Assembly: GCA_963732875.1 (NCBI GenBank)
Contig: CAVTBD010000001.1
Coordinates: 20,780 to 84,779, forward strand
From: an uncultured Alphaproteobacteria bacterium
Lineage (GTDB): Bacteria > Pseudomonadota > Alphaproteobacteria > SMXQ01
Direction: 5' to 3'
Length of the DNA: 64,000 bases
In this document: positions 1 to 64,000 of the stretch, piece after piece
How positions within the stretch are numbered: the first letter of the stretch is position 1
How the letters are laid out: the number at the start of each line of letters is the position of its first letter
The notes under the pieces: model-generated
Databases searched by the model: none
Told to the model about the DNA's origin: nothing
Seen by the model: the letters and a program-made list of their open reading frames with translations, nothing else
Position numbers and translations under genes: made by a program

Positions 1-296
1 TGTCGATCGTCTACGGCCTGCCCGACATCCACCAGCTGCGCATCGAGCAGGCGATCGCCACGTTCTCGCCCAACACGCTGTTCTCGGACGCGACCATCGC
101 CATCATGCACCCGGCGACGCGCGCGCTCGGCCTCGTGTTCCGTAGCCAGCTCGAGGGCGCGGTTCTGGGCGCGCCGCTGCCGCTGGGCCAGTCGCTGCTG
201 CTGGTGTGGCCGCAGATCACCGGCCTGATCGCCGCCACCATCGTGGTGTTCACGCTGACCTATGTGGCGTTCCAGCGCCAGGAAATCCGAGCGTAG
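1..296 (+). CDS. ABC-2 type transporter permease, C-terminal fragment (5' end outside window)
   Basis: The frame open from position 3 reads ...SIVYGLPDIHQLRIEQAIATFSPNTLFSDATIAIMHPATRALGLVFRSQLEGAVLGAPLPLGQSLLLVWPQITGLIAATIVVFTLTYVAFQRQEIRA*, a hydrophobic permease-like C-terminus. Confidence 0.4.
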   Translation, partial: SIVYGLPDIHQLRIEQAIATFSPNTLFSDATIAIMHPATRALGLVFRSQLEGAVLGAPLPLGQSLLLVWPQITGLIAATIVVFTLTYVAFQRQEIRA

Positions 297-315
297 GGGA
301 CGTTGAAGTCCCTTG

Positions 316-1226
316 TTAATTCTGTGCCGCGCCCAGCATGTTGGACAGGCTTGCGGCGGCCGTTTTCAACATCCTGACGGCGACACCGTTTTCATCAGGG
401 TCGAACGAGTATCTGAGCCGACCAGGGACAGGCCGTGGCAGGCGGCCGCCGGCCCCAAGACCGGTGCCACAACCGCCGAAAGCATGGGGTCGCGAAGCCC
501 TTCCGCCCGGGCGAAGCTGGCCCGCCGTGCTCCCCGTCTTATCGTGTCGATGTCGTTTGGTCCCAATCGCTGACCACGCGGCGCGCTTTAATTCCACGCT
601 CCGAGATCGCGATCGACGATGGATTGTGCGTCGGCTGAGCCCTGATGGGCCAGGAATATCCAACCGGTCGCCGTGGCGACCGTCGACAGATTTATGCCCT
701 CACGAATCCGGATGGCGATATCCAGTTGACCACGCTCTCCACGAATCACCGTTGGCCCATTCGTCCCCCACACGCACAGGATCGAAACGAGCCTCGTATC
801 GTCGGTAAGCCTTTGCATCACGTCCGAGGCCAGCTTGATGCTGTCGACCCGCCCGAATGCGAACAGGCCAAGCTCGAGGATCGCGGGGCCGAGATCGAAT
901 TTTCCGGACTTCTGGTCCTGCACCAGGAAGCCGCTCTGTGCCAGCGTTCCCACATAGCGTGATGCCCGGGTCACGGACATATCGCTGAAACGTGCGACCT
1001 CCGAGATCGAGACCGGCCCCTTCATCTGCGTGAAACTGCGGAGAATGGAAAGCCCGGTGGCGAGCGTCCTGCTACCCGCCCCTCGGGGCGGCGGGAGACG
1101 GGACTCCCGGAAAAGATTTTTTCCGGCTTCCTGAGGCGCTGCGCCCTGGCATTTCTCCCTCCCGATTTTACGAAGCGCGTCGGTTCGCACCGGCTCTTCA
1201 CGGCACCACTGTCCCAAGCCAACCAC
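316..1226 (-). CDS. IclR-family transcriptional regulator, apparently frameshifted twice near the C-terminus
   Basis: ORF 588..1226 has the IclR HTH (LATGLSILRSF...ISEVARFSDMSVTRASRYVGTLAQSGFLVQD) and effector-domain start (LSTVATATGWIFLAH). The IclR-like C-terminal continuation lies in two other minus frames: 366..566 (GLRDPMLSAVVAPVLGP...GLSLVGSDTR) and 316..~400 (...VRMLKTAAASLSNMLG). Confidence 0.55.
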
Positions 1227-1267
1227 TGCCCCCCGTTGACTTATCCGCTTGCGCCGGACTAGAAGGA

Positions 1268-1312
1268 TATTATCAGAAATAAAAATAATTTATCAAAATA
1301 TAATAAATAAGG
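1268..1312. promoter_or_regulatory. AT-rich divergent promoter/operator region between the IclR gene and the Rieske oxygenase gene
   Basis: tattatcagaaataaaaataatttatcaaaatataataaataagg is about 90% AT in a ~68% GC genome, preceded by TTGACT and followed by an AGGAG-like SD before ATG 1371. Confidence 0.4.
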
Positions 1313-1370
1313 AGCGGCCGCGTCTCCCCCCGGGAAGCGTTCGGCCGAACGAGAAAACGAGGGCACATCC

Positions 1371-2515
1371 ATGAACGCGGCCGACGGCACAGACTTCATT
1401 CATACCGGGCCGGGAACTCTCGCGGGCCGCTACCTCCGGAGCTTTTGGCAACCGATCCTGCTGTCCGAAGAGCTCCTACCGGAACGACCGCTGCGCGTTT
1501 ACGTCATGGGCGAATGGCTGACCGCTTACCGGGGCGCGAGCGGTCGCGCCTACGTGACGGAAGACCGGTGCCCGCACCGCTCTACGCAACTGTCCCTCGG
1601 CTGGGTCGAGGGCGACAACCTCCGCTGCTTCTATCATGGCTGGATGTTCGGCCCCGAAGGGCGGTGCGTCGAACAGCCGGCCGAGGGCAACAACACCCTG
1701 AAGGACCGGATCAGAATCCTGGCCTGCCCCGTGCGTGAATACATGGGGATGGTGTTCGCCTATCTGGGGGAAGGCGAGGCCCCCGAGTTTCCGTTGCTTC
1801 ACGGAAATCGACCTCGACCAGGATACGGTCTTCTTCCGGCGCCACGACGTGCCGTGCAACTACTTTCAGCGCATCGAGAACGACCTCGACGAGCTGGCAC
1901 ATCCACTTTGTCCATCGTGTCTCGACCAAGAAGGTTGGGCTCGACGAAATTCCGGAACTCCAGATTTCGGAGACGGAATACGGTGTCCTGCGCAAAGGTG
2001 TCCGGATCGACGAAGGCAAGAACGTCACGCGCACCGGACATTTCCTCATGCCCAACATCCTGATGGTGGTGACGCCGGGTCGGCCCGCCCGTCCCGAATG
2101 GCAGGTCCACATTGCCTGGCGCGTGCCGGTCGACGACGAGAACATGTGGACGTTCGTCGTCACGGCCCGCAAAGGCAGGGGCGGTGGCCTGCAGCAGCGC
2201 CCGCACGTCGAACCCGACCCCATGTACTACACCAACGAGATTCTCGCCGGGCGCATGCGGGTCCAGGACATCGACCCGGACTATCCCGCTCTGTTCAACG
2301 TGCAGGATAACGTCGCCCTCGGCGGACAGGGAGCCATCGTCGACCGCTCCCGTGAACAGCTCGGCCGATCGGACAAGGGCGTCGTCTTCATCCGGCGCAT
2401 CTGGATGCGCGAGCTGCGCGCCCTGGCGGAAGGCAAGCCCATGAAGGCCTGGCGCCGCCCGCCTGAGAACATGCTGGATTACACCTCCAGGGAAATGGGA
2501 CTGGCGATGTCGTGA
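1371..2515 (+). pseudogene. Rieske non-heme iron oxygenase alpha subunit (VanA/phthalate-dioxygenase-like), disrupted by two frameshifts
   Basis: The N-terminal frame (1371..~1800) has the Rieske motif CPHR..(16)..CFYHGW and is about 60% identical to the intact paralog at 4038. Homology continues in frame +1 (NYFQRIENDLDE...) and frame +2 (2048..2515, HIAWRVPVDDE...MRELRALAEGKPMKAWRRPPE). Confidence 0.7.
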
Positions 2516-2595
2516 TCCGACGGTACCGCACACAACAATTCAAACCATAAGACCAAAAACAGAAGGAGACTTCAGATGGAGGCAAGACCTCACGT

Positions 2596-3678
2596 GTGGC
2601 CGTGGCCGCTCTCGCCATTGCGGTAATGATGGGCTTCGCAGGACCCGCCAGCGCCGCGGACCTGCCCAAGGCGACGCAGGACATTCTCGCACATATGAAG
2701 CTGAACGCCTCCGTGCTCGACGGCCTTGACCGGGAACTCGCCGTTCCCGAGGCCTGGATCGACGGCGCGAAGAAGGAGGGCGTGGTTCGCATGGTCTCGA
2801 CCTTCGACACCGCGCAGTACCGCAAGCTGATCCGGCCGTTTCACGAGCGCTACCCGTTCATCAAGGTCGAGTACAACCGGTCGTCCTACCAGCAGCGGGT
2901 CACCAACGTCCTCATTTCCTACAAAGAAGGCCGCTACACGACCGACGTCGTCAGCAGCTTCGGCGGCGGCATCGCACTTTTCCGCAAGGCGAATGCCCTG
3001 GTGGACCTCAGGAACCTGCCCGGCTACCAGAACATGGACGCCAAATCGCGCAGCCCGGACGGCTTCTGGATCGGCTACCGCCGTCAGTACTTCTGCACTG
3101 CCTACAACACCAACCTGGTCAAGAAGGCCGACCTGCCGAAGAAGTGGACCGACATCCTCGACAACCCGGCGTGGCGGAACGGCAACCTCGCCGTCAACAA
3201 CTTGCCCCAGGTGTGGCTACTGCCGCTGTGGGGCACGTATGGGGAAAGCTATGTCCGGGATTTCGTTTCCCGGCTGTTCGACAACGTCAAGCCGCAGGTC
3301 CGCAAGGAAGGCGCCAATGCCATGGTGGGGCTTACCGTCGCCGGTGAATTCCACATGGCCATCCCCGCGTCGGGCGCGCGCACCTACCAGATGCTTCAGA
3401 AGGGTGCGCCCATCGGGTTCCACTGTCCGGAACCCGTGCCCACGCTGGTGGCCGGTATGGGCATCGTGCGTGGCAACCCGCACCCCAACGCGTCACGCAT
3501 ACTCGTGAACTGGTTCGTGTCCAAGGAGGGCCAGGCGGCGTTCTATTCGGCGACCTTCTCGCCGCTCGCGCACAAGGACCTGCAGAGGCGCGAATCTTGC
3601 TGGCCGGACACTATGAGACCTGAGGGGGCGTCCACGCAATCTCAATCAATATTTGTATCTTTATTACCTATTATATAA
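2596..3678 (+). CDS. ABC transporter periplasmic substrate-binding protein (family-1 SBP, iron/thiamine-type fold)
   Basis: Signal peptide AALAIAVMMGFAGPASAADLP followed by an SBP-like sequence. GTG start. The C-terminal ~30 aa look aberrant. Confidence 0.55.
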   Translation: MAVAALAIAVMMGFAGPASAADLPKATQDILAHMKLNASVLDGLDRELAVPEAWIDGAKKEGVVRMVSTFDTAQYRKLIRPFHERYPFIKVEYNRSSYQQRVTNVLISYKEGRYTTDVVSSFGGGIALFRKANALVDLRNLPGYQNMDAKSRSPDGFWIGYRRQYFCTAYNTNLVKKADLPKKWTDILDNPAWRNGNLAVNNLPQVWLLPLWGTYGESYVRDFVSRLFDNVKPQVRKEGANAMVGLTVAGEFHMAIPASGARTYQMLQKGAPIGFHCPEPVPTLVAGMGIVRGNPHPNASRILVNWFVSKEGQAAFYSATFSPLAHKDLQRRESCWPDTMRPEGASTQSQSIFVSLLPII

Positions 3679-3933
3679 TCCGCCTGGCGCAAGAGCAGCG
3701 GCGAAGGCGAGGAAAAGACTGTTTCCGTCAAGGTCGAGGCCGTCAAGAAGGGGGGCCGTGAGGTCACCTTTATGACCGCCGGCAAGAAGGGGAGCGTCGG
3801 CATCAGCGCCCGGAGCACGAAAGTCACGGTCAACGGCAAGCCCGTCCGCCGCACCTCGTTAAAGCCCGGCATGACCTGCGACGTGACCTACCACGGTAAC
3901 GGTAGCCAGGCGAGCGTGATCGCCTGCAAATAG
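3679..3933 (+). other. Small ORF fragment (~53-84 codons), in the same frame as and immediately after the SBP stop; no good start codon
   Basis: ...KTVSVKVEAVKKGGREVTFMTAGKKGSVGISARSTKVTVNGKPVRRTSLKPGMTCDVTYHGNGSQASVIACK*. Preceded by an anomalous AT-rich junction at 3640-3676. Confidence 0.2.
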
Positions 3934-4037
3934 GCGGCAACCTGTTCCCGCCGTCGCGCTATCTCGCCTATTGAGCGGGCGCGGCGGCGGAAGGATGATC
4001 CCGTCCTGACGGGTCGGCAACACCGAGAGATGTCACC

Positions 4038-5273
4038 ATGACCAAGGCAAATACGGATTTCGTGCATGTCGGCCCCGGCACGCCCGCGGGCCGGTGGCTG
4101 CGCCGCTTCTGGCAGCCGGTCTATGTCGCCGCACGCCTGGAACCGGGCTGGGCGAAACGCATACAGATCATGGGCGAGCACTTCACGCTCTACCGCGGCG
4201 ACACAGGCACGGCGCACGTCATCGCAGACCGTTGCCCGCACCGCAAGACGCAGCTCTCGACCGGCTGGATCGAAGGCGACGACATCCGGTGCTTCTACCA
4301 CGGCTGGAAATTCGCCGGCGATGGCAGATGCCTGGAAACGCCAATGGAGCTCGATGCGGTCAGGCAGAAGGCCTGTATCCGCTCTCATCCCGTCCGGGAA
4401 TATCTCGGGCTGATCTTCGCTTATCTCGGCGAAGGGGAGCCGCCGGCATTCTCTGAGTTTCCCGAGCTCGAGGAGGACAACGGCTATCCGCTCGCGGTGA
4501 CGCGCACGGAGCTGAGATACAACTACTTCCAGCGCGTGGAAAATGACCTCGACGAGGCGCACGTGCACTTCGTGCACAAGTATTCGGCCGAGAACACGAA
4601 CGAGTTCGGGACCCTGCCCGAAGGCTTCCGCGCCGAGGAAACCGACTACGGCATGCTGCGGCTGACGACACGGGACCGCAACGGCAAGAAGGACGTGCGC
4701 CGCAAGTACTTCCTCATGCCCAACGTCACGCTGACCTCGCCACCGCCGGCGACCGAGCTGGACATCTGGGCACCGCATCTCGCCTGGCGCGTGCCGATCA
4801 CGGACGAACTGACCATCAGCTTCGTCGTCACCCGCAAGAAGCCGCGCCCGCCGAGCGTCGCGTCCCGGACGTACCAGCCGGCGCAGGAGATCGTCGACGC
4901 CATCCTGGACGGCCGCATGCGCATGCGGGACGTCGACCCCGACCATCCCCGCCTGTTCTTCATACAGGACACCGTCGCGTGCAGCGGCGTGGGCCGCCTG
5001 CACGAGGACCGGGAGAACGAAATGCTGGGGCGCTCGGACGCGGCCGTGGCGCTGCTGCGCCGCATCTACGCGCGGGAAATCGAGGCCCTGCAGGAGGGCC
5101 GCCTGATCAAGCAATGGTGCCGCCCGCCCGAAAAACTGGTGGTCGGCTTCTTCCCGGCGAGCGCGACGGAATTGCCTTTTCGACTTGCCATCAGGCGCGC
5201 AAGGTCGCGCCCACGGTCTTCTCGGCGGCGGCGACGATCTTCTTCGCCACCGCCTCGATCTCGGCCTCGGTGA
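4038..5273 (+). CDS. Rieske non-heme iron oxygenase alpha subunit (VanA-like), intact paralog
   Basis: CPHRKTQLSTGWIEGDDIRCFYHGW Rieske motif and NYFQRVENDLDEAHVHFVH mononuclear-iron motif. The C-terminal ~50 aa (RS/RP-rich) extend past the point where the paralog stops and overlap pheT convergently. Confidence 0.8.
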   Translation: MTKANTDFVHVGPGTPAGRWLRRFWQPVYVAARLEPGWAKRIQIMGEHFTLYRGDTGTAHVIADRCPHRKTQLSTGWIEGDDIRCFYHGWKFAGDGRCLETPMELDAVRQKACIRSHPVREYLGLIFAYLGEGEPPAFSEFPELEEDNGYPLAVTRTELRYNYFQRVENDLDEAHVHFVHKYSAENTNEFGTLPEGFRAEETDYGMLRLTTRDRNGKKDVRRKYFLMPNVTLTSPPPATELDIWAPHLAWRVPITDELTISFVVTRKKPRPPSVASRTYQPAQEIVDAILDGRMRMRDVDPDHPRLFFIQDTVACSGVGRLHEDRENEMLGRSDAAVALLRRIYAREIEALQEGRLIKQWCRPPEKLVVGFFPASATELPFRLAIRRARSRPRSSRRRRRSSSPPPRSRPR

Positions 5274-7593
5274 GGGTCGCCTTGGCGGGCTGGAGCGTCA
5301 CCGCAACCGCGAGCGACACCTTGCCGTCGGGCACGCCCTTGCCGGCGTAAACGTCGAACAGGTCGACCGCGACGATCAGCGCCTTGTCGGCGCCCCGGAT
5401 CGCGCGCACCAGCGCTTCCGCCGCCACGCCCGCGTCCACCACGAAGGCGAAGTCGCGCGCGACCGACTGGAACGGCGAGGGTGCGAACGGCGGCCGGGTC
5501 TTGCCACCCTTCACCTTCGGTTCCGGAATCGCGTCCAGCATCACCTCGAAGCCGACCACCGGGCCCGTCACGTCCATCGCCGCAAGCACGCCCGGATGGA
5601 TCTCGCCGAACGCCGCGAGCACGGTCTTGGGTCCGAGCCGGAGCGTGCCCGAGCGGCCGGGGTGGTACCATTCGGGCGCTTCCGTGAAGGTCTGGAGCGA
5701 GGCCACCGGGGCGCCGCATTCGGCCAGCGCGGCGAGCGCATCGGCCTTCGCGTCGAACGCATCGACCGCGCGGCGTGGTACGGCCCAGTGGCGCGGACCG
5801 GCGGCGCCCGCGCGGATACCGCCCGCCACCAGCGCCTGACCGGCGGGGGTGGCGTCGGCATAGGCCGGGCCGACCTCGAACAGGGCCGCGTCCGGGAAGC
5901 CGCGCGCGGCATTGCGCCCGGCGGCCGCGATCAGGGCCGGCAGGGTCGAGGGCCGCATGTCTGTGAGCTCGGATGAAATCGGGTTGAGCAGCTTGAGCTC
6001 GGCCGCGCCGCCGCCGAACAGCCGGGCTGCGCGGTCATCCACGAACGAGAAGGTGACCGCCTCCAGCAGCCCGCGCGCGGCGAGCGCCCGCTTGGCGAGC
6101 GCGCGGCGGCGCTGGCGCGGGGTCTCGGCGGGCTTGGCGAGCGCCCCGGGGCGCGTGAGCGACACCGACGGAATCGAATCGTAGCCGGCGACGCGCAGCA
6201 CCTCCTCCACCAAGTCGGCGGGGATCGAGACGTCGGCCCGCCACGACGGCACCCGCACGTCGAGGCCGCCCGCGCCAGGCTTCGCCTCGAAGCCGAGCGC
6301 GGTCAGGATCTCGACGATGCGCGCCTCCGGCATGTCGACGCCGCCGCGCCTGTGCACGTCGGCGGGCGCGAAGCGGATCACGGCGTCGCGCACCGGCGCG
6401 GCGCCTGCCACCACCAGCTCGGACGCCTCGCCGCCGCAAATCTCCAGTATCAGCTGCGTCGCCGCCTCGATGCCGTCCTCGGCGGACGCCGGATCGACGC
6501 CGCGCTCGAAGCGGTAGCGCGCGTCCGATTCGATGCCGAGGCGACGCCCGGTGGCGGCGATGGCGGTGGGCTCGAACCACGCGGATTCGAGCAGCACGTT
6601 GACCGTGCCCGCGGTGCAGCCCGACGATTTACCGCCCATGATGCCACCCAAGGACAGTACGCCGTCCGCGTCGGCGATCACCACGGCGCCTTCGCCAAGC
6701 TCGTAGTTGCGCCCGTCGAGGGCCGCGAGCGTCTCGCCCGCACGCGAGAACCGCACGGTGAGGTTGCCGGCGATGGTATCGGCGTCGAACACGTGGAGCG
6801 GGCGGCAGCGGTCCATCAGCATCAGGTTGGTGATGTCCACCAGCGCCGAGATCGGGCGCAGCCCCACGTCGGTGAGCTTCTTCCGGAGCCAGTCCGGGCT
6901 CTCGCAATTCTTCACGCCCCTGATGTAGCGCCCGATGAAATGCGGGCAGGCGACGTTGCCGGCGGGGAAGTCGAGGGCAATCCCGATCGGGCTCTTGAAC
7001 GTGCCCTTGATCTGAGCCGGTATCATTGGGGCGAGCGTGCCGAGGCCGCGCGCGGCGAGGTCGCGGGCGATGCCGCGTATACCGAGGCAGTCGGCCCGGT
7101 TGGGCGTCACCGCGATGTCGATCACCGGCTGGTCGAGGCCGAGCGCGTCCGCCGCCGGGGCACCGATGTGCGCGTCCGCCGCCAGCTCGATGATGCCGGC
7201 ATGGTCGTCGCCGATCTCGAGCTCGCGCGCCGAGCACATCATCCCGGCCGATTCGACGCCGCGTATCTTGGCCTTGCCAAGCGTCACGTCGAGGCCGGGC
7301 ACGTAGCTGCCGGGCGCCGCGAACACGCCCCTGAGGCCCGCGCGCGCGTTGGGCGCGCCGCACACCACCTGCACCGTCTCAGTGCCGGTGTTGACCTTGC
7401 ACACCCTGAGCTTGTCGGCGTCGGGGTGCGGCCCCACCTCGACGATCTCGGCCACCGTGAAGGCGGCGAGCTTCGAGGCGCGGTCGTCGATCCCCTCCAC
7501 CTCGAGGCCGAGCGCGGTGAGCGCGTTGGCGATCTCGGCGACCGAGGCCTTGGTGTCGAGGTGCTCGGCGAGCCAGGCGGGGGTGAACTTCAT
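5191..7593 (-). CDS. pheT: Phenylalanine--tRNA ligase beta subunit
   Basis: 800 aa, [13 protein letters not shown]... B3/B4, tRNA-binding and anticodon-binding domain architecture. Start overlaps the pheS stop. Confidence 0.95.
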
Positions 7594-8667
7594 CGCGCGA
7601 GCCCCCGGGCGAGCGACGGCTGGTCGAGGCAGGCAAAGCCGTAGTGGCGCAGCCAGCGGATGTCGGCGTCGAAGAAGGTCCGCAGGTCAGGGATGCCGTA
7701 CTTGAGCATGGCGATGCGCTCGACCCCCATGCCGAAGGCGAAGCCCTGCCATTCGTCGGGGTCGAGCCCGCAATTGGCGAGCACGTTGGGATGGACCATG
7801 CCGGCGCCGAGAATCTCAAGCCAGCCTTCGCCCGCGCCGATCTTCAACTCGCCACCGCCGCGCGAGCAGCCGATGTCGACCTCGCACGACGGCTCGGTGA
7901 ACGGGAAATAGCTCGGCCGGAAGCGCAGCGGCAGGTCGTCCACCTCGAAATAGGCGCGACAGAAATCCTCAAGGCAACCCTTGAGGTGGCCCATGTGGGT
8001 CGCCCTGTCGATCACCAGCCCCTCGATCTGGTGGAACATGGGCGTGTGGGTCATGTCGGAATCGCAGCGATACGTGCGCCCCGGCGCGATGATGCGGTGC
8101 GGCGCCGGCTTGGTCATCATGGTGCGGATCTGCACCGGCGAGGTATGGGTGCGCAGCAGCATCGGGCGCTCGTCGGCGGCGGGCGGCAGATAGAAGGTGT
8201 CGTGCATCTGCCGCGCGGGATGGGCTTCCGGTATGTTGAGGGCGGTGAAGTTGTGGAAGTCGTCCTCGATGTCGGGGCCTTCCGCCACCTGGAAGCCCAT
8301 GTCGCCGAAGATGGCGACGAGCTCGTCCATGGTCTGGCTGATGGGATGGAGGCGGCCGTCCGCCTCGGGCCGCGCCGGCAGGGTGACGTCGATGCGTTCC
8401 TCGGCAAGCCTTGAGTTCGAGCGCGGCACGGCCGAGCGCGGCCTTGCGCGCCTCGAGCGCGGTCGCGACCGCGTCCTTGACCGCATTGAGCGCCTGGCCC
8501 GCGTCCTTGCGTTGGTCCGCCGGCAGCGCGCCCAGCCCCTTCATGGCCTCGGTGATGGAGCCCTTGCGGCCGAGCGCGGCGACGCGGATCTCCTCCAGCG
8601 CGTCGAGGCTCTCCGCCCCGGCGACCGCCTTCAGAATCCCGGCCCTGAGGGTGTCGGCATCGGCCAT
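7590..8667 (-). CDS. pheS: Phenylalanine--tRNA ligase alpha subunit, with an apparent +/-1 frameshift near 8405-8412
   Basis: N-terminal ([37 protein letters not shown]...) is in ORF 7969..8667. The catalytic core (…[41 protein letters not shown]...) is in ORF 7590..8486. The junction reads ELKA|RLAEERIDV. Confidence 0.85.
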
Positions 8668-8689
8668 GATAGTACTGCGCGTCCCTGAT

Positions 8690-8738
8690 TTCGTTTCGTT
8701 TTTAATAAGACAAAAGGGGCTGTCGAGACAGCCCCTTC
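8690..8738 (-). terminator. Rho-independent terminator between rplT and pheS
   Basis: Minus strand AAGGGGCTGTC-tcg-GACAGCCCCTT followed by TTGTCTTATTAAAAACG. Confidence 0.6.
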
Positions 8739-8777
8739 GTCACTTGAACTTTATATTGGCCGGCGTGGGCTGATCGC

Positions 8778-9140
8778 TTACGCGGCCTGAAGCGCCGCGC
8801 GGGCCTGTTCCACGATGGCCGTAAACGCCGCCGGATCGCGCGCGGCGATGTCGGCGAGCACCTTGCGGTCGAGCTCGATGCCCGAACGCTTGATGCCGTT
8901 CATCAGCTCCGAATAGGTGAGCCCGTTCTCGCGCGCGCCGGCATTGATGCGGCGGATCCACAGCGAGCGGAACTCGCGCTTCTTGGCCTTGCGGTCGCGG
9001 TAGGCGTAGCGCAGGCCCTTCTCGACCTTCTCGATGGCGATACGATAGCAGTCGCTGGCGCGACCGCGGTAGCCGGAGGCGAGATCGAGGATCTTCTTGT
9101 GGCGGGCGTGTGTGGTGACGCCCCTCTTGACGCGTGCCAT
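8778..9140 (-). CDS. rplT: 50S ribosomal protein L20
   Basis: [35 protein letters not shown]..., about 120 aa. Confidence 0.95.
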
Positions 9141-9151
9141 GGGTCTCTTCC

Positions 9152-9349
9152 TTAGGCGTAGGGGAGGAACTGCTTGATGATGTTGGCGTCGCCCTTGGCC
9201 AGGATGAAGGTGCCGCGTGCGGTACGCTTCATCTTCTGGGAGCGCTTGCGCAGGTTGTGGCGCTTGTAGGCCACGTTGCCGCGCACCTTGCCGGTGCCGG
9301 TGGTGCGGAAGCGCTTCTTGGCGCCGCTCTTGGACTTCAGCTTCGGCAT
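9152..9349 (-). CDS. rpmI: 50S ribosomal protein L35
   Basis: [42 protein letters not shown]..., 65 aa. Confidence 0.95.
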
Positions 9350-9583
9350 TGCCGGGAATCCTCGGGATTACGGTCGAAATACGGCCCGCCACCGGCCGGC
9401 CCCATGGCCGCCGGGCGGAGCGCAGGGTTATAGCGGGGACCGCCCCGGAATGCAAGGCCCCCCGGGCTGCCCAGGGCCACCCCGGGACGGCCGGGCCCCG
9501 GAATCCGCCGCCAAGGCTGTCCCGGCTCTCGACCCCGAATACATCTTGCGCTACAAGAACTTAGGAATCCTCGGGAATCCCGC

Positions 9584-11395
9584 ATGAAATCGTCCCTCCG
9601 TTCCGTCCCGGCGGTGGCGCGCGACGCGTTCCGCGCGCTGCGGCTCCGCTATACCTCCCTGCGCCGCACCGTGCGCAACTACGAGACCGGCCTGATCGCC
9701 TGCTGCGTGGTGGTGGGGGTCGTGGTCGGCCTCGTGACGGTCGGCCTGCGCGACCTCGTCTATTTCCTGCACCGGCTGGATTTCGCCCTGCCCGGCCACG
9801 CCTATCTCAGCGCCCAGACCAGCCTCGACCTCCTGCGGCTGGCCGTGGTGCCGGCGGCGGGCGGACTGTTGCTCGGGCTGTTGACCCTCGCCCTCCGGAA
9901 AATCCGGCCCAACGACATCGTCGATCCGGTCGAGGCCAACGCGCTCTACGGCGGCCAGATGTCGCTGCGCGACAGCATGCGGCTCACCGGCTACACGGTG
10001 GTGTCCAATGCCTGCGGCGCCTCGGTCGGTATGGAGGCCGGCTACAGCCAGCTCGGCGCCGGCATCTTCTCCGTGGTCGGGCGCTACTTCCACCTGCGCC
10101 GCGAGGACCAGCGCATGATGGTGACGGCGGGTGCCGCGGCGGCGATCTCGGCCGCCTTCAACGCGCCGCTGGCCGGCGCCTTCTACGGCTTCGAGCTGAT
10201 CCACGGCAGCTACACCACGCGGGCGCTCGCCCCGGTCACCGCCGCGTCGCTGGCGGGCGCGCTGGTGGTGCGCCTGCTCGGCACCGACCAGCCGCTGTTC
10301 GAGGTCGCCGGTCGCTTCGTGATCCCGCACTGGTACTACCTGCTGTTCGGGCTGCTCGGCATCGCCGCCGCCGGGCTCGGCATCCTCACCATGAAGAGCG
10401 CGACCTGGATCGAACGCCTGCTGCGCGCGACCCGCCTGCCCACCTGGCTGCGGCCCGCCGCGGGCGGTGTGATCCTGAGCCTGATCGCGCTCGGCTCGCC
10501 CCAGGTGCTCGGCAGCGGCCATGGCGCGATCCAGTGGCACCTCGACACCCAATGGACCTTCACCGCGCTGGCGCTCCTGCTCATGGGCAAGCTGGTGGCC
10601 TCGGCGGTCTCGCTCGGCGCCGGTTACCGCGGCGGCCTGTTCTCCTCATCGCTGTTCCTGGGCGCGCTGCTCGGCGCCACCTTCGTGCAGGCCATCGACC
10701 TCGCGCTGCCGTCGCTGGTGGACCAGCGTACCGTCTTCATGCTGGTCGGCATGGGCTCGGTCGGCGCGGCGATCATCGGCGCGCCCTTCACCATGGTGTT
10801 CCTGGTGCTGGAAGCGACCGGCAGCTTCCCGGTGACGCTCGGCATGCTGGTGGGCGTGGTGCTGGCCGCGACCATCGTGCGGCTCACCTTCGGCTATTCG
10901 TTCTCGACCTGGCGCTTCCACCTGCGCGGCCTGCCACTGCGCGGCGGCCACGACATCGGCTGGATCGCCGGCCTGACGGCCGGGCGCCTGATGCGCTCGG
11001 ACGCGAAGACCGTCCCGGCCGGCATGACCCTCGCCGGCCTGCGCCAGACGGTGCCGCTCGGCAGCAGGAAGTGGGCCTTCGCGGTGGACGATACCGGACG
11101 CTACGTCGGCATGATCGACATCGCCGCCGCCCACGACCACGACCTCGACGACGTCGCCGCCAACCTGATCGCGGCCGACCTCGCCACGGGGCGCAGCAGC
11201 TACATGCTGCCCGGCGACAACATCCGCACCATCCTTCAGCAGTTCGGCGACGCCCAGGCGGAGACCCTGCCGGTGCTGAGCTCGGAGGCCGAGCCGCGCA
11301 TCCTCGGCTATCTGACGGAGGCCTTCTGTCTCAAGCGCTATGCCCAGGAGCTGGAACGGCGTCGGCGCGACGAGCTCGGCATGGCCGAGCTCTAG
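9584..11395 (+). CDS. ClC-family voltage-gated anion channel/antiporter with C-terminal CBS domains; non-canonical selectivity-filter motifs
   Basis: GAAAAISAAFNAPLAGAFYGFELI is the ClC hallmark. The gating Glu is present in GASVGMEAG (canonical GREGP). The GSGIP serine motif is absent (region ...RPNDIVDPVEANALYGGQMS...). GxFxP reads GYRGGLFSSS. CBS-like tail (GRYVGMIDIAAAH...). Confidence 0.8.
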   Translation: MKSSLRSVPAVARDAFRALRLRYTSLRRTVRNYETGLIACCVVVGVVVGLVTVGLRDLVYFLHRLDFALPGHAYLSAQTSLDLLRLAVVPAAGGLLLGLLTLALRKIRPNDIVDPVEANALYGGQMSLRDSMRLTGYTVVSNACGASVGMEAGYSQLGAGIFSVVGRYFHLRREDQRMMVTAGAAAAISAAFNAPLAGAFYGFELIHGSYTTRALAPVTAASLAGALVVRLLGTDQPLFEVAGRFVIPHWYYLLFGLLGIAAAGLGILTMKSATWIERLLRATRLPTWLRPAAGGVILSLIALGSPQVLGSGHGAIQWHLDTQWTFTALALLLMGKLVASAVSLGAGYRGGLFSSSLFLGALLGATFVQAIDLALPSLVDQRTVFMLVGMGSVGAAIIGAPFTMVFLVLEATGSFPVTLGMLVGVVLAATIVRLTFGYSFSTWRFHLRGLPLRGGHDIGWIAGLTAGRLMRSDAKTVPAGMTLAGLRQTVPLGSRKWAFAVDDTGRYVGMIDIAAAHDHDLDDVAANLIAADLATGRSSYMLPGDNIRTILQQFGDAQAETLPVLSSEAEPRILGYLTEAFCLKRYAQELERRRRDELGMAEL

Positions 11396-11412
11396 CCTCA
11401 CGCCATCTTCCG

Positions 11413-13176
11413 TCAGTAGACGTCGCGCACGTAGCGACCGCTCGCCACCATCTGGTCGACCTCGACCGCGGCGGCGGCGTCCGACATGCCGCCCTCGCGG
11501 GCGACGATGGCGCGCAGCGCCCGGTCCACATCCTTGGCCATGCGGCTCGCGTCGCCGCACACGTAGAAATGCGCGCCCCCGGCGAGCCAGTTCCACAGGG
11601 CGGCGGCGTTCTCGGCCATGCGGTGCTGGACGTAGAGCTTTTCCTTGCCGTCGCGCGAGAACGCGAGGTCGAGGCGCGTGAGCGTGCCGTCGGCGAGGAA
11701 GCCCTCGAGTTCCTCACGATAGAGAAAGTCGGTGGCGCGATGACGGTCGCCGAACAACAGCCAGGCCGGACCGGGGACGCCCGCCGCGCGGCGCTCCTCG
11801 AGGAAGGCGCGGAACGGCGCGATGCCGGTGCCGGGACCGACCATGATGACCGGCGTCGCCGGATCGGCTGGCAGGCGGAAGCGCCCGTTGCGCTGGACGT
11901 AGACCCGGACCGGGCCGGCGCCGGCGCGATCGGCGAGGTAGGTCGAGCCGATGCCGACGCGGTCGCGCCCGTGGCTCGCGTAGCGCACCGCGGCGACGGT
12001 GAGATGGACTTCGCCCGGGTGCGCGCGCGGGCTCGACGAGATCGAGTAGAGCCGGGGCGCGAGACGCGGCAGGATCGCCACCAGGTCCTGGGGCTGGGCG
12101 AGCACGCCGGGATAGCGCAGCACCAGGTCGATCACGTCGCGGCCGTAGAGCCAGTCCGCGAGGTCGGCGCTGCGCTCGGGCGCGAGCAGGGCCGAGAGCG
12201 TGGCGTCGCCCGCGCGCGCGGCGAACTTGATGACGGTCGGCTGGGTCAGGCGCCCGATCGAGAGCCGACGCGCGAGCGCCGCGCCGAGCGGCAGGGTGCC
12301 GTCGAGCGTCACCCGGGCATCCGGGTCAAAGCCGGCCGCGGCGAGCAGCGCCTCCACCATCGCGGGCGGATTTTCGACCACCACGCCGAGCGCGTCGCCG
12401 GGCTCGTAGGCGACGCCGGTGCCCTCCAGCGACAGCGCGATGTGGCGCACGTCCTTGTCGGAACCGGGCGCGGTGAGCGGGCGGTTGTCGATCACCGGCG
12501 CCGCCACCGGGTTGGCGCGCGTGCCGGGCGCGTCTTCCGGTTCTTCGTCGGGGACCGCCACCACGGCAGGCGGCCCTTTATCGGCGACACCGGCCTCGGC
12601 GGCAAACGTCTCCAGCATGGCGTCGCGCCACGGCGCGAACGGCGGGGCGGGGTCGCCATCGACGTCGACACGGGCGGCGAGCCGCCGGGCGCCGAGCGCG
12701 GCGAAACGTTGGTCGAGGAACGCGCCGTAGCCGCAGAACTGCAGGTAGTTGGAATCGCCGAGCGCCAGCAACGCATAGGACAGGCCCGCGAGCGGCGCGC
12801 CTTCGGCGGCGGCAAGATCGTCGCTCACGCGGCGCGCGCTGTCGGGCGGCTCGCCTTCGCCGTGGGTGGCGGCAATCACCACCGCGTGGCCAAGCGCGCC
12901 GAGCTCTTCCAGGGTCAGCGTGCCGATGTCGCGCGCCGTGGCGTCGAAGCCGCGCCCCTTCGCCGCGCGGGCGAACTTGCGCGCGAGCCCCTCGGCGGTG
13001 CCGGTCTGGGAGGCGTAGAGCACCGCGAGCGGGACCGCCGGCGCGGGCGCCTCCGCCGCCTCCGGCGGCGTCAGCAGCGCCGCGAGGAAACCCGACAGCC
13101 AGGCACGCTGCTCGCGCGTGAACGGCGCGTCGTCGGGGATCAGCGGGATTTCGCGGAGCGGCGCGGGCACGGCCAC
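11413..13176 (-). CDS. Sulfite/nitrite reductase [NADPH] flavoprotein component (CysJ-like diflavin reductase)
   Basis: Flavodoxin domain (LAVLYASQTGTAEGLA...), FAD site RLYSISSSP and NADPH site GPGTGIAPFRAF. A ~45-aa N-terminal extension carries the motif APFTREQRAWLSGFLAALL. Confidence 0.8.
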   Translation of the reverse strand: MAVPAPLREIPLIPDDAPFTREQRAWLSGFLAALLTPPEAAEAPAPAVPLAVLYASQTGTAEGLARKFARAAKGRGFDATARDIGTLTLEELGALGHAVVIAATHGEGEPPDSARRVSDDLAAAEGAPLAGLSYALLALGDSNYLQFCGYGAFLDQRFAALGARRLAARVDVDGDPAPPFAPWRDAMLETFAAEAGVADKGPPAVVAVPDEEPEDAPGTRANPVAAPVIDNRPLTAPGSDKDVRHIALSLEGTGVAYEPGDALGVVVENPPAMVEALLAAAGFDPDARVTLDGTLPLGAALARRLSIGRLTQPTVIKFAARAGDATLSALLAPERSADLADWLYGRDVIDLVLRYPGVLAQPQDLVAILPRLAPRLYSISSSPRAHPGEVHLTVAAVRYASHGRDRVGIGSTYLADRAGAGPVRVYVQRNGRFRLPADPATPVIMVGPGTGIAPFRAFLEERRAAGVPGPAWLLFGDRHRATDFLYREELEGFLADGTLTRLDLAFSRDGKEKLYVQHRMAENAAALWNWLAGGAHFYVCGDASRMAKDVDRALRAIVAREGGMSDAAAAVEVDQMVASGRYVRDVY

Positions 13177-13177
13177 G

Positions 13178-14956
13178 TCACGAGGCCTCGCCGGTGGCGA
13201 TGGCGGCCAGTGCCGCCGCGTCCTGGCGGCCCGCGAAGGCGGCGAAGTCCTCGCCCTGGCGGCGCCCGTCCTTGTAGGCGCCGAGCAGGCGCGCGAGCGC
13301 CGCCGGCACCGCGTCGGCGGGCAGGCCCTTGGCGATCTCGCGCGCGAGCGCGCGTCCCTGGTCGGAGCCGCCGCCGAGATAAAGATGGTAGCCCTCGACG
13401 GTGCCGCCCTCGCCCGCCACCTGCACGCCGAGCAGCCCGATGTCGCCGATGTAGTGCTGGGCGCAGGAATTGGGGCAGCCGGTGAGGTGGATGTTGACCG
13501 GGCTGTCGAGCGCGACCGCGCGGTCGAGGTGCTTGCGGATGGCGAGCGCGTGGCCCTTGGTGTCGGTCATGGCGAACTTGCAGCCGGTGTTGCCGGTGCA
13601 GGCCACCAGCCCGGCCGAGGCCGAGCTCGCGCGGATGTCGAAGCCCATCGCCCGGACCTTGCGCTCGACCGTGGAGAGCTTTTCGTCGGGCACGTCGGGC
13701 AGGATCACGTTCTGCCACACGGTCAGGCGCAGCTCGCCCGAGCCGCACTCCTCGGCGAGCTCGGCGATCTTGTCCATCTGGGCCGCCGTCATGCGTCCCA
13801 CGGGAATCGCGATGCCGACGTAGCTCAGGCCCGGCGCCTTCTGGGTATAGACACCGACATGGCCGTGGCGGATGACGGCGCGCGGCGGCAAACAATCCGT
13901 GAGAGCGAGCCTTCGCAGCGGAAAGGCGAGCCTGGCCTCGGTCGCGGCCAGGAACGCGTCCATGCCGATGCGGTCGATCAGGAAGCGCAGGCGCGCCTTC
14001 TTGCGGTCGGTGCGGTCGCCCCGGTCGGCGAACACCCGGATCATGGCGGCGGCGGCGGCGACGCATTCCTCGGGCGCAACGATGATCCCCGCGTCCTCGG
14101 CGAAGAAACGGTGGCCGGTGATGCCCCCCAGCATCACGCGGAACCACACGCCGGGCGCGATGCCCTTGCCGTCGGGCACGCGCACCGCCTGGAAGCCGAT
14201 GTCGTTGGTGTCGGACACCACGCTGACGCTGCCGCCCGAATCGAACGCCACGTTGAACTTGCGCGGCAGGCCGAACAGGTCGCGGTTGTTGGCGAGGTAG
14301 AACTGCAGCCCCTGGGCGAGCGGCCGCACGTCGTAGAGCTCGGCCGGGTCGATGCCGGACGTCGGCGTCGCGGTGATGTTGCGCACGTTGTCGGCGCCGG
14401 CCCCGCGCGAGGTGAGCCCGGCGTTGGACAGCGCCATCAGCACGTTGACGATGTCGTGCGGCGCGAATTCGCGCAGCTGCACGTTGCCGCGCGTGGTCAC
14501 GTCGCCGTAGTCGTTGCCCCAGCGGCGCGCGATCTCGGCGAGCGCGCGCATCTGCACGGCCGTGATTATGTTTCCCGGCACGCGCACGCGCACCATGAAC
14601 GAGTCCTGCGCCGGCGCTACGTAGAACAGGCCGTGGAACTTGAAGCGGAACACGTCGCCGCCCTCGGGCGGGGTATCGGTGGCGGCGTGGTGCAGGATCT
14701 TGTCCCAGATGTCGAGCGGGTTGTGCTCGAGCTTGAGGCGCTCCTCGCGGGTGAGCTCGTCGAGCGGCACGCCGAACGCGGTCTTGCCCTCGGGCGGGCC
14801 CGCGAGGTTGGCGGGCGCTGCCCCCGGCTCGTGGGTCAGGCGCCCGTCGGCGCCCTCCCCCACGAACGGCACCATCCCGCGGGCGCGCAGGCCCGCCGCG
14901 TAGCCTTCCAGGTACTCCTTCTGCGCCTTGGTGAAGGGCACGATCTCGGCACTCAT
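13178..14956 (-). CDS. Siroheme/[4Fe-4S] nitrite/sulfite reductase hemoprotein (CysI/NirA-like)
   Basis: 592 aa with the Cys cluster ...CTGNTGCKFA...TGCPNSCAQ, two NiR/SiR ferredoxin-like half-domains and the N-terminal motif VPFTKAQKEYLEGYAAGL. Confidence 0.8.
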   Translation of the reverse strand: MSAEIVPFTKAQKEYLEGYAAGLRARGMVPFVGEGADGRLTHEPGAAPANLAGPPEGKTAFGVPLDELTREERLKLEHNPLDIWDKILHHAATDTPPEGGDVFRFKFHGLFYVAPAQDSFMVRVRVPGNIITAVQMRALAEIARRWGNDYGDVTTRGNVQLREFAPHDIVNVLMALSNAGLTSRGAGADNVRNITATPTSGIDPAELYDVRPLAQGLQFYLANNRDLFGLPRKFNVAFDSGGSVSVVSDTNDIGFQAVRVPDGKGIAPGVWFRVMLGGITGHRFFAEDAGIIVAPEECVAAAAAMIRVFADRGDRTDRKKARLRFLIDRIGMDAFLAATEARLAFPLRRLALTDCLPPRAVIRHGHVGVYTQKAPGLSYVGIAIPVGRMTAAQMDKIAELAEECGSGELRLTVWQNVILPDVPDEKLSTVERKVRAMGFDIRASSASAGLVACTGNTGCKFAMTDTKGHALAIRKHLDRAVALDSPVNIHLTGCPNSCAQHYIGDIGLLGVQVAGEGGTVEGYHLYLGGGSDQGRALAREIAKGLPADAVPAALARLLGAYKDGRRQGEDFAAFAGRQDAAALAAIATGEAS

Positions 14957-14987
14957 GGCGTGCCTCCGCCGTTCATGCCGGTTGCCG

Positions 14988-15836
14988 TCATTCGGCCGGG
15001 GACATCCCTGCGGGCACCGCCGGCGCCGGCTGCGGCTTGACCTTGGGCGCCATGCCGCGATGGGTCAGGTAGATGGCGAAGCCGGTGAAGGTGAAGCCGC
15101 CGACGATGTTGCCGAGCGTCACCGGGATCTGGTTCCACAGCCACCAGTCGCCGAAGCCGACCTTGGCGCCGAGCAGCATCCCGGTCGGGATCACGAACAT
15201 GTTGACCACCGAATGCTCGAAGCCTTGCGCGAAGAACACCACGATCGGCAGCCACGCGGCGGCGATCTTGCCGACCGTGGAGGCCGACGTCATGCCCATG
15301 ACGACGCCGAGGCACACCATCCAGTTGCACAGGATCGCCTTGACGAAGCAGGTCACCAGGCCGGCCATGCCGAGATGCTCGTAGCCCAGCGTCTTGGCCT
15401 GCGCGATGGCGATGATTTTGGCCGCGATCGGGTCGGGCGCGCCCGCCGTGCCCATCTTGGAGATGGCGATGGCGTAGAGCCCGGCGTAGATCAGCGCGCC
15501 GATCAGGTTGCCGAGAAACACCCAGCTCCAGTTGACGAGCACCTGGAACGGGCTCGCCTTGCCCTCCAGCCAGGCGAGCGGCACCAGGGCGAAGCTGCCG
15601 GTGACCAGCTCGAGGCCGAGCAGCACGATCATCACGAAGCCTACCGGGAAGATCACGGCGCCGACGATCGGCTGGTCAGTCTGCACGATGGCGCCGATGG
15701 CGAGGCTGGTGGCGAACCCGAGGATCGCGCCCGACAGTGCGCCGCGGATGAGCAGGTCGCGCACCGGCAGGCCGATCTTCTTGATGCCGGCATCGACCAT
15801 CGTGTCGGCGACCTCGTTTGGCTTCATGTAGTCCAT
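14988..15836 (-). CDS. Formate/nitrite transporter (FNT) family channel; NirC/HSC/FocA-like
   Basis: MDYMKPNEVADT... with FNT signature regions (FPVGFVMIVLLGLELVTGSF, CNWMVCLGV). First gene of the FNT-cysI-cysJ-like operon. Confidence 0.8.
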   Translation of the reverse strand: MDYMKPNEVADTMVDAGIKKIGLPVRDLLIRGALSGAILGFATSLAIGAIVQTDQPIVGAVIFPVGFVMIVLLGLELVTGSFALVPLAWLEGKASPFQVLVNWSWVFLGNLIGALIYAGLYAIAISKMGTAGAPDPIAAKIIAIAQAKTLGYEHLGMAGLVTCFVKAILCNWMVCLGVVMGMTSASTVGKIAAAWLPIVVFFAQGFEHSVVNMFVIPTGMLLGAKVGFGDWWLWNQIPVTLGNIVGGFTFTGFAIYLTHRGMAPKVKPQPAPAVPAGMSPAE

Positions 15837-16118
15837 AACACCCCTCCCGCGGGTGGCAGCGCGCCCGCGTCGCATGAGACAGGAACAGTCCTGCCTTCAG
15901 GTATTCAAGGGGCGTGCCAGTTCACGGAGGGGACGGTGGCGCGCGGACGGGCGCGGGCGCGCCCGGCATAAACGCGATCCGCGGCGCGGGAACTGCCTCA
16001 AAGCGTGCAGCACCCCGTCAAAATTTGTGCAGTGCCCCGAAACGACGGCGCCGGCCCCAAGGGACCGGCGCTGCGAATGCGGAGCGGGAACGCGGGCGCG
16101 TCAGAACCTGTTTAGTTT

Positions 16119-16167
16119 AGAGCAGGATCACGGTTCAGATTGAGTCAACCTGAACCGACCCTGCTCT
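16119..16167. repeat. About 50-bp nested palindromic repeat element (copy 1 of 2), overlapping the infC stop
   Basis: AGAGCAGGATCACGGTTCAGATTGAGTCAACCTGAACCGACCCTGCTCT. A near-identical copy is at 29241-29290. Confidence 0.7.
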
Positions 16168-16702
16168 AGCGCGGCGCGATCACCATGGTCATCTGGCGGC
16201 CTTCCATCTTGGGGATCGCCTCGACCTTGGCCTTCTCGTCCATCTCCTGGCGCACCTTGTTGAGCACCGCGAGGCCGAGCTCCTGATGCAGGAACTCGCG
16301 GCCGCGGAAGCGGATCGTCACCTTGACCTTGTCGCCCTCGTCCAGGAACTTGTGGATCGCCCTCAGCTTGACGTCGTAGTCGTGCTGGTCGATGCCGGGG
16401 CGCATCTTGATTTCCTTGACGTCGATGGTCTTCTGCTTCTTGCGCGCCTCGTTGGCCTTCTTCTGGGCCTGGTACTTGAACTTGCCGTAGTCGAGGATCT
16501 TGCAGACCGGCGGATCGGCGCTGGGGGAGACCTCGACCAGGTCGAGGCCGGCGGCTTCGGCCTTGGCAAGCGCCTGGGCGATGGTCACGACGCCGAGCAT
16601 TTCGCCGTCTTCGCCGACGAGGCGCACGGACGGGACGTGGATCGCTTCGTTCACGCGGGGGCCGCCCTTCGAGGGCGGCTGGGGGGAGGTGGGCCTGGCT
16701 AT
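16166..16702 (-). CDS. infC: Translation initiation factor IF-3, probable non-AUG (AUA) start
   Basis: IF-3 homology ([26 protein letters not shown]...[15 protein letters not shown]) extends upstream of the GTG at 16654 with no in-frame ATG. An ATA codon (16700-16702) is preceded by GGAGAG at -8. IF-3 autoregulation through a rare start codon is established knowledge. Confidence 0.8.
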
Positions 16703-16716
16703 GGAACGCTCTCCAT

Positions 16717-16760
16717 CAGTTGTTGACTGGGCAGTTGTTGAATGGGCAGTCGTTGATACA
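16717..16760. repeat. 15-bp tandem repeat x~2.5 (CAGTTGTTGAMTGGG) in the infC leader
   Basis: cagttgttgactggg cagttgttgaatggg cagtcgttgatac, directly upstream of the infC SD. Confidence 0.6.
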
Positions 16761-16881
16761 CGGCGGTGGTCGAAAACGGCAGGTGCCGGGACCGGGACGC
16801 AAACAGACCCACGCAGGGAGTCCCGGTCCTGAACGGAAACCGGCGATCCCTGAGTATGTTGTCTGTCTTATTTAAGGAGTC

Positions 16882-18856
16882 TTACCCACTGGTCGCGGTT
16901 TGTGAAGGCACCTGCGCCTCTTCGGCAAGTCTAGCGCGCGCTTCATCGAGCGCAAGCGATTCTTGCGCGGTCGAGCCGAGACGGCGCACCGCGACCGTGC
17001 GCTGCTCGGCCTCGCGCCGGCCGATCGCGAGGATCACCGGCACTTTGGCGAGGGAATGCTGGCGCACCTTGTAGCCGATCTTTTCGTTGGTGAGGTCGAG
17101 CTCGACCCGGAGCCCGGCCGCGCGCAAGGCGTGCGCCACCTCGCGGGCATAGGAATCGCCGTCGTTGGTGATGGTGGCGATGACCACCTGCACCGGCGCG
17201 AGCCACAGCGGGAACGCGCCGGCGTAGTGCTCCACCAGGATGCCGATGAAGCGCTCGAACGAGCCCAGGATGGCGCGGTGCAGCATCACCGGGCGGTGGC
17301 GTCCGCCGTCCTCGCCGGTATAGGCGGCGTCGAGCCGCTCGGGCAGCACGAAGTCCACCTGCAGCGTGCCGCACTGCCAGTCGCGGCCGATGGCGTCGCG
17401 CAGCACGAACTCGAGCTTGGGCCCGTAGAACGCGCCCTCGCCCGGGTTGAGGATGGTCTCGAGCCCGGCGGCGGCGACCGCCTCCTTGAGCGCGCCCTCG
17501 GCGCGGTCCCAGATGTCGTCGCTGCCGGCGCGCGTCTCGGGCCGGTCGGAGAACTTCACCACGACTTCCGCAAAGCCGAAGTCCTGGTAGACGGCTGAGC
17601 AGCAGGTCGCAGAACGCCTTGGTCTCGGACGTGATCTGGTCCTCGGTGCAGAAGATATGGGCGTCGTCCTGGGTGAAGGCACGCACGCGCATGATGCCGT
17701 GCAGCGCGCCCGAGGGCTCGTAGCGGTGGCACGAGCCGAACTCGGCCATGCGCAGCGGCAGGTCGCGGTAGCTCTTGATGCCCTGGCGGAAGATCTGCAC
17801 GTGGCACGGGCAGTTCATCGGCTTGATGGCGAGCACGCGCTCGCCTTCGCTCTTCTTCGCTTCCTCGGAGCGCGGCGAGGCCGTGAACATGGCGTCGCCG
17901 AACTTCTCCCAGTGGCCCGACTGCTCCCACAGCACGCGGTCCACCAGCATCGGCGTCTTGACCTCGACGTAGCCCGAGGCTTCGAGCCGGCCGCGGATGT
18001 AGTTCTCGACCGTGCGATAGAGCGTCCAGCCCTTGGGGTGCCAGAACACGCTGCCGACCGCGAGCTCCTGGACGTGGAACAGGTCCATCTCGCGCCCCAA
18101 ACGACGATGGTCGCGGCGCTCGGCCTCCTCCAGCCGGTGCAGGTAGTCGGCCAGGTCCTTGTCGCTGGCCCAGGCGGTGCCGTAGATGCGCTGCAGCATC
18201 TCGTTGCGCGAATCGCCGCGCCAGTAGGCGCCGGCCAGCTTCATCAGCTTGAACGCCTTGCCGAGCTTGCCGGTGGACGGCAGGTGCGGCCCGCGGCACA
18301 GGTCGATGAAGTCGCCCTGGCGGTAGAGCGTCACGTCCTCGGCGGCCGGGATCGATTCGATGATCTCGGCCTTGTAGTGCTCGCCCTGGTCCTTGAAGAA
18401 CTGGACCGCCCGGTCGCGGTTCCACACCTCGCGTTCGATCCCCTCGTCGCGCGCGACGATCTCCTTCATGCGCGCCTCGATCTTCTCGAGGTCCTCGGGC
18501 GTGAACGGCTCGGCGCGCGAGAAGTCGTAGTAGAAGCCGTTCTCGATGGCGGGACCGATGGTGACCTGGGTCTCGGGATAGAGCTCCTTGACCGCCTCGG
18601 CCATGACATGGGCCGCGTCGTGGCGGATCAGCTCCAGCGCCTCGAGCCCGCTCTTGGGCGTGACGATCTCGATGCGCGCGTCGGCCTCGATCGGGCGCGC
18701 GAGGTCCCGCATCACCCCGTCGACCTTGACGGCAAGCGCGGCCTTGGCGAGGCCCGGACCGATGGCGGCCGCGACCTCGGCGCCGGTGGTCCCGCGCGCG
18801 ACCTTGCGCGAGGAGCCGTCGGGCAGCGTCAGCGTGATCTCAGCCATATCGTCCAA
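16882..18856 (-). CDS. thrS: Threonine--tRNA ligase, with an apparent frameshift near 17600-17610
   Basis: N-terminal ~400 aa in ORF 16943..18856 (TGS, editing and catalytic motifs ...[26 protein letters not shown]). C-terminal anticodon-binding domain in ORF 16882..17682 (...[14 protein letters not shown]...). Junction ...[11 protein letters not shown]|AVYQDFGF. Confidence 0.85.
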
Positions 18857-18940
18857 AGCCTTCGAATCCGGGGTTTCACGGGCCGGCGCCGGGCCGCTCC
18901 CGGCCGCCGCCGGGGGAGAGTAGCCGCGAGGGCGGCGGTG

Positions 18941-19984
18941 TCAAGCGGAGGGGGCGGCGGCTCCCGCCGGCCTTATCTCACGCTTCTTCAACAGCATGGC
19001 GGTGCGGACCTCATCGACCGTGAGGGCCGAGAGCTCCTGGCGGCGCAGAATCGCCACGGTGCGCGCGGGGCTGCCGGGCGGCACGGCGCGCGCGCCGGGG
19101 CCCTCGTAGGGGCCGCGCGGGCGGGTCAGCGCTGGGTCGGTGGCCGACGAATAGAGCACCAGCGACGGGCAGCCGGTGACGCCGATCAGATGCATGGGGC
19201 CGGTGTCGTTGCCGACCGCGCCGGCGGCGTCGCGGGCGAGCGACATCACCTCGAGGAGCGGCGAGTTGTCGCACAGGTTGACGATCTCGGGCGCGGCGGC
19301 GGCGACCTCGGCGCAGGCGTCGCGCTCGGCGCCGGCGCCCAGCACCACCGGGCGGTAGCCGACCGAAACCAGGCGCCGGGCGAGCTCGCCATATCGGGCC
19401 GCAGGCCAACGCTTCTCCGGATGGCCGGCCGAGCCGCCCGGCGCGATCAGCACGTAGGGCGCGCCGTCGTCGAGAAGCCGGTGGCGCGCGACGTCCACCC
19501 AGGCCCAGGACAGGTCGAGGGGCGGGTATTCGGATGCCGCGATGCCGGCGATGGCGAGCTGCTCGGCCTGGCGCTCCAGGGTATGGATGAAGTCGCGGCG
19601 CGGGTTGTCGTGGAAGTGCGAGCCCGCGGCGATATGGCCCGACCATTCCGGCCTCTGGCGCGCGAACGGCGGGCCCATCAGGCGGAAGTAGCTGCGCGTG
19701 CGGTCGGCGGTCTGCAGGTCGTAGACGCGCGCGAAGCCCGCGCCGTTGAGGCGCCGGGCGAGGCGCCACCACGCCAGCGGCCGGGCCATCGAGGGGCGCT
19801 CGTCGATCCAGACCTCGTCGAACAGGCCGGTCCGGCGCGCAAGGTCTTCGAGCGGGGCGATGGTCATGAGGGTGAGATGCGCGTCCGCGTGATGGGCGCG
19901 GATCGCGGTCATGGCGCGGTACGACAGGATGAAGTCGCCGAGCGCACCGAGCTTGATGACGAGGATGCGGGGACGGTCGTTCAC
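18941..19984 (-). CDS. Glycosyltransferase family 9 (ADP-heptose:LPS heptosyltransferase-like)
   Basis: MNDRPRILVIKLGALGDFILS... and a GT9 C-terminal ...GNDTGPMHLIGVTGCPSLVLY. Confidence 0.75.
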   Translation of the reverse strand: MNDRPRILVIKLGALGDFILSYRAMTAIRAHHADAHLTLMTIAPLEDLARRTGLFDEVWIDERPSMARPLAWWRLARRLNGAGFARVYDLQTADRTRSYFRLMGPPFARQRPEWSGHIAAGSHFHDNPRRDFIHTLERQAEQLAIAGIAASEYPPLDLSWAWVDVARHRLLDDGAPYVLIAPGGSAGHPEKRWPAARYGELARRLVSVGYRPVVLGAGAERDACAEVAAAAPEIVNLCDNSPLLEVMSLARDAAGAVGNDTGPMHLIGVTGCPSLVLYSSATDPALTRPRGPYEGPGARAVPPGSPARTVAILRRQELSALTVDEVRTAMLLKKREIRPAGAAAPSA

Positions 19985-20080
19985 AGATGCCTCGCGGGGG
20001 TATCGATCCCCCTCACCCGGTTCCGGCTAGGCTCGCTCGTCGTGCTTTGCACGCCTTCGCGTGACGCCAAGCCTCCACAA

Positions 20081-20212
20081 CCCTCTCCTCCGCAAGCGGG
20101 GGCGAGGGGCTTCAAGGGGAAAGCCAATGGATAAGTCCCTCTCCCCCGAATGGGGGAGAGGGTTGCGCAGGGTCGGCACGCAAGCGCCCTACCCGGAGCT
20201 GGGTGAGGGGGA
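20081..20212. repeat. GGAGAGGG-hairpin intergenic repeat element (REP/RIME/MITE-like), copy 1 of 3
   Basis: CCCTCTCCCCCgaatGGGGGAGAGGG hairpin followed by ...GCGCCCTACCCGGAGCTGGGTGAGGGGGA. An additional upstream CCCTCTCCTCCgcaagcGGGGGCGAGGGG module is present. Confidence 0.7.
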
Positions 20213-20270
20213 TTTGACGCCAAGTGCGATAGCATGATCATCGAGTCTCGCGCGGGATCGCGGGGGCGCC

Positions 20271-21521
20271 TCACGACGCCTGGACGACGTCGTCAGGCGC
20301 CGGGGCGGCAGCGGCCTCGAGCACCTCGGTGTAGACCGCGAGGGTCTTCGCGCACATCTGCTCCCGGGTGAAGCGCTCACGGACGGCGCGCATGGCCTCG
20401 GCGGCGAGGCGGTGGCGCGCCTCGGCCTTGAGCGTGAGCGCGGCATGAAGCGCGGTGGCGAGGCTTTCCGAGTTGCCCGGGCGGAACAGCCAGCCGGTGC
20501 GGCCCTCCTCCACGATCTCGACCGCGCCGCCGTGGGCCGGACCCGCGACCGGGCGGCCCATGGCCATGGCCTCGGCCAGCGTGCGGCCGAACGCCTCGGG
20601 CTTGGTCGCGGCCGAGACCACCACGTCGGACAGCATGTAGGCGGCCGGCATGTCGCGACAGTAGTCGACGAAGCGCACCAGGCCCTCGACCTCGCGGTTG
20701 CGCGCGAGCGCCGACAGGTGGGCGACGTAGTCGTTGGAGCCAGTATCCACGCCGGGCATCACGCACAGCACGTCGCGCCGGCCGAGGCGCGCGAGACCCT
20801 CGATCATCAGCTCGTGGCCCTTCCAGTCCGAGAAGCGCCCCGGCATCATGATGATCTTGCGGTCGTCGGGAAGCTGCCAGCGGGTGGCGAGCTGGATGAT
20901 GCGCTGCTGGGTCACGTTGTCGGGATCGAACAGGTGCACGTCCACGCCGCGCTGGATCACGCGCAGGCGCGCGGGCTCGACGTGATAGCGCTCGGTGATG
21001 TAGCGCGCGATGAATTCCGAGATCGCGATCACGCGCTCGCCGCGCGCCATCACCGCGTTGTAGTAGTGCTTGAGAAACGGCCGCTCGCCGTAGGTGCCGT
21101 GGAAGGTGGTGACGAAATGCACCCCGGCGCGTTTGGCCGCGGCCTCGGCGCTCCAGGCGGGCGCGCGCGAGCGCGCGTGGACGATGTCGACGTTGTGCTC
21201 GGCGATCAGCGCGGTGATGCGCTCGATGTTGCGGCGCATGACGAACGGGTTCTTGGAGGCAAGCGGCAGCTCGACATGGGTGACGCCGGCGCGCGTCAGC
21301 TCGCGCACCATGGGCCCGCCCTGGGAAGCCACCACCGCGCCCCAGCCCGCCTGGGCGAGCGCGGCGGCGATATCGACCGTGCCGCGCTCGACGCCGCCGC
21401 CCTCGAGCGAAGGCAGCACCTGGAGGACGACCGGCGGGCGGCCTTCCGGTGCCTCGCGCGCGGTGTTAGGTTGGGCCGCGCCGGCGGACTCGCCGGGGGC
21501 GCTGGCGTCGGATGCGCTCAT
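20271..21521 (-). CDS. Glycosyltransferase family 4 (GT-B)
   Basis: ...VVLQVLPSLEGGGVERGTVDIAAAL... N-terminal and a GT4 C-terminal domain (EAFGRTLAEAMAMGRPV). Start uncertain (ORF extends to 21560). Confidence 0.7.
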   Translation of the reverse strand: MSASDASAPGESAGAAQPNTAREAPEGRPPVVLQVLPSLEGGGVERGTVDIAAALAQAGWGAVVASQGGPMVRELTRAGVTHVELPLASKNPFVMRRNIERITALIAEHNVDIVHARSRAPAWSAEAAAKRAGVHFVTTFHGTYGERPFLKHYYNAVMARGERVIAISEFIARYITERYHVEPARLRVIQRGVDVHLFDPDNVTQQRIIQLATRWQLPDDRKIIMMPGRFSDWKGHELMIEGLARLGRRDVLCVMPGVDTGSNDYVAHLSALARNREVEGLVRFVDYCRDMPAAYMLSDVVVSAATKPEAFGRTLAEAMAMGRPVAGPAHGGAVEIVEEGRTGWLFRPGNSESLATALHAALTLKAEARHRLAAEAMRAVRERFTREQMCAKTLAVYTEVLEAAAAPAPDDVVQAS

Positions 21522-21551
21522 GGGGACGCGGTTATCTCCCAACGCGGACGG

Positions 21552-22346
21552 ATGATGCAAGAAACATTTGAAATTCTACCACGGGGCGGCAAGCCGTCCA
21601 TCGCCTACCGGCGCATGGCCGGGCCCGAAGGCACGGCGGGCACGGAGGCCCGGCCGGGCCTGGTGTTCATGGGCGGCTTCATGTCCGACATGACCGGCAC
21701 CAAGGCGGCCTGGCTGGAGGGCTTCGCCGCGCGCGCCGGGCTGCCCTATCTACGCTTCGACTATGCCGGCCACGGTGCCTCCGAGGGCGCGTTCGCCGAC
21801 GGCACCATCGGCGGCTGGCTCGACGACGCGCTCGACGCGCTGGATCGCCTGACCGAGGGTCCGCAGGTGCTGGTGGGCTCGTCCATGGGCGGCTGGCTCG
21901 CGCTGCTGGCCGCGCGCGACCGGCGCGACCGGGTCAAGGGCATCGTCGGCGTCGCCGCCGCACCCGATTTTACCGAGGACCTGATCCATGCCGAACTGTT
22001 GGCCACGGACCGCTACACCCTGATGACCGAGGGCGCGGTCGAGCAGGCGAGCGAGTACGGCGAGAGCGCCTACACCATCACCCGCGCGCTGATCGAGGAC
22101 GGGCGCGAGCACCTGCTCCTGCGAACGCCGATCGCGCTCGACTGCCCGGTGCGCCTGGTGCACGGGCTCGATGACCCGGACGTGCCGTGGCGCACGGCGC
22201 TGCGCATCGCGTCCAAGCTCAAGGGCGGCGACGTCACGGTGACCCTGATCAAGGGCGGCGACCACCGCCTGTCGCGGCCCGAGGACCTCGAGCGCATCGC
22301 CGCCGCGGTGATGGAGGTGGTGAACGGCGGCGCGGCAGCGGCCTAG
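21552..22346 (+). CDS. Alpha/beta-fold hydrolase
   Basis: MMQETFEIL..., nucleophile elbow GSSMGG, C-terminal His (GGDHRLSRPE). Confidence 0.7.
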   Translation: MMQETFEILPRGGKPSIAYRRMAGPEGTAGTEARPGLVFMGGFMSDMTGTKAAWLEGFAARAGLPYLRFDYAGHGASEGAFADGTIGGWLDDALDALDRLTEGPQVLVGSSMGGWLALLAARDRRDRVKGIVGVAAAPDFTEDLIHAELLATDRYTLMTEGAVEQASEYGESAYTITRALIEDGREHLLLRTPIALDCPVRLVHGLDDPDVPWRTALRIASKLKGGDVTVTLIKGGDHRLSRPEDLERIAAAVMEVVNGGAAAA

Positions 22347-22394
22347 GCGGTAGCGTCGTATCAGTCACGTCGCCCCGTCCTTTCGTCAGCTCCA

Positions 22395-22512
22395 CCCTCC
22401 ACCTCACCCTCCCGCTGCGCGGGTCCCTCCCTCTCCGCCCCCGGGGGCGGAGAGGGTTGCGAAAGGTTGGCGCGGTACGCGCCTACCCCGGAGCTGGGTG
22501 AGGTGGGGGCTG
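22395..22512. repeat. GGAGAGGG-hairpin intergenic repeat element, copy 2 of 3, with terminal inverted repeats
   Basis: TIRs CACCTCACCC...GGGTGAGGTG. Core CTCCCTCTCCGCCCCCGGGGGCGGAGAGGGTTGCG...CGCCTACCCCGGAGCTGGGTGAGG. Confidence 0.7.
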
Positions 22513-22520
22513 CGGTCTCC

Positions 22521-23396
22521 TTACCCGCCGGCGGCGAGCACCGCCCTAAGCCCTTCCCGATAGGTCGGATAGGTCAGCGTCACGCCGAGCGCCCGCTTAA
22601 GGCGGTCGTTGCGCACGCGCTTGTCGTCGGCCCAGAACGTGCGCGCCATCTCGGAAAGCCCGGCGTCGGCGAACGGCACCAGCGGCGGCGGGTCCATGCC
22701 GAGCAGGCTCGCGCCGAACGCCACCACCTCGGCCTGGGCCGCCGGCTCGTCGTCGCAGACGTTGAAAATATCGCCCGCGTTGGGCCGCGCCATCGCCGCC
22801 GTCAGCACCATGGCGATGTCGTCGACGTGGATGCGCGAGAACAGGTGGCCCGGCTTGTCGATGCACCGCGCGCGCCCGGCGCGGAGCTCGTCGAGCACGC
22901 TGCGCCCGGGCCCGTAGATGCCGGCGAGCCGGAACACGTGGACCGGCACGCCGGCGCGGTCGCCAAAGCGCAGCCATTGGAGTTCCGCCTGCACGCGCCG
23001 GCGCGTGCGCTCGGCGGTCGGGCGCAGGGCCGAGCCCTCGTCCACCCAGCCGCCGCCGCGGTCGCCGTAGACCCCGGTGGTCGAGAGGTAGCCGATCCAG
23101 CGCGGCCGCGCTTGGGCCAGGTCGCGGGCGTGGTGGCGCAGCACCGGATCGCCCGACGCGTCGGGCGGGATCGAAACCAGCACATGGGTCGCGCCATCGA
23201 GGGCGCCCTCCCCCATCGGCGCGGTGCCGTCGAACGGGAACGCTTCGACATCGCGCGAGAACAATGCCTCGGCCTTCTCGGGATCGCGCGTGGTACCGGC
23301 GACGGTGACGTTCTCCTGCGCCAGCGCGCGGGCCAGCGCCGCGGCCGAGTAGCCGAAGCCGAAGCAGAACAGCCGGTTCGAGGGGGCGAGCGTCAT
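22521..23396 (-). CDS. NAD-dependent epimerase/dehydratase family protein (SDR)
   Basis: 291 aa, Rossmann N-terminal (LFCFGFGYSAAALARAL) and epimerase-like C-terminal. Confidence 0.6.
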   Translation of the reverse strand: MTLAPSNRLFCFGFGYSAAALARALAQENVTVAGTTRDPEKAEALFSRDVEAFPFDGTAPMGEGALDGATHVLVSIPPDASGDPVLRHHARDLAQARPRWIGYLSTTGVYGDRGGGWVDEGSALRPTAERTRRRVQAELQWLRFGDRAGVPVHVFRLAGIYGPGRSVLDELRAGRARCIDKPGHLFSRIHVDDIAMVLTAAMARPNAGDIFNVCDDEPAAQAEVVAFGASLLGMDPPPLVPFADAGLSEMARTFWADDKRVRNDRLKRALGVTLTYPTYREGLRAVLAAGG

Positions 23397-23503
23397 GGCG
23401 CGCGATCATAAGGCCGCCCGGCGGTCCCGTGAACCGGCCCTTCAAATTTGCCACCCTGCGGGTGGGCCTTGCGGGCGAGAGGCGTTTGCGCGAAACATGC
23501 GCC

Positions 23504-24283
23504 ATGCCGTCGCCCAGGCCCATCCTCGCCGCCCTTGTCCTCGCGCTCGCCGTCGCCGCGTTGCCCGCGCTCGCCGCCACCAAGTCCAAGGCGCCGGCCA
23601 AGCCCAAGGTGGACCCCTATACCGCGTGCATGGAGAAGGCCCGCACCGCCCCCGACGAAGCGCTCAAGCAGGCGCAAGCCCTGTGGAAGGCGGGGGCCAA
23701 GACGCCGTCGCGGCACTGCGTTGCGACCGCGCTCCTGTCCATGGGGCGCTCGGCCCAGGCCGCCAAGGTGCTCGACGACCTCGTCCACGACCTCAAGGAC
23801 GCGCCCAAAGACCAGGTGGCCGAGCTCTCGGCCCAGGCCGCGCGCGCCTGGCTCGATGCCGGCAACGCCGCCAAGGCCGAGGCCGCCTTCGGCCGCGCCA
23901 TCGCGTTCAGCCCCAAGGACGCCGGGCTGCTGGTCGAGCGCGCCATCGCGCGCGGCGCGGCGGGCCGGGACTGGAACGCGCTCGACGACCTCAACCGCGC
24001 GGTCGAGCTGGCGCCCAAGGACGCGCTCGCCCGCGTGCTGCGCGGCGCCGCCTACCGGCGCGTGGGCGCGCCCGATCTCGCGCTCGAGAACCTGCAGGCG
24101 GCGCTCAGGCTCGCGCCCAACGACGCCGATGCCTGGCTCGAACTGGGCCTGCTGCACCAGAGCCAGGGGCGCAAGACCGAGGCCGAGCAGGCGTTCAACC
24201 GCGCCATCGCGCTCGATCCCAGGGGCGCCGCCGGGCGCACCGCGGCGGCGGCGCGGGCGCGCCTGCTGGGCACGTCGCATTAG
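23504..24283 (+). CDS. Secreted tetratricopeptide-repeat protein
   Basis: Signal peptide MPSPRPILAALVLALAVAALPALAA followed by TPR-like repeats (AW..AG....A...F..A). Confidence 0.6.
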   Translation: MPSPRPILAALVLALAVAALPALAATKSKAPAKPKVDPYTACMEKARTAPDEALKQAQALWKAGAKTPSRHCVATALLSMGRSAQAAKVLDDLVHDLKDAPKDQVAELSAQAARAWLDAGNAAKAEAAFGRAIAFSPKDAGLLVERAIARGAAGRDWNALDDLNRAVELAPKDALARVLRGAAYRRVGAPDLALENLQAALRLAPNDADAWLELGLLHQSQGRKTEAEQAFNRAIALDPRGAAGRTAAAARARLLGTSH

Positions 24284-24424
24284 TGTCTTCGCCCTTGGAT
24301 CAGAATGTCGTCATGCCCCGGCCCTCGGGACTGCGCGTCATGCGAATGCGTGCTGCGCACGACGCGCGGCCCAAGGACAAGCTTCACGTCCAGGGCATCC
24401 ATCGAAGCGGCATCTCGACACTAG

Positions 24425-24583
24425 ATCGTCATTCCCGCGAAAGCGGGAATCCAGACGTGGAAATCCATAGGTTGCCAACATGGATCCCCGCCTTCGCGGG
24501 GGTGACGATTCGGTTTGGATGACTGCGGCTCGCGCGCAAATCAAAGAGAGCGGGCATTCGCCCGCGGCACGGGAATGACGACA
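24425..24583. mobile_element. MITE/REP-like element with ~13-bp terminal inverted repeats and internal GC hairpins
   Basis: Left ATCGTCATTCCCG(cgaaagCGGGAATCC hairpin) ... right CGGGAATGACGAC. Internal hairpins CCCCGCCttcGCGGGGG and GCGGGCattcGCCCGC. A degenerate partial copy lies at 24307-24345. Confidence 0.5.
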
Positions 24584-24606
24584 GGGAGTGAGGTGCCCGG
24601 CGTCCC

Positions 24607-25335
24607 TCAGTTGCGCGGCGGCGGCGTCAGCGTCACCCAGGCGCTCAGGATAAGCTTCTCCTGGGTCGTGGCGGCGGCCGGCGCCGCGGACGAACCCACC
24701 GCCTCGGCGCGGGCCATGTAGGGCACCGGCCGGGGCGTCACCCCCGGGCCCGGCATGAACTCGACCCGGGCGATGGTCACGGTGCGGCCGGGCCACAGGA
24801 CCTTGGCGACCTCGACCTCGTTGCGCGCCATGGCGTAGATCTGGCCACGCAGGCTGCGCAGCACCGCCTCGCGCTCGGCCAGGGACGGGGTCGTGTCGAT
24901 GCTGGCCACCCGGAACGCCTTGCCGGGGCCACTCTCCTTGCGGACGCGCGCCGCCAGCCCGTCGAGGCGGGCCTGCGGCAGGCGCCCCTCGGCGCGAATA
25001 GTCCAGCGCGTGGCGCCGGCGGCGTCGCTGCCGCGCTCGAACCGGACGATGCGCCACGGCGCGTTGTCGATGCGCTTGAGCGCCGCCGTCACGTCGCGCC
25101 GCACCGCCGCCGGGTCCTGGTCGACCAGGGTGAGCTGGGCGGTGACGGCGACCTCGGCGGTCTCGGTGATGACCCAGTCCTCGGCGGTGAGCATGAGACG
25201 GATCTCCTCGGGCAACCGCACGGCCTCGGCGGCGCGGGCGGGACCGGCAAGGCCGGCGCAGACCACAAACGCGACGACGAGGACTTGGGCGAATCGGATC
25301 GGGGGCCGGGCCGAAGATAGACGTTTCGGATTCAT
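24607..25335 (-). CDS. Hypothetical secreted protein
   Basis: MNPKRLSSARPPIRFAQVLVVAFVVCAGLAGPARAAEA signal peptide. No recognisable domain. Confidence 0.5.
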   Translation of the reverse strand: MNPKRLSSARPPIRFAQVLVVAFVVCAGLAGPARAAEAVRLPEEIRLMLTAEDWVITETAEVAVTAQLTLVDQDPAAVRRDVTAALKRIDNAPWRIVRFERGSDAAGATRWTIRAEGRLPQARLDGLAARVRKESGPGKAFRVASIDTTPSLAEREAVLRSLRGQIYAMARNEVEVAKVLWPGRTVTIARVEFMPGPGVTPRPVPYMARAEAVGSSAAPAAATTQEKLILSAWVTLTPPPRN

Positions 25336-25430
25336 GGCGGTGTCTCCTTTTCGTCGCTGGAACGCAGCCGGCGCCCCGGGAGTCCCGAAATCGTGACGGT
25401 CCAATGTGACAACATCGGGGCGCATCGCCG

Positions 25431-25919
25431 TCACGCGTCGTCGGGCTTGTTCAGATTGTCCCGCGCGAACGCCTCCCAGTCGCCCTCGGGCGCGATGCAT
25501 TCGATCGTGGGGTCGGAGGAAAGCCGCATGGAGAGGCCGCCCGCGCGCCACAGCTCGCGCCAGCCGCCCTCGGACGAGAACGCCTTTTCCAGCACGCGCA
25601 CGCGCATCTTGCGCAGCACGTATTTCGGGATCAGCGCGAAGCCGAAGAAGGCGAGCACGGCGAGCAGCGACAGGCCCCACAGCCAGCCCTTGGTCACGCC
25701 GATGTAGGCCGACAGGAACAGGATCAGCGCCACCGGCCCCCAGTTCTCGTAGGCGTTGTAGACCGGCGAGCCCGGCCGGTTGAGGGCGAACAGGCGCGTG
25801 CCGAAGTGAATCCAGCCCAGCAGATAGGCGCGGTAGATCAGCTCGTGCGGCGTCTCGTCGCCGGTGCGCGGGCCGAGCTCTTCGAGCGGGGTCTGTTCGG
25901 GCTGCTTCTTCGCCATCAT
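25431..25919 (-). CDS. Hypothetical membrane protein
   Basis: 162 aa with 3 predicted TM segments (LLGWIHFGTRLFAL, GPVALILFLSAYIGV, LSLLAVLAFFGFALI). Confidence 0.5.
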   Translation of the reverse strand: MMAKKQPEQTPLEELGPRTGDETPHELIYRAYLLGWIHFGTRLFALNRPGSPVYNAYENWGPVALILFLSAYIGVTKGWLWGLSLLAVLAFFGFALIPKYVLRKMRVRVLEKAFSSEGGWRELWRAGGLSMRLSSDPTIECIAPEGDWEAFARDNLNKPDDA

Positions 25920-25947
25920 CTCCGTCTTTCAATATCCAGGAAGGGGT

Positions 25948-26619
25948 TCAGAAATCGAGGTCGGCATAGTGCCTGGGCGGCGGCAGGCCGGCGAGGTGGT
26001 CGGCGAGCAGCGGCCGGAACGACGGGCGCGACTTGATGCGCGCGTACCAGTCCTTGGCGAGCGGCCAGCGCTCCCACGGCACGTCGCCGATGTAGTCGAG
26101 GCACGACAGGTGCGCGGCGGCGGTAATGTCGGCCAGCGACAGGGTCTCGCCGGCAAGCCATTTGCGCCGCTCGACCAGATACGAGATGTAGTCGAGATGC
26201 ACGGGCAGGTTGGCGTGGCCGGCGCGGATCGCCGCCGAGCTCGGCTCGCCGAGCCCGAGGAAGCGCTTCATCATCTTCTCGCCGACCAGGTTGCGCGTCA
26301 CCTCGCGGTCGAACTTGAGGTCGAACCACAGCGTCAGGCGCCGCACCTCGGCGCGCGCCCGGGCGTCGGCACCGAGCAGGGCCGGCTTGGGATGGAGCTC
26401 CTCCAGGTATTCGGCGATGGCGAGCGATTCGGCCAGCACCGGGCCGTCGTCGCCCTCCACCAGCACCGGCACCTGCCCCGCCGGGTTGAGGGCGAGGAAC
26501 TGGGGCCGGCGCTCCCACACCTTCTCGACCTGCAGCTTGAACTCGAGCCCCTTCTCGTGAAGGACGACCCGAATCTTGCGGCTGAAGGGACAGAGCGCGA
26601 CGTGATAGAGGAGACGCAT
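25948..26619 (-). CDS. Glutathione S-transferase family protein
   Basis: MRLLYHVALCPFSRKIRVVLHEKGLEF... thioredoxin-like N-terminal domain plus a GST C-terminal domain. Confidence 0.8.
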   Translation of the reverse strand: MRLLYHVALCPFSRKIRVVLHEKGLEFKLQVEKVWERRPQFLALNPAGQVPVLVEGDDGPVLAESLAIAEYLEELHPKPALLGADARARAEVRRLTLWFDLKFDREVTRNLVGEKMMKRFLGLGEPSSAAIRAGHANLPVHLDYISYLVERRKWLAGETLSLADITAAAHLSCLDYIGDVPWERWPLAKDWYARIKSRPSFRPLLADHLAGLPPPRHYADLDF

Positions 26620-26704
26620 GGCGCGGTAATCTAGCCCGGATTTCCCGTAGCGTCACGGGCGGGCGCGGTTTGGGAAACCGGCGCCCCGGCAGGCGCCGAT
26701 GTCC

Positions 26705-28048
26705 TCATTCCGCCGGCTTGGGGACACGCAGGTTGTGGCGGCGCACCACCAGCCATACCGGCAGGCCCACGGCGACCGCGGCGATGCCCACCAGCGCGCC
26801 GATCCCGGTATAGGCGAGCGCCGCGTGCAGCATGAAGCCGGCGGCGGCACAAAATACCAGCGGCGTGACCGGGTAGAACGGCACGCGGAAGCCCTCCCGC
26901 GCCGCGTCCCCACCCCGGTCGCGCGCGCGCAGCACGAACAGCGACAGGGCGGTCAGCAGCAGGAAGAACCAGAACACCGGCGCGGTGTAGTCGACCATGG
27001 TGGCGAAGCCCTTGCGCGTCGCGGTGCCGAGCCCGATCAGGGCGAGCGCCAGCACGCCCTGGACGATATGCGCCATGACCGGCCCCTGGGCGCCGGGGTC
27101 CCAGCGCCCGAGTGCCACCAGCAGGCGGGTATCGCGCCCCATGGCATAGGCCGAGCGCGCGCCGGTGAAGATGGTCGCGTTCATGGTGGTCGCCGCCGCC
27201 ACCAGGATCAGCGCCGACAGCACCAAAGCGCCGGGCCGGCCCAGCAGCGCCGCCATGTAGTCGGCGCCGATGGCATCCGAGCGGCCCATGGCGGCCGGAC
27301 CCAGCACGTGGAGATAGGCGGCGTTGAGCGCGAGGTAAAGCACCGCCACCACGGCGGTCGCGATCACCGCGACCCGCACCATGCTGGTGCGCACGTTCTT
27401 GAGCTCGCCGGAGAGGTAGGCGGCCTCGTTCCAGCCGCCGTAGGTGAGCATGACGAAGATCATGGCAAAGCCGAGCCCGGCCATGACGCCGCCGCGCGGC
27501 ACCGGCGCGGCCTCGGCGGGCGAGACCGGGCCGAGCGCGAAGCCGACCACGGCGGCCACCAGCACCGCCGTCACCAGCAACACGGCGAGGCCATCCTGCA
27601 CGCGTGCGGAAATGTGCGTGCCGCGCACGTTGAGCGCGGTGAGCGCGATCACCGAGGCGGCGGCATAGAGCGAGGCGCCCCAGGGGCCGAGGTCGAGGAG
27701 GCGCTGGGCGTAGTCGCCGAACACGAAGGCGACCGCGGCGATGGCGCCGGTCTGCACCACCGTGAGCCGCGCCCAGGCGAACAGGAAGGCGGTACCGGGG
27801 CCGAACGCGCGCCGCAGGAAATGGTACTCGCCGCCGGCGTCGGGATAGCGTGAGGCCAATTCGGCGTAGCACAGCGAACCGATCAGCATGATCGCCGCCC
27901 CCGCCACCCAGGCGGCGAGGATCAGCGTGCCCTCGCCGAGGCTGCCCGCCACCAGGGACGGCGCCTTGAACACGCCGATGCCGACCACCATGCCGACCAT
28001 CAGCGCGACGCCGTCGCGCACGCGCAGGTTGGCGCGCGGTTCCGCCAT
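26705..28048 (-). CDS. APC-family amino acid permease
   Basis: MAEPRANLRVRDGVALMVGMVVGIGVFKAP... with 12 TM segments. The longer ORF extending to 28153 was rejected in favour of the ATG at 28048. Confidence 0.8.
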   Translation of the reverse strand: MAEPRANLRVRDGVALMVGMVVGIGVFKAPSLVAGSLGEGTLILAAWVAGAAIMLIGSLCYAELASRYPDAGGEYHFLRRAFGPGTAFLFAWARLTVVQTGAIAAVAFVFGDYAQRLLDLGPWGASLYAAASVIALTALNVRGTHISARVQDGLAVLLVTAVLVAAVVGFALGPVSPAEAAPVPRGGVMAGLGFAMIFVMLTYGGWNEAAYLSGELKNVRTSMVRVAVIATAVVAVLYLALNAAYLHVLGPAAMGRSDAIGADYMAALLGRPGALVLSALILVAAATTMNATIFTGARSAYAMGRDTRLLVALGRWDPGAQGPVMAHIVQGVLALALIGLGTATRKGFATMVDYTAPVFWFFLLLTALSLFVLRARDRGGDAAREGFRVPFYPVTPLVFCAAAGFMLHAALAYTGIGALVGIAAVAVGLPVWLVVRRHNLRVPKPAE

Positions 28049-28108
28049 TGTCGCCTCCTTCCCGATTCCCGATACCGCTAGAGCAAATTCGTGTTTGGGT
28101 GAGAGAAT

Positions 28109-28206
28109 CTCCCCCTCACCCAGCTCCGGGTAAGCTCGGCTTCGCCTCGCCAACCCTTCTCAACCCTCTCCCCCCGCCGGGGGGGAGAGGGCAGGGTGAG
28201 GGGGGC
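28109..28206. repeat. GGAGAGGG-hairpin intergenic repeat element, copy 3 of 3 (inverted orientation)
   Basis: CCCCCTCACCCagctccggg...CCCTCTCCCCCCgccgGGGGGGAGAGGGcaGGGTGAGGGGGG. Confidence 0.7.
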
Positions 28207-28231
28207 TGATTCCATCCAACAGAAACATGTC

Positions 28232-29161
28232 TCAGTTGTCCGCCTTCACCCGGTAGGCCGACCACGGCACGGTCGCGTCCTGGACGCCGCCGGACAGATG
28301 CACCGTGCCCTCGATGCGGTCGCCCTTGACCGTACCGACGAAGTCGTGGCGCACGATGCGCTCCTCCATCTCGCCGGTGGCCGAGAATGCGATCCTGTCT
28401 CCAGTAATCTTCGCGTCGTGGATGCGCATGTTGTTGAGGTTGACCACCAGCTTGCCGTCGATGTCCTGGAAGTGCTGGCCGATGTGGCCTTCGTACTTCA
28501 CCGCGCCGTTGAAGTAGGCGGGGTACGACACGGTCCAGTTCCACTGGCCCGCGACGTGGGCCGGCACCACCCAGTAGTAGACGATGTCCTCCTCGCCGCG
28601 GGTCTCGGACGGGATCACCGTGGCCTTATCGAAGCGCCAGTCGCCGAGGTGGTAGTCGTGGGAGACGATGCGCGTGCCCGGCTTGAGCGCGAACAGCTTG
28701 GGCCGCAGGCGCAGCACCACCTCGGGCAGCAGGTACATGGTGACGATAGTGGCGCGCGAGAAATCTTCCTTGAACAGGTCGCGGACGTAGAATTTGGCGC
28801 GCGCGCCGACGCCTTCCTTGGCGGCGCGCGCGTTCGCGACCTTGACCAGGCCTTCGTTGAGATCGACGCCGTAGCCCGACGCGCCGTAGCTCTTGGCGGC
28901 GGCGATCACGATGCGCCCGTCGCCCGAGCCGAGGTCGATGACGTAGTCCTTTGGCGTCGGCTTGGCGAACCTGAACATCGCGTCGAGCACCTTGTTGCCC
29001 GACGGCACGAACGGCACGTCGAGCTGGTCGGAACGGTTCTCGACCTCGGGCGTGACCTCCTGGGCCGACGGCGCGAGGGGAACGAGAGCGGACGCGAAGA
29101 CGATGGCGGCGGCGAATATGGCGGCGCGGCGCGCGCGGCACCACGAGACGGTCGCAAACAT
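28232..29161 (-). CDS. Secreted class I SAM-dependent methyltransferase
   Basis: Signal peptide, then motif I VIDLGSGDGRIVIAAA and an extended C-terminal beta-rich domain. Confidence 0.65.
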   Translation of the reverse strand: MFATVSWCRARRAAIFAAAIVFASALVPLAPSAQEVTPEVENRSDQLDVPFVPSGNKVLDAMFRFAKPTPKDYVIDLGSGDGRIVIAAAKSYGASGYGVDLNEGLVKVANARAAKEGVGARAKFYVRDLFKEDFSRATIVTMYLLPEVVLRLRPKLFALKPGTRIVSHDYHLGDWRFDKATVIPSETRGEEDIVYYWVVPAHVAGQWNWTVSYPAYFNGAVKYEGHIGQHFQDIDGKLVVNLNNMRIHDAKITGDRIAFSATGEMEERIVRHDFVGTVKGDRIEGTVHLSGGVQDATVPWSAYRVKADN

Positions 29162-29240
29162 GGACAGAGCCTCCCGAGAGCCTGATCGGCTCGGATCGGA
29201 ACGATCCCGAGCCGTAAATCAGGCTCTACACTTTGAATTC

Positions 29241-29290
29241 AGAGCAGGATTCACGGTTCAGATTGTTTCAATCTGAACCGACCCTGCTCT
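29241..29290. repeat. About 50-bp nested palindromic repeat element (copy 2 of 2)
   Basis: AGAGCAGGATTCACGGTTCAGATTGTTTCAATCTGAACCGACCCTGCTCT. Confidence 0.7.
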
Positions 29291-29450
29291 GGCGAATCGA
29301 CAGGATCGAACGCACACGCCGCCCGACGGCTTGGGCGGCGGAGCGATCCCGCTCCGCTGTCGCGCCGGTTCGGCCCGGTGCCGGGGGTGTCGTCTCGGAA
29401 ATGGATTCCGCACGGGGATTGCGGCTTAAATATGACCCAGAGAGGGGGAG

Positions 29451-29478
29451 AAAAAGGGCGGCGCCATGGGCGCCGCCC
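29451..29478 (-). terminator. Rho-independent terminator downstream of gltB
   Basis: Minus strand GGGCGGCGCC-cat-GGCGCCGCCC followed by TTTTTCTCCCCC. Confidence 0.65.
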
Positions 29479-29506
29479 TCCTGTCTTCGGCCTGCTTGAG
29501 CCCCGC

Positions 29507-32500
29507 TCAGGCGCGCTCGGCGCCGGCCTGTTCGGCCTGCTCGCGGCTCACCGGGTGCTCCAGGATCGCCAGCATCTCGCGCGGGATCACCTGCCAGAAC
29601 TTGCCCTTCTCACGGTTCCAGGCATTGAGCAGCCGTTCGGCGAAGCGCGACTGGGTGTTCTCCACGTGCCGCTCGACCAGGCGCTTCAAGCGCTTTTCCC
29701 AGTACGGCATCTCGATGCGCTGCCACACCAGGGTCTCGGGGTTGAGGCGTTCCTCGAACGAGCCGTCGGAGTCGTAGACGAACGCCATGCCGCCGGTCAT
29801 GCCGGCGCCGAAGTTGTCGCCGACCGGGCCGAGGATCACGACCGTGCCGCCGGTCATGTACTCGCAGCCGTTGGAACCGCAGCCTTCCACCACCGCTTCC
29901 GCGCCCGAGTTGCGCACGCAGAAACGCTCGCCCGCCTGGCCCGCCGCGAACAGGGAGCCCGCGGTCGCGCCGTAGAGCACGGTATTGCCGACGATGGTGT
30001 TCTCGTTGGAGACCAGCGGCGAAGACGCCAGCGGCCGCACCACGATGGTGCCGCCCGACAGGCCCTTGCCGCAGTAGTCGTTGGCATCGCCGAACACCTC
30101 GAGCTTGAGGCCCTGCACCGCGAAGGCGCCGAGCGACTGGCCCGCGGTGCCGCGCAGGCGCACCGTCACCTGGCCCGGTTCCAGCTTGTCCATGCCGAAG
30201 CGGCGCACGATCGCCGACGACAGCTTGGCGCCGATGGCGCGCTGGGTGTTGCGGACGTTGTACTGGAGCTGCATTTTCTCGCCCACTTCGAGCGCGGGCG
30301 CGGCGTCTTCGATCATCTCCGCGTCCAGGGTCTCGGGCACCTCGTTGCGACCCTCGATGGTGCAGAAGCGCGCGAGATGACCAGCGTCGGCCATGGCCAG
30401 CAGCGGGTTGAGGTCGAGGTCGTCGAGATGCTCCGAGCCGCGGCTCACCTGGGTCAGCAGGTCGGTGCGGCCGATGACTTCCTTGATGGAACGGGCACCG
30501 AGGCCGGCGAGGATCTCGCGCACCTCTTCGGCGATGAAGCTCATCAGGTTGACGATCTTCTCGGGAGTCCCGGTGAACTTCTCGCGCAGCTTGGGCGACT
30601 GGGTGCACACGCCGACCGGGCAGGTGTTGGAGTGGCACTGGCGCACCATGATGCAGCCCATGGCGACGAGGCTGATGGTGCCGATGCCGAACTCCTCGGC
30701 GCCGAGCAGCGCCGCCATCACCACGTCGCGGCCGGTCTTGAAGCCGCCGTCGACGCGCAGCGTCACGCGGTGGCGCAGCTGGTTGAGCGTCAGCACCTGG
30801 TTGACCTCGCTCAACCCCATCTCCCACGGGAGCCCTGCGTACTTGATCGAGCTCTGGGGCGAGGCGCCGGTGCCGCCCGAGTGGCCGGAGATCAGGATGG
30901 TGTCGGCCTTGGCCTTGGCGACGCCCGCCGCGATGGTGCCGATGCCGGTCTGGGACACCAGCTTCACGCATACCTTGGCGTCGGGGTTGATCTGCTTCAA
31001 GTCGTAGATCAGCTGCGCCAGGTCCTCGATCGAGTAGATGTCGTGGTGCGGCGGCGGCGAGATCAGCGTGATGCCGGGCGTCGAATGACGCAGGCGCGCG
31101 ATCATCTCGGTCACCTTGATGCCGGGCAGTTGGCCGCCCTCGCCGGGCTTTGCGCCCTGGGCGATCTTGATCTCGAGCTCGCGGCAGTTGTTGAGGTATT
31201 CCGCGGTCACGCCGAAGCGGCCCGACGCCACCTGCTTGATGGCGGAGGACGCGTTGTCGCCGTTGGAGCGCGGCCGGTAGCGCGCCGGGTCCTCGCCGCC
31301 CTCGCCCGAGTCCGAGCGCGCGCCGATGCGGTTCATGGCGATCGAGAGCGTCTCGTGGGCTTCCGGCGACAGTGCGCCGAGCGAGATGCCGGGCGCGACC
31401 AGACGGCGGCGGATGTCGGTGATCGATTCCACCGCCTCGAGGTCGACCGGCGGCATGATCTCCTTGAAGTCGAGCAGGTCGCGCAGGTTCACCGGCGAGC
31501 CCGAGCGGGTCATGTCGGAGAAGCGCTTGTAGACGGTATAGCTGTCGCTCGCCACCGCCTCCTGAAGCGTGTGGATCATGTCGCCCGAGAGCGCATGGGC
31601 CTCGCCCGAGCGGCGGAACACGTAGAAGCCGCCGACCGGGAGCGTGACGTTGCCGGCCTGGTAGGCGTCGTCGTGCAGGTCGGCCGACTTGCGCTGTATG
31701 CCCGACAGCCCGATGCCGGAGATGCGGGACGTCATGCCGGGGAAGTATTCGGCGACCAGCGCGCGGGAAAGCCCCACCGCCTCGAAGTTGTAGCCGCCGC
31801 GGTAGGACGACAGCACCGAGATGCCCATCTTCGACATGACCTTGAGCAGGCCCGCGTCCGCCGCCTTCTTGTAGTTATGCACGCAGTCCTCGGGCGTGAG
31901 GCCCGGGAACAGGCCGCGCCGGTGGCGGTCCTTGATGGACTCCTCGGCGAGGTAGGCGTTGACCGTGGTCGCGCCGACGCCGATCAGCACGGCGAAGTAA
32001 TGCACGTCCATGCATTCGCCGGTGCGCACGTTGAGCGAGGTGAAGGTGCGGAGCTGCTGGCGCACGAGGTGGGTATGCACCGCGCCCGCGGCGAGGATCA
32101 TCGGGATCGCCGTGCGCTTGGGGCCCATGCCCTGGTCGGTCAGGATCACGTGCACGGCACCGCCGCGCACCGCGTCCTCGGCCTCGCGCTGGATGCGGTC
32201 GATCGCCTCGCGCAGCGCGCCCTCGCCCTTCGCCACGTCGAAAGTGCAGTCGAGCTCGACGGCGTTGCGGCCCATGTAGTCGCGCATGGCCTGGAACTCG
32301 GCGTTGGACAGCACCGGGGTCTCGAGCTGCAGCAGATGGGTCTGCGACTCGTCCTCGTCGAGAATGTTGCCGAGGTTGCCGAGCCGCGTCTTGATGCTCA
32401 TCTGGTAGTTCTCGCGCAGGCTGTCGATCGGCGGGTTGGTGACCTGCGAGAAGTTCTGGCGGAAGAAGTGATGCAGACCGCGGTAGCGCTCCGACAGCAC

Positions 32501-34087
32501 CGCGAGCGGCGTGTCGTCGCCCATGGAGCCGATCGGCTCCTTGCCGTCCTCCACCATGGGGTGGAGGATCATCTCGAGCTCCTCCATGGTGTAGCCGAGC
32601 GCACGCTGGCGCTGGCGCAGCTCGTCGCGCTCGTAGAGCGGCGCCGCTTCCTTCTCGGCGCGGATCAGCGAATCGAGCGGCTTGATGTTGCGGACCCACC
32701 TGGAATAGGGGCTGCGTCCGGCGAGCATGTCCTTGAGCTCGGCGTTGGCGTAGAACTTCCCTTCGTGCAGGTCGACGCCGATCATGCCGCCCGGGCCGAC
32801 GCGGCCCTTGCGGGTGATGTTCGATTCGCTGACCGGCACCATGCCCGATTCCGAGCCGACGATGAGCAGGCCGTCGCGCGTCAGCGTGTAGCGCATCGGG
32901 CGCAGGCCGTTGCGGTCCATGCCGGCGATCACCCAGCGGCCGTCGGTGGCGCACACCGCGGCGGGGCCGTCCCACGGCTCCATCACGCAGTTGCAGTAGG
33001 AATAGAAGTCCTTGTGGCTGTCGGGCATCAGCGCCTTGTTGGCCCAGGAATCCGGGATCAGCATGGACTTGACCATGGGCGCCGGGCGGCCGGCGCGCGC
33101 CAGCACCTCGAACACCGCGTCGAGCGCGGCCGAATCGGACGAGCCCGACTGGATCACCGGCTTGATGTCGGCGATGTGGTCGCCGAACACGTCCGACGCC
33201 ATGCGCGTCTCGTGGCTCTTCATCCAGTTGGTGTTGCCGCGCAGCGTGTTGATCTCGCCGTTGTGGGCGAGCATGCGGAACGGCTGCGCCAGGCGCCAGT
33301 TGGGGAAGGTGTTGGTCGAGTAGCGCTGGTGGATGATCGCGAACGACGAGATGAACCGCTCGTCGAGCAGGTCCGGGTAGAACTGGTCCACCTGCTCGGC
33401 GAGGAACAGGCCCTTGTAGATGATCGAGCGGCAGCTCAGCGAGCAGATGTAGAAGTCGGAGATGTATTCCGACAGCACGCGCTTCTCGATGCGCCGGCGG
33501 ATGACGTAGAGGTCGGTCTCGAACTGGGCCTGGCCGACGCCCGGGTTGGACGCGATCATGATCTGCTCGATCTCGGGCCGCGTGGCGTTGGCCTTGTCGC
33601 CGATCACCTCCACGTTCACCGGCACCTGGCGCCAGCCGTAGATGGTGTAGCCGAAGTTCAGGATCTCGCTCTCGACGATGGTGCGGCAGCGCTCGAGCTG
33701 GTTGAGGTCGGCCTTGGGCAGGAACACCATGCCGACGCCGAGGCGCCCCGAGCGCGGCTCGTGGCCGGTACGCGCGATGTGCTCCTTGAAGAAGTCCTGG
33801 GGGATCTCGACGTGGATGCCGGCGCCGTCGCCGGTCTTGCCGTCGGCGTCCACGGCGCCGCGGTGCCACAGCGCCTTGAGCGCGTTGATGGCGGCCACCA
33901 CCACCTCGCGGCGCGGCTTGCCGTCGAGTGCCGCGACCAGGCCGACGCCGCAGGCGTCGTGCTCCTGGGACGGATGATAGGCGTGGGCGGCTTCCAGGGT
34001 CTCGGCGTTGCGGCGCCACAGGCGCACGCTCTCTTCACCGCTCGTCAGCCCGTTCATCGGCCCATTCATCGGAATATTCTTGTCCAT
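29507..34087 (-). CDS. gltB: Glutamate synthase [NADPH] large subunit
   Basis: About 1526 aa: amidotransferase N-terminal (HDACGVGLVA), FMN/[3Fe-4S] domains and a GXGXG C-terminal domain. Start set at MDKNIP within ORF 29507..34153. Confidence 0.95.
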   Translation of the reverse strand: MDKNIPMNGPMNGLTSGEESVRLWRRNAETLEAAHAYHPSQEHDACGVGLVAALDGKPRREVVVAAINALKALWHRGAVDADGKTGDGAGIHVEIPQDFFKEHIARTGHEPRSGRLGVGMVFLPKADLNQLERCRTIVESEILNFGYTIYGWRQVPVNVEVIGDKANATRPEIEQIMIASNPGVGQAQFETDLYVIRRRIEKRVLSEYISDFYICSLSCRSIIYKGLFLAEQVDQFYPDLLDERFISSFAIIHQRYSTNTFPNWRLAQPFRMLAHNGEINTLRGNTNWMKSHETRMASDVFGDHIADIKPVIQSGSSDSAALDAVFEVLARAGRPAPMVKSMLIPDSWANKALMPDSHKDFYSYCNCVMEPWDGPAAVCATDGRWVIAGMDRNGLRPMRYTLTRDGLLIVGSESGMVPVSESNITRKGRVGPGGMIGVDLHEGKFYANAELKDMLAGRSPYSRWVRNIKPLDSLIRAEKEAAPLYERDELRQRQRALGYTMEELEMILHPMVEDGKEPIGSMGDDTPLAVLSERYRGLHHFFRQNFSQVTNPPIDSLRENYQMSIKTRLGNLGNILDEDESQTHLLQLETPVLSNAEFQAMRDYMGRNAVELDCTFDVAKGEGALREAIDRIQREAEDAVRGGAVHVILTDQGMGPKRTAIPMILAAGAVHTHLVRQQLRTFTSLNVRTGECMDVHYFAVLIGVGATTVNAYLAEESIKDRHRRGLFPGLTPEDCVHNYKKAADAGLLKVMSKMGISVLSSYRGGYNFEAVGLSRALVAEYFPGMTSRISGIGLSGIQRKSADLHDDAYQAGNVTLPVGGFYVFRRSGEAHALSGDMIHTLQEAVASDSYTVYKRFSDMTRSGSPVNLRDLLDFKEIMPPVDLEAVESITDIRRRLVAPGISLGALSPEAHETLSIAMNRIGARSDSGEGGEDPARYRPRSNGDNASSAIKQVASGRFGVTAEYLNNCRELEIKIAQGAKPGEGGQLPGIKVTEMIARLRHSTPGITLISPPPHHDIYSIEDLAQLIYDLKQINPDAKVCVKLVSQTGIGTIAAGVAKAKADTILISGHSGGTGASPQSSIKYAGLPWEMGLSEVNQVLTLNQLRHRVTLRVDGGFKTGRDVVMAALLGAEEFGIGTISLVAMGCIMVRQCHSNTCPVGVCTQSPKLREKFTGTPEKIVNLMSFIAEEVREILAGLGARSIKEVIGRTDLLTQVSRGSEHLDDLDLNPLLAMADAGHLARFCTIEGRNEVPETLDAEMIEDAAPALEVGEKMQLQYNVRNTQRAIGAKLSSAIVRRFGMDKLEPGQVTVRLRGTAGQSLGAFAVQGLKLEVFGDANDYCGKGLSGGTIVVRPLASSPLVSNENTIVGNTVLYGATAGSLFAAGQAGERFCVRNSGAEAVVEGCGSNGCEYMTGGTVVILGPVGDNFGAGMTGGMAFVYDSDGSFEERLNPETLVWQRIEMPYWEKRLKRLVERHVENTQSRFAERLLNAWNREKGKFWQVIPREMLAILEHPVSREQAEQAGAERA

Positions 34088-34100
34088 CGCGGGGGTCCCC

Positions 34101-35546
34101 CTATTCGGCGGCGCTGCGCGCGCCGGCGTGGGCGCGGGTCTCGCACCAGGCATGGATCGCGTCGGCGGCCTGACGGCCGTCGTGGATCGCCCACACCACC
34201 AGCGAGGCGCCGCGCACGATGTCGCCGGCGGCGAACACGCCGTCCACGGACGTCATCAGGTTGCGGTAGTTCACCTTGATCGTGCCCCAGCGGGTCACGG
34301 TGAGATCGGGCTCGCCGAACAGGGTCGGCAGGTCCTCAGGGTCGAAGCCGAGCGCCTTGATGACGAGATCGGCGTCCTCGGTGAAGCTCGAGCCCTCGAT
34401 CGGCTCCGGCGTCTGGCGGCCCGACGCGTCGGGCACGCCGAGGTGGATGCGCTGGGAGCGCACGCCCGCGACCTTGCCGTTGCCGAGCATCGCCTCGGGT
34501 GCGGCCAGCCACACGAACTCGACGCCTTCCTCCTCGGCGTGGGCTACCTCGCGGCGCGAGCCGGGCATGTTGTCTCGGTCGCGGCGATAGAGGCACTTGA
34601 CCGACCTGGCGCCCTGGCGCACGGCGGTGCGTACGCAGTCCATGGCGGTGTCGCCGCCGCCGATCACGACCACGCTGCGGCCGTGGGCGTCGAGCGTGCC
34701 GTCCTCGAACAGCGGCACCTTGTCGCCGAGGCCCTTGCGGTTGGACGCGGTGAGGTAGTCCATCGCCTGGAAGATGCCCTTGAGGCCGGCGCCCGGCATC
34801 TTGAGGTCGCGTGCCTTGTAGACGCCGGTAGCGATCAGCACCGCGTCGTGGCGCTGGCGCAGTTCGGCGAGCGTCGCGTCGCGGCCGACCTCGAAGTCGA
34901 GGTGGAAGGTGATGCCGCCGTCGGCCAGCAGCTTCGCGCGCCGCGCGACGATCTCCTTCTCCAGCTTGAAGTTGGGAATGCCGTAGATCAGGAGCCCGCC
35001 GACCCGGTCGTAGCGGTCGTAGACGTGGACCGCGTAGCCGCGCCGGCGGAGCTGCTCGGCGGCGGCGAGGCCGGCCGGCCCGGCGCCGATGATGCCGGCC
35101 GAGCGGCCGTTCTCGCGCGCGGGCTTGGGCGGCTTGACCCAGCCTTTCTGGAACGCGGTGTCGGTGATGTACTTCTCGACCGCGCCGATCGTGACGGTGC
35201 CGTGGCCCGACTGCTCGAGCACGCAGTTGCCTTCGCACAGGCGGTCCTGGGGGCAGATGCGGCCGCACACCTCGGGCATGTTGTTGGTGGCGGCGGAGAC
35301 CTCGTAGGCCTCCTCGAGCCGGCCCTCGGCGGTCAGCTTGAGCCAGTCCGGGATGTTGTTGGAGACCGGGCAGTGCACCTGGCAGAACGGCACGCCGCAT
35401 TGGGAACAGCGCGCGGCCTGCTCGGCGGCGCCCTCGTCGGAGAACTTGCCGTAGATCTCGCCGAAGTCGTCGCGGCGCTGGTCGGCGCCGCGCTTGTCGG
35501 GCATCTGGCCGGTGCGGCCGATGAACTTGAGCATTTGCTGGGGCAT
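34101..35546 (-). CDS. gltD: Glutamate synthase small subunit
   Basis: CSQCGVPFCQVHCPV Fe-S motifs and FAD/NADPH Rossmann folds (GIIGAGPAGLAAA, VVVIGGGDTAMD). Start at MPQQMLKF... within the longer ORF. Confidence 0.9.
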   Translation of the reverse strand: MPQQMLKFIGRTGQMPDKRGADQRRDDFGEIYGKFSDEGAAEQAARCSQCGVPFCQVHCPVSNNIPDWLKLTAEGRLEEAYEVSAATNNMPEVCGRICPQDRLCEGNCVLEQSGHGTVTIGAVEKYITDTAFQKGWVKPPKPARENGRSAGIIGAGPAGLAAAEQLRRRGYAVHVYDRYDRVGGLLIYGIPNFKLEKEIVARRAKLLADGGITFHLDFEVGRDATLAELRQRHDAVLIATGVYKARDLKMPGAGLKGIFQAMDYLTASNRKGLGDKVPLFEDGTLDAHGRSVVVIGGGDTAMDCVRTAVRQGARSVKCLYRRDRDNMPGSRREVAHAEEEGVEFVWLAAPEAMLGNGKVAGVRSQRIHLGVPDASGRQTPEPIEGSSFTEDADLVIKALGFDPEDLPTLFGEPDLTVTRWGTIKVNYRNLMTSVDGVFAAGDIVRGASLVVWAIHDGRQAADAIHAWCETRAHAGARSAAE

Positions 35547-35770
35547 GCCTGCGGTGCCCTTTCCGAACAAAAAGCCTACCTTGACGATCCGGGACCGGCA
35601 TGGCCCCGGACAACACCCACGGTTTGCGCGCACTGGCCAGCCCCGCCCGCGCGGGGTGGGTAATCATGGCCAAGGTTCCGGCCTTCATCCTGAAGGGGGT
35701 GGCGCTCACACGCGTATTCGAGCTCTACATATGGGACAGAGGCCGGAAATGCGAGCGAAAACGTACATAA

Positions 35771-35789
35771 AGGTCAAATATACTGACCT
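35771..35789. promoter_or_regulatory. Perfect palindrome AGGTCA-N7-TGACCT upstream of gltDB, a candidate operator
   Basis: aggtcaaatatactgacct sits in a lower-GC segment about 150-250 bp upstream of the gltD start. Confidence 0.35.
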
Positions 35790-36043
35790 TTCAAGGCGGG
35801 CGAATTGCCCCGGCGGCCATGACATGGCCGTGAAACGCCGATGGCAGGGAAGAAACAGCGGCCATTTAGTACCGTTATGGAACTATCTTGACCGAAACTT
35901 TGTGGCCGGTGCGTTGCAACGGGCGCAATATCCTGTGCTATAAGCGGTTTGCGGTAGGTTCCCGGGCCATGGCCCGCGCCATGGGGGGAGGGGCGGACCG
36001 CCACCGGCCTGCGCCCGCGGGCTGCCAGCAGAGGGGCCGTTGC

Positions 36044-36883
36044 GTGAGCGTCACCCAGATCATCGTGGTTTCCCTGGTCCAGGGCATCACGGAATTCCTG
36101 CCGATCTCGTCCCAGGCCCACCTTATCCTGGTACCGCGGCTCACCGACTGGTGCAACCCGGGGCTGGCCCTGGACATCGCCGTGCAGGTCGGCGCGCTCG
36201 CCGCCGTGATGCTGTACTTCTGGCGCGAGTGCTTCGCCATGGGCCGGGGTGCGCTCAACCTCGTACGCGGCAGGATGACGCGGGAGGGCCGGCTGCTGCT
36301 GCTGATCGTGCTGGCGACCCTGCCGGTGCTGGCGGCGGGCTATCTGGTCAAGGAAACCGTGGGCGGCGACTTCCGCAGCCTCACGGTGATCGGCTGGGCG
36401 ACCCTGATCTGGGGCTTCGGCCTGTGGCTGGCCGACCGCTACGGGCTCCGGGTGCGCCGGGTCGAGCACATGACCTGGGGCTCGGCGCTGACCATCGGCG
36501 TGTTCCAGATGCTCGCCCTGGTGCCCGGCACCTCGCGCTCGGGCATCACCATGATCGCCGCGCGCCTGCTCGGTTTCGAACGCACCGACGCGGCGCGCTT
36601 CTCAATGCTGATGGCGATTCCGGTGATCGCGGCGGCCGCCATGCTGGCCGGACTCGACATCGCCCGGGCCGGCACCGCCCACCTCACCCGCGAGGCGCTG
36701 CTGGCGGGCGCGATCACCTTTGTGTGTGCGCTCGCCGCCATCGCGTTGCTGCTGCGCTGGCTCAGGCGCGCGACTTTCGCGCCGTTCGTGGTCTACCGGA
36801 TCGTGCTGGGACTGGTGCTGCTGGGCGCGGTCTACGGCTACGGCATCGGCGACGCCGCGCTCACCGCCGCCTGCCCGATGTAA
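36044..36883 (+). CDS. uppP: Undecaprenyl-diphosphatase
   Basis: EFLPISSQAHL and PGTSRSG motifs; GTG start at VSVTQIIVV. The upstream part of ORF 35888.. was rejected. Confidence 0.85.
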   Translation: MSVTQIIVVSLVQGITEFLPISSQAHLILVPRLTDWCNPGLALDIAVQVGALAAVMLYFWRECFAMGRGALNLVRGRMTREGRLLLLIVLATLPVLAAGYLVKETVGGDFRSLTVIGWATLIWGFGLWLADRYGLRVRRVEHMTWGSALTIGVFQMLALVPGTSRSGITMIAARLLGFERTDAARFSMLMAIPVIAAAAMLAGLDIARAGTAHLTREALLAGAITFVCALAAIALLLRWLRRATFAPFVVYRIVLGLVLLGAVYGYGIGDAALTAACPM

Positions 36884-36884
36884 G

Positions 36885-37841
36885 TTACGCCTGCGACGGC
36901 TTGAACCGGCCGGTGGCGCGGAACCGGTCGAGGTAGCCGGGCAGGATCGCCTCGGCCGCGGTCGGGCGAATGCCGAGCGCCTCGAAGCCTTCCCCCGTCA
37001 CCACGCTGTCGCTGCGCAGCAGCCGCGCCTGGTCGCTGGTCAGCGCCGGCGGCAGGCCGCACCAGGCGACCACGTCGCCCACCCGGCCGATCACGTCGGC
37101 GAGCGCCATCGGCAGCGGCATCAGGATACGGTCGCGCCCGGTCACCGCCAGGATCAGCGCCAGCACCTCTCGGAAGCTGTAGACCCTGGGGCCGCCGAGC
37201 TCGAAGGTGCGGCCACGCAGCGCCCGCACGGTCAGCGCGCGGAACACCGCCTCCGCCACGTCGGCGACGTAGACCGGCTGGAACCGGTTGTGGCCGCCGC
37301 CGAACAGCGGCAGCACCGGGCTCAGGCGGGCGAGCGCGGCGAAGCGGTTGAAGAAATCGTCCTCGGGCCCGAACACCACCGAGGGGCGGAAGATCGTCGC
37401 GGCCGGGAACCCCGCCCGCAGCGCCGCTTCACCGGCCGCCTTGGAGATGGCGTAACGGGCCGCGGCATCGGGCGCGGCGCCCACCGCCGAGACGTGCACC
37501 AGCGCCCCGGTCCCGGCCGCCGTGGCGGCCTTGGCGATGATGCCGGGTGCCGTGCCGTGCAGGTCGTCGAACCGGGTGCGCCGGGTCTCGTACAGGATCC
37601 CGACCAGGTTGACCGCGGCCTCCGAGCCTTCCAGCGCGCGCGCCACCAGGGCGGGATCGCGCACGTCGCAGCGGAGCGGCATGATCTGGCCGACGTTGCC
37701 CATGGGCTGGAGCATGGCGGCGGCGCCCGTGTCGCGCACCGCCGCGACCACCCGGCAGCCGGCCGTGGCGAGGCGGCGCACCACATGACGACCGAGGAAG
37801 CCGGACGCCCCGAAAACCGTAACCTGGGAAGGAACCATCAT
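36885..37841 (-). CDS. SDR-family NAD(P)-binding protein (NDUFA9/NmrA-like)
   Basis: MMVPSQVTVFGASGFLGRHVVRRL... Rossmann motif. Confidence 0.6.
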   Translation of the reverse strand: MMVPSQVTVFGASGFLGRHVVRRLATAGCRVVAAVRDTGAAAMLQPMGNVGQIMPLRCDVRDPALVARALEGSEAAVNLVGILYETRRTRFDDLHGTAPGIIAKAATAAGTGALVHVSAVGAAPDAAARYAISKAAGEAALRAGFPAATIFRPSVVFGPEDDFFNRFAALARLSPVLPLFGGGHNRFQPVYVADVAEAVFRALTVRALRGRTFELGGPRVYSFREVLALILAVTGRDRILMPLPMALADVIGRVGDVVAWCGLPPALTSDQARLLRSDSVVTGEGFEALGIRPTAAEAILPGYLDRFRATGRFKPSQA

Positions 37842-37960
37842 GATCTCCCGCGCCGCGGCGCCGTTCACGTTCATACCGGGATGACTGCGCCCTATATTAG
37901 ATGACGACACCGGGCGTCAAGGAAAGAGCCCCGTGGGGACATCCGGCGCCCTTATCCCCG

Positions 37961-37989
37961 TTGACTTTGGCGGGGACGAAGTTTATTCA
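37961..37989 (+). promoter_or_regulatory. Sigma-70-like promoter for tRNA-Leu
   Basis: TTGACT-17 nt-TATTCA, about 70 nt upstream of the tRNA 5' end. Confidence 0.45.
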
Positions 37990-38063
37990 ACCCCGCTTGC
38001 GACGGCCGGAGCGCGAAGCGTCCCGGCCCCGCCCCCTTCCGGGGGCCAAGCTCCGGATTCCGT

Positions 38064-38150
38064 GCCCAGGTGGCGGAATTGGTAGACGCGCTAGTTTCAG
38101 GTACTAGTGGGCGAAAGCTCGTGGAAGTTCGAGTCTTCTCCTGGGCACCA
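38064..38150 (+). tRNA. tRNA-Leu (anticodon CAG), CCA encoded
   Basis: Cloverleaf GCCCAGG/CCTGGGC acceptor, anticodon stem CTAGT/ACTAG, loop TTCAGGT, long variable arm, T-loop TTCGAGT. Confidence 0.9.
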
Positions 38151-38194
38151 TCTTTCCCCGCCGCGGCGCGGGCGCGAAGGAGCGGTTAGACGAC

Positions 38195-38821
38195 ATGGCC
38201 GTGCATTTTCACGAAGGCGACCTGCCACGCGACGTGGACCTCGGCCGCGAGATCGCGGTCGACACCGAGACCATGGGTCTGGTGACGGCGCGTGACCGGC
38301 TGTGCCTGGTGCAGCTCTCTGCCGGCGACGGCAATGCCCACCTGGTGCGCCTGCCGCAGCAGGCCCGGCCCTACAACGCGCCCCGTCTCGCCGCCCAGCT
38401 CGCCGATCCGGGCCGCATCAAGCTGTTCCACTTCGCGCGCTTCGACGTGGCCGCGCTCAAGCATTGGCTCGGCATCGACTGCGCCCCGGTCTACTGCACC
38501 AAGATCGCGAGCAAGCTTGCGCGTACCTATACCGACCGCCACGGCCTCGCCGACCTGTGCCGCGAGTTGCTCGGGATCGACCTGTCCAAGCAGCAGCAGT
38601 CGTCGAACTGGGGCGCGGCCGAGCTGAGCGACGCGCAGAAGACCTACGCCGCTTCCGACGTGCTGCACCTGCACGCGCTGAAATCGCGCCTCGACGCCAT
38701 GCTGGCGCGCGAGGGCCGCGCCGCGCTGGCCCAGGCCTGCTTCGACTTCCTGCCCCAGCGCGTGGCCCTCGACCTCGCCGGCTTCGGCGGCGACGACCGC
38801 GACGACATCTTCCATCACTGA
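38195..38821 (+). CDS. Ribonuclease D-like 3'-5' exonuclease (DEDD)
   Basis: VDTETMGL ... YAASDVLHLHAL motifs, 208 aa. Confidence 0.75.
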   Translation: MAVHFHEGDLPRDVDLGREIAVDTETMGLVTARDRLCLVQLSAGDGNAHLVRLPQQARPYNAPRLAAQLADPGRIKLFHFARFDVAALKHWLGIDCAPVYCTKIASKLARTYTDRHGLADLCRELLGIDLSKQQQSSNWGAAELSDAQKTYAASDVLHLHALKSRLDAMLAREGRAALAQACFDFLPQRVALDLAGFGGDDRDDIFHH

Positions 38822-38983
38822 GCGCCGGAAACCGGGCCGGTGGCCCGTGCAGGCGGCTCATGCACAGGTGCGGCGGTCATCGCGCGGGTATCGGGAACAG
38901 GGCCGATCTGCTAGATTTCCGGCGGGTCCGGCGCGCGTGCCGGGACCGCGCCAAAGGAACCGATTCGAGAAACCCGTGAGGCC

Positions 38984-39982
38984 ATGAGCACCGCTTCGAA
39001 GCGCAAGAAGTCCCCACCCGCATCCGCCGCCACCGACCGCGGGCTCGTGGTCGCGCGCCGTGTGTTCGAGCTCGAGGCGGCCGGCCTCACCGAGGCCGCG
39101 CGCCAGCTCGACGGCGGGTTCGTCGCCGCCCTCGACGCGCTGCTGGCGGTCAAGGGCCGCGTCATCGTCTCGGGCATGGGTAAGAGCGGCCACATCGCGC
39201 GCAAGATCGCGGCGACGCTCGCCTCCACCGGCACACCGGCGTTCTTCGTCCATCCCGGCGAGGCGAGCCACGGCGACCTCGGCATGATCATGCGCGACGA
39301 CGCGGTGATCGCCATCTCCAATTCCGGCACCACGGCGGAGCTGTCCGACATCGTCGCCCATTCCCGGCGCTTCAAGATTCCGCTGATCGCGATCACCGCA
39401 GGCGGGTCGAGCCAGCTCGCCGAGGCGGCCGACATCGTGCTCAGCCTGCCGCGCGCGCAGGAAGCCTGCCCCATGGGGCTCGCACCCACCACCTCGACCA
39501 CCATGACGCTGGCGCTCGGCGATGCCCTCGCGATCGCGCTCCTGGAACGGCGCGGCTTCACCCCCGATGACTTCCAGATGCTGCACCCGGGCGGCCAGCT
39601 CGGCCGGCGCCTGCTCAAGATCGCCGACATCATGCACAAGGGCGACGACGTGCCCCGCGCGACGCCGGACGCCACCATGGCGGAGGTGCTGATCACCATG
39701 TCCGCCAGGCGCTTCGGCTGCGTCGGCGTGGTCAAGGGCACCCGGCTGGTGGGCGTGATCACCGACGGCGACCTGCGCCGGCACATGGCGCCGGGCCTGC
39801 TGGAGCAGCGCGCGCGCGACGTCATGACCACGGCGCCGGTCACGGTCGGCTCGAACCAGCTCGCGGCGGAAGCGCTCGGCATCATGAACGACCGCGCCAT
39901 TACCGCCCTGTTCGTCGTGGACGGCGGGCGCCTCAACGGCATCCTCCACATTCACGACATCCTGCACGCGGGCATCGCCTGA
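38984..39982 (+). CDS. kdsD: Arabinose-5-phosphate isomerase (KpsF/GutQ family; SIS + tandem CBS)
   Basis: SGMGKSGHIARKIAATLASTGTPAFFVHPGEASHGDLG SIS domain and C-terminal CBS pair. Confidence 0.85.
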   Translation: MSTASKRKKSPPASAATDRGLVVARRVFELEAAGLTEAARQLDGGFVAALDALLAVKGRVIVSGMGKSGHIARKIAATLASTGTPAFFVHPGEASHGDLGMIMRDDAVIAISNSGTTAELSDIVAHSRRFKIPLIAITAGGSSQLAEAADIVLSLPRAQEACPMGLAPTTSTTMTLALGDALAIALLERRGFTPDDFQMLHPGGQLGRRLLKIADIMHKGDDVPRATPDATMAEVLITMSARRFGCVGVVKGTRLVGVITDGDLRRHMAPGLLEQRARDVMTTAPVTVGSNQLAAEALGIMNDRAITALFVVDGGRLNGILHIHDILHAGIA

Positions 39983-39983
39983 C

Positions 39984-40685
39984 GTGCCTGCCTCGGCGGA
40001 ACACGTGTCCGATCCTACCGGTCCCGGCAAGCGAACCCGGCGTATCGGCCAGGGATGGAACCGCAGCCAGACGGTATGGCTGCTCAAGGTCCTGTTGCCC
40101 ACCGTCGCATTCTCCCTGGTCGCGCTGGTCATCACCTGGTCGCACATCCGCAAGACCGACGGCGCCTTCAAGGTCGGCGTCTCGCTGGTGCAGCCGGAAG
40201 ACGCGCACAACCTGCGCATGGTGAACGCCCGCTACGCCGGACGCTCGCGCTCGAAGCAGCCCTATCTGGTGACCGCCAGCACCGCGCTCCAGGACCGGCC
40301 CAACGCCGACGTCATCCACCTCGTCGATCCCAAGGGCGACATCACCATGAAGAGCGGCGCCTGGGTGGCGCTGACCGCGCCCAAGGGCGATTACCTCCAG
40401 GGACGCCAGATGCTCGACCTCGCGGGCGGGGTCACGCTGTTCCACGATTCCGGGCTCGAATTCAACAGCGACACCGCGCACATCGACCTCAAGCAGTCGA
40501 CCGCCATGGGCACCGATCCGGTCACCGGCCACGGCCCGGCGGCGGACATCACCTCCCAGGGCTTCAAGGTGTTCGATTCGGGACAGCGGGTGATCTTCAC
40601 CGGCAAGGCGCATCTCACGCTTTACCGCAAGGCAAAGACGCCGACGGCGGCCGAGCGGAACGCGAAACGCAAGGGGATGAAATGA
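39984..40685 (+). CDS. lptC: LPS export system protein LptC
   Basis: Single N-terminal TM segment plus an OstA-like periplasmic domain. Position between kdsD and lptA. Confidence 0.75.
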   Translation: MPASAEHVSDPTGPGKRTRRIGQGWNRSQTVWLLKVLLPTVAFSLVALVITWSHIRKTDGAFKVGVSLVQPEDAHNLRMVNARYAGRSRSKQPYLVTASTALQDRPNADVIHLVDPKGDITMKSGAWVALTAPKGDYLQGRQMLDLAGGVTLFHDSGLEFNSDTAHIDLKQSTAMGTDPVTGHGPAADITSQGFKVFDSGQRVIFTGKAHLTLYRKAKTPTAAERNAKRKGMK

Positions 40686-41627
40686 TCAGGGTGGGGGAAA
40701 GGGCCAAGTGCTTCGCGGTCGCGGTCGCGGTCGCGGCGACTCGTCGCGCTGGCGGGCCCGGCCGAAGCCGTGCAGAGCCTCGGGCTCGGCACCAGCAGCG
40801 ACAAGCCGATCCAGGTCTATGCCGACAACGGGATCGAATGGGACCAGAACACCCACCGCTACATCGCACGCGGCAACGCCAAGGCGATCCAGGGCACCAC
40901 CACGGTCTACGGCGACACGCTGATCGCCTATTACGAGGAAATGAAGGGCGGCAGTACCGAGGTCTACCGGCTCGACGCCCTCGGCCATGTGCGCATCCTG
41001 TCGCCTACCGAAACCGCCTACGGGCAGAAGGCGGTCTACGACGTGCGCAACGGCGTGCTGGTGATGACCGGCAACAACCTGAAATTCGTGTCCCAGAGCG
41101 AAATCATCACGGCGCGCGATTCGCTCGAGTATTACGAGAACAAGAGCCTGGCGGTGGCGCGCGGCAACGCCGTCTCGAAACCCGTGAAGAAGCCGGGAGC
41201 ACCCCCTTCCAGCAACGACCGCACGGTGCGCGGCGACGTTCTGACGGCGCATTTCGAGGACAACGACAAGGCCGGCGCGTCGAAGGCCGGTACCGGTACC
41301 AAGCCGAAGCCGAAGAAAAAGGCGGCAAAGGACGGGGCGTCCGGCAGCGGCAACTCGATCGACCGGCTCGACGCCTACGGCCACGTGGTGGTCACCCGGC
41401 CCGGCGAAGTGGCGATCGGCACCCGCGGCGTCTACTTCCCCAAGACCGACATCGCCAACCTGTGGGGGCAGGTCAAGATCACCCGGGCCGACAACCAGCT
41501 CAACGGCGAGTTCGCCGAGGTCAACTTCAAGACCGGCATTTCCCGCCTTCTTTCGGGCCGCAAGGCACCGGTCCAGGCCCTGATCGTACCCAAGGAAAAG
41601 CCAAAAAATCCGCAGCCGGGCAATTAA
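40682..41627 (+). CDS. lptA: LPS export periplasmic protein LptA, with an apparent 1-nt indel in the signal-peptide region (~40739)
   Basis: ATG 40682 (ATGA overlap with lptC) gives MIRVGERAKCFAVAVAVAA. The mature OstA-like protein (LVALAGPAEA|VQSLGLGTSSDKPIQVYADNG...) is in the next frame. Removing one base restores a perfect Sec signal peptide. Confidence 0.8.
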
Positions 41628-41669
41628 CTCTTCACTAAAAAGCAAGAATTAGGCCAATAATAGAGGGTC

Positions 41670-42470
<801 letters not shown>

Positions 42471-42497
42471 TAACATCATGCTCTAGGCGTCCCGGTC

Positions 42498-44036
42498 ATG
42501 GTTCTCGCTCCCAAACTCGCCCTTCGGCAAACCACGGCGCTCGTGATGACGCCGCAACTGCAGCAGGCCATCAAGCTGCTGCAGCTGTCGAACATGGAAC
42601 TGTCCAGCTTCGTCGAAGGCGAGATCCAGGAGAACCCGCTGCTCGAGCGGGAAGATCCGGAAGGTGGCTTCGAGGGCACCGAGGCGACGGCCGACGACAG
42701 CACGGAGGGCGGCACCGAGGGTGCCGCGGGCGAGGACGGCGAACCGCGCGATACCGCCGATCTGTCCGCCGACGAGCACATGCCCGACGCGGCCGACGCG
42801 CCCCTCGATACCGACTACGAGAACGTCTGGACCAACGACGAGCGCGGCGGCGCCGACGAGCGCCCGCCCGAACAGTTCGCCGACTGGGGCGGCGGCGGCG
42901 GCGGGGGCTTCGACGGCGAAGGGCCGTCCCTCGAAGAGCGGCTTTCCGGCACCGAGTCCCTGCGCGACCACCTGAGCTTCCAGATCAACGTCGAGATCGC
43001 GGCGCCCGCCGACCGACTGATCGCCGCGGCGCTCACCGACGGGCTCGACGACGCCGGCTACCTCACGGTCACGCTGGCCGAAGTGGCCGACCGGCTCGGT
43101 ATCGACATCACCCGGGTCGAGGCCGTGCTGGCCAAGGTGCAGCGCTTCGATCCGGCCGGCGTCTATGCCCGCGATCTGGCCGAATGCCTGGCGCTCCAGC
43201 TGCGTGACCGCGACCGGTTCGATCCCGCCATGGCGGCGCTGATCGCCAATCTCGACGCGCTCGCGCGGCGCGACATCCCCATGCTCAGGCGCGTCTGCCA
43301 GGTGAACGACGAGGACCTGTACGAAATGGTGGCCGAGGTGCGCGCGCTCGATCCCAAGCCGGGTATCGCCTTCACCGCCGACGTCGCCCAGGCGGTGGTG
43401 CCGGACATCCTGGTGCGCGCGCGTGCCGACGGCGTCTGGCAGCTCGAGCTCAATGCCGACACCCTGCCCCGCGTGCTGGTCAACCAGAGCTACTACGCCG
43501 AGGTGCGCGCCGCCGCCCGGACCAAGGCCGAACGCGACTACATCTCCGACCGGATGGCCTCGGCCAACTGGCTGGTGAGGGCCCTGCACCAGCGCGCCAC
43601 CACGATCCTCAAGGTCGCGAGCGAGATCGTGCGCACCCAGGGCGACTTCTTCTCCAGGGGCGTGCAATACCTGAAGCCGCTCACGCTGCGCGACGTGGCG
43701 GACGCCATCGGCATGCACGAATCGACCGTGAGCCGCGTCACCTCGTCCAAGTTCATGGCGACGCCGCGGGGCGTGTTCGAGCTCAAATATTTCTTTACCG
43801 CGGCGATCGCGTCGAACAATGGCGCCGATGCCCATTCCGCCGAATCGGTACGTCACCGGATCCGCGCCCTGATCGAGCGAGAAACCCCCAAGTCGGTGTT
43901 GTCCGACGACAAGATCGCGTCGATCCTGTCGCGGGAAGGAATCGATATCGCGCGCCGCACGGTCGCGAAATACCGGGAAGCGCTGCACATACCATCATCG
44001 TCCCAGCGCCGTCGCGAAAAGGCCATAAGCCTTTAA
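42498..44036 (+). CDS. rpoN: RNA polymerase sigma-54 factor
   Basis: N-terminal LALRQTTALVMTPQLQQAIKLLQLSNMEL and C-terminal RpoN box ARRTVAKYRE. Confidence 0.95.
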   Translation: MVLAPKLALRQTTALVMTPQLQQAIKLLQLSNMELSSFVEGEIQENPLLEREDPEGGFEGTEATADDSTEGGTEGAAGEDGEPRDTADLSADEHMPDAADAPLDTDYENVWTNDERGGADERPPEQFADWGGGGGGGFDGEGPSLEERLSGTESLRDHLSFQINVEIAAPADRLIAAALTDGLDDAGYLTVTLAEVADRLGIDITRVEAVLAKVQRFDPAGVYARDLAECLALQLRDRDRFDPAMAALIANLDALARRDIPMLRRVCQVNDEDLYEMVAEVRALDPKPGIAFTADVAQAVVPDILVRARADGVWQLELNADTLPRVLVNQSYYAEVRAAARTKAERDYISDRMASANWLVRALHQRATTILKVASEIVRTQGDFFSRGVQYLKPLTLRDVADAIGMHESTVSRVTSSKFMATPRGVFELKYFFTAAIASNNGADAHSAESVRHRIRALIERETPKSVLSDDKIASILSREGIDIARRTVAKYREALHIPSSSQRRREKAISL

Positions 44037-44326
44037 CCCAAGAGATTCTTTGTTATAAATCAATGGGTTGATATTATGCCCCAGTTCTATTGACTTTCGG
44101 TGCCGCTGCGACATATGGTGCGCGCACCGCGAACGGCGGGATCGCGATCGCGATCGCCCGAGGTAGCAATACGAGGCGTCGGCGAGGCACCGGCGGCCAG
44201 GGCGAAAGCGACAATGGGAAGCCAGAGACGGGGACAATCGAACCCAGTACAGGCACCGGAACCGAGCCGCCTAATTTCCACGGACAGACAAGGCCGCGCG
44301 GCACAGATCCAACGAAGGACTTGGCA

Positions 44327-44791
44327 GTGGATATCAGTGATCTGATCACACCTTCGAGTATCATTCCGAATTTCAAGGTCACCAGCAAGAAACAGGCGCT
44401 GCAGGAGCTGGCCCGTCACGGGGCGGAAGCGACCGGCGCCAGCGAGCGTGAGATCTTCGAGATCCTGCTGGAGCGCGAGCGCCTCGGCACCACCGGCGTC
44501 GGCGGCGGCGTCGCGATTCCCCATGGCAAGCTGCCCGGCCTCAAACGGCTTTACGGCGTCTTCGCGCGGCTCGAGCAACCGATCGACTTCGACGCCATCG
44601 ACGAGCAGCCGGTCGACCTGATCTTCCTGCTGCTCGCGCCGGAAACGGCGGGCGCCGACCATCTCAAGGCGCTGGCCCGGATCTCGCGCCAGCTTCGCGA
44701 CCGCGAGATGTGCGAGAAGCTGCGCGGCTCCGACACGGCCGAAGCGCTCTATTCGCTCCTGACCGAGGTGCCGGCGAGCCACGCCGCCTGA
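44327..44791 (+). CDS. ptsN: PTS IIA-Ntr (nitrogen regulatory PTS EIIA)
   Basis: GTG start, (M)DISDLITPSSIIPNFKVTSKKQALQELA...GVAIPHGK. Confidence 0.85.
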   Translation: MDISDLITPSSIIPNFKVTSKKQALQELARHGAEATGASEREIFEILLERERLGTTGVGGGVAIPHGKLPGLKRLYGVFARLEQPIDFDAIDEQPVDLIFLLLAPETAGADHLKALARISRQLRDREMCEKLRGSDTAEALYSLLTEVPASHAA

Positions 44792-44836
44792 AAGGCTCGG
44801 CCGCCGGCGGCAAGCTGACGGCCCCCGAAATGCAAA

Positions 44837-44864
44837 CACCCCGCGCCGGCATCGGCGCGGGGTG
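44837..44864. terminator. Bidirectional terminator hairpin between ptsN and the DUF1150 gene
   Basis: CACCCCGCGCC-ggcatc-GGCGCGGGGTG, an 11-bp stem. Confidence 0.5.
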
Positions 44865-44897
44865 TTGCGTTCAACGTTCCGGTTGCGGTGGGATCGG

Positions 44898-45116
44898 CTA
44901 CTGCAGGCAGACCGGCTCCATGTCGTGCTGGCGGATCGCCGCGAGGGCGACGTCGCGGTTGCCGAGCACGGCGATCTCCGTGCCGTCCGCGGCATGAATG
45001 GAATAGGCGGCATTGCCGTCGATCGTCACGGGCTTGACGTAGGCGACGTACTGCAGCCCGAGGACGGCGAGATCGTGGTCAGACATGACCCGGCTGGTGT
45101 GTTCGATCATATTCAT
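44898..45116 (-). CDS. DUF1150-family small protein (alphaproteobacterial, Hsp20-associated)
   Basis: 72 aa, MNMIEHTSRVMSDHDLAVLGLQYVAYVKPV..., downstream of hsp20 in the same orientation. Confidence 0.6.
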   Translation of the reverse strand: MNMIEHTSRVMSDHDLAVLGLQYVAYVKPVTIDGNAAYSIHAADGTEIAVLGNRDVALAAIRQHDMEPVCLQ

Positions 45117-45232
45117 GGCATGTTGCCTTTCCGGCTCCTCACCGATTTGGCCAGCCTAACGGGCCAGCCTTAAAATCGCGTTTACGAGACAAAACTGCGG
45201 CAAATCCCGGGATTCGGGCCCTTGCAAGGGCC

Positions 45233-45652
45233 TCAGGCCGGCTTGCCCGCCCGGATCTCTATGTTGCGAACCACCTCCTCCGTTCGGGGGCGGACCAGGT
45301 CGACGTGCAACAGCCCCTTGTCGAGGGCGGCGCCCATCACCTGCATCCCATCGGCCAGCATGAAGCGGCGTTGGAACTGGCGCGCCGCGATGCCGCGATG
45401 GAGGTAGACCCGTTCGCCGTCGTCGGCCTGGCGGCCGGCGATCAGCAGTTCGTTGTTCTCGACCGTAACCGCAAGCTCGGCCTCGTCGAACCCGGCGACC
45501 GCCAGCGAAATCCTGAGGCGATCCGGGGCAAGCGCTTCGACGTTGTAGGGAGGATAGCCGTCCGGCGCGGACTTGGTGATGCGCTCGAGGGCATCCTCAA
45601 GCATGTCGAAGCCCAGCATGAAAGGCGCGTTGAAAGCACTGTGACGCGTCAT
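45233..45652 (-). CDS. Hsp20/alpha-crystallin family small heat-shock protein
   Basis: 139 aa, alpha-crystallin domain (YPPYNVE...RISLAVAGF...GLLHVDL). Confidence 0.85.
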   Translation of the reverse strand: MTRHSAFNAPFMLGFDMLEDALERITKSAPDGYPPYNVEALAPDRLRISLAVAGFDEAELAVTVENNELLIAGRQADDGERVYLHRGIAARQFQRRFMLADGMQVMGAALDKGLLHVDLVRPRTEEVVRNIEIRAGKPA

Positions 45653-45799
45653 CGGTCTCCTCCCCCGAGGCTCGCGGCCATTGGGTCACGAACGATCGGG
45701 CAACAAGCGAGATCGGGCGGCAAGTCGGCCCGGACCCGTGATACGGCGCCCCGAACCGGCACTTGGCCGCAGCGGCCCAACCTGGCGCCGCCATAGCCT

Positions 45800-45829
45800 A
45801 AATGGGGCGAAAAGGCCGGAAATCAAGGG
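45800..45829 (-). promoter_or_regulatory. Sigma-32 (RpoH)-type heat-shock promoter for hsp20-DUF1150
   Basis: Minus strand CCCTTGATT-13 nt-CCCCATTT matches the sigma-32 consensus CTTGAA-N13-15-CCCCATNT. It leaves a ~140-nt 5'UTR ending in a GGGGGAGGAG SD. Confidence 0.55.
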
Positions 45830-45948
45830 GGCCGGGGTGCTGGATGCATGGCGCAAGCCCTTGGAAAGGCCTATAAAGGCGTCGCAAGAACGGGCCGGGA
45901 CACCCCGGACCCGGCCGCGCCAACGAGACGGCCCGATACCGACGCGCC

Positions 45949-47403
45949 ATGGAATACCCCGCCTTCCGCTTCATCCTGTTCCTCAACGGCATCCTGCTCA
46001 TGATCCTGTCCGGCCTCATGGCGATACCGGCGGTCGCCGACGGGGTCACGGGCAACGCCGACTGGCAGGTCTTTGCCGGCTCAGCGGCGGTGACCCTGTT
46101 CTCGGGGGTCATGCTGGTACTCGCCAACCGCGGCGGCGTGCCCGACATCGGCCATCGCACCGGCTACCTGCTGACCGTCTCGTGCTGGCTCGTGGTCGCC
46201 GCCTTCGGCTCGGTGCCGCTCGCCATGAGCTCGCTCAACCTCTCCATCACCGACGCCTTCTTCGAAACCATGTCCGGGCTCACCACCACCGGCTCGACGG
46301 TGCTCAGCGGCCTCGACCACATGGCGCCGGGTCTCCTCTTGTGGCGCTCGCTGCTGCAGTGGATCGGCGGCATCGGCATCGTGGTGATGGCGATCGTGCT
46401 GCTGCCGGCCATGCGGATCGGCGGCATGCAGTTGTTCCGCACGGAATCGTCGGACATCTCCGGCAAGGCGGTGCCGCGCATCTATCACTACGCGGTGATC
46501 ACGGCGCTGGTCTACCTCGGCCTGTCGCTCGCCTGCGCATTCTCCTACCGGATCGCCGGCATGAACTGGTTCGATGCCGTCAACCATGCCATGACCACCA
46601 TCGCGACTGGCGGCTTGTCCACCAAGGACGCCTCGTTCGGCTACTTCCACTCGGCGCCGATCGAACTGGTGGGGATCGTGTTCATGACCGCGGGCGCGCT
46701 GCCGCTGATCCTCTATGCACGCTTCATCATGGAAGGCCGTGACGCGTTCCGGGGAGAGCGCCAGGTCCTGCCGTTCCTTCTCATGCTCGCCGGCGCCATC
46801 TTTCTGATGACGGCATGGAACGTCGCGCACAATGACATGCCGCTCGAGACCGCGCTGCGCCAGTCAGCGTTCAACGTCACATCCATACTCACCGATACCG
46901 GTTACGCCACCACCGACTTCTCGGCCTGGGGCAGCTTCGCGGTCGGGCTGTTCTTCATCCTGTTCCTGATCGGCGGCTGCGCCGGCTCGACCGCGGGCGG
47001 CATCAAGATATTCCGCTGGCGCATCCTGTTCACGGGCGCGAGCCGCCAGCTCCAGCGCATGCTATCGCCCCACCGCGTGCTCGCGGTGCGCTACGGCGAC
47101 CGGCCGGTGGACGCCGACATGCTGGCGTCCGTGCGCAACTTCTTCTTCGTCTACCTGATGACCTTCCTCGCGCTCTCGCTCGGCTGCATGGCGTCGGGCC
47201 TCGACTTCGTCTCCAGCATCAGCGCGGTCGCCCAGGGCATGGCCAACGCCGGGCCGGGGCTCGGACCGATCGTCGGCCCGGCCACCACCTTCGCCGCGAT
47301 CCCCGCCGTCGCCAAATGGCTGGTGGCGGCCGGCATGCTGCTGGGACGGCTCGAACTGATGACCGTCTACGTCCTGGTGCTGCGCGAGTTCTGGCGGCGC
47401 TGA
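45949..47403 (+). CDS. trkH: TrkH-family potassium uptake protein
   Basis: 484 aa with multiple GxG-containing M-P-M repeats (TTGSTV, TGGLST, TDTGYA, GGIKIF). Confidence 0.9.
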   Translation: MEYPAFRFILFLNGILLMILSGLMAIPAVADGVTGNADWQVFAGSAAVTLFSGVMLVLANRGGVPDIGHRTGYLLTVSCWLVVAAFGSVPLAMSSLNLSITDAFFETMSGLTTTGSTVLSGLDHMAPGLLLWRSLLQWIGGIGIVVMAIVLLPAMRIGGMQLFRTESSDISGKAVPRIYHYAVITALVYLGLSLACAFSYRIAGMNWFDAVNHAMTTIATGGLSTKDASFGYFHSAPIELVGIVFMTAGALPLILYARFIMEGRDAFRGERQVLPFLLMLAGAIFLMTAWNVAHNDMPLETALRQSAFNVTSILTDTGYATTDFSAWGSFAVGLFFILFLIGGCAGSTAGGIKIFRWRILFTGASRQLQRMLSPHRVLAVRYGDRPVDADMLASVRNFFFVYLMTFLALSLGCMASGLDFVSSISAVAQGMANAGPGLGPIVGPATTFAAIPAVAKWLVAAGMLLGRLELMTVYVLVLREFWRR

Positions 47404-47416
47404 CCGTGCCGCGACG

Positions 47417-47450
47417 AAAAAGGCCCGGACCAATTGTCCGGGCCTTTCCC
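47417..47450. terminator. Bidirectional terminator hairpin (AAAGGCCCGGAC...GTCCGGGCCTTT family, copy 1)
   Basis: AAAAAGGCCCGGACCaattGTCCGGGCCTTTCCC between convergent trkH and gene 47469. Confidence 0.6.
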
Positions 47451-47468
47451 GTTCAACAACGTGTGCGG

Positions 47469-48194
47469 TTACTGGCCCGAGGACACCACCTGCCACGCGC
47501 CGTCGGGCTGCTGGCACGCGGTGCCGTAGGCCTGCTCGCTTTTCCCCGCGATGGTGACGGTCTGCTGGAACTCCCGGCAGTAGCGCCCGTCGCTCGCGGT
47601 GCCGTCGCGCACCGTGGTCACGGCGCCCGACGCGCCGGCGTCGTTCCAGGTGATGGTCTGGCCGACCGGCGCGCTGGTCGCCTGGATCTGGGCCTGCTCG
47701 TAGGCGCGCTGCTGGTGCTCGTTCAGGTTGTTGATGATGGCGACCGTGATGGCGGTGAGCGCGAGCCACTTGTAGGCGTCGCTGTCGCGCACGAAGAAGC
47801 CGTAGCCGCCGTACCAGTGGCCGTAGGGCCGCACCACCACCACGTCGCGGTAGTGCCGTACCCGCCTAGCCGGGACGTAGACCGTGTGGCCGCGCACGAT
47901 CGGATGGTGGTAGTCGCGGTCGAAGTCGCGGCCATGCTTGCCGCGGTCATGGTCATCGTCGCGCCAGCCGGCGGGCTCGACGTGCTTGCGCGCGGGCGCG
48001 GCATGCCTGGCGTCCGCACGGGCCGGAGCGTGGCGGGCGTCGGCATGAGTAGCGCCGTGAGGGGCATCGTCGCGCCACGGGCGGCCGGGCCCGACCGGAT
48101 CGGCCAGCACCGGGGTCGCCACCAGCGACAGCGCGAGCGAGATCGCGGTGGCCGGGACGAGGATCCTGCGGACGAGCGTGTTGTCGTTTTCCAT
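47469..48194 (-). CDS. Secreted His/Arg/Asp-rich protein with C-terminal surface-antigen-like domain
   Basis: Signal peptide. C-terminal RYCREFQQTVTIAGKSEQAYGTACQQPDGAWQV resembles 17-kDa surface-antigen/glycine-zipper OM domains. Function unknown. Confidence 0.45.
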   Translation of the reverse strand: MENDNTLVRRILVPATAISLALSLVATPVLADPVGPGRPWRDDAPHGATHADARHAPARADARHAAPARKHVEPAGWRDDDHDRGKHGRDFDRDYHHPIVRGHTVYVPARRVRHYRDVVVVRPYGHWYGGYGFFVRDSDAYKWLALTAITVAIINNLNEHQQRAYEQAQIQATSAPVGQTITWNDAGASGAVTTVRDGTASDGRYCREFQQTVTIAGKSEQAYGTACQQPDGAWQVVSSGQ

Positions 48195-48312
48195 GGTCGT
48201 GCTCCGTCGAGCGGTTGTCGATGATGGAGATATACGCCTGGCGCCCTGAACCGTTCCCGAAGGGATCGTTCAGGCGGGGTTCAGTTTCCAGGCCCGATTC
48301 GGGCGGGAAATC

Positions 48313-48344
48313 GGAAAGGCCCGGACCAGGGTCCGGGCCTTTCC
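48313..48344. terminator. Terminator hairpin (same stem family, copy 2) downstream of tRNA-Ala
   Basis: GGAAAGGCCCGGACCaggGTCCGGGCCTTTCC. Confidence 0.55.
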
Positions 48345-48348
48345 TGAC

Positions 48349-48424
48349 TGGTGGAGCCGAGGGGAATCGAACCCCTGACCTCGTGAATGCCATTCACGCG
48401 CTCTCCCAACTGAGCTACGGCCCC
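48349..48424 (-). tRNA. tRNA-Ala (anticodon GGC), CCA encoded
   Basis: GGGGCCGTAGCTCAGTTGGGAGAGCGCGTGAATGGCATTCACGAGGTCAGGGGTTCGATTCCCCTCGGCTCCACCA, with the G3:U70 identity pair. Confidence 0.9.
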
Positions 48425-48490
48425 GAATTCCGGGGTGGCCGGGCGCCCACGGGGGGCGAACATAGGATTAGCCCGAGCGCCCGCGCAAGG

Positions 48491-48518
48491 AAAAAAACGG
48501 CGCCCGCCGGGGGCGGAC
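48491..48518 (-). terminator. Rho-independent terminator downstream of the TIGR02300-like gene
   Basis: Minus strand CGCCC-ccggc-GGGCG followed by TTTTTTT. Confidence 0.5.
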
Positions 48519-48624
48519 GGGAAGGCCCGGGAGGCTCGGGCACGGGTTCTTTGGAACGGGGGCAGGCAGGAAGGACGGAACGGACTGCGGCGGGCGGCGG
48601 GACGGGTGGACGCGGGACGGCGGA

Positions 48625-48990
48625 TCAGACCTCCTTCTCGCCGTCGACGTTCTCCATCACCTCGGCGACGTCCTCGTCGTCGCCACCGAGATCGGAGGCG
48701 TCCTCGATCATGTCCTCGTCCTCTTCTTCCTCATCATCATCGTCATCGTCATCGATGTCGTCGAGATCATCGAGTTCCTCGTCGTCCTCGATCACGGTTT
48801 CCTTCTTGACGACCTCGGGCTTCTTCTTCGGCGCCTCCGGCTTGGGCTCAGGCCGCGCGCGCTTCGGCTTGGCCGCGACCTCGACGAATTCGGCGCCGCA
48901 TTTCGGGCAGATGATCTGCGGGCGACGCATGTCATAGAATTTCGCGCCGCAATCCTGGCAGGTGCGTTTTAAGCCCCATTCCGGTTTCAT
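48625..48990 (-). CDS. TIGR02300-family zinc-ribbon protein with poly-acidic C-terminus
   Basis: MKPEWGLKRTCQDCGAKFYDMRRPQIICPKCGAEF... then a D/E-rich tail. Confidence 0.7.
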   Translation of the reverse strand: MKPEWGLKRTCQDCGAKFYDMRRPQIICPKCGAEFVEVAAKPKRARPEPKPEAPKKKPEVVKKETVIEDDEELDDLDDIDDDDDDDEEEEDEDMIEDASDLGGDDEDVAEVMENVDGEKEV

Positions 48991-49246
48991 CACGAAACCA
49001 CCTCCAACTGACCGGCGGCGCGGGAACACTGCCCCCGCCGCGCAAGAAACACGTTAGCCAATTGCCATGATCGCCGGGCGCTGTCAAAAGCAAATTTGAT
49101 GCCCCTGCTACCTGCGTGCCACCCTGCAATTCGGAACGCGCTTCGTCGGACCGCCCGGCGCGACAGGGGGCCGGTCCTGTGCTATGCAAGGGTCGGCCCG
49201 AGGCGCGCCTTCCCATAAACCATCCGGTCCGACCGTCCATCCCCCC

Positions 49247-50602
49247 ATGCCCGATGCCGCAACCACCCTTCGCCCCCTGATCGCGCGCCCAAGCGGCGCG
49301 CTCACGGGCGACGTGCGCGTGCCCGGCGACAAGTCGATCTCGCACCGCGCGCTGATGATCGGCGCGGTCGCGGTAGGGCGCACGCGCATCGAGGGCCTGC
49401 TGGAAGGCGAGGACGTGCTCGCCACCGCCGAATCGCTGCGCCGCATGGGCGTCGGCGTGGCACGGTGCGACGCCGCGACCTACGAGGTCTCGGGCGTCGG
49501 CGTCGGCGCGCTCGCCCAGCCCGCGGGCGTGCTCGACATGGGCAACTCGGGCACCGGTGCGCGCCTGCTGGTCGGCCTGATCTCGACCCACCCGCTTGCG
49601 GCCCACGTGACCGGCGACGCCTCGCTCTGCAAGCGCCCGATGAACCGGGTGATCGAGCCGCTGTCGAGGATGGGCGCGCGCTTCGACGCGCAGCCGGGCG
49701 GCCGCCTGCCGCTGCTGGTCACCGGCGCGCGCCTGCCGGTGCCGATCGAGTACCGCCTGCCGGTGCCGTCCGCCCAGGTCAAGTCGGCGATCATCCTCGC
49801 CGGCCTCAACGCGCCCGGCATCACCACCGTGATCGAGCCCGAGGCGACGCGCGACCATACCGAGCTGATGCTGCAGCACTTCGGCGCCGAGCTCCGCATC
49901 ACCACCGACCGCGACGGCGCCAAGCACATCGCGCTCGCCGGCCAACCGGAACTTACCGGGCGCCGGGTGCTGGTGCCGGGCGATCCGTCCTCGGCCGCCT
50001 TCGCCACGGTGGCCGCGCTGGTGGTGCCGGGCTCGGACATCACCATCCGCGGCATCGGCGTCAACCCGCTCAGGGTCGGGCTCTACCAGACGCTTGCCGA
50101 GATGGGCGCAGACCTCGAGTTCAGCAACGAGCGCGAGGACGCGGGCGAGCCGGTCGCCGACCTGCGCGTGCGCGCCTCCAGGCTCAAGGGCGTCGCGGTG
50201 CCGGCGGAACGCGCGCCCTCGATGATCGACGAATACCCGATCCTCGCCGTCGCCGCCGCCTTCGCCGAGGGCACCACGGCGATGCACGGGCTCGCCGAGC
50301 TCCGGGTCAAGGAATCGGACCGGCTCGGCGCCATCACCCGGGGGCTCGAGCAGATCGGCGCCACCGTGCGCGAGGTCGGCGACAGCCTGACCGTGACCGG
50401 GCGCGGCGGGATGCTGCCCGGCGGCGGACCGATCACCACCCATTACGACCACCGCATCGCCATGTCGTTCCTGGTCGCGGGGCTCGGCTGCGAGCGCCCG
50501 GTGACGGTCGACGACGGGCGCGCCATCGCCACCTCGTTCCCGGGCTTCGCCGAGCTCATGGCCGGGCTCGGCGCCGACATCGGTCCCGCGGACGCGGCGT
50601 GA
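49247..50602 (+). CDS. aroA: 3-phosphoshikimate 1-carboxyvinyltransferase (EPSP synthase)
   Basis: [22 protein letters not shown]... and LRVKESDRL motifs. Start MPDAATTL inside the longer ORF. Confidence 0.9.
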
Positions 50603-51267
50603 GCGCGAAGCCCGTCGTCATCGCCATCGACGGCCCGGCCGCGTCGGGCAAGGGCACGCTCGCCGACCGGCTGGCCCGGTATTACGGCTTCGCCCGGCTC
50701 GATTCCGGCAGGCTCTACCGCGCCACCGCACGCCATCTGCTGGATGCCGGCGGCGACCCGGGGGACGCGGATACCGCCACCCGGGCGGCGGAAAAGGTCA
50801 GTGCTACCGACCTTTCCGATCCCGCGCTCGGGCGCGACGAAATCGCGGTCCTGGCCTCGCAAATCTCGGCCTATCCCGGGGTGCGCGCGGCGCTCCTCCA
50901 GTTCCAGCGGGACTTCGCCGCCCGTCCGCCGGGCGGCGCGCCGGGGGCCGTGATCGACGGACGCGACATCGGCACGGTGGTATGCCCGAAGGCCGAGGTG
51001 AAGCTGTTCATCACGGCCAGCCTGGAGGTGCGCGCCGAGCGCCGCCTTAAGGAGTTGCGGGAAAAGGGCGTTCCCAGTATAAAGGCCCGCGTTTTGCAGG
51101 ACATGCGTGAGCGCGACGCCCGCGATACCGAGCGGGCCCGATCGCCCCTGAGACGGGCGGAAGACGCTCACCTCGTGGATACCTCCGGCCTGAACGCGGA
51201 TGAAGCCTTCGACGTCGCCCGTGCGGTGATCGAGGCTACCCTCCGCGACCCGCCGGCCCCGCGCTGA
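50599..51267 (+). CDS. cmk: Cytidylate kinase
   Basis: GTG start overlapping the aroA stop (GTGA). P-loop [13 protein letters not shown]. Confidence 0.9.
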
Positions 51268-51391
51268 GATTCTGCAGACCAAGTACCCCGTCGCTTCGGG
51301 GGCCACGGCCCGGTGCCGCTCGGCCCTTTCCAAAGCAGGGACCCGTCATGGTGACGTGGGAGCGACGCGAAGGACGACACTAGGAGAACCT

Positions 51392-53140
51392 ATGGCAAAC
51401 GTAAACGCCGGTACGGCCGAGCCGTACTCGACCGGTGAGAATTTCGCCGACCTGCTGGACGAAGCGCTCGCCAGCAACGGCCCCGCCGAGGGCACGGTGC
51501 TCAAGGGCACCATCATCGGCATCGAAAACGACGCTGCGGTCATCGACGTCGGCCTGAAGTCGGCCGGACGCGTATCGCTCAAGGAATTCAGCGCGCCCGG
51601 CGCCAAGTCCGAGCTCAAGCCGGGCGACGTGGTCGAGGTGTTCCTCGAGCGCTACGAGGACCGCAACGGCGAGACCATGCTGTCGCGCGAGAAGGCGCGG
51701 CGCGAGGAGGCCTGGACCCACCTCGAGGAAGCCTACAAGGAGAATGCGCGCGTCAAGGGCTCCATCTTCGGCCGCGTCAAGGGCGGCTTCACGGTGGACC
51801 TGTCGGGCGCGGTGGCGTTCCTGCCCGGCTCCCAAGTGGACATCCGACCGATCCGCGACGTCGGCCATCTCATGGGCTCGCCGCAAGAATTCCACATCCT
51901 CAAGATGGACCGTTCGCGCGGCAACATCGTCGTATCGCGCCGCGCGGTGCTGGAAGAGTCCCGCGCCGAGGCCCGCTCCGAGCTGGTGGCCAACCTCAAG
52001 GAAGGCCAGGTGCTGGAAGGCGTGGTCAAGAACATCACCGACTACGGCGCGTTCATCGACCTCGGCGGCGTCGACGGCCTCTTGCACATCACCGACATCT
52101 CGTGGCGGCGTATCAACCACCCGAGCGAGGTGCTGAACGTCGGCGACACCGTGAAGGTGCAGGTGATCCGCTTCAATCCGGAGAACCAGCGCATCAGCCT
52201 CGGCATGAAGCAGCTCGAGGCCGACCCGTGGGAAGGCATCGAGCAGAAGTATCCGGTCGGCGCCCGCCTTAAGGGCCGCGTCACCAACATCACCGACTAC
52301 GGTGCCTTCGTCGAGCTGGAGCCGGGCGTCGAGGCGCTGGTGCACGTTTCCGAGATGAGCTGGACCAAGAAGAACGTCCATCCGGGCAAGATCGTCTCCA
52401 CCTCCCAGGAGGTCGAGGTGATGGTGCTGGACGTCGATCCGCAGAAGCGCCGCATCTCGCTCGGCCTCAAGCAGTGCCTGGAGAACCCGTGGCACGAGTT
52501 CGCCGACAAGTTCCAGTCCGGCACCGAACTCGAGGGCGAGATCAAGAACATCACCGAATTCGGTCTGTTCGTCGGTCTGCCCGGCGACATCGACGGCATG
52601 GTCCACCTGTCCGACCTGGACTGGAAGCGCCCCGGCGAGGAAGCGATCCAGGACTACAAGAAGGGCGACATGGTGAAGGTGAAGGTGCTCGACGTCGACG
52701 TCGAGAAGGAGCGCATCTCGCTGGGCATCAAGCAGCTCGAGAGCGATCCGTTCGAAGGCAAGGCCGGCGAGCTCAACAAGGGCAGCGTCGTGACCTGCAC
52801 CGTCACCGCCGTGACCGACAAGGGCATCGAGGTGGACGTGGACGGGGCCCCCGGCTTCATCCGCAAGGCCGACCTCGCCCGCGACCGGTCCGAGCAGCGC
52901 ACCGACCGCTTCGCCGTGGGCGAGAAGGTCGATGCCAAGGTGACCCAGGTGGACCGCGCCACGCGCAAGATGACGCTTTCCATCAAGGCGCGCGAGTTCG
53001 AGGAAGAGAAGCAGGCGATGAAGCAGTACGGGTCCTCGGACTCGGGTGCGAGCCTCGGCGACATCCTCGGCGCCGCCATCCGTGCCAACGCCGAGCGCGC
53101 CAAGGATGCGGACTCGGACGAGGAGAAATCCGGGGACTGA
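51392..53140 (+). CDS. rpsA: 30S ribosomal protein S1
   Basis: Six S1 repeats. Start at MANVNAGTAEPYSTGENFADLL. Confidence 0.95.
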   Translation: MANVNAGTAEPYSTGENFADLLDEALASNGPAEGTVLKGTIIGIENDAAVIDVGLKSAGRVSLKEFSAPGAKSELKPGDVVEVFLERYEDRNGETMLSREKARREEAWTHLEEAYKENARVKGSIFGRVKGGFTVDLSGAVAFLPGSQVDIRPIRDVGHLMGSPQEFHILKMDRSRGNIVVSRRAVLEESRAEARSELVANLKEGQVLEGVVKNITDYGAFIDLGGVDGLLHITDISWRRINHPSEVLNVGDTVKVQVIRFNPENQRISLGMKQLEADPWEGIEQKYPVGARLKGRVTNITDYGAFVELEPGVEALVHVSEMSWTKKNVHPGKIVSTSQEVEVMVLDVDPQKRRISLGLKQCLENPWHEFADKFQSGTELEGEIKNITEFGLFVGLPGDIDGMVHLSDLDWKRPGEEAIQDYKKGDMVKVKVLDVDVEKERISLGIKQLESDPFEGKAGELNKGSVVTCTVTAVTDKGIEVDVDGAPGFIRKADLARDRSEQRTDRFAVGEKVDAKVTQVDRATRKMTLSIKAREFEEEKQAMKQYGSSDSGASLGDILGAAIRANAERAKDADSDEEKSGD

Positions 53141-53157
53141 CGGCCCGCAAAGGCCCG

Positions 53158-53183
53158 GGGCGGTGCCATCGGCACCGCCCCGT
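53158..53183 (+). terminator. Terminator-like hairpin downstream of rpsA
   Basis: GGGGCGGTGCC-atc-GGCACCGCCCC. No clear U-tract. Confidence 0.35.
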
Positions 53184-53221
53184 CCCGGTATCCGCAGGAC
53201 ACACTTTCAGGCTGAACCGGC

Positions 53222-54133
53222 ATGTCGCTTTCCTCCGATGCCATGGTCGACCGCAGGAAGCTCAAGCGCCGGCTCGGCGTCTGGCGCATCGTCGCGATCC
53301 TGGCCCTGGCCGGACTGGCGCTCGCCCTGCTCGCCCCCCGCGCCAACCTGTTCCCCCGCGACCATATTGCCCGCCTCGACATCCAGGGCATCATCAGCGA
53401 AGACCCCTACCGCGACCGGGCGCTCGACCAGATCGCCGCCGACAGCCACGTCCGCGCGCTGATCGTCTACATCAACAGCCCGGGCGGCACCGTGGTCGGG
53501 GGCGAAGTGCTGTTCCACAAGCTGCGCGAGGTCGCCCGCCGCAAGCCGGTGGTCGCGGTGATGGGCACCGTGGCGGCATCAGGCGGCTACATGACCGCGC
53601 TCGGCGCCGACCGCATCTTCGCCCAGGAAGGCACCATCACCGGCTCGATCGGCGTGATCCTCCAGTCGGCCGACGTGACGGGGCTTCTCAAGAAGCTCGG
53701 CATCGAGCCCGAGACCATCAAGTCGGCGCCGCTCAAGGCGGTGCCGAATCCGTTCGAGCCGCTCACCGAGCAGGGCCGCGCCGCCGCCCGCGACGTGGTC
53801 ATGGACATGTACCAGCAGTTCGTGGGCATGGTGGCCGACCGGCGCGGGCTCACCCCCGCCCAGGCCAAGGCGCTTGCCGACGGACGCATCTTCACCGGCC
53901 GCCAGGCGGTCGCCAACAGGCTGGTGGACGCCATCGGCGGGGAGAGCGAGGCCCGGCGCTGGCTGGCCGAGGCCCGCCATGTGCCCCGGAGCCTGCCGGT
54001 ACGGACCGTCCGGCTCGGCAACGAGACCCACGACATCCTCGACCTGCTCGGGCGTGCAACTGGAAAAGCGTTGTTTTCTGAAAGACTTACACTTGACGGG
54101 CTAGTCTCGGTTTGGCACCCTGACCTGAACTGA
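53222..54133 (+). CDS. sppA: Signal peptide peptidase SppA (S49 family)
   Basis: N-terminal TM segment and S49 domain ([21 protein letters not shown]). Confidence 0.85.
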
Positions 54134-54213
54134 CGCTGCGGCTACCCGGAGGGGGAGGGTGTGGCGCCACGAAGGGGCCCAAGGTGGTCGCCCCGAACCG
54201 CAGAGAGAGCCGC

Positions 54214-54498
54214 ATGACCAAATCGGAACTGATTCTGCGCCTGGCCGAGAACAATCCCCATCTCTACCACCGGGATGTGGAGCGCATCGTTTCCGCCATC
54301 TTCGACGAGATCACCACCGCGCTTGCCCGCGGTGACCGGGTGGAGTTGCGCGGTTTCGGCGCGTTCTCCGTCAAGCGCCGCGATGCCCGCGTCGGGCGCA
54401 ACCCGCGCACCGGCGAATCGGTGCGGGTTGCGGAAAAGCACGTACCGTTCTTCAAGACCGGCAAGCAGCTGCGCGAGCGGCTCAACGTGGGCGAGTAG
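54214..54498 (+). CDS. ihfB: Integration host factor beta subunit
   Basis: [37 protein letters not shown]...[22 protein letters not shown]. Confidence 0.9.
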
Positions 54499-54542
54499 TC
54501 CCGCCGCCCCCGCGGGCGGCGCTCCACCGGCGCGGTGACGCC

Positions 54543-54899
54543 ATGAGATACCTGTTCTGGATCATTGCCCTGCCGATCCTGGCGCTGGCAGGGGCGTTCG
54601 CCGCCGCGAACCATGCCGCGGTAACCCTCAGCCTGTGGCCGCTGCCCTACGATATGGCCATGCCGACCTATGTCGTCGTGCTGGGCGCCTTCGCGCTGGG
54701 ATTTCTCCTGGCGGCGCTGTGGATGTGGTTGTCGGGCCTGCCGGTGCGTTTTGCACGCCGCCGCCTCGCCCGCGAGGAGCGCAAGCTCGAGGACGAGAAC
54801 CACCGCCTGCGCGAGGAGCTGGACGACGTCCGCGCCCGCGCCGCCCATCGCGACGATGCGGATGCGGCACGGCGCCTGATCGTCGCGGGCGGCGATTAG
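54543..54899 (+). CDS. lapA: LapA-family (DUF1049) inner-membrane protein
   Basis: Two TM segments and a C-terminal coiled coil (RRRLAREERKLEDENHRLREELDD). Confidence 0.7.
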   Translation: MRYLFWIIALPILALAGAFAAANHAAVTLSLWPLPYDMAMPTYVVVLGAFALGFLLAALWMWLSGLPVRFARRRLAREERKLEDENHRLREELDDVRARAAHRDDADAARRLIVAGGD

Positions 54900-54980
54900 C
54901 GCCATTTCCCCCGCGCCTGTTCGCGGGCGCGCTTTCGGGCTATAACCCCGCGACACTAAAGGCCGCCGAAGCCGATCATC

Positions 54981-55724
54981 ATGCCGCCACGCCCCGCCAC
55001 CAGCGCCGACGCCCTCAAACGGATATTCTGCGCCATCGACACGCCCGAGGCAGCTCGCGCCGAGGCGCTCGCGCGCAAGCTCGCGGGCGCCGTCGGCGGC
55101 ATCAAGCTCGGGCTTGAGTTCTTCTCGGCGCAAGGCCCCGAGGGCGTGCGCAAGGTCGTTGCGGCGGCGGGCGGCGCCGAGCTGTTCCTCGACCTCAAGT
55201 TCCACGACATCCCCAACACGGTGGCCGCCGCGGTGCGCGCCGCCTGCGCGCTCGGCCCGCGCGTCGTCAACGTCCATGCCGCGGGCGGCGAGGCCATGAT
55301 GAAAGCCGCCCGAGAGGCCGCGCGCGAAGGCGCCACGGCGGCAGGCGTTGCGCCGCCGCTCGTGATCGCGGTCACGGTGCTGACCTCCCTCGACAGCGAC
55401 GACCTCTCCCGGATGGGCGTGATCGGCGGCAGCGAGGAGCAGGTGGTGCGCCTCGCCACGCTGGCGCGCGAGGCAGGCCTCGACGGCGTGGTGTGCTCGG
55501 CGCGCGAGATCGGCCCGATCCGCCGCGCGCTCGGCGACGACTTCATCCTGGTCACGCCCGGCATCCGCCCGGCCGGGGCCGACGTCGCCGACCAGAAGCG
55601 GGTGATGACGCCCAAGGACGCGCTCGCCGCCGGCGCCGACTACCTGGTGATCGGCCGCCCCATCACCGGCGCCGGCGATCCCGCGCGGGCCGCGCGCGCG
55701 ATCGCGTCGGACGCGGTCGCCTGA
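54981..55724 (+). CDS. pyrF: Orotidine-5'-phosphate decarboxylase
   Basis: IFCAIDTP...[12 protein letters not shown]...VIGRPIT motifs. Confidence 0.9.
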
Positions 55725-55732
55725 GCATCCCC

Positions 55733-56386
55733 ATGGCGATCGCGGTCAAGATCTGCGGCATCAATTCCGAAGCGGCGATGGCCGCCGCCGTGAGCCACGG
55801 TGCCGCCTACGTCGGGCTGATGTTCTACCCGCACTCGCCGCGCTTCCTCGGCCTCGCCGAGGCGGCCGAGCTGGCGGCGCTCGTGCCCGCCGGCGTGAGG
55901 CGGGTCGGCGTGTTCGTGGACGCACCCGAGGACGTGATTGAGGACACGCTCGAGGCGGTGCCGCTGGAGGCGCTCCAGTTCCACGGGCACGAGACAACGG
56001 ACCAGATCACTTCGGCCCGCGACCGCTTCGGCCTGCCGGTGATCCGCGCGGTCAAGCTCGCCGGGCGCGACGACCTCGCCGCCGCGGCCGCATTTGAGGA
56101 TGCTGCCGACATGATCCTGTTCGACGCCAAGCCGCCCTCCGGCATGGCTTACGCGCTGCCCGGCGGCAACGCGCTCAGCTTCGACTGGGACCTGCTCGCC
56201 GGCTATCGCGGCCGCAAGCCGTGGATCCTGTCGGGCGGCCTGCGCGCCCAAAACCTGGGCGAGGCGGTCGCGGTGACCGGCGCACACATGGTGGACGTAT
56301 CCTCGGGCGTCGAGACCGCCCCCGGCGTCAAGGACCCCGAGCTGATCGCGGCGTTCCTCGCCGCCGCCCGGGCCATCGACGGGTAG
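55733..56386 (+). CDS. trpF: N-(5'-phosphoribosyl)anthranilate isomerase
   Basis: MAIAVKICGINSEAAMAAA...LSGGLRAQNLGEAV. Confidence 0.85.
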   Translation: MAIAVKICGINSEAAMAAAVSHGAAYVGLMFYPHSPRFLGLAEAAELAALVPAGVRRVGVFVDAPEDVIEDTLEAVPLEALQFHGHETTDQITSARDRFGLPVIRAVKLAGRDDLAAAAAFEDAADMILFDAKPPSGMAYALPGGNALSFDWDLLAGYRGRKPWILSGGLRAQNLGEAVAVTGAHMVDVSSGVETAPGVKDPELIAAFLAAARAIDG

Positions 56387-56388
56387 GC

Positions 56389-58008
56389 GTGGCCGGGCGC
56401 GACGCCGTTCTCAACGAGGCGCGCGCGGCGCTGGCGCGCGGGCAGTACGACCGGGCCGCCGATATCCTCAGGCCGCTTGCCGAATCGGACGGCAGTGCGG
56501 CTCTGGCGGCGGGGTTGCTGCGTGCCCGCGCGCTGCGCGCGGCCGGCCACATGACCGAGGCGATCGAGGCGCTCCAGCCGGTGCTGGTCCGTGCCGATGC
56601 TGCCGGCGACGTCGCGGCGGCTGCGGGCGGGCTCGCCCAGCTCGGGCTCATCTCCCATCGTCTCGGCGCGAAGGACGATGCTGCGACACTATTCGGTCAG
56701 GCGCTCACCCTCGATCCCGCCCAGCCCGAGGCGGCGGCGGGGCTTGCCCGTCTCCATGCGGAGGCCGGGGACTTCGATGCCGCCCGCGCGGTGCTCGGCC
56801 GCGCGCTCGCGGCAGCACCGGACTCCCCTGAGCTATTGACCGCGCGCGGCACGGTTCTGGCCGACGCTGGCGATCCCGCCCAGGCCGAGGCCGATCTGCG
56901 CCGCGCGCTGGCGCGCGCGCCCGACGCCGGGGAGGCGCACTCCAACCTTGGCAACGTGCTGCGCGACAGGGGCCGGCTCGCGGAGGCGCGGGACTGCTAC
57001 GACCGTGCCCTGGAGCTTTTGCCGGAGGGCGCGCCCGATTATCCCCGCGCCCGGGTCAACCGGGGCGTCGCCTGCCTGATCGCAGGCGATCTGGCCGCGG
57101 GCTGGGACGACTACGAATGGCGCCTGCGCCTGCCCGAAGCGCGCGATACGCGTCTGCTGCCGCCGGCGTGGACCGGCGACGATCTTTCCGGGCGCACCGT
57201 GCTGCTCTACGCCGAGCAGGGCGTCGGCGACGTGATCATGTTCGCGACGCTGGTGCCTGAGATCGCCGAACAGGCGAAGCGCGTGATCCTGTGGGTGCCG
57301 GAACGGCTGCAGGCGCTGCTGGCCCGCTCCCTGCCCGGCTGCACGGTGACGACCGACCCTGGCCCAACCACGCCGTGCCATGAGGCCGACGTCGCCCTCG
57401 CGCTGGGATCGCTGCCGCGCCTGCTGCGCCCCGACGCCGACGCCTTTACCGGCACCGGCCCGACCGAACAACAGCCGTTCCTGGTCGCCGATGCCGCCAA
57501 GGCTGGCGCGTGGCGCGAACGTCTGAAAGCCGCGACCGGCGGCGCGCCCGCCATCGGCCTTTCCTGGCGCGGCGGCGCGACCCACTGGGACCGCAGCTTG
57601 CGCGCGAGCGGCCCCGACGACTGGCGCGAGCTGCTGGCCGCGCCCGGCACGCACTGGGTGCCGCTGCAATACGGCATGACCGAAGACGAGCGCGCGGGCT
57701 TCGCCGCGCTAGCGCCCGGCCGGTTCCACGCGTTCGACGGTACCGGCGCCGACCTCGACGGGCTCGCGGCGCTGGCCACCGCGCTCGACCTCGTGATCTC
57801 CATGGACAATTCGACGGTACACGTCGCCGCCGCGCTCGGCCGCCCGACCGTTACCTTGGTACCTCACGTACCGACCTGGCGCTGGCAGCTCGACGGCGAC
57901 CAGAGCCCCTGGTACCCGACCATGATGCTCGCCCGGCAGGCGCCCGGAACCCCTTGGCGAGACGTGATTTCCGGGCTATCGCGGCTGGTCGCGCGGCGGA
58001 CGGCGTAA
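56389..58008 (+). CDS. TPR-repeat protein with C-terminal GT9 (heptosyltransferase)-like domain, inserted between trpF and trpB
   Basis: GTG start. TPR repeats (AEADLRRALARAPDAGEAHSNLGNVLRDRGRLAEARDCYDRALEL). C-terminal VLLYAEQGVGDVIMFATLVPE...ISMDNSTVHVAAALGRPTVTL. Confidence 0.65.
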   Translation: MAGRDAVLNEARAALARGQYDRAADILRPLAESDGSAALAAGLLRARALRAAGHMTEAIEALQPVLVRADAAGDVAAAAGGLAQLGLISHRLGAKDDAATLFGQALTLDPAQPEAAAGLARLHAEAGDFDAARAVLGRALAAAPDSPELLTARGTVLADAGDPAQAEADLRRALARAPDAGEAHSNLGNVLRDRGRLAEARDCYDRALELLPEGAPDYPRARVNRGVACLIAGDLAAGWDDYEWRLRLPEARDTRLLPPAWTGDDLSGRTVLLYAEQGVGDVIMFATLVPEIAEQAKRVILWVPERLQALLARSLPGCTVTTDPGPTTPCHEADVALALGSLPRLLRPDADAFTGTGPTEQQPFLVADAAKAGAWRERLKAATGGAPAIGLSWRGGATHWDRSLRASGPDDWRELLAAPGTHWVPLQYGMTEDERAGFAALAPGRFHAFDGTGADLDGLAALATALDLVISMDNSTVHVAAALGRPTVTLVPHVPTWRWQLDGDQSPWYPTMMLARQAPGTPWRDVISGLSRLVARRTA

Positions 58009-58065
58009 GCATTGGCACGGGCAGACCGTGCCGCTATAGTCGCCCCCGCGAAAGAGCCGAGACCT

Positions 58066-59276
<1,211 letters not shown>

Positions 59277-59280
<4 letters not shown>

Positions 59281-60137
59281 CGGCCGCCAAGGACACGGAC
59301 CGCATCGCCGCGCGCTTCGCCGTGCTTCAGGGCGAAGGCCGCGCTGGTCTCATCACCTTCGTCACCGCCGGCGATCCCGACTTCGACACCTCGCTCGCGC
59401 TGGTCGAGGGCCTGCCCGGCGCCGGCGCCGACGTGATCGAGCTCGGCATGCCGTTCTCCGACCCGATGGCGGACGGCCCGGCGATACAGGCCGCCTCCCT
59501 GCGCGCGCTCAAGGCCGGTGAGAACATGATCCGGACGCTGGAGCTGGTGCGCCGGTTCCGCGCGCGCGACGACGCGACACCGATCGTGCTGATGGGCTAT
59601 TACAACCCGATCTACATCTACGGCAACGAACGCTTCCTCGCCGACGCCAGGGCCGCCGGTGTCGACGGGCTGATCGTGGTCGACCTGCCGCCCGAGGAGG
59701 ACAGCGAGCTGTGCCTGCCGTCTCGCGCGGCCGGGCTCCACTTCATCCGCCTCGCCACGCCCACCACCGACGAGAAGCGCATGGGCCGCGTGCTGCAGAA
59801 CACCTCGGGCTTCCTCTACTACGTCTCGATCACCGGCATCACCGGCACGCGCGCGGTGGACGCGGGCGACGTCGCCAGCCACCTCGCCCGCCTGCGCAAG
59901 CGCACGGAGCTGCCGATCGCGGTCGGCTTCGGCATCAAGACGCCCGAGCAGGCCGCCGCCATCGCGCGGGTCGCCGACGCCGCGGTGGTGGGCTCGGCCC
60001 TGGTCGAGCGCGTGCGCGAGGGGCTTGACGCACAAGGGCGCGCAAAGGCAGCCTTGGTCCCCGACGCGCTCGACTACGTCGCGGCGCTCGCGGCAGGCGT
60101 ACGCGGCGCGCGCAAGACACCGGCAACGGCAGGCTGA
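59277..60137 (+). CDS. trpA: Tryptophan synthase alpha chain
   Basis: GTG start overlapping the trpB stop. ...[22 protein letters not shown]... Confidence 0.9.
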
Positions 60138-60145
60138 ACGGCACC

Positions 60146-61075
60146 ATGAACTGGCTCAAGAATTTCGTCCGACCGAAGATCCGCGCACTGGTGCGCAAGG
60201 AGAACGTGCCCGAGAACCTGTGGCACAAGTGTCCCGCCTGCGAGCAGATGATCTTCCATCGCGAGCTCGCGGCCAACCTCTACGTCTGCACCCACTGCAA
60301 CCACCACATGCGGGTCTCCGCCAAGGACCGGCTCGACATGGTGTTCGACGAAGGCAGCTACCAGCTCGTGGAGCTGCCCGAGACCATCGACGACCCCCTG
60401 CGCTTCCGCGACCAGAAGCGTTACGGCGACCGCCTCAAGGAAGCGCGCAACAAGACCAAGGTCGGCGACGCGATCCTGGTGGCCCACGGCAAGGTCGGTG
60501 GCGTCGGCGCGGTGGTGGCGGCGTTCGACTTTCGGTTCATGGGCGGTTCCATGGGCGTAGCGGTGGGCGAGGGCTTCGTCACGGCGGCGCGTCTCGCCGT
60601 GCTGCAGGAGGCGCCGCTGATCGTGTTCCCGTCGTCGGGTGGCGCGCGCATGCAGGAAGGGATTCTGTCGCTGATGCAGATGCCGCGCACCACGGTCGCG
60701 GTCGAGGGCTTGCGCGACGCGGGCCTGCCCTATCTGGTGGTGCTGACCGATCCCACCACCGGCGGCGTGTCGGCATCGTTCGCCATGCTGGGCGACATCG
60801 CCATCGCCGAACCGGGCGCGATCATCGGCTTCGCCGGCACGCGCGTGATCGAGGACACCATCCGCGAGACCCTGCCCGAGGGCTTCCAGCGCGCCGAGTA
60901 CCTGCTCGAGCACGGCATGATCGACATGGTGGTGCCGCGCGGCGAGATGCGCGCGACACTGGTGCGCCTGCTCGACCTGTTGCGCAACCCGGCGCCCGCG
61001 GGCGACGTGGTGCCCCTGCCCGCCGGTGCCGGCCTCGCCGCCGCCAAGGGCGCGAGGCCCGCCCCTGGCAAGTAG
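60146..61075 (+). CDS. accD: Acetyl-CoA carboxylase carboxyltransferase beta subunit
   Basis: Zinc ribbon CPACEQMIF...CTHCNHH and the CT domain. Confidence 0.95.
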
Positions 61076-61079
61076 CCGC

Positions 61080-62373
61080 GTGCTCCGGCGCCTCACGGCG
61101 CTGCATCCCAGGACGATCGACCTTTCCCTCGGCCGGATCGAGCGGCTGCTGGCCGCGCTCGGCCATCCCGAACACCGACTGCCGCCGGTGATCCACGTCG
61201 CCGGCACCAACGCCAAGGGCTCGGTGGTGGCCTACCTGCGCGCCATGTTCGAGGCATCGGGACAGCGCGTCCACGTCTACACCTCGCCCCACCTGGTGCG
61301 CTTCCACGAGCGCATCCGCGTCGCCGGGCGACTGATCACCGAACGCGCTCTCGAACAGGCGCTGACCGAGTGCGAGCGCGCCAATGCGGGCGAGCCAATC
61401 ACTTTCTTCGAGATCACTACGGCGGCTGCGTTCCTCGCGTTTTCGCGCACCCCCGCCGACGTCACCCTGCTCGAGGTCGGGCTCGGCGGCAGGCTCGACG
61501 CCACGAATGTGATTACCCGCCCGCGCGTCACCGCGATCACGCCCATCGCCATGGACCACCAGCATTTCCTCGGCGACACGCGCGCCGCCATCGCCGGCGA
61601 GAAGGCGGGAATCCTCAAGCGGGCCGTGCCCTGCGTGGTCGGACCCCAGGATGCCGTGGCCGCGCGCGTGATCGCCCAAGCGGCACGCAAAACCGGCACG
61701 CCGCTGATCCGGCTCGGCACGGAATTCCGTGTCACCCGCGCCCGCGACGGGGCGCTGCGTTACCGCGACGGCGACGGCACTATCCGCTTTCCCGCCCCGG
61801 CGCTCGCCGGTGCGCACCAATACGCCAATGCCGCGACTGCGATCGCCGATCGCCCGCGCGTTCGGACGCGGCGCGCCCGGCGACGATGCGATCGCGCGAG
61901 GGCTGACGGAGGTGGACTGGCCGGCACGGCTGCAACGCCTCGGCGCGGGCCGGCTCACCGCGCCGCTCGCCGCGCGCGGCTTCGAGGTCTGGCTCGACGG
62001 CGGGCATAATCCCCACGCCGCCCGCGCGCTGGCACGGACGCTCGCCGGTTGGGACGCCGGGGCGCGGCGACCGCTCTATCTCGTCACGGGCATGATCGAG
62101 AGCAAGGATCCGAAGGGGTTTTTCAGGGCCCTGACGCCGCGCGTGACAGCCGCCTGGTGCGTGCCGGTGCCGGGCGAACATGCCGCCATCGCCGCCGATG
62201 TGCTCACGCGCACTGCGCGGGACGCAGGTTTGCGGGCGCGCGCCGCGGCATCCCTCGAGGCCGCCCTCGAGGCCGTCGCCCGGCGCCGGCCGGGACGCGT
62301 CCTGATCGCAGGCTCGCTCTACCTCGCCGGCGCCGTGCTGGCGGCCGAGGGCCGCGCCGCCAAGCCGCGCTGA
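61080..62373 (+). CDS. folC: Dihydrofolate synthase/folylpolyglutamate synthase, with an apparent frameshift from a 7-bp tandem duplication at 61841-61854
   Basis: N-terminal (HVAGTNAKGS P-loop) in ORF 61026..62009. C-terminal (...GGHNPHAARALA...) in ORF 61729..62373. GATCGCCGATCGCC at the junction. Confidence 0.85.
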
Positions 62374-62395
62374 ACCGGAGCCCGGCTTCCCATCC

Positions 62396-62437
62396 GTAAA
62401 AAATGGAACCGGCGCGGACCCCGAAGGGCCGCGCCGG
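62396..62437 (-). terminator. Rho-independent terminator of small-peptide cassette 1 (also downstream of folC)
   Basis: Minus strand CCGGCGCGGcccttcggggtCCGCGCCGG followed by TTCCATTTTTTAC. A near-identical hairpin lies at 63434-63467. Confidence 0.6.
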
Positions 62438-62486
62438 CTCGATCATATCCGCCGCGCAGACGCGCAGGGCGGGCAATGAAGCGTGA

Positions 62487-62666
62487 CTACTCGTTGTCGC
62501 CGGAGTCTTCGCTCGGAGTGAGCGGGTTGTCCCCCTCGTTATCGCCGGGGTAGGCCGAGGCGTCGTCCTGATAGATCGCCTTGGCGGCGTCATTGGTGAC
62601 GGCCGCGAAAGCCGGGGTGGAAAGGGCGACGAGAACCGTCATCACGGTCATCAGCGTCTTGGTCAT
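62487..62666 (-). CDS. Small secreted acidic peptide (59-aa precursor), paralog 1
   Basis: SD GGAGA. MTKTLMTVMTVLVALSTPAFA|AVTNDAAKAIYQDDASAYPGDNEGDNPLTPSEDSGDNE. Confidence 0.55.
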   Translation of the reverse strand: MTKTLMTVMTVLVALSTPAFAAVTNDAAKAIYQDDASAYPGDNEGDNPLTPSEDSGDNE

Positions 62667-62739
62667 CTGTGTCTCCATAGGAGTGTTGCGGCGGTTCTCC
62701 CGTCGCTTCCGGCCGGCAGGGCCGCGTCGGATTTCCACA

Positions 62740-62900
62740 AAATACGCGCCACAGTAAAAAAATCAATTCAACAAACGATGTTCACGGAGATTTGAAGTAG
62801 ATCATACATTTATGCAACAGCTTACATCGAAAATGCGTGATATTTATTGAGAAGATCTCGTGCCATTATTTAAACAAACTGTGGCGTGATTTGGACAAAC
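62740..62900. promoter_or_regulatory. AT-rich upstream region of peptide gene 1 carrying ATTTATGCAA / TTACAT motifs
   Basis: About 70% AT over 160 bp in a 68% GC genome. Motifs at 62808-62829 are shared with cassette 2. Confidence 0.4.
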
Positions 62901-62912
62901 GGGCCGCCCCCC

Positions 62913-62945
62913 GGAATCGAAAGGCCCCGCCGATCGGGCGGGGCC
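62913..62945 (-). terminator. Rho-independent terminator downstream of trxA
   Basis: Minus strand GGCCCCGCCcgatcGGCGGGGCC followed by TTTCGATT. Confidence 0.55.
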
Positions 62946-62971
62946 TCGTGACAGCGGATGGACGCGGCCGG

Positions 62972-63292
62972 TCAGATCACCGACTCGACCCATTCCATCA
63001 GGGCGCTCTTGGGCGCGGTGCCGACCTTGGTGCCGGCCACCTGGCCGTTCTTGAACAGGATCAGCGTGGGGATGCCGCGCACGCCGTACTTGGACGGGGT
63101 CTGTGGATTGTTGTCGATGTTGACCTTGGCAATGGTGAGACGGCCGCCGAACTCCTTCGCCATCTCCTCGAGCACCGGGGCGATCTGCTTGCACGGACCG
63201 CACCACTCGGCCCAGAAATCCACCAGCACCGGCCCCGGCGCGCTGAGCACATCCTTGTCGAAGCTGGCGTCGGTCACTTGCGTCAAACTCAT
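62972..63292 (-). CDS. trxA: Thioredoxin
   Basis: WCGPC active site, 106 aa. Confidence 0.95.
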
Positions 63293-63433
63293 GGTCTTCC
63301 CCTATGTGCTGTTATGGAACTCCGGCCACGTCGGCGGCGAGTCTAGAGGGGCGCGGGAGGCGAGGTCAAGCAAGCCCACCGGGCCATCGAAGTGCTTGGA
63401 TATGGTGGCTTTTGCAGCGTCAGCAAGGGCCCG

Positions 63434-63467
63434 AAATGGAACCGGCGCGACCCTATGTCGCGCCGGC
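63434..63467 (-). terminator. Terminator of small-peptide cassette 2 (same family as 62396-62437)
   Basis: AAATGGAACCGGCGCGAccctatGTCGCGCCGGCTCG. Confidence 0.5.
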
Positions 63468-63552
63468 TCGTAACAGGCTGGCGGGTGGTGGAACATCATC
63501 GCGGGGAAACGGTCCGCCTCCCGATCACCACCCGTGCGCCGGTGCGATCGGT

Positions 63553-63723
63553 CTAGTCGCCGCCGCCGCCGCCGCCACCCTCACCCTCGCCGGAGGGCTG
63601 CTCCGGCTGGGCAGCGCCCTCGTCCTGGTGAACGGTGCCCTGATGATCGCCGGTGATCGCCGCGAAGGCGGGCGTGCTCATCGCGAAAAGGACGGCAAGC
63701 GCCGCCGCAATTTTCTTGCTCAT
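63553..63723 (-). CDS. Small secreted acidic Gly-rich peptide (56-aa precursor), paralog 2
   Basis: SD GGAGCA. MSKKIAAALAVLFAMSTPAFA|AITGDHQGTVHQDEGAAQPEQPSGEGEGGGGGGGD. Shares the STPAFAA(V/I)T(N/G)D junction with paralog 1. Confidence 0.5.
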   Translation of the reverse strand: MSKKIAAALAVLFAMSTPAFAAITGDHQGTVHQDEGAAQPEQPSGEGEGGGGGGGD

Positions 63724-63789
63724 GACGTGCTCCTTGGGGTTCTGGTTGCACCGCTCTTCGCGGTGCGTCCGGCAGCGAACTGTCGCGCC

Positions 63790-63950
63790 GAACGTGAAAA
63801 ACTCTACGCGCTCCCCTTAAAAGGGCAAAATGAACAATTATGATTTGTTTATGGTTATTTTGTGGAACGGCCATAATTTATGTAAATTCTTGAGTTTTTA
63901 CATAAGAAGTAAAATATACGTTATGTAAATACCCTATGTCTTTTTAGGTC
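63790..63950. promoter_or_regulatory. AT-rich upstream region of peptide gene 2 with three copies of TTATGTAAAT / TTTACATAA
   Basis: aatttatgtaaat (63875-63887), tttacataa (63897-63905, inverted), ttatgtaaat (63921-63930). Confidence 0.4.
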
Positions 63951-64000
63951 CCGACCTGCGCACCATCGAGCATGGCATCGGGCAAGGCGATCAGCCGGGG

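Follow-up and report, generated by a model that had tools for sequence, protein, structure and literature searches.

A conserved module of an IclR regulator, two LigXa-like Rieske oxygenases and a solute-binding protein whose reading-frame breaks are probably assembly errors

The island near the start of the window (the whole stretch of 64,000 nucleotides analysed here) is very likely a conserved four-gene module composed of an IclR regulator, two LigXa-like Rieske oxygenases and one solute-binding protein (SBP). The IclR gene is divergent from an operon that runs from oxygenase 1 through the SBP gene to oxygenase 2 (Table 1). In all likelihood, judging from comparison with related contigs, the frameshifts of the island, the nonsense codon in the IclR gene, the stop-to-leucine change at the end of the second oxygenase gene (copy 2) and an 85-bp AT-rich patch are consensus errors. 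Assembly error is preferred to decay because the lesions are specific to the window, because essential genes are broken too and because the intact architecture is conserved. An earlier, sequence-only reading had offered assembly indels as the last of its three possibilities, and this is the one we favour: the lesions lie on the window side, are absent from the sister contig L081 and from the contigs L140-L142 of a relative, and are accompanied by frameshifts in pheS and thrS.

Table 1. Coordinates of the module, its parts and the two control genes in the window
Feature	Position	Strand	Basis or remark
IclR-family regulator (PcaR/PobR-like), 280 aa intact	316..1152	-	broken in the window; domain matches
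AT-rich divergent promoter/operator (predicted)	1256..1318	.	between IclR gene and oxygenase 1; conserved
LigXa-like Rieske oxygenase 1, 380 aa intact	1371..2515	+	tblastn frames; L081 reading
Periplasmic solute-binding protein gene, 457 aa intact	2575..3933	+	L081/hybrid reading, homologues, Pfam
Window-specific corrupted patch, 85 bp	3596..3680	+	alignments with L081 and L140
C-terminal OB-fold domain of the SBP	3679..3933	+	in-frame ORF piece after TAA 3676-3678
LigXa-like Rieske oxygenase 2, 377 aa intact	4038..5174	+	ORF, L081 stop, L140 homology end
pheS, essential	7590..8667	-	frameshifted in the window near 8416; assembly-quality control
thrS, essential	16882..18856	-	frameshifted in the window near 17593-17600; assembly-quality control

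The only near-identical comparator, itself error-laden, is L081 (ENA ERZ25039483 contig_25434), which was compared with the window over positions 1-19137. The two are 98.2% identical, with 254 substitutions and 74 indels, and their differences are confined to 1-8500 and 16500-19000; from 8500 to 16500 there are few substitutions and, apart from one at 9493, no indels. Since the substitutions in the island genes are mostly synonymous (about half in pheT), the window and L081 represent two real strains. L081 heals every frame break of the window, namely those at 1801, 1896, 2578, 414-457 and 1081/1105, the TAA (GAA in L081), the TTG (TAG in L081) and the patch. It also has breaks of its own where the window is intact, at 3099 in the SBP gene, at 640 in the IclR gene and at many places in pheT, pheS and thrS. 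The second comparator, L140-L142, consists of three short-read contigs of a relative, with 0-1 gaps between them in 7.4 kb. Here the module is intact, with products of 280 (IclR), 382 (Rieske), 457 (SBP) and 378 (Rieske) aa, which match the lengths of the hybrid reconstruction within two residues (380 vs 382 aa for the first oxygenase, copy 1). With L140 as outgroup, the change falls on the window's side in 25 of the 30 indel columns of the module and on that of L081 in 1-2. Outside the patches, the window-derived substitutions are distributed over the three codon positions as 7/5/11 and the L081-derived ones as 1/5/13.

The essential genes of the contig are not free of frame breaks either. 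In pheS, the match of the C-terminal ORF to TIGR00468 begins only at model position 48, and L081 is one base shorter than the window at the frameshift near 8416. The thrS gene is split between one ORF covering positions 1-336 of TIGR00418 and another covering 333-563, and at 17593 it contains a surplus G that L081 does not have. An exact-protein look-up with the window pheT returned no match. Uniformly poor assembly was considered and rejected: among the ORFs scanned in 19-64 kb the family matches are mostly full-length, and the errors are confined to strain-variable segments. The errors probably stem from long-read metagenome assembly, in which low or mixed coverage of such segments may have allowed errors to pile up where co-occurring strains differ. 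Long-read assemblies have been described as needing polishing for indel correction (PMC9262707).

Copy 1 had been described as a decayed gene requiring two frame changes. The frame changes are there (tblastn frames +3/+1/+2) and are caused by two extra bases, A at 1801 and G at 1896; the decay is not borne out. Neither base is present in L081, where copy 1 is read as 380 aa, and once they are removed from the window a clean 380-aa ORF emerges, with no further stops and with intact cofactor motifs. The Rieske [2Fe-2S] ligands, C-x-H...C-x2-H, are present (CPHRSTQLSLGWVEGDNLRCFYH), and the mononuclear iron motif N-x2-Q-x2-E-N-x2-D-x2-H-x4-H, within which the extra G at 1896 falls, reads NYFQRIENDLDELHIHFVH after its removal. 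Neither relaxed selection nor additional defects are seen in copy 1: with the two extra bases removed, dN/dS is about 0.05 against L140 and 0.14 against L081.

The claim that the IclR gene needs two frame changes was right in that the gene is broken and too low in its estimate of the damage. The window has an in-frame TAA at 588-590 (GAA in L081), lacks four bases (gap columns) between 414 and 457 and lacks two more at about 1081 and 1105, so that the ATG at 1150-1152 is out of frame. The window ORF as written matches HTH_IclR only. The 280-aa hybrid reconstruction aligns end to end with TIGR02431 (positions 7-247 of 248) and with IclR_C (6-173 of 174), and both HTH_IclR and IclR_C are found in one ORF in this reconstruction as well as in the intact 280-aa orthologue of L140/L141.

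A composition scan located AT-rich stretches at 1256-1318 and 3634-3685, which had been taken as anomalous junctions. Both are present, but the first is predicted to be a genuine conserved divergent promoter/operator and the second belongs to the corrupted SBP patch. The core of the former, 1256-1313, is the same base for base in L081, the first difference being at 1314, and the segment is conserved in L140 although the overall nucleotide identity is 77%. It contains two TTATCA motifs 21 nt apart and, according to a promoter scan, a -35/-10-like pair on the minus strand (1296-1269). Six further short AT-rich intergenic stretches occur in the window; thus such stretches are not unusual here.

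It may be asked whether the module was genuinely inactivated very recently, so that some or all of the island lesions are real and the frameshifts in pheS and thrS are unrelated assembly errors. We regard this as unlikely. In the window the lesions are indeed denser in the island (about 10 in 4.9 kb) than in the essential genes beside it (2 in about 6.5 kb), but in L081 the clustering is reversed, pheT having dozens of indels and the island two, which makes clustering characteristic of these assemblies. Every lesion is derived on the side of the window, as a recent inactivation would have it, and there are more first- and second-position changes among the window-derived substitutions; however, none of the lesions recurs in L081, an independent assembly of the lineage, and copy 1 is under strong purifying selection and otherwise without defect. 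The module may well be accessory and dispensable, given its GC content of 63% against 69-70% in the host and its different genomic context in a relative, but essential genes in the same contig demonstrably carry frameshift errors, and at least ten independent small lesions in 5 kb without a large deletion would be an unusual pattern of decay. A still less probable version is that the strain is inactivating an accessory aromatic-catabolic cassette by a burst of small mutations, including a localised GC-to-AT hypermutation of 85 bp within the SBP gene, by an undescribed mechanism.

The intact SBP is built of a putative signal peptide, an SBP_bac_1/6/8 domain (Pfam E-values from 1e-15 to 1e-12) and a C-terminal OB-fold domain with invariant G53, G64, C67 and C83; its N-terminus, MGGKTSRVAVAALAIAVMMGFAGPASAAD, is signal-peptide-like by eye only. 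At its 5' end the window lacks one G at 2578, which puts the real ATG at 2575 out of frame. An orthologue of 457 aa is found in L140-L142 and full-length homologues in at least eight JGI contigs; a metagenome scan with the SBP yielded no conspecific contig, though full-length homologues were recovered, and a word-index search with the 125-aa tail gave two matches only. In the window the patch stands in place of the conserved coding stretch FLAWPDEIIGHEVAVRTPDLIVNEYPKLIPIWNAAW and gives rise to the TAA at 3676-3678, whereas L081 has in-frame GC-rich coding sequence there. The AT-rich junction placed at the 3' end of the SBP gene therefore sits inside that gene. The start-less ORF fragment at 3679-3933 does follow the TAA in frame, but it is the C-terminal domain of the same SBP gene and not a separate remnant.

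Homopolymer-type errors do not typically produce a patch of 85 bp shifted so strongly from GC to AT, and this counts against the assembly-error reading. One could suppose that a real event at this site separated the SBP from its C-terminal domain, for instance an element that left a footprint on excision, micro gene conversion or targeted hypermutation. The composition of the patch is extreme (GC 0.42 vs 0.61 in L081), and its length is close to that of the replaced sequence, with identical sequence on both flanks. However, no direct or inverted repeats that could represent IS ends, target duplications or att sites were found flanking the patch or shared between it and the second AT-rich segment. 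The changes show no specificity for adenine and fall on codon positions as 17/11/13 (patch pooled with the IclR 405-465 cluster). Moreover, the first half of the patch resembles the L081 sequence copied noisily and with many deletions, the replaced peptide is conserved in all SBP homologues, and the contig holds many other small errors. A real event of this kind is therefore very improbable. A diversity-generating retroelement was also considered as the cause and rejected, the changes being not adenine-specific and affecting all codon positions.

As written, the ORF of copy 2 runs from 4038 to 5273 (411 aa) and overlaps pheT (5191-7593) by 83 bp. This overlap, and the suspicion that the natural stop had been lost, were both correct observations of the sequence-only reading. 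The stop lies at 5172-5174, where L081 has TAG and the window TTG; collinear homology to L140 ends exactly at 5172, and the homologues stop about 35 aa before the end of the window ORF. The RS/RP-rich tail up to 5273 is the antisense of the pheT 3' end, reached by read-through. Copy 2 has its Rieske ligands (CPHRKTQLSTGWIEGDDIRCFYH) and its mononuclear iron motif (NYFQRVENDLDEAHVHFVH), and both oxygenases match the Pfam Rieske domain at E about 1e-19. When genome contigs were scanned with copy 2, no conspecific genome turned up; the top match was 71% identical.

That the two oxygenase genes, homologous and in the same orientation 2.7 kb apart, represent a recently duplicated, datable catabolic module caught in rearrangement, with one tandem paralog decaying, is scarcely credible and already refuted by identity values and conserved synteny: the proteins are merely 47% identical (not about 60%, as had been stated), their DNA reaches 66-73% in conserved blocks only (the longest being 152 nt at 71%) and thus lacks the high identity of recent copies, each has a much closer orthologue elsewhere (91% identical for copy 1, 71-85% for copy 2), and the pair with the SBP gene between is conserved and intact in L140-L142. 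By these comparisons the two oxygenases are old paralogs.

With consensus error as the preferred reading, the locus is an ordinary accessory module, kept together as a unit across differing genomic contexts, and quite probably a horizontally mobile one. The arrangement of two Rieske oxygenase genes on either side of a binding-protein gene, already noticed earlier, is seen in the window ORFs and in the domain searches. A VanB-type reductase was likewise correctly reported as missing: no reductase or ferredoxin gene lies nearby or among the window ORFs scanned (the larger ones with coding-like composition). The lack of an adjacent reductase gene is expected for a LigXa-type three-component system (PMC6874591). 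Neither a separate beta-subunit (small-subunit) gene nor permease and ATPase genes for the SBP occur in the module of the window, L081 or L140-L142; the upstream ABC-2 genes are of exporter type and do not belong to the conserved module. No tRNA or Rfam element was found near the island, and a terminator scan gave no signal above chance. Functionally, an effector-responsive IclR regulator would bind the conserved AT-rich operator, the oxygenases would oxidise or O-demethylate an aromatic acid with ferredoxin and reductase encoded elsewhere, and the SBP may serve as a periplasmic receptor for a related substrate.

The chief value of this analysis is one of caution: frameshifts, "C-terminal extensions" and AT-rich "junctions" in this contig are not evidence for decay or rearrangement. 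Because tRNA-synthetase genes are broken likewise, pseudogene counts and gene calls from this assembly are untrustworthy without polishing. Only two features are mildly new: an orphan SBP occurs together with two divergent LigXa-like oxygenases, and the C-terminus of this SBP bears a small OB-fold domain in which a pair of cysteines is conserved.

Comparison with known systems suggests that the oxygenases are better labelled LigXa-like or phthalate-family than VanA-like, the label given to them at first. Both have the attributes of phthalate-family alpha subunits, i.e. Rieske ligands, the iron motif and no beta-subunit gene in the module. They share the Rieske oxygenase superfamily and the iron-binding motif with VanA/VanB, and have weak similarity to VanA_C, but the VanA_C scores are 19.8 and 17.4 bits against a Pfam cut-off of 23.5, and a vanB-type reductase gene is neither adjacent nor among the window ORFs scanned. 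Copy 1 matches LigXa_C (PF19301) with 32.3 bits against a cut-off of 27, over profile positions 209-255 of 304 only; copy 2 gives no match to PF19301 at E<0.01. Many homologues carry the automatic JGI name 'DDVA O-demethylase oxygenase subunit'. LigXa, the ferredoxin LigXc and the reductase LigXd form the three-component 5,5'-dehydrodivanillate O-demethylase of Sphingobium sp. SYK-6 (PMC6874591). Both that system and the present module have single-subunit oxygenases of the phthalate family with Rieske and mononuclear-iron centres, and no reductase or ferredoxin gene was identified beside the ligXa-like genes, which fits the separate LigXc and LigXd (PMC6874591). In contrast, ligXa is controlled by the MarR-type DdvR and the module by an IclR-type regulator; moreover, there are two paralogous oxygenases here, and the O-demethylase name comes from the automatic annotation of homologues. 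The best matches among solved structures are alpha3 enzymes of the same family, phthalate 4,5-dioxygenase-like (PDB 7fhr, E 8e-36) and the carbazole dioxygenase CarAa (1ww9, E 2e-19); the matches take in the Rieske domain and the first part of the catalytic domain, similarity is low past the Rieske and iron-motif region, and the substrates of these systems differ. Finally, the reconstructed regulator resembles PcaR, PcaU and PobR in aligning with TIGR02431 throughout, in combining HTH_IclR with IclR_C and in being divergent from catabolic genes, but its TIGR02431 score of 74.7 bits, far under the cut-off of 284.75, marks it as a distant relative.

As a description of the letters of the island (316-5273), the sequence-only reading was accurate. 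The ORF map, the Pfam scans, a tblastn search with copy 2, the second LigXa-like Rieske oxygenase, as query against 1201-2700, and the GC scan agree on the layout listed below, on two frame changes in copy 1, the first oxygenase, on the AT-rich stretches and on the overlap of copy 2 with pheT. The AT-rich stretches lie at 1256-1318 and 3634-3685, and six other intergenic spots in this 69%-GC window were also scored (30-nt windows, GC 27% or less). No AT-rich stretch in the window is longer than the one at its far end (63816-63946; 131 bp, GC 0.26), which adjoins small ORFs. The two oxygenase proteins are 47% identical, and not about 60% as had been estimated.

Features of the oxygenase island as written in the window
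Feature	Position	Strand	Relation to neighbor	Source
IclR-type gene, broken	316-1226	minus		ORF map, Pfam scans
AT-rich gap	between IclR-type gene and copy 1			ORF map
Rieske oxygenase gene (copy 1), three frames	1371-2515			ORF map, Pfam scans
SBP (periplasmic solute-binding protein) ORF	2596-3678			ORF map, Pfam scans
In-frame ORF piece	3679-3933			ORF map
Second Rieske oxygenase ORF (copy 2)	4038-5273		83-bp overlap with convergent pheT	ORF map, Pfam scans
pheT	5191-7593		convergent to copy 2 ORF

With intact copy 1 as query, a homologue cluster at 91% identity was found, one member of which was located on L140, L141 and L142, three short-read contigs of a relative. All four genes are intact on L140 and L141, encoding an IclR protein of 280 aa, a Rieske oxygenase of 382 aa, an SBP of 457 aa and a Rieske oxygenase of 378 aa; L142 begins within the module and carries the last three genes. 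Positions 334-5172 of the window are collinear with 737-5548 of L140 (77% identity), and the homology begins at the IclR stop and terminates exactly where copy 2 has its natural stop; the flanking sequences are unrelated. Therefore, the module is a four-gene cassette present in different genomic contexts, with both oxygenases kept together. Its GC content is 63%, compared to 69-70% in the host. In the window, the module lies 16 bp from the pheT stop on one side and has a small hairpin, GGGAC-GTTGAA-GTCCC (297-312), on the other. Neither an integrase nor repeats nor a tRNA was observed.

A sister contig, L081 (ENA ERZ25039483, contig_25434), was found by exact look-up of the L20 protein of the window. 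It is 98.2% identical to window positions 1-19137, with 254 substitutions and 74 indels. Apart from about 0.2% substitutions and one indel (9493) in 8500-16500 (rplT to fnt), the differences are restricted to 1-8500 and 16500-19000, flanks that diverge by 2-4%, mostly synonymously. This mosaic pattern could represent a recent recombination or sweep tract common to two strains, or a strain-collapsed assembly. Within the island genes, synonymous substitutions predominate (13 synonymous vs 6 non-synonymous in copy 1, 10 vs 4 in the SBP gene), whereas in pheT the two classes are about even (40 and 38). The window and L081 therefore represent real, closely related strains. The indels are a separate case: L140-L142 differ mutually by 0.6% with 0-1 gaps in 7.4 kb.

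Comparison with L081 bears on each gene of the island. First, copy 1 of L081 has neither A1801 nor G1896 and encodes 380 aa, and removing these two bases from the window likewise leaves one continuous frame of 380 aa that keeps its Rieske and iron motifs intact. For copy 1 so corrected, dN/dS is 0.05 against L140 (0.09 for copy 2) and 0.14 against L081. In copy 1, previously taken to be decayed, no sign of decay was found beyond two extra bases. Second, an extra G in L081 at 2578 gives the SBP gene an ATG at 2575; this start has a good ribosome-binding site, and an apparent signal peptide (MGGKTSRVAVA...) follows from it. Third, the IclR gene does contain frame changes, but the earlier count of two was incomplete: an in-frame TAA is also present at 588-590 (GAA in L081), and the window lacks bases that L081 has at 414-457 (four gap columns) and, singly, at about 1081 and 1105. 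A hybrid reading, which takes the frame-keeping version from either the window or L081, produces a 280-aa IclR protein that matches the whole of TIGR02431 and positions 6-173/174 of Pfam IclR_C; the window version retains the HTH domain only. Finally, the suspected loss of the natural stop of copy 2 was borne out, 5172-5174 being TTG in the window and TAG in L081. L081 has breaks of its own where the window is intact (SBP at 3099, IclR at 640), as well as dozens of indels in pheT and breaks in pheS and thrS. When L140 is used to polarize the indel columns of the module, 25 prove to be changes of the window lineage and 1-2 changes of L081.

The window contig is error-prone, as marked by frameshifts in two essential aminoacyl-tRNA synthetase genes. 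pheS (7590-8667) occupies two reading frames with a junction near 8416, and thrS (16882-18856) is split at about 17593-17596, with TIGR00418 positions 1-336 in one ORF and positions 333-563 in a second ORF that overlaps it in a different frame. Each break coincides with a single-base difference from L081 (8416 in pheS, 17593 in thrS), and L081 stays in frame across the two sites. All other window genes tested, including gltB, gltD, nirA, cysJ, trpA/B, kdsD, rpoN, aroA, rpsA, trkH and bacA, gave full-length or near full-length family matches. ORFs in 24300-25930 (24607-25932 and 25431-25928 on the minus strand) have coding-like GC3 without a Pfam match, and for an epimerase-like ORF (22521-23405) the domain match is limited to the C-terminal half; additional frame errors, or mere divergence of the genes, could account for these cases.

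Judging from these sequence comparisons, the most economical reading is that the accessory module is intact and only looks broken because the consensus sequence is noisy. Consensus errors would concentrate where co-assembled strains differ, and it is known that indels in long-read assemblies have to be corrected by polishing (PMC9262707). A real recent inactivation of the module is consistent with the island having more lesions than the neighboring essential genes of the same contig; with those genes also broken and copy 1 otherwise clean, we consider it unlikely.

Within the SBP gene, 3596-3680 has a GC content of 0.42 in the window vs 0.61 in L081. The L081 sequence is in frame at this point; it codes for ...HKDLQRREFLAWPDEIIGHEVAVRTPDLIVNEYPKLIPIWNAAWRKSSGEGEEK... 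and links the SBP ORF with 3679-3933, giving a 457-aa protein. Single ORFs on eight or more JGI metagenome contigs match this protein over its full length, and the stretch that corresponds to the patch is conserved among them. A 53-aa ORF in the window reads MTAGKKGSVGISARS...IACK. The 84-aa tail of the SBP is a recurrent domain (187 representative clusters; invariant G53, G64, C67 and C83), found C-terminal on ABC-type and TctC-type binding proteins, alone, or in tandem. Therefore, the supposed start-less ORF fragment at 3679-3933 is the SBP's own C-terminal domain. The AT-rich stretch once placed at the 3' end of the SBP gene exists but lies inside the gene, which carries an additional lesion at its start. 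Because L081 is coding here and the homologues are conserved, the patch is damage to coding sequence that is otherwise conserved. Its changes, pooled with the 405-465 cluster of the IclR gene, are distributed 17/11/13 by codon position and are not adenine-specific, and a search for repeats flanking the patch found none; a real local event is very improbable, odd as an 85-bp GC-to-AT patch is as a kind of error.

The tail (alignment A1, model mca69936b1f93) is a ~70-aa OB-fold domain with an invariant cysteine pair and without its own Pfam family; when alone or in tandem, it adjoins DUF5666/CusF-like hits. Homologues of the SBP in metagenome loci (L084-L089, L103, L108, L112) are often tandem SBP genes, usually without an adjacent Rieske oxygenase, and the oxygenase-SBP pairing was seen only in the window, L001, L111 and L140-L142.

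The AT-rich segment at 1256-1318 is genuine, and by its sequence is predicted to be the divergent promoter/operator of the module. L081 agrees with the window throughout the core (1256-1313) and first departs from it at 1314. In L140, at 77% identity, the segment is conserved as well, along with two TTATCA motifs spaced by 21 nt. These are set in almost pure A/T (1268-1312), an operator-like sequence that is probably the IclR binding site, and a -35/-10-like pair is present on the IclR strand of the segment.

Both oxygenases are phthalate-family Rieske oxygenases. Among solved structures, 7fhr, a putative phthalate 4,5-dioxygenase, is the nearest, followed by 9ina and 7qwt, deposited merely as "Rieske (2Fe-2S) domain protein", and then by CarAa (carbazole dioxygenase), with DdmC and KshA lower in the list. 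In Pfam, copy 1 scores above the LigXa_C cut-off, though only over profile positions 209-255 of 304, neither oxygenase reaches the threshold of VanA_C, and many homologues carry the JGI name "DDVA O-demethylase oxygenase subunit". The missing VanB-type gene is unremarkable, since the ferredoxin (LigXc) and the reductase (LigXd) with which LigXa works are components apart from it (PMC6874591).

Follow-up and report, generated by a model that had tools for sequence, protein, structure and literature searches.

A probable nitrite-assimilation operon of the NirA type within an insertion between infC and rpmI in an uncultured alphaproteobacterium

In the 64,000 nucleotides analyzed here (the window), the genes infC and rpmI, coding for initiation factor IF3 and ribosomal protein L35, are 6,816 bp apart, rather than about 6.3 kb as estimated in a preliminary reading of the letters alone (the sequence-only reading). 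Three genes on the - strand and one on the + strand occupy the interval. Their presence raises two questions: whether the three co-oriented genes serve nitrogen or sulfur metabolism, and what their location means. All genes were found where that reading had placed them, and are listed below with the inserted block.

9152..9349, - strand: rpmI (L35), downstream flank (TIGR00001, 69.6 bits)
9466..16171, no strand: inserted block, 6,706 bp
9584..11395, + strand: ClC-family channel/transporter with a C-terminal extension, 603 aa (PF00654)
11413..13176, - strand: CysJ-like NADPH diflavin reductase, 587 aa, with flavodoxin, FAD and NADPH domains (PF00258, PF00667, PF00175)
13178..14956, - strand: NirA-family siroheme/[4Fe-4S] hemoprotein, 592 aa (NF007126)
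14988..15836, - strand: FNT-family anion channel, 282 aa, first gene of the operon (PF01226)
16166..16702, - strand: infC (IF3), upstream flank (TIGR00168, 252.6 bits), 87% identical to the product of relative L006 over all 178 residues

The order on the - strand is FNT channel, hemoprotein, flavoprotein. The 31 nt between the FNT stop and the hemoprotein ATG include GGAGG, and a single nucleotide separates the hemoprotein stop from the flavoprotein GTG, as already noticed in the sequence-only reading; the flavoprotein and ClC stops are convergent, with 17 nt between them. Tight spacing and convergent stops bear out the description of an operon converging on a ClC gene. The first ATG of the FNT open reading frame is at 15875, but the start chosen by gene callers, and used in homologues, is the ATG at 15836. 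For infC, the start is probably the ATA at 16702, behind GGAGAG; homology to relatives begins at residue 1.

The hemoprotein scores 798.6 bits against the NirA family model NF007126 (cut-off 523), over residues 7-589, and 400 bits against the ferredoxin-nitrite reductase model; the CysI and Sir models reach 117-183 bits, and both CysI models fail (TIGR02041, 150.5 vs 756.55; NF010029, 183.2 vs 457). Its architecture consists of two NIR_SIR_ferr + NIR_SIR repeats (Pfam). Among solved structures, plant nitrite reductases are the best matches (273 bits), Mtb SirA scoring 184 and E. coli CysI 89; identity is 35.5% to tobacco NiR, versus 23% to CysI. The anion pocket features Arg/Arg/Lys and an Asn, the latter at the position of CysI Lys217: this part of the pocket reads PRKFN in the window protein and in 7 out of 7 homologues, PRKWN in tobacco NiR and PRKFK in E. 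coli CysI. Cysteines equivalent to CysI C434, C440, C479 and C483 (the CX5C...CX3C ligands of the [4Fe-4S]-siroheme centre) are also present.

The CysI-like nature attributed to this protein by the sequence-only reading is thus not maintained: the NirA model is passed and both CysI models are failed, and the pocket, which had been indicated as informative, keeps Arg/Arg/Lys but has Asn where sulfite reductases have Lys. A CysI-type assignment was rejected on these grounds and on the 23% identity. The hemoprotein is proposed, from such sequence comparisons, to be the catalytic subunit of an assimilatory nitrite reductase of the NirA family.

The channel clearly belongs to the FNT family (231.4 bits against PF01226, gathering score 34.6), and remains under the cut-offs of the named subfamilies (NirC, 61.6 vs 293; FocA, 130.5 vs 290). 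The best solved structure is Chlamydomonas LCIA/NAR1.2 (PDB 9V2A; 115 bits, 33% identity), while FocA scores 70 and NirC 54. Structures 3TDO/3TE0, named 'formate/nitrite transporter' by their depositors and which we take to be the hydrosulfide channel HSC, score 65. LCIA, unlike the window protein, is a eukaryotic chloroplast-envelope protein; its NAR1 group includes nitrite and bicarbonate transporters. The Thr of the constriction (ELVTG) and the central His (FEHS) are retained in the window channel and align with those of LCIA and NirC. A nitrite channel is proposed, FNT selectivity being a property not readable from sequence.

The flavoprotein was correctly recognized as CysJ-like: it contains all three domains, and its residues 19-587 share 39.7% identity with E. 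coli CysJ. It scores 548.6 bits against the cysJ model TIGR01931 (cut-off 668.15) and 466.9 against NF004859, 'sulfite reductase subunit alpha' (cut-off 432), the latter match covering residues 210-587 only.

Two elements upstream of the FNT gene bear on its regulation.

15904..15919, - strand: sigma-54-type -24/-12 promoter-like element, TGGCACGCCCCTTGAA, 83 nt upstream of the FNT start
16004..16038, - strand: conserved upstream element with TGCACAAA...GTGCTGCAC, about 100 nt upstream of the -24/-12 element

The criteria for a sigma-54 promoter were the consensus TGGCAC-N5-TTGC, in which the -24 GG and the -12 GC are spaced by 10 nt, and an activator site further upstream. TGGCACGCCCCTTGAA aligns with the TGGCAC-N5-TTGC of loci L002, L003 and L004, and a similar site is found in L087. 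In the alignment, all four match the consensus completely; in the window the -24 GG is present and the -12 is GA, with TTGA rather than TTGC, a deviation that may affect promoter strength. In the upstream element, TGCACAA is invariant in the window and in L002-L005, and L087 features, at the equivalent place, TGCACAGTCACGGTGCA (TGCAC-N7-GTGCA). The element is a possible site for an enhancer-binding protein of the NtrC type; that the activator is NtrC itself is what we infer. The window also contains rpoN (42498-44036) and gltBD; genes for nitrate reductase, nasTS and ntrBC were not found beside the operon in its 64 kb.

The cassette formed by FNT, NirA and flavoprotein genes recurs in many bacteria at unrelated loci (L002, L003, L004, L085, L086, L087), with identities of 58-79% and usually behind a predicted sigma-54 promoter. 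Its neighbors there include nasT (ANTAR) and nasS upstream and cysG downstream in L085, and a cyanase gene in L086. A Bradyrhizobium sp. locus (L098) has the order nasT, nasS, FNT, NirA, flavoprotein, and a Methylocystis plasmid has ANTAR, NrtA, nrtABC, FAD oxidoreductase, NirA, 'sulfite reductase subunit alpha' and nitrate reductase. The NirA-flavoprotein pair is annotated in RefSeq. Sulfate-assimilation genes of the cysH/cysDN type are found beside the cassette neither in the window nor in the eight loci listed for it (L002-L004, L085-L088, L098); E. coli cysIJ is flanked by cysH. The three genes are an ordinary and widespread operon, probably for nitrite uptake and reduction, matching, through the gene order of L098, Bradyrhizobium nirA (bll4571)-bll4570. 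The arrangement, which the sequence-only reading had set apart from the textbook one, is not rare, given the occurrence of the same cassette at unrelated loci and the annotated pair.

Taken together, the data favor a nitrogen-regulated operon for nitrite assimilation, rather than a sulfite or hydrosulfide unit, with a probability of about 0.8. Both options had been left standing by the sequence-only reading: a nitrite unit built on CysJI architecture, which is the one retained, and a sulfite reductase with an HS-/sulfite channel, which is contradicted by the pocket residue, the sigma-54-type promoter-like element and the nasTS, nrtABC, nitrate reductase, cyanase and cysG genes near the cassette elsewhere. 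In the proposed scheme, the pentameric FNT channel would let nitrite (or nitrous acid) into the cytoplasm, where the hemoprotein would catalyze its six-electron reduction to ammonium. Electrons would pass from NADPH to FAD, FMN and finally NirA through the co-translated diflavin protein, which would take the role played by ferredoxin for plant and cyanobacterial NirA. Transcription would start from the sigma-54 promoter with its upstream activator site, and the operon should therefore switch on under nitrogen limitation. In B. japonicum, nirA (bll4571), located beside nasTS, is needed for growth on nitrate or nitrite (PMC4724949), an indirect support for the proposed reduction of nitrite to ammonium, and nitrogen stress induces bll4571 together with bll4570 (PMC4926349).

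The closest known counterpart is the nasT-nasS-nirA group (bll4573-bll4571) followed by bll4570 in Bradyrhizobium japonicum/diazoefficiens where, as in the window, a NirA-type siroheme hemoprotein gene precedes one annotated as 'sulfite reductase (NADPH) flavoprotein'; the FNT of L098 is 68% identical to that of the window. Differences are the adjacent nasTS of Bradyrhizobium, in place of which the window has a putative sigma-54 promoter, and the L098 flavoprotein, of 538 aa, with FAD and NAD domains only and no flavodoxin domain. Ferredoxin-nitrite reductases of plants and cyanobacteria share with the hemoprotein the Arg/Arg/Lys/Asn pocket and the Cys ligands, and are its best solved relatives (tobacco Nii3, PDB 3B0G, 273 bits and 35.5% identity; spinach, PDB 2AKJ, 267 bits). 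The window protein differs from them by an additional N-terminal extension of about 100 residues, with a motif common to its flavoprotein partner, and by the position of its gene, 1 nt upstream of a diflavin reductase gene and with no ferredoxin gene nearby. E. coli CysJ-CysI also combines a diflavin NADPH reductase with a siroheme/[4Fe-4S] hemoprotein, and there too the two genes are neighbors with coupled translation; the order in the window is reversed, hemoprotein then flavoprotein, and the cassette is accompanied by nitrogen rather than sulfur genes. Finally, E. coli nirBD-nirC-cysG and Paracoccus nasABGHC similarly join an FNT-type nitrite channel and a siroheme assimilatory nitrite reductase in one operon (for NasH, see PMC4724949), and the cysG downstream of the L085 cassette recalls the former. 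Yet their reductase is of the NirB type, with a fused FAD/NADH domain and a NirD/NasG Rieske protein, instead of NirA plus a diflavin protein, and identity between NirC and the FNT of the window amounts to only 27.5%.

The electron donor of NirA is the sole point of wider interest. Bacterial NirA is described as ferredoxin-dependent (PMC4724949; PMC11195156): the published Bradyrhizobium model assumes a ferredoxin donor, bll4570 being outside that study, and in the literature searched no role is assigned to the flavoprotein encoded beside bacterial nirA, which thus appears uncharacterized as an NADPH-dependent partner. The flavoprotein is proposed here as the donor, on the basis of gene order, 1-nt spacing and co-expression. 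Hemoprotein and flavoprotein also share an N-terminal motif, PF(T/S)xxQ(K/R)x(Y/W)LxG(F/Y)xAxL, whose conservation extends as far as Methylocystis; a stretch resembling it occurs in the first 40 residues of E. coli CysJ. The motif may hold the two subunits together. The odds are slightly in favor of the pair representing a widespread, biochemically uncharacterized class of NADPH-dependent assimilatory nitrite reductase, a hybrid of plant-type hemoprotein and sulfite-reductase-type diflavin donor, its subunits possibly joined by the shared motif. If so, the label 'ferredoxin-dependent' would be wrong for the NirA-flavoprotein family.

Other functions were considered for the operon. The same chemistry could serve nitrite detoxification or export, with the FNT working outward or the genes responding to nitrosative stress: FNT channels such as NirC and FocA are bidirectional, and no nitrate reductase is visible near the operon in the 64-kb window. 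The Bradyrhizobium nas system is, moreover, tied to NO and nitrite management (PMC4724949). Such a role is unlikely, as nitrogen acquisition is indicated both by the motifs of the sigma-54 and NtrC types and by the neighboring genes at homologous loci (nasTS, nrtABC, nitrate reductase, cysG), and the ammonium produced would be assimilated anyway, gltBD being in the window. An assimilatory NADPH sulfite reductase, analogous to CysJI and equipped with its own sulfite/hydrosulfide FNT channel, is somewhat less probable still. The identity of the flavoprotein to CysJ, the NCBI family name of NF004859 and the score of the FNT against the presumed HSC structures all agree with it, and siroheme reductases can reduce both anions; the hemoprotein, however, is far under the CysI and Sir cut-offs, all family members examined carry Asn instead of the Lys of sulfite reductases, the promoter-like element is of the sigma-54 type, and the eight listed loci feature no cysH/cysDN-type genes beside the cassette, several having nitrate/nitrite genes instead. 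The precedent of Mtb 'NirA', which proved to be a sulfite reductase (PMC11195156), is countered by the lower score of Mtb SirA compared to plant nitrite reductases, and by the failure of Bradyrhizobium nirA mutants on nitrite (PMC4724949). Hardly credible is a precorrin-3B synthase of the CobG type, suggested by 373 bits against TIGR02435 (cut-off 234.8): the NirA-family model scores over twice as high with full-length coverage, the anion-binding Arg/Arg/Lys pocket is intact, and no cobalamin genes are adjacent to the hemoprotein gene in the window or at any homologous locus. With nitrite assimilation as the preferred function, the hemoprotein should be annotated as a NirA-type nitrite reductase and the flavoprotein as its probable NADPH reductase partner, and neither as cysI or cysJ; mistaking the pair for a sulfite reductase would lead to errors in the sulfur and nitrogen metabolism attributed to this MAG and to many genomes from soil.

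The block itself might be an artefact, the contig being a chimera: the assembly is metagenomic and clearly contains errors, thrS and pheS being frameshifted, and differences from a second assembly (L001, 98.35% nucleotide identity) cluster in thrS and pheST. This explanation is very improbable, since the L001 contig, from an ENA assembly accession other than that of the window's 126,791-bp contig, has identical junctions; L093, from an unrelated sequencing run, has a ClC gene between rpmI and infC along with a fossil of the flavoprotein gene; and the GC3 of the block genes (0.91-0.95) is like that of the rest of the window.

A true insertion is supported by the closest relative, L006 (PheT 81%), collinear with the window for about 20 kb (5204-25018). 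By blastn, L006 7510-8064 corresponds to window 16726-16172 and L006 8108-12390 to window 9465-5204: the 43 bp which in L006 separate infC from the rpmI promoter are replaced, in the window, by 9466-16171. The two genes are 174-178 bp apart in L051 and L058 also, so the claim of a block inserted between them stands. The operon and an unrelated ClC gene both lie in this insertion of 6.7 kb, which separates the infC stop codon from the promoter of rpmI.

The ClC gene had been included in a single anion-handling module, but it is an unrelated passenger, convergent with the operon: no linkage to the cassette was found at any other locus examined, and in the close relative L093 the infC-rpmI interval retains ClC as its only gene, along with a fossil of 21 nt from the flavoprotein gene, from which it follows that the cassette was lost there. 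The Voltage_CLC domain is evident (PF00654, 238.3 bits, cut-off 24.8), and the protein, which has 5,115 homologues, many with CBS domains, is under every Clc equivalog cut-off, ClcA and ClcB included. The gating Glu (equivalent to Glu148) is present in GMEAG; of the other residues canonical for ClcA-type antiporters, D-I-V-D-P stands in place of the GSGIP motif of Ser107, and a Leu occupies the position of Glu203.

The junction is less stable than assumed by the sequence-only reading, which had counted infC-rpmI among the most conserved gene strings. In a sample of 33 informative loci, nearly all alphaproteobacterial, adjacency is broken in 22: the genes are adjacent in 11, split by other cargo in 9 and unlinked in 13.

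9427..9456, - strand: rpmI promoter-like element (CTTGCA, 17 nt, TATAAC), intact, about 10 nt inside the insertion boundary

The motif CTTGCA...GCTATAA is also found upstream of rpmI in L006 and L051. As predicted from these sequences, rpmI-rplT keeps its own promoter in this lineage, and the site tolerates insertions because of it. Within the mostly alphaproteobacterial sample, the junction is thus a permissive and dynamic site, gaining and losing varied cargo once rpmI has its own promoter, and the location of the operon is a local quirk, not a new kind of system.

Repeats had been reported at both ends of the block.

16118..16166, - strand: imperfect palindrome, 49 nt, overlapping the infC stop codon (fold -40.6 kcal/mol, z = -5.9)
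9355..9367, + strand: 13-mer GGAATCCTCGGGA, copy 1, overlapping the rpmI ribosome-binding region
9564..9576, + strand: 13-mer GGAATCCTCGGGA, copy 2, 8 nt upstream of the ClC ATG

The nested palindrome reported for the infC end was confirmed. It has a single occurrence in the window, the sequences of L006 and L093 differ at its position, and it is probably an infC 3' stem-loop, lacking a U-tract. The paired palindromes said to bound the block at the rpmI end do not do so: the copies of GGAATCCTCGGGA flank the rpmI-ClC intergenic region, not the block, and L093 lacks the copy in front of ClC. Both lie just 5' of a start codon and are exact, 0.17 matches being expected with at most one mismatch; two matches were reached in 2 out of 100 shuffles.

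The region reads, along the minus strand, pheT, pheS, rplT, rpmI, a gap, infC and thrS. Between rpmI and infC the four genes called by the sequence-only reading were recovered at the coordinates it had given; the spacing between infC and rpmI, claimed there to be 6.3 kb, measures 6.8 kb.

Genes of the block (window 9466-16171) and of its flanks
9152-9349, minus strand: rpmI, flank of the block
9584-11395, plus strand: ClC-family gene, block
11413-13176, minus strand: flavodoxin/FAD/NADPH diflavin reductase, block
13178-14956, minus strand: siroheme hemoprotein with duplicated NIR_SIR domains, block
14988-15836, minus strand: FNT channel, block
16166-16702, minus strand: infC, flank of the block

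The three minus-strand genes of the block form a compact operon. The 31 nt between the FNT and hemoprotein genes include a GGAGG, and the GTG of the flavoprotein gene lies 1 nt past the hemoprotein stop; no terminator was found between operon genes, the scan of the whole block returning 4 sites against 3.2 expected. The ClC gene converges on the operon, with 17 nt separating the two stops.

The presence of an inserted block, as first proposed, is confirmed by comparison with close relatives. PheT was used to scan species-representative genomes, and 79 loci were returned. The nearest, L006 (PheT identity 81%), is collinear with the window for about 20 kb (window 5204-25018), and features, in place of window 9466-16171, only 43 bp, from the infC stop to the rpmI promoter. 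In two further relatives, L051 (71%) and L058, infC and rpmI are 174-178 bp apart. A promoter-like element, CTTGCA-17 nt-TATAA(C/A), is found upstream of rpmI in the window, L006 and L051; since it is located just inside the boundary, expression of rpmI-rplT need not rely on read-through from infC.

The infC-rpmI string had been regarded as nearly inviolable, a premise that fails in this clade. Of 33 informative loci, almost all from alphaproteobacteria, just 11 have the two genes adjacent; in 9 they lie 0.9-3.8 kb apart, and in the remaining 13 infC is not found within 4-8 kb. The cargo of the split loci, named by eye from ORF translations without family search, includes an HTH regulator, TRAP transporter genes, a cation-efflux protein, a luciferase-like monooxygenase with a phosphodiesterase, and a peptidase. 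In the loci sampled, the infC-rpmI junction is a permissive insertion site.

An assembly artefact was considered as the origin of the block and rejected: identical junctions are present in L001, a second contig of the region that belongs to another ENA assembly accession (98.35% nucleotide identity), and L093, a short contig sequenced in an unrelated run, carries rplT-rpmI, ClC and infC in this order (identities: rpmI 95%, infC 97%, ClC 82%). Immediately past its ClC stop L093 contains GTAGACGTCGCGCACGTGGCG, which matches at 20 of 21 nt the final seven codons of the window flavoprotein gene, in the same relative position. The simplest reading is that an ancestor common to the window organism and L093 carried both ClC and the operon, and that the operon was later deleted in L093: the locus gains as well as loses genes.

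The differences between the window and L001, compared over window 3216-24453, are very unevenly spread: 8500-16500 (rplT, rpmI, the block and most of infC) shows 13 mismatches and 1 gap column, 5000-8500 (pheST) about 100 mismatches and many indels, and 16500-19000 (infC 5' end and thrS) about 50 mismatches. This could reflect either a recently exchanged segment, with the conserved flanks acting as homology arms, or noise from strain mixing in the assemblies. Frameshifts interrupt two essential genes of the window, thrS (16882-18856) and pheS (7590-8667), and pheT is also fragmented in L001; such breaks probably reflect consensus errors of metagenome assembly, rather than pseudogenes. The infC gene apparently begins at a non-canonical ATA (16702), with GGAGAG upstream (16700-16718), and homology with the relatives starts at that residue. 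Unusual start codons are used for IF3 autoregulation, and an ATA start of infC is consistent with this.

The edges of the block carry no terminal inverted or direct repeats: the search of 9000-17000 returned only low-identity chance pairs, typical of DNA with 70% GC. The repeats previously thought to bound it do not do so. The two GGAATCCTCGGGA copies are located at the translation starts of rpmI and ClC, about 100 bp either side of the real boundary at 9466, and the ClC-side copy is absent in L093. At the other end, the 49-nt palindrome (16118-16166), unique in the window, forms a strong hairpin that extends over the infC stop; hairpins at the same place in L006 and L093 differ from it, and it is most simply an infC 3' stem-loop. 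Neither a transposase or integrase ORF nor any other mobile-element gene was seen among the block ORFs. In GC content and GC3 the block matches its flanks, so that composition gives no hint of a recent foreign origin.

The hemoprotein, initially described as CysI-type, is NirA-type. It scores 798.6 bits on the NCBIfam "NirA family protein" equivalog model (cut-off 523) and 400 bits on that of ferredoxin-nitrite reductase, while CysI and Sir models reach only 117-183 bits. Solved structures rank likewise: tobacco and spinach nitrite reductases score 273 and 267 bits, M. tuberculosis SirA 184 and E. coli CysI 89, with identities of 35.5% to the tobacco enzyme and 23% to CysI. Alignment with E. 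coli CysI and tobacco NiR shows conservation of the four Cys ligands and of the positions equivalent to Arg83, Arg153 and Lys215; where CysI has Lys217, the window protein and all seven homologues carry Asn, which is also the residue of tobacco NiR (PRKFN/PRKWN vs PRKFK). Assignment to CobG was also considered and rejected. The flavoprotein is a true CysJ relative: none of the three domains is missing, and it is 39.7% identical along its whole length. The FNT protein falls under the NirC and FocA equivalog cut-offs; its nearest solved relative is Chlamydomonas LCIA/NAR1.2 (115 bits, 33% identity), with which it shares the central His and Thr.

In the nearest homologues (58-79% identity; L002, L003, L004, L085, L086, L087) the FNT-NirA-flavoprotein cassette is found at unrelated loci. 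In L085 it is preceded by nasT (response regulator with ANTAR) and nasS and followed by cysG; in Rhodovibrio (L086) its neighbour is a cyanase. A cultured Bradyrhizobium features nasT, nasS, FNT, NirA and flavoprotein, in order, and a Methylocystis plasmid (L088, NZ_CP107559.1) is annotated in RefSeq with ANTAR, NrtA, nrtABC, FAD oxidoreductase, NirA family protein, sulfite reductase subunit alpha and nitrate reductase. In B. japonicum, nirA (bll4571), beside nasTS, is needed for growth on nitrate or nitrite (PMC4724949), and nitrogen stress induces bll4571 together with the downstream flavoprotein gene bll4570 (PMC4926349). Sulfate-assimilation genes adjoin the cassette in none of the eight cassette-bearing loci with genes listed. 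Of the two roles originally offered, nitrite assimilation is thus supported, by the NirA-type hemoprotein and by the nitrogen-gene neighbours elsewhere; the arrangement, then described as not textbook, is common and already annotated. In L087 an IS605 OrfB/Cas12f-like TnpB is encoded 3 kb downstream of the cassette (16693-17868); none is found near the window cassette.

Grouping the ClC gene with the operon as an "anion-handling module" is unsupported. ClC adjoins the cassette in none of nine other cassette-bearing loci examined, is kept without it in L093, and has close homologues in unrelated contexts, with unrelated neighbours in Paracoccaceae; ClC was accordingly rejected as functional partner of the operon and is treated as a putative passenger. 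It belongs to a large alphaproteobacterial family (5,115 matches, many with CBS domains). Its description as divergent from ClcA is fair, because the gating Glu is retained while the GSGIP Ser and Glu203 are missing. A metagenome scan with ClC returned just 3 loci, all of them uninformative as to synteny.

Upstream regions of the window cassette and of its four closest homologues align at two conserved blocks: a TGGCAC-N5-TTGC block, about 80 nt upstream of the FNT start, where the window copy has TTGA at -12, and a TGCACAA-containing element about 100 nt further upstream. The corresponding region of L087 contains TGGCATGTAATTTGCA and TGCACAGTCACGGTGCA, the latter matching the NtrC consensus. 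RpoN (42498-44036) and the large and small subunits of glutamate synthase, gltB (29507-34153) and gltD (34101-35633), are encoded in the window, which therefore supplies both a route for assimilating ammonium and the sigma factor that the proposed promoter would need. These data point to sigma-54 control of the operon under nitrogen limitation, with a predicted activator of NtrC type. The scan of the block for sigma-70 promoters gave no sites. An Rfam scan of 8600-17200 (E <= 1) gave a single sub-threshold chance match (RT-15, 19.5 vs 82 bits), and matched neither a fluoride riboswitch ahead of ClC, nor an L20 leader, nor any ANTAR-type family.

Bacterial NirA has been described as ferredoxin-dependent (PMC4724949; PMC11195156). 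Yet the gene adjoining nirA, translationally coupled to it and co-induced in Bradyrhizobium, encodes an NADPH flavoprotein. A keyword literature search found no published NirA-CysJ or diflavin nitrite reductase, its diflavin matches concerning the mycobacterial nitrate reductase NasN. The electron path to NirA is a modest, testable question, rather than a new kind of system. The NirA partner has at least two architectures across the family, since the flavoproteins beside NirA in Methylocystis (L088) and Bradyrhizobium sp. (L098), 529-538 aa long, lack the flavodoxin domain, unlike the three-domain window protein: Pfam finds only FAD and NAD domains in L098, and in L088 a separate FAD-dependent oxidoreductase gene is located upstream of nirA.

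Hemoprotein and flavoprotein have in common a conserved N-terminal motif (window, L002, L004 and L085-L089), PF(T/S)xxQKEY(L/I)xG(Y/F)xAG in NirA and DAPF(T/S)xxQRAWLxGFxxAL in the flavoprotein, which even homologues of 44-45% identity (Methylocystis, Sulfitobacter) retain. A similar stretch, TPTQLAWVSGYF, occupies residues 29-40 of E. coli CysJ, inside the N-terminal segment of 51 residues assigned to octamerisation (PMC11195156). The shared motif may be a docking or oligomerisation helix.

Follow-up and report, generated by a model that had tools for sequence, protein, structure and literature searches.

What might a ClC protein carry if its pore lacks most of the residues that bind chloride in the solved exchangers? 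The question is raised by an open reading frame in the stretch of 64,000 nucleotides analysed here (the window). A preliminary description took its product for an H+-coupled exchanger of nitrite, nitrate, fluoride, bisulfide or sulfite and tied it to a convergent CysJ-like/NirA/FNT operon. We find that the gene encodes a genuine member of the ClC-type anion transporter family. It is part of a large alphaproteobacterial branch of ClC proteins that is as yet uncharacterised and in which, judged by alignment, most chloride-binding residues are swapped in a conserved way. The reading we favour, at a probability of about 0.5, is a functional homodimeric CLC-CBS protein that would transport anions in a housekeeping role, gated by Glu_ex and with its coupling or selectivity altered.

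The CLC-CBS protein and its clade

The gene and the regions of the protein discussed below are located as follows.

9584-11395, plus strand: CLC-CBS gene, 603 aa and a stop codon (ORF, Pfam PF00654, identical public protein P0001, AF2 model, CLC fold)
9905-9955, plus strand: helix-D region that replaces GSGIPE, residues 108-124, RPNDIVDPVEANALYGG (alignments)
10028-10051, plus strand: start of helix F, GMEAGYSQ, residues 149-156 (alignments)
10157-10198, plus strand: F192 through FYGFEL, the latter at residues 200-205 (alignments; roles from PMC7274781 and PMC7253180)
10520-10522, plus strand: H313, a clade-specific His at the position of CLC-ec1 F317 (alignments)
10628-10651, plus strand: start of helix N, RGGLFSSS, residues 349-356 (alignments)
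10889-10918, plus strand: start of helix R, FGYSFSTWRF, residues 436-445 (alignments; helix R runs from residue 440 in the model)
10946-11377, plus strand: C-terminal CBS pair, residues ~455-598 (sub-threshold Pfam CBS, homologues with PF00571, profile matches, secondary structure of the model)

The reading frame has a GC3 of 0.95, and a protein identical to its product (P0001) is found in public databases. The Pfam Voltage_CLC family (PF00654) matches with 238 bits, aligning residues 94-432 to model positions 2-345 of 346. In Foldseek, the AF2 model (pLDDT 93.9) aligns with CLC-ec1 and SynCLC at target-normalised TM-scores of 0.77-0.84, in keeping with the antiparallel-repeat CLC fold of about 18 helices. 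The Pfam score, the alignments, the model and the fold match bear out the identification as an unambiguous ClC protein. The tandem C-terminal CBS-like domains are supported by a less direct route: the Pfam CBS score of 18.5 bits is below the cut-off of 24, homologues carry PF00571, the clade profile matches the CBS proteins 2yzq and 9e6q, and the C-terminal region of the model contains two beta-alpha-beta-beta-alpha units, fitting a CBS pair.

Residue equivalences were taken from pairwise and profile alignments to solved structures, and residue roles are given at CLC-ec1 numbering. The alignments exclude a mis-registration, as canonical GSGIP and GREGP are not recovered. That all three selectivity motifs are non-canonical, as previously described, holds, with a qualification for the third. 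GSGIP with its Ser_cen is absent and GREGP reads GMEAG; the third motif, GIFAP in CLC-ec1 and GLFSS here, retains the core G-G-x-F and differs only in the two trailing residues. In the helix-D region, G106 is replaced by P, S107 (Ser_cen) by N110, G108 by D and P110 by V113; D114 aligns to E111 and E117 to E113. Helix D of the model begins only at P115, and its N-terminal stretch is predicted as coil. At the start of helix F, the gating glutamate is kept as E151 (= E148, nt 10034-10036), and R147, G149, P150 and T151 are replaced by M, A, G and Y. GMEAG (residues 149-153, nt 10028-10042) keeps only the G and E of GREGP or GKEGP; its sequence had been read correctly before and placed 3 nt off.

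The string GAAAAISAAFNAPLAGAFYGFELI is located at residues 183-206. In this region Phe_ex is kept as F192 and E202 as E204, Y201 occupies the F199 position and L205 that of the Glu_in E203. An assignment of Y201 to the aromatic slide was considered and rejected: the slide for the protonated Glu_ex consists of F190 and F357 (PMC7274781), both of which are kept, and F199 is a separate neighbouring residue. In helix N (GLFSS at residues 351-355, nt 10634-10648), R349 is found at the P353 position, Phe_cen is kept as F353, and A358 and P359 are both replaced by S. In helix R, S441 aligns to the Tyr_cen Y445, and Y438 is a clade-specific Tyr three residues before it. The preliminary description had thus overlooked further canonical losses, namely E203 to L205 at Glu_in, Y445 to S441 at Tyr_cen and K131 to L134.

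By alignment, the outer half of the CLC machinery is intact (E151, F192, F353, G-G-x-F, E204 and E117). Clade-conserved alternatives take the place of the residues that normally build the chloride site at its centre and inner side and support it electrostatically: Ser_cen, Tyr_cen, K131/D278, R147 and Glu_in are lost, and R349, H313, Y154, Y201 and Y438 are gained. With none of Ser_cen, Tyr_cen, K131 and R147 in place, there may be no canonical chloride site, and the substrate may be a different one.

The motif deviations are the near-invariant signature of a discrete clade, which comprises at least 54 clusters at 50% identity and whose named members are all alphaproteobacterial. Across 120 homologues with at least 55% identity and 70 clade members down to ~30% identity, the deviations vary little or not at all, and their conservation is far beyond chance. 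Glu_ex, described as retained from the single sequence, is present in all 70 clade members and Phe_cen F353 in 68 of them; also kept are both Phe residues of the aromatic slide, the equivalents of E202 and E113, and G-G-x-F where helix N starts. The clade motif of helix D is xVDP(I/V)EANALxGG, with D114, E117, N119, G123 and G124 invariant and the Ser_cen-equivalent position variable (R, T, G, A and others). The R147 position is M or L (64/70), the residue after E-A in the GMEAG-type motif is Gly or Ala, and the trailing xP of GxFxP is S-S or F-A. Glu_in is replaced by L, I or V next to the invariant E202 equivalent, and Tyr_cen by S, A or T. The conserved gains are Arg349 (97%), His313, Tyr154, Tyr201 and Tyr438. 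The altered filter is under purifying selection, which makes an altered transport phenotype a reasonable expectation.

None of the 49 clade members scored reaches a curated NCBIfam cut-off, and literature on Rhizobium tropici sycA, on unusual CLC homologues and on sulfate exporters with sulfatases identified no characterised member. What is known of the CLC mechanism comes from a few proteins, all of them with the Ser/Tyr/Glu chloride site. A widespread and strongly conserved clade that discards Ser_cen, Tyr_cen, K131/D278, R147 and Glu_in together, and holds other residues conserved instead, is a natural experiment on this mechanism. One characterised member would tell whether coupling and chloride selectivity outlast the canonical site, or whether another substrate class is carried, as with CLC-F. 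It would also correct the blanket database label 'chloride channel protein' in many Bradyrhizobium, Paracoccus, Azospirillum, Ensifer and Rhizobium genomes.

Genomic context and substrate candidates

The region upstream of the gene bears on fluoride, one of the substrates initially suggested.

9350-9583, no strand: divergent intergenic region from the start of rpmI (9349, minus strand) to the start of the CLC gene, without a riboswitch

With Rfam at gathering score, the whole window contains neither a fluoride riboswitch nor any other family upstream of the CLC gene. At E <= 10, positions 9100-9700 give only noise and no RF01734-type match. The loci of nine relatives have no riboswitch at gathering score either. 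A genome scan with the single CLC protein as query gave only nine close relatives. No match to the sigma-70 consensus was found in 9350-9583. The CBS domains also argue against fluoride, as does the clade profile, which scores 219 bits on the canonical ClC 1kpl versus 105 bits on the CLC-F protein 6d0j. CLC-F proteins have a conserved Asn or Met at Ser_cen, paired with Thr or Val after GREG (PMC4113899). N110 is an Asn as in some CLC-F, yet the position is variable in the clade, and GMEAG lacks the Arg, unlike GREG(T/V). With 603 aa, a CBS pair and no riboswitch in addition, the protein does not fit CLC-F. Nor does it fit a nitrate CLC of the AtCLCa type: the Pro at Ser_cen (GPGIP) is absent, the equivalent position being Asn here and variable in the clade with no conserved Pro, and Glu_in is Leu.

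The stop codon of the CLC gene lies 17 bp from the convergent CysJ-like gene, whose operon codes for a reductase of the NirA family, a flavoprotein and a transporter of the formate/nitrite family. The two genes are convergent and therefore not co-transcribed. In the closest relative (82% identity), the CLC gene is located directly between rpmI and infC, without the reductase operon. We searched related loci with the window's neighbours by tblastn (13, then 96 loci) and found NirA, CysJ and FNT near the CLC gene in none of about 100. The functional tie to a nitrite/sulfite-reductase operon that had been proposed is not supported by this result.

De novo clustering of neighbours in 96 loci found no conserved neighbour. 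The most frequent is a generic ABC ATPase (17 loci, at variable distance), and every other family occurs in at most 8 of the 96. A Pfam census of 69 putative operon partners gave 68 different families, each present in 4 loci at most. The clade genes stand alone or are appended to many unrelated catabolic or uptake operons, and this variable context fits a generic role in the homeostasis of charge, pH or anions. A clade CLC gene follows sulfatase or FGE genes by 2-64 bp on the same strand in three plasmid operons that are unrelated to one another:

Paracoccus operon: choX-betC-CLC
Falsirhodobacter operon: sulfatase-sulfatase-CLC
Bradyrhizobium operon: arylsulfatase-FGE-CLC

The CLC proteins of these operons are only 38-44% identical to one another, and the presence of the adjacency in three operons independently hints that the protein has a more specific role in some lineages at least.

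Proposed mechanism and competing readings

We propose that a small anion would still move through the usual pathway, gated by the protonation of E151. In characterised CLCs, H+ pumping tolerates a non-titratable Glu_in, and the inner water path is shaped by the dynamics of E202 and the bulky F199 (PMC7253180). Lower side-chain volume at Y445 weakens coupling, and small side chains at this position produce a Cl- leak (PMC2151619). Glu_in and Tyr_cen may be substituted by Y438 and/or by Y201, which takes the place of F199 along the inner water path; H+ coupling would therefore probably be present, yet looser or of a stoichiometry other than the 2:1 of CLC-ec1. The initial prediction of an H+-coupled exchanger had disregarded the Leu at Glu_in and the Ser or Ala at Tyr_cen, and is not supported in that form. 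The preference for polyatomic anions is tuned at the R147/K210 position (PMC3243520), and the anion preference of the protein is probably shifted, for polyatomic anions above all. The protein would serve as an electrical shunt or as a valve for anions, chloride being the most likely, and not as a dedicated partner of the adjacent reductase operon.

The protein could instead be an ordinary, tight 2:1 Cl-/H+ exchanger in which Y438 replaces Tyr_cen, Y201 acts as a polar relay, R349 takes over from R147/K131 and the motif differences are structurally neutral. The invariance of Glu_ex, Phe_ex, Phe_cen, the E202 and E113 equivalents and G-G-x-F agrees with this, as do the housekeeping-like context and the persistence of coupling in homologues without a titratable Glu_in (PMC7253180); the clade-invariance of the gained residues suggests compensation. 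We nevertheless consider it rather unlikely, given that the N-terminus of helix D, the source of the Ser_cen and S_int amides, is predicted as coil with its Gly residues replaced, that the Ser_cen equivalent varies across the clade, and that CLC-ec1 becomes uncoupled when the residue at Tyr_cen is small (PMC2151619). Another reading is an uncoupled, channel-like conductance for anions: in such a prokaryotic CLC channel, the inner gate of Ser_cen and Tyr_cen would be missing and Glu_ex would be the sole gate. It would account for the small or variable residues at both positions, for the Leu at Glu_in, comparable to the Val of channel-type CLCs, and is in line with the Cl- leak of small Y445 side chains. 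An engineered E148A/Y445A mutant, said to be from Jayaram et al. 2008, is reportedly channel-like. Eukaryotic CLC channels keep Ser_cen and Tyr_cen, so their loss does not define a channel. The aromatic slide and the counterparts of E113 and E202 are strictly conserved, the gate may be rebuilt by two new Tyr residues, and a channel is in our view unlikely.

Two further readings start from the neighbouring genes. The pore may be wider and lined with hydroxyl, Arg and His groups, accommodating a tetrahedral anion, and the protein an oxyanion exporter or channel with sulfate from cytoplasmic sulfatases or sulfur oxidation as the first candidate. The three sulfatase operons point this way (enrichment at the adjacent position, Fisher p = 0.027 in a post hoc test), as do plasmids of Ensifer and Rhizobium, where the CLC gene adjoins TauE/YeeE/MBL-hydrolase/ArsR or FAD-oxidoreductase/DUF2892 clusters; the Arg, His, Tyr and Ser residues gained at predicted pore-proximal positions would suit such a substrate. 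Against this, the adjacency occurs in 3 of 105 loci, and sulfatases make up 2 of the 69 partners in the unbiased census. Members of a sulfur-gene panel (TauE, YeeE, MBL hydrolase, ArsR, SQR-like oxidoreductase, DUF2892, BetC and FGE) were each found in their source locus only, the exceptions being the three sulfatase operons and a single metagenome contig. A threonate operon contains a CLC with 74% identity to a sulfatase-linked one, and Bradyrhizobium chromosomes keep the CLC (92-100% identity) but have lost the arylsulfatase, with FGE decayed to 173 aa, to 87 aa or completely. To our knowledge, sulfate is not carried by canonical CLCs. We regard oxyanion transport as quite improbable, and extend the same doubt to a new functional CLC class, in which a pore without Ser_cen, Tyr_cen, K131 and R147, and with a conserved Arg, a His, three Tyr and a Ser-rich helix N, would carry an oxyanion that canonical CLCs exclude, sulfate being the leading candidate. 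If true, the substrates of the CLC family would come to include divalent or tetrahedral anions, and a bacterial route of sulfate efflux would be identified, for export after sulfatase or sulfur-oxidation reactions. The H+-coupled exchanger tied to the convergent operon can draw on the 17 bp spacing and on the gene content of that operon. Synteny has already largely refuted it: among about 105 loci, the adjacency is seen in this genome alone, and the absence of co-transcription, of a fluoride riboswitch and of CLC-F or nitrate-type signatures leaves it very improbable. The Glu_ex-gated housekeeping transporter with altered coupling or selectivity is the reading we retain.

Relation to known CLC systems

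Among solved structures, the best sequence matches are the prokaryotic Cl-/H+ exchangers CLC-ec1/StClC (ClcA) and SynCLC (sll0855), which have the same fold. The 603-aa protein shares Glu_ex, Q153, F190, E202, E113, G146 and G354-G355-x-F357 with them. Unlike them, it has a CBS pair and lacks Ser_cen, G106, G108, P110, K131/D278, R147, G149, P150, Glu_in, P359 and Tyr_cen. On the NCBIfam ClcA model, which has a cut-off of 350, the protein reaches 130 bits. The best curated model is the ClcB-like NF002505/PRK01862, of equal length and with the same TM-plus-CBS layout (residues 19-588 against model positions 6-572 of 577). Its cut-off of 482 is missed by the protein, with 257.5 bits, and by all 49 clade members. 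We know of no experimental characterisation of the NF002505 family.

CmCLC (PDB 3org), which keeps Ser_cen and Tyr_cen, is a distant match only (1.7e-40 with the profile). It also has a CBS pair, and with Thr at Glu_in and Trp at the R147 position it is still a coupled exchanger (PMC7253180, PMC3243520). CLC-F proteins such as Eca (PDB 6d0j) belong to the same superfamily, keep Glu_ex, lack the canonical Ser and have a residue other than Glu at Glu_in (PMC4113899, PMC7253180); they differ in their chains of ~420 aa (range 400-420), their link to riboswitches and the absence of CBS domains. AtCLCa is a weak match (2e-06 pairwise, 4e-35 with the profile). The plant subgroup II proteins AtCLCe and AtCLCf, termed 'prokaryotic-type' CLCs, also combine a non-canonical filter with a kept Glu_ex, and their proton Glu is debated (PMC8839641; bioRxiv 10.1101/2021.04.07.438841). 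Their motifs, SSKSSQ / GPEGPSVD / AVAGCFF, set them apart, a distinction drawn from the published motifs. At the Glu_in position, the Leu of the protein resembles the Val of the passively conducting CLC channels (ClC-0/1/2/K); eukaryotic channels are distant profile matches.

The sister clade consists of proteobacterial CLC-CBS proteins with 27-35% identity and the same architecture, whose motifs read GxADVIEA or GHGVPEV / GREGPxVH / GGGVFSPSLF. They likewise have Val or Ile in place of Glu_in and His or Gln in place of Ser_cen, and about half have Phe for Tyr_cen. The sister clade lacks R349, H313, Y201 and Y438, with Tyr at the H313 position, and keeps R147, G149, P150, P359 and F199.

The CLC protein and its selectivity filter

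The gene studied here is the sole long ORF of coding-type composition in its region. The gene and the filter segments of its product (the query, P0001) are as follows; equivalences are to CLC-ec1.

9584-11395, + strand: CLC gene, 603 aa, GC3 0.95
9905-9955, residues 108-124: RPNDIVDPVEANALYGG, with N110-D-I-V-D114 on S107-G-I-P-E111
10028-10042, residues 149-153: GMEAG on GREGP, with E151 on the gating Glu E148
10634-10648, residues 351-355: GLFSS on GIFAP

Public databases already hold an identical protein. Its description as a CLC is confirmed by a Pfam Voltage_CLC match of 238 bits and by an AlphaFold2 model (alignment of 93 sequences, mean pLDDT 93.9) whose fold agrees with those of CLC-ec1 and SynCLC (target-normalised TM-scores 0.77-0.84). 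The CBS pair occupies the C-terminal 150 residues and scores slightly under the Pfam threshold (18.5 vs 24 bits). It is supported by PF00571 in homologues, by CBS proteins matched by the clade profile and by two beta-alpha-beta-beta-alpha units in the model.

Motifs were equated using pairwise phmmer alignments to solved CLCs and a profile alignment. All motif strings quoted in the preliminary description are found in the query, and the alignments give the altered strings at the GSGIP, GREGP and GxFxP positions rather than mis-registered canonical ones. Both types of alignment place E151 on E148, so the gating Glu is retained as claimed. The statement that all three motifs are non-canonical holds for motifs 1 and 2. 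It is half right for motif 3, because the G-G-x-F start of helix N is kept. Further changes in the profile alignment had been missed: the internal proton Glu E203 is replaced by Leu205, the central Tyr Y445 by Ser441, and the buried Lys131 and its partner Asp278 by Leu134 and Arg278. G146, Q153, F190 (F192 in the query), F357 (F353), E202 (E204) and E113 (E117) are kept, and E111 remains acidic as D114.

A conserved clade signature

The 120 best database homologues (at least 55% identity) show little or no variation at the altered and retained positions. When 1.84 billion cluster representatives were searched exhaustively, 101 full-length matches were obtained; on alignment these split sharply into the query's own branch (group A) and a sister clade (group B). 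Group A counts no fewer than 54 clusters (50% identity level), the most distant being about 30% identical to the query.

Group A motifs: xVDP(I/V)EANALxGG; G(M/L)EA(G/A)(Y/F)xQ; FYxFE(L); RGGLF(S/F)xSL; FGYSFxTWRF
Group B motifs: G(V)ADVIEA or GHGVPEV; GREGPxVH; GGGVFSPSLF

Among the positions shared by 90% or more of group A and by 15% or less of group B are N119, A152 (at G149), Y201 (F199), H313 (F317) and R349 (P353), as well as L352, F436, Y438 (K442), R444 and H446. According to a recent survey of diverse prokaryotic CLCs, G106, G108, P150 and P359 rank with the most conserved filter positions (bioRxiv 10.64898/2026.03.26.714534); group A has substitutions at all four. Judged from these alignments, the changes are the signature of a clade and not of a single aberrant gene. 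Its named members are alphaproteobacteria (Paracoccaceae, Parvibaculum, Rhizomicrobium, Azospirillum, Zavarzinia, Ensifer, Rhizobium, Neorhizobium, Bradyrhizobium, Methylobacterium, Sphingomonas and Entomobacter), and three clade motif patterns were confirmed in at least 566 stretches of metagenome contigs.

The first turn of helix D in CLC-ec1 bears Ser_cen (S107) and the amides of the S_int site. This turn is predicted to be coil in the query model, and the helix restarts at a D114-P115-x-E117 capping box. In CLCs, Glu_ex (E148) is both the pore gate and the H+ carrier. The clade retains the full set of Glu_ex, E202, E113 and the aromatic slide used by protonated Glu_ex, F190 and F357 (PMC7274781). 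It is devoid of Ser_cen, Glu_in (E203), K131/D278, Tyr_cen (Y445) and R147. H+/Cl- coupling drops roughly with side-chain volume at Y445, and a Cl- leak appears (PMC2151619). The basic residue before Glu_ex (R147; K210 in CLC-5) tunes the preference for polyatomic anions, and is Trp in CmCLC (PMC3243520). New in the clade are an Arg immediately preceding the helix-N G-G-x-F, a His where CLC-ec1 has F317, and two Tyr residues, one in place of F199 and the other three residues upstream of the former Tyr_cen. E151 would still gate anion passage, and the central and inner anion site may be rebuilt from other side chains. H+ coupling is probably kept, yet looser or different, and the anion preference is probably shifted.

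Genomic context of the clade

The following features surround the CLC gene in the window.

9152-9349, - strand: rpmI, near side of the gap
11413-13176, - strand: CysJ-like flavoprotein (NF004859, 467 bits, above cut-off)
13178-14956, - strand: NirA-family sirohaem reductase (NF007126, 799 bits vs cut-off 523)
14988-15875, - strand: formate/nitrite-family transporter (FNT), in the three-gene operon 11413-15875, convergent with the CLC gene
16166-16654, - strand: infC, far side of the gap
16882-18856, - strand: thrS, as two overlapping ORFs in different frames

Operon 11413-15875 looks like a module for NAD(P)H-linked assimilatory reduction of nitrite or sulfite that includes an anion channel of its own. 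The earlier argument from this neighbouring operon to the CLC substrate is refuted: none of 13 genome or chromid loci, and none of 96 loci of which 80 are metagenome contigs, has a CysJ-like, NirA or FNT gene less than about 8 kb from the CLC. Most tellingly, the closest relative (P0002, 82% identity) has no reductase operon beside it at its locus, L099, where the CLC gene is divergent from rplT-rpmI and convergent with infC.

The usually contiguous thrS-infC-rpmI-rplT-pheS-pheT order is broken between infC and rpmI in the window (9152-16654). The gap holds the CLC gene and the FNT-NirA-CysJ-like operon here, and the CLC alone in L099; the CLC therefore entered the gap first, and the reductase block was a separate event in the window's genome. 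Since these insertions cut rpmI off from infC, rpmI-rplT must have its own promoter, predicted in 9350-9583. The two thrS frames join near nt 17,620-17,650. thrS is essential and the frameshift involves a single base; an error of assembly or sequencing is therefore more probable than a pseudogene.

De novo clustering of every ORF within 6 kb of the CLC in the 96 loci gave no neighbour family present in more than 17; the most frequent, the generic ABC ATPase, varies in its distance from the CLC and in its orientation. The 69 neighbours that lie on the same strand no more than 150 bp away belong to 68 different Pfam families, each found in four loci at most. In annotated plasmids and chromids, the CLC gene either stands by itself or sits at the end of, or inside, unrelated operons.

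Paracoccus seriniphilus: L-threonate operon
Thioclava electrotropha (L105 35-7259) and Paracoccus versutus (L106 1-7290), plasmids: one common operon of GntR, amino-acid ABC transporter, class IV (D-amino-acid) aminotransferase, CLC and proC-like reductase, with 3-44 bp between CLC and neighbours
Azospirillum: adjoins aqpZ
Sphingomonas: adjoins MscS, Na+/H+ antiporter and SLC13 permease
Ensifer and Rhizobium plasmids (L017 3076-5765, 11975-12175; L101 12516-14855; L018 1876-5682): near ArsR/SmtB regulators and ArsR-controlled sulfur-oxidation or sulfite genes (SQR-like FAD oxidoreductase, DUF2892, TIGR01244 sulfurtransferase, TauE/SafE, YeeE/YedE, MBL-fold hydrolase); the FAD oxidoreductase-DUF2892 pair recurs in two plasmids (71% and 64% identity)
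Paracoccus aminovorans (L015 4426-7800, same strand): choX-betC-CLC, betC being choline sulfatase
Falsirhodobacter algicola (L102 3766-8482, same strand, 2-bp gap): sulfatase-sulfatase-CLC, with TTT transporter
Bradyrhizobium sp. 195 (L103 4333-8746, same strand, 2-bp gap): arylsulfatase-FGE-CLC

The last three are unrelated plasmid operons in which the CLC gene lies 2-64 bp downstream of a sulfatase or FGE gene, and their CLCs share only 38-44% identity. Among 105 adjacent genes, 3 are sulfatase or FGE genes, compared with 3 among some 750 genes elsewhere in the flanks (Fisher p = 0.027, post hoc), an excess in independent operons that suggests sulfate handling. A dedicated role of this kind is improbable, however: the Falsirhodobacter CLC is 74% identical to that of the P. 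seriniphilus threonate operon, and the unbiased Pfam census finds sulfatase in only 2 of 69 cases. Bradyrhizobium chromosomes keep the CLC at 92-100% identity across species, but the arylsulfatase is gone and the upstream FGE is reduced (173 aa in L109 6478-8791; 87 aa in L111 6720-8776; absent from L110 6972-8762). A generic shunt or homeostasis role would fit the promiscuous gene context.

Comparison with known CLC types

Measured against the features that define the ClcA type, the curated ClcB-like family, the CLC-F type and nitrate-type CLCs, the query matches none of these groups. None of 49 clade members reaches a curated NCBIfam cut-off, the best model being 'ClcB-like' (about 260 bits vs 482), and source records name all members generically as 'chloride channel protein'. 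A nitrate-type CLC needs Pro at Ser_cen. The profile alignment places no Pro there in the query, and the nitrate type was rejected.

The fluoride candidate is not supported. No fluoride riboswitch or other Rfam family was found in 9100-9700 even at E <= 10, anywhere near the CLC gene or in the loci of nine relatives. In CLC-F, Asn or Met stands in for the canonical Ser, together with a Thr or Val following GREG (PMC4113899). The query shares the Asn, but differs in its helix-F motif and in having CBS domains; solved CLC-F chains are about 420 aa. Across the clade the Ser_cen position is variable (R, T, G, A and others), and with the clade profile canonical ClC reaches 219 bits and CLC-F 105.

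Rhizobium tropici has four CLC paralogues, sycA among them (PMC5936775); in the searchable literature, we found no paper on this clade or on the transport properties of any member. The clade is real and conserved; transport of an anion other than chloride by its members is hypothetical.

The nearest relatives, group B (P0191-P0270), are equally uncharacterised proteobacterial CLC-CBS proteins that still have GREGP and GxFSP. Their Ser_cen is His or Gln, their Glu_in is Val or Ile, and Phe replaces Tyr_cen in about half of the members. Among bacterial CLCs with CBS domains, sites that differ from the textbook chloride site are therefore widespread.

What the first reader, a model, noticed from the sequence alone, without database searches (positions are those of the whole stretch)
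13075..14945. Shared N-terminal peptide motif on both reductase subunits (PFT-+-EQ/AQ-+-x-W/Y-L-x-G-F/Y-x-A-x-L)
CysJ-like residues ~17-35 (APFTREQRAWLSGFLAALL, nt ~13075-13128) and CysI-like residues ~6-24 (VPFTKAQKEYLEGYAAGL, nt ~14890-14941) carry near-identical short motifs at their N-termini, ahead of the flavodoxin and hemoprotein domains. A duplicated N-terminal tag on two subunits of one complex is unusual. It could be a docking or oligomerisation peptide, a membrane- or partner-binding helix, or a shared targeting signal.
Basis: seen in the sequence. Interest (0 to 1): 0.5.

Follow-up and report, generated by a model that had tools for sequence, protein, structure and literature searches.

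The report
Shared docking helix on nitrite-reductase subunits
Both subunits of a probable NADPH-driven nitrite reductase begin with versions of one short helix that matches the peptide E. coli sulfite reductase uses to self-assemble, so it is most likely the plug and socket that hold enzyme and electron donor together.

Summary
The two adjacent minus-strand genes are a NirA-family siroheme hemoprotein (13178..14956) and a CysJ-like diflavin reductase (11413..13176). Both start with a roughly 18-residue helix, F-T-x-x-Q-[KR]-x-[YW]-L-x-G-[FY]-x-A-x-L.

The motif is near-invariant in about 230 homologues and in 80 genome loci from four phyla. Each family keeps its own flavour: "QKEYLxGF" on NirA (N-type) and "LPxDAPFxxxQRAWLNGFF" on the reductase (J-type).

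The J-type helix aligns to residues 29-51 of E. coli CysJ. That region lies inside the 52-residue peptide shown to be necessary and sufficient for SiRFP octamerisation, and it includes the critical Tyr39/Phe40.

In nitrate reductases the two flavours occur side by side in one chain, N-type first in every case classed as one of each (24 NJ, none JN; 8 further proteins scored J-J). They sit either as a C-terminal tail or between the molybdopterin enzyme and a fused flavodoxin-FNR (NasN-type).

The J-type helix always precedes the one-electron carrier domain, which may be a flavodoxin, a flavodoxin-only protein or an FeS domain. The N-type helix sits on the acceptor enzyme.

Best reading: a split helix-pair docking module, a new variant of the SiRFP assembly peptide. 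Hetero-pairing is inferred, not shown.

The parts
14988..15875 (-). Formate/nitrite transporter (FNT) gene, first gene of the apparent operon. It probably takes up nitrite.
   Evidence: Pfam PF01226 matches at E = 1.3e-68. An FNT homologue lies within 8 kb of the NirA gene in 18 of 80 related loci.
13178..14956 (-). NirA-family siroheme/[4Fe-4S] hemoprotein, 592 aa. It is the electron acceptor, a probable assimilatory nitrite reductase.
   Evidence: NF007126 scores 798.6 bits against a cut-off of 523. Two NIR_SIR and two NIR_SIR_ferr domains are present. Similarity to solved plant nitrite reductases starts only at residue 103. A GGAGG Shine-Dalgarno sequence lies 7 nt upstream of the ATG. A molybdopterin nitrate reductase lies within 8 kb in 54 of 80 related loci.
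14882..14935 (-). N-type helix, NirA residues F8-A25 (FTKAQKEYLEGYAAGLRA). This is the acceptor-side half of the proposed docking pair.
   Evidence: AlphaFold2 predicts a helix at residues 10-25 with pLDDT about 65-81. Conservation in 102 homologues is F80%, T/S, Q100%, K97%, E88%, Y99%, L88%, G100%, F/Y97%, A86%, G95%. The motif HMM scores 49.3 bits here.
14762..14881 (-). NirA linker, residues 26-65, between the N-type helix and the catalytic core. It contains a conserved P-F-V-G element at residues 30-33.
   Evidence: The model is mostly coil here, with pLDDT 67-80. PFVG conservation is P92%, F78%, V59%, G84%. No solved homologue covers this region.
11413..13176 (-). CysJ-like NADPH diflavin reductase, 587 aa, the electron donor. 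Its GTG start lies one nucleotide after the NirA TGA stop, which suggests translational coupling.
   Evidence: Flavodoxin_1 (residues 52-177), FAD_binding_1 and NAD_binding_1 are present. It matches E. coli SiRFP chain 6efv at E = 1.2e-114 from residue 49 onward. TIGR01931 scores 548.6, below its cut-off of 668; NF004859 scores 466.9, above its cut-off of 432. The gene junction can be read directly.
13072..13143 (-). J-type element, CysJ-like residues L12-L35 (LIPDDAPFTREQRAWLSGFLAALL). This is the donor-side half of the proposed docking pair and the counterpart of E. coli CysJ residues about 28-44.
   Evidence: Conservation in 114 homologues is P100%, D75%, A96%, P100%, F100%, Q100%, R97%, A94%, W99%, L98%, G96%, F92%. 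The N-terminal 48 aa alone hit positions 8-44 of the NF004859 profile at E = 4.5e-11. E. coli CysJ residues 29-51 align to this profile at 16.7 bits, while the best of 5000 shuffles reaches 8.1.
13030..13071 (-). Pro/Ala-rich tether, residues T36-P49 (TPPEAAEAPAPAVP), between the J-type helix and the flavodoxin domain.
   Evidence: This is read from the sequence. It lies between the motif and the Pfam flavodoxin start. It is analogous to the flexible tether described for E. coli SiRFP in bioRxiv 10.64898/2026.04.08.717228.

Best explanation
The shared motif is a modular protein-protein docking helix that comes in two complementary flavours.

The J-type flavour (LPxDAPF-x3-QRAWLNGFFAGLL) sits directly upstream of the one-electron carrier domain of the reductase, joined to it by a short flexible tether. 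It is the same element as helix 2 of the E. coli CysJ (SiRFP) N-terminal peptide, which drives assembly of that flavoprotein.

The N-type flavour (F-T/S-x-E-QKEYL-x-GF-x-AGL) sits on the electron-accepting enzyme. Here that is the N-terminus of the NirA-family nitrite reductase.

I infer that the two helices pack against each other in trans. They would form a helix pair, or a higher-order helical bundle, that tethers the siroheme enzyme next to the FMN domain. NADPH electrons could then flow FAD -> FMN -> [4Fe-4S]/siroheme -> nitrite.

Shown here:
- The motif is real.
- Each flavour is conserved within its own family.
- The two flavours co-occur on neighbouring partner genes.
- The J-type helix aligns with the E. 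coli octamerisation peptide.
- The two flavours lie adjacent in one chain in nitrate reductases.

Inferred, not shown: direct N-J contact, the stoichiometry of the complex, and the requirement of the helices for activity.
For: 1. Conservation within both families. Among the top 120 homologues of each protein, all but six carry the motif. Four of those six are truncated or have mis-called starts. The positions that differ between the two proteins are almost fixed within each family: K-E-Y on NirA and R-A-W on the reductase. That is the pattern expected of complementary partners.

2. Co-occurrence on partner genes. The 80 genome loci come from Alpha-, Beta- and Gammaproteobacteria, Acidobacteriota and Verrucomicrobiota. 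In 77 of them the NirA ORF has the motif, and a neighbouring flavoprotein ORF (usually directly adjacent) has it too in 77. The misses are truncated genes, degenerate copies, short contigs, or one locus (L008) with no partner gene within 8 kb. Three nitrite/sulfite reductase homologues that lack the N-terminal region have no motif and no flavoprotein partner within 8 kb.

3. The J-type helix follows the carrier domain, whatever that domain is. It precedes Fld-FNR in the window. It precedes a stand-alone flavodoxin of 195-206 aa in L059 and L072. It precedes a PF04060 FeS domain plus FNR in Methylocystis; the Methylobacterium partner likewise has FNR and no flavodoxin match, though its middle region was not scanned.

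4. Link to a characterised assembly peptide. E. coli CysJ residues 29-51 align to the J-type profile at 16.7 bits, and none of 5000 shuffles exceeds 8.1. The register is the same in NF004859 and NF008197. [quoted passage not shown] Tyr39 and Phe40, which correspond to F30 and L31 here, are among the critical residues (bioRxiv 10.64898/2026.04.08.717228).

5. Fusion evidence. Nitrate-reductase C-terminal extensions carry an N-type helix, about 12 linker residues containing LPxxAPF, and then a J-type helix. A profile of that unit finds 476 clusters at 50% identity. Wherever a full-length hit could be typed, the unit lies between Molydop_binding and Flavodoxin_1 in NasN-type fusions, or at the N-terminus of diflavin reductases. 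By best-scoring profile, 24 proteins read N then J, 8 read J-J, and none reads J then N.

6. Acceptor enzymes carry the N-type helix. NasA has a C-terminal N-type helix in L084 and L045, in loci that also hold NirA (N-type) and a CysJ-like protein (J-type). In L070, a NasA-Fld-FNR fusion has only a J-type helix and sits directly upstream of a NirA with an N-type helix.

7. Structure prediction. In P0243 the two helices are the most confident part of the model, with pLDDT 82-90. A disordered linker (pLDDT below 50) separates them from the catalytic domain.
Against: - No direct evidence of N-J contact exists. No multimer prediction or experiment was available, and the structure tool returns no contact information.
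- AlphaFold2 gives the NirA helix a moderate pLDDT of 65-81. It may therefore pack onto NirA's own body in the free protein.
- Core positions are too invariant for inter-protein covariation to be informative.
- The similarity to E. coli is short. It scores 16.7 bits on the J-type profile and only about 7-9.5 bits on the combined motif HMM.
- E. coli uses a different interface for hemoprotein binding: the SiRHP N-terminus binds the FNR domain (PMC11195156). A similar second interface here cannot be excluded.
- Most NasA proteins in the related loci lack the helix, so it is not a universal tag.
- One locus, L008, has a tagged NirA with no partner gene nearby.
- The profiles were built from regex-anchored segments.
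Confidence: 0.65

Rival explanations
1. Independent homo-oligomerisation. Each helix only makes its own protein self-associate, as the E. coli SiRFP peptide does. The two subunits then bind each other through a different interface, for example NirA residues 26-100 against the FNR domain as in E. coli SiR.
For: The E. coli peptide homo-octamerises on its own. E. coli SiRHP binds the FNR domain through its own N-terminal 80 residues, not through the octamerisation core. NirA has a conserved 40-residue linker with a PFVG element that could serve as such an interface.
Against: This does not explain why the flavours are strictly family-specific, KEY against RAW. It does not explain why they occur adjacent in one chain with the N-type never after the J-type. 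It does not explain why a stand-alone flavodoxin or an FeS-FNR partner keeps the J-type helix next to a tagged NirA. NasN carries both helices in one chain and is described as monomeric (PMC7816997 citing Tan et al. 2020). That argues the pair can satisfy itself one-to-one.
Confidence: 0.17
2. Intramolecular element. The NirA helix is a structural cap that packs on NirA's own domains. Its resemblance to the reductase helix reflects shared ancestry or convergence and has no shared function.
For: AlphaFold2 models the helix and the following 40 residues with intermediate confidence (pLDDT 65-81) rather than as disordered. In E. coli SiRHP, most of the N-terminal 80 residues pack on the hemoprotein itself.
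Against: The N-type helix also occurs at the C-terminus of an unrelated fold, molybdopterin nitrate reductases, after a disordered linker. It therefore behaves as a portable module, not as part of the NirA fold. NirA homologues that lack it also lack a flavoprotein partner.
Confidence: 0.1
3. Targeting signal or membrane-binding amphipathic helix shared by both subunits.
For: Both copies are at the N-terminus in this window. The NirA helix is amphipathic, with a hydrophobic moment of 0.43, in the top 4% of shuffles.
Against: The same unit is internal in fusion proteins, for example at 776-831 of 1400 aa and 761-816 of 1131 aa. It is C-terminal in NasA. It has no twin-arginine or signal-peptide architecture. 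The reductase helix is not significantly amphipathic. The homologous E. coli peptide forms a soluble octamer.
Confidence: 0.03

Closest known systems
N-terminal octamerisation peptide of E. coli sulfite reductase flavoprotein (SiRFP/CysJ residues 1-52)
   Same: - It occupies the same position: N-terminal to the flavodoxin domain, joined by a flexible Ala/Pro-rich tether.
- The sequence pattern matches. E. coli has [16 protein letters not shown] where the J-type consensus is TPEQRAWLNGFFAGLL.
- The critical E. coli residues Tyr39/Phe40 fall on the conserved G-F-F positions.
   Different: - The E. coli peptide is predicted to be a helix-turn-helix within one chain, and it homo-octamerises.
- The window's reductase has only one helix.
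- The hemoprotein partner carries a second, distinct flavour, whereas E. coli CysI has none.
- The preprint describes the peptide as idiosyncratic. It does not mention conservation or hemoprotein copies: 'conserv' and 'nitrite' each occur zero times in its text.
E. coli SiRHP (CysI) N-terminal 80 residues that bind the SiRFP FNR domain (PDB 9c91)
   Same: Both are N-terminal extensions of a siroheme hemoprotein that are absent from ferredoxin-dependent homologues and are dedicated to binding a diflavin reductase.
   Different: - There is no sequence relationship. The motif HMM does not hit E. coli CysI, and NirA aligns to SiRHP only from residue 230.
- The E. coli interface uses loops and helix 4 against the FNR domain, not a helix that matches the reductase's own N-terminus.
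NasN-type diflavin nitrate reductase of mycobacteria (molybdopterin enzyme fused to Fld-FNR)
   Same: It contains the same two-helix unit, between Molydop_binding and Flavodoxin_1. It is NADPH-dependent and assimilatory.
   Different: - In NasN the two helices are in one polypeptide, and the enzyme is reported to be monomeric.
- In the window they lie on two separate polypeptides, both at N-termini, and the acceptor is a siroheme nitrite reductase.
- I found no description of the linker helices. The original paper is not in the held library.
PRK06214 / NF004859 'sulfite reductase subunit alpha' (J-type helix, FeS domain, FNR)
   Same: It has the same J-type N-terminus; the window's first 48 residues alone match at E = 4.5e-11. 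It also lies downstream of a NirA-family gene.
   Different: The carrier domain is a putative Fe-S domain (PF04060) rather than a flavodoxin.

Membership tests
SiRFP-type N-terminal assembly peptide (E. coli CysJ residues 1-52) | Lies N-terminal to the flavodoxin domain and is separated from it by a flexible tether. | tested here: met
   The motif is at residues 12-35, the Pro/Ala tether at 36-49, and Flavodoxin_1 starts at residue 52.
SiRFP-type N-terminal assembly peptide (E. coli CysJ residues 1-52) | Sequence similarity to E. coli helix 2, including the Tyr39/Phe40 positions. | tested here: met
   E. coli residues 29-51 score 16.7 bits on the J-type profile, and none of 5000 shuffles exceeds 8.1. 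The register is the same through NF004859 and NF008197.
SiRFP-type N-terminal assembly peptide (E. coli CysJ residues 1-52) | Helix-turn-helix, meaning two helices in the same chain. | tested here: not met
   Only one motif copy per reductase is found, in the window and in the reductase ORFs of all the related loci that carry the motif. The residues upstream of it are Pro-rich. The second helix flavour is on NirA.
SiRFP-type N-terminal assembly peptide (E. coli CysJ residues 1-52) | Sufficient to drive a stable octamer. | not testable with these tools
   This needs native mass spectrometry, SEC or AUC of the peptide fused to a carrier protein, as was done for E. coli.
Assimilatory sulfite reductase flavoprotein CysJ (TIGR01931 / NF008197 equivalogs) | Whole-protein score above the curated cut-off. 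| tested here: not met
   TIGR01931 scores 548.6 against 668.15, and NF008197 scores 452.4 against 838. The protein is CysJ-like but is not a CysJ equivalog.
NF004859 (PRK06214) 'sulfite reductase subunit alpha' | Whole-protein score above the cut-off, and the architecture J-helix - FeS domain - FNR. | tested here: inconclusive
   The score of 466.9 exceeds the cut-off of 432, from two matched stretches: the N-terminus and the FNR region. The middle of the window protein is a flavodoxin, not the PF04060 FeS domain seen in Methylocystis.
NirA family protein (NF007126 / PRK09567) | Whole-protein score above the cut-off, with the N-terminal region included in the match. | tested here: met
   The score is 798.6 against 523, and residues 7-589 align to profile positions 6-589. 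The N-terminal 57 aa alone match profile positions 6-40 at E = 0.0042.
Ferredoxin-nitrite reductase (NF007125) and CysI (TIGR02041 / NF010029) | Whole-protein score above the cut-off. | tested here: not met
   The scores are 400.5 against 594, 150.5 against 756.55, and 183.2 against 457.
N-terminal export or targeting signal (Sec/Tat) | Strictly N-terminal, with a basic n-region or twin-arginine, a hydrophobic core and a cleavage site. | tested here: not met
   The unit is internal or C-terminal in other proteins. Neither copy has an RR motif or a contiguous hydrophobic core.

The most novel reading that the evidence does not exclude
The N-type and J-type helices form a general two-part 'plug and socket' code. 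It would wire different assimilatory terminal reductases to a common NADPH-reductase hub, which may be diflavin, FeS-FNR or flavodoxin-only. The acceptors would be NirA through its N-terminus and NasA through its C-terminus.

On this reading, the long-unexplained E. coli SiRFP octamerisation domain and the NasN linker are versions of the same module fused into one chain. Swapping helices would re-route electron flow. The hetero-pair would also explain how stoichiometric reductase-hemoprotein complexes assemble.
Probability: 0.4. Interest if true: 0.75.

Novelty: new variant of a known kind. Interest (0 to 1): 0.6.

Why it matters
The structure and logic of the SiRFP N-terminal assembly domain are still unresolved 50 years after the alpha8-beta4 sulfite reductase was described. 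The 2026 mutagenesis study treats the peptide as idiosyncratic to E. coli SiRFP.

This locus points to a different picture:
- The core helix is an ancient, portable module found across at least four phyla.
- It has a complementary partner helix carried by the electron-accepting enzymes.
- The two halves occur split between subunits (NirA plus reductase), fused in tandem (NasA tails and NasN linkers), or attached to minimal carriers such as a lone flavodoxin.

This gives a direct, testable hypothesis for how a widespread and essentially uncharacterised NADPH-dependent NirA-type nitrite reductase recruits its reductase. It also gives a natural set of sequence variants for structural work on the assembly domain, and a candidate pair of small hetero-association tags.

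Tried and rejected
- **Two-sequence BLASTP of the N-termini** found nothing. The match is too short for BLAST, so I replaced it with Smith-Waterman plus shuffles and profile-profile comparison.
- **Pfam at E <= 1** has no model covering either N-terminus.
- **Resemblance between E. coli CysI 'ESNYLRGTIAEDL' and the N-type helix** was considered and rejected. The motif HMM does not hit CysI. [quoted passage not shown]
- **Inter-protein covariation** over 77 NirA/partner pairs was abandoned, because the core columns are nearly invariant.
- **Hydrophobic-moment analysis** was only weakly informative. The NirA helix is amphipathic and the reductase helix is not significantly so.
- **B. japonicum Flp as the known counterpart of the reductase** was rejected. 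Growth on nitrate but not on nitrite requires flp, and NirA is assumed there to be ferredoxin-dependent. I equate Flp with the 'FAD-dependent oxidoreductase' upstream of NirA in Methylocystis, a Pyr_redox_2 protein without the motif, only by its description; Flp's sequence was not examined here.
- **Literature searches** for a NirA + CysJ-type nitrite reductase, or for the shared motif, found no description.
- **The NasN paper** (PMC7152768) is not in the held library.
- **Organism name** could not be recovered by cluster look-up.
Single-chain models give secondary structure and confidence only.

Full report
**1. What is at the locus**

Three co-directional genes lie on the minus strand:
- a formate/nitrite transporter (14988..15875; PF01226, E = 1.3e-68);
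- a 592-aa siroheme hemoprotein (13178..14956);
- a 587-aa diflavin reductase (11413..13176).

The hemoprotein passes NCBIfam NF007126 'NirA family protein' with 798.6 bits against a cut-off of 523. It fails the CysI and ferredoxin-nitrite-reductase equivalogs.

The reductase has Flavodoxin_1, FAD_binding_1 and NAD_binding_1 domains. It resembles E. coli SiRFP from residue 49 onward (6efv, E = 1.2e-114). It scores below the CysJ equivalog cut-offs.

The reductase GTG start lies one nucleotide after the NirA TGA stop, which suggests translational coupling. Solved homologues do not cover NirA residues 1-102 or reductase residues 1-48. No Pfam model covers them either.

**2.

NirA residues 6-24 are VPFTKAQKEYLEGYAAGLR, and reductase residues 17-35 are APFTREQRAWLSGFLAALL.
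- The local alignment scores 47, a score reached by 10 of 20,000 shuffles.
- It is the best of 326,606 ungapped 19-mer pairs between the two proteins.
- In the whole window, a motif HMM scores 49-50 bits on these two ORFs and below 5 bits on everything else.

**3. Conservation**

Among the 120 best homologues of each protein, all but six carry the motif. Four of those six are truncated or have mis-called starts.

Per-column conservation defines two flavours:
- **N-type, on NirA:** F(80%) T/S x E Q(100) K(97) E(88) Y(99) L(88) x G(100) F/Y(97) x A(86) G(95) L. A P-F-V-G element follows ten residues later.
- **J-type, on the reductase:** L L P(100) x D A(96) P(100) F(100) T/S P x Q(100) R(97) A(94) W(99) L(98) N G(96) F(92) F/L A G/A L L.

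The shared columns give a profile-profile match of 98% probability, E = 1.2e-13. The segments were regex-anchored, which helps the alignment somewhat. The columns that differ, K-E-Y against R-A-W, are nearly fixed within each family.

**4. Co-occurrence on partner genes**

A genome scan returned 80 loci from Alpha-, Beta- and Gammaproteobacteria, Acidobacteriota and Verrucomicrobiota.
- The motif is on the NirA ORF in 77 loci and on a neighbouring flavoprotein ORF in 77. That ORF is usually immediately downstream and upstream in four loci.
- Exceptions are truncated genes, degenerate copies (L052, L080), short contigs, and one locus (L008) with no partner within 8 kb.
- A molybdopterin nitrate reductase lies within 8 kb in 54 of 80 loci, and an FNT transporter in 18.
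- On a Methylocystis plasmid the pair sits inside a nitrate-assimilation cluster: ANTAR regulator and NrtA-like sensor genes (NasST-like), nrtABC, an FAD oxidoreductase, nirA, 'sulfite reductase subunit alpha', and nitrate reductase. Nitrite reduction is therefore the likely function.
- As negative controls, the nitrite/sulfite reductases of Deinococcus, Cytobacillus and Planctomyces align only from about residue 62 onward. They sit in sulfate-assimilation clusters, and they have neither the motif nor a flavoprotein neighbour.

**5. The J-type helix follows the one-electron carrier domain**

The partner is not always a full diflavin reductase.
- In two Verrucomicrobia loci (L059, L072) it is a stand-alone flavodoxin of 195-206 aa that still starts with IPD(N/D)APFTxAQRxWLKG(Y/F).
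- In Methylocystis it is a PRK06214-type protein: J-type helix, then a PF04060 putative Fe-S domain, then FNR, with no flavodoxin.
- The Methylobacterium partner likewise has a J-type helix and an FNR match with no flavodoxin match. Its middle region was not scanned.
- The window's first 48 reductase residues alone hit the N-terminus of NF004859 at E = 4.5e-11.

**6. Link to a characterised peptide**

The true E. coli K-12 CysJ N-terminus is [51 protein letters not shown]....
- Residues 29-51 align to the J-type profile at 16.7 bits. The best of 5000 shuffles scores 8.1.
- The same register, an offset of 9 residues, is given by NF008197 and NF004859.
- Walia et al. (bioRxiv 10.64898/2026.04.08.717228) show that SiRFP residues 1-52 are necessary and sufficient for an ultra-stable octamer. 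They predict a helix-turn-helix.
- In that study, substituting Gln22, Tyr39, Phe40 and Gln47 disrupts assembly. Tyr39 and Phe40 correspond to the conserved F-F/L positions of the J-type helix, F30 and L31 here.
- The preprint reports no structure. It calls the peptide idiosyncratic and does not discuss conservation or hemoprotein copies.
- E. coli CysI has no copy of the motif. It binds the FNR domain through a different N-terminal region (PMC11195156).

**7. Fusion evidence that the two flavours belong together**

One related locus, L029, showed a molybdopterin nitrate-reductase C-terminus followed by two motif copies.
- Homologues of that tail all have the same layout: Molydop_binding, then a variable linker, then an N-type helix (for example GPFTPAQKEYLQGFLTGLL), then about 12 residues containing LPxxAPF, then a J-type helix (for example APFNAAQRSWLSGLLAGAL). 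Some end there and some continue into a flavodoxin.
- The first helix scores better on the NirA profile, at 19-36 bits. The second scores better on the reductase profile, at 26-36 bits.
- A profile of the two-helix unit finds 476 clusters at 50% identity with E <= 0.001, out of 1.84 billion representatives.
- The full-length hits are NasN-type fusions: Molybdop_Fe4S4, Molybdopterin, Molydop_binding, the two helices, then Flavodoxin_1, FAD_binding_1 and NAD_binding_1. An example is P0270, 1400 aa, with the unit at 776-831. Other hits are diflavin reductases with both helices at the N-terminus, P0320 and P0331.
- By best-scoring profile, 24 proteins read N then J, 8 read J-J, and none reads J then N.
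- NasN is described as a monomeric NADPH-dependent enzyme (PMC7816997 citing Tan et al. 2020). That fits a self-satisfied one-to-one helix pair.
- AlphaFold2 of P0243 predicts helices at 138-154 and 173-191 with pLDDT 82-90. These are the most confident part of the model, and they follow a disordered linker.

**8. Acceptors carry the N-type helix and donors the J-type helix**

- In L084 the cluster holds NirA (N-type, 55 bits), Fld/FNR (J-type, 42 bits) and NasA with a C-terminal N-type helix (27 bits).
- In L045, NasA ends ...PQPFSLEQKEFLQALFAGVMR.
- In L070, a NasA-Fld-FNR fusion has only a J-type helix. It sits directly upstream of a NirA with an N-type helix.

**9. Mechanism proposed**

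In the window's NirA, AlphaFold2 predicts a helix at residues 10-25 with pLDDT 65-81. About 40 mostly coil residues then precede the core. In the reductase, a 14-residue Pro/Ala tether follows the helix before the flavodoxin domain.

I propose that the N-type and J-type helices pack together in trans. This would reproduce the helix-loop-helix seen within one chain in NasA tails, NasN and E. coli CysJ. It would hold the FMN domain within a short tether of the siroheme enzyme.

Whether the assembly is a heterodimer or a larger bundle like the E. coli octamer cannot be decided here. The direct contact is an inference. No multimer prediction was available, covariation is uninformative, and the moderate pLDDT of the NirA helix leaves room for intramolecular packing.

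**10. Verdict**

The 'docking or oligomerisation peptide' reading is supported, and the targeting-signal reading is rejected. The reductase copy belongs with the SiRFP assembly peptide, but as a single-helix form. The complementary copy on the hemoprotein and on nitrate reductases, and the split-versus-fused distribution, are not described in anything I could find. I classify this as a new variant of a known kind, of moderate to high interest.

Noticed in passing
window 16882..18856 (-): The threonyl-tRNA synthetase gene appears frameshifted near 17,640-17,680. ORF 16943..18856 reads as ThrRS for about 405 aa and then becomes Arg-rich nonsense. The genuine C-terminal part continues in ORF 16882..17682 in another frame. 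This is either a sequencing or assembly error or a real disruption.
   Followed up: partly
L059 9747..10331 and L072 9723..10340: In two Verrucomicrobia, the gene downstream of NirA is a stand-alone flavodoxin of 195-206 aa that keeps the J-type helix. No FNR domain is found within 8 kb. The NAD(P)H-oxidising partner of this minimal system is unknown.
   Followed up: partly
L082 10749..12338 (Methylocystis sp. MJC1 plasmid NZ_CP107559): The PRK06214-type 'sulfite reductase subunit alpha' here consists of a J-type helix, a PF04060 putative Fe-S domain (CGQCGYNC...C) and FNR. An Fe-S module replaces the flavodoxin. It sits between nirA and a nitrate reductase that has a BFD [2Fe-2S] tail and no motif.
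   Followed up: partly
L070 4050..7958: This is a 1303-aa nitrate reductase-Fld-FNR fusion with only the J-type helix, directly upstream of a NirA with an N-type helix. One fused reductase may serve nitrate reduction within its own chain and nitrite reduction in trans.
   Followed up: no
L008 7002..9752: This Verrucomicrobiota locus has FNT plus a NirA with a good N-type helix, but no flavoprotein partner within 8 kb. It is the one clear exception to adjacency among 80 loci.
   Followed up: no
L083 1424..4955 (Sulfitobacter pontiacus plasmid NZ_CP139705): Both helices are degenerate together. NirA reads FNAEQQEYLVTVLSGL, having lost the invariant G-F. Its partner reads QRHWLNGLLSGL, with F-F changed to L-L. 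This may be a co-evolving pair on a mobilizable plasmid.
   Followed up: no
E. coli CysJ residues 10-24 (L001 5100..6899, minus strand): E. coli helix 1, [15 protein letters not shown], resembles the LLPxDAPFxPEQRAWL start of the J-type element. The E. coli helix-turn-helix may therefore be an internal duplication, or a degenerate helix pair within one chain. Only helix 2 scores on the profiles.
   Followed up: partly
window 9584..11395 (+): A ClC-type chloride-channel-like ORF of 603 aa converges on the 3' end of the reductase gene with an 18-nt gap. I saw no evident functional link.
   Followed up: no
P0354 (1754 aa) and P0375 (642 aa): Two hits to the two-helix profile have no Pfam domain. 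P0354 matches in nine short stretches and may be a low-complexity artefact. P0375 carries EKRYLRGFLAGL...APFERRHALWVDGMLAGMF, followed by sequence that looks frameshifted.
   Followed up: no
window 38064..38147 (+) and 48352..48424 (-): Two tRNA genes are the only Rfam matches in the window at gathering threshold. No known leader or riboswitch was found upstream of the FNT-nirA operon.
   Followed up: no
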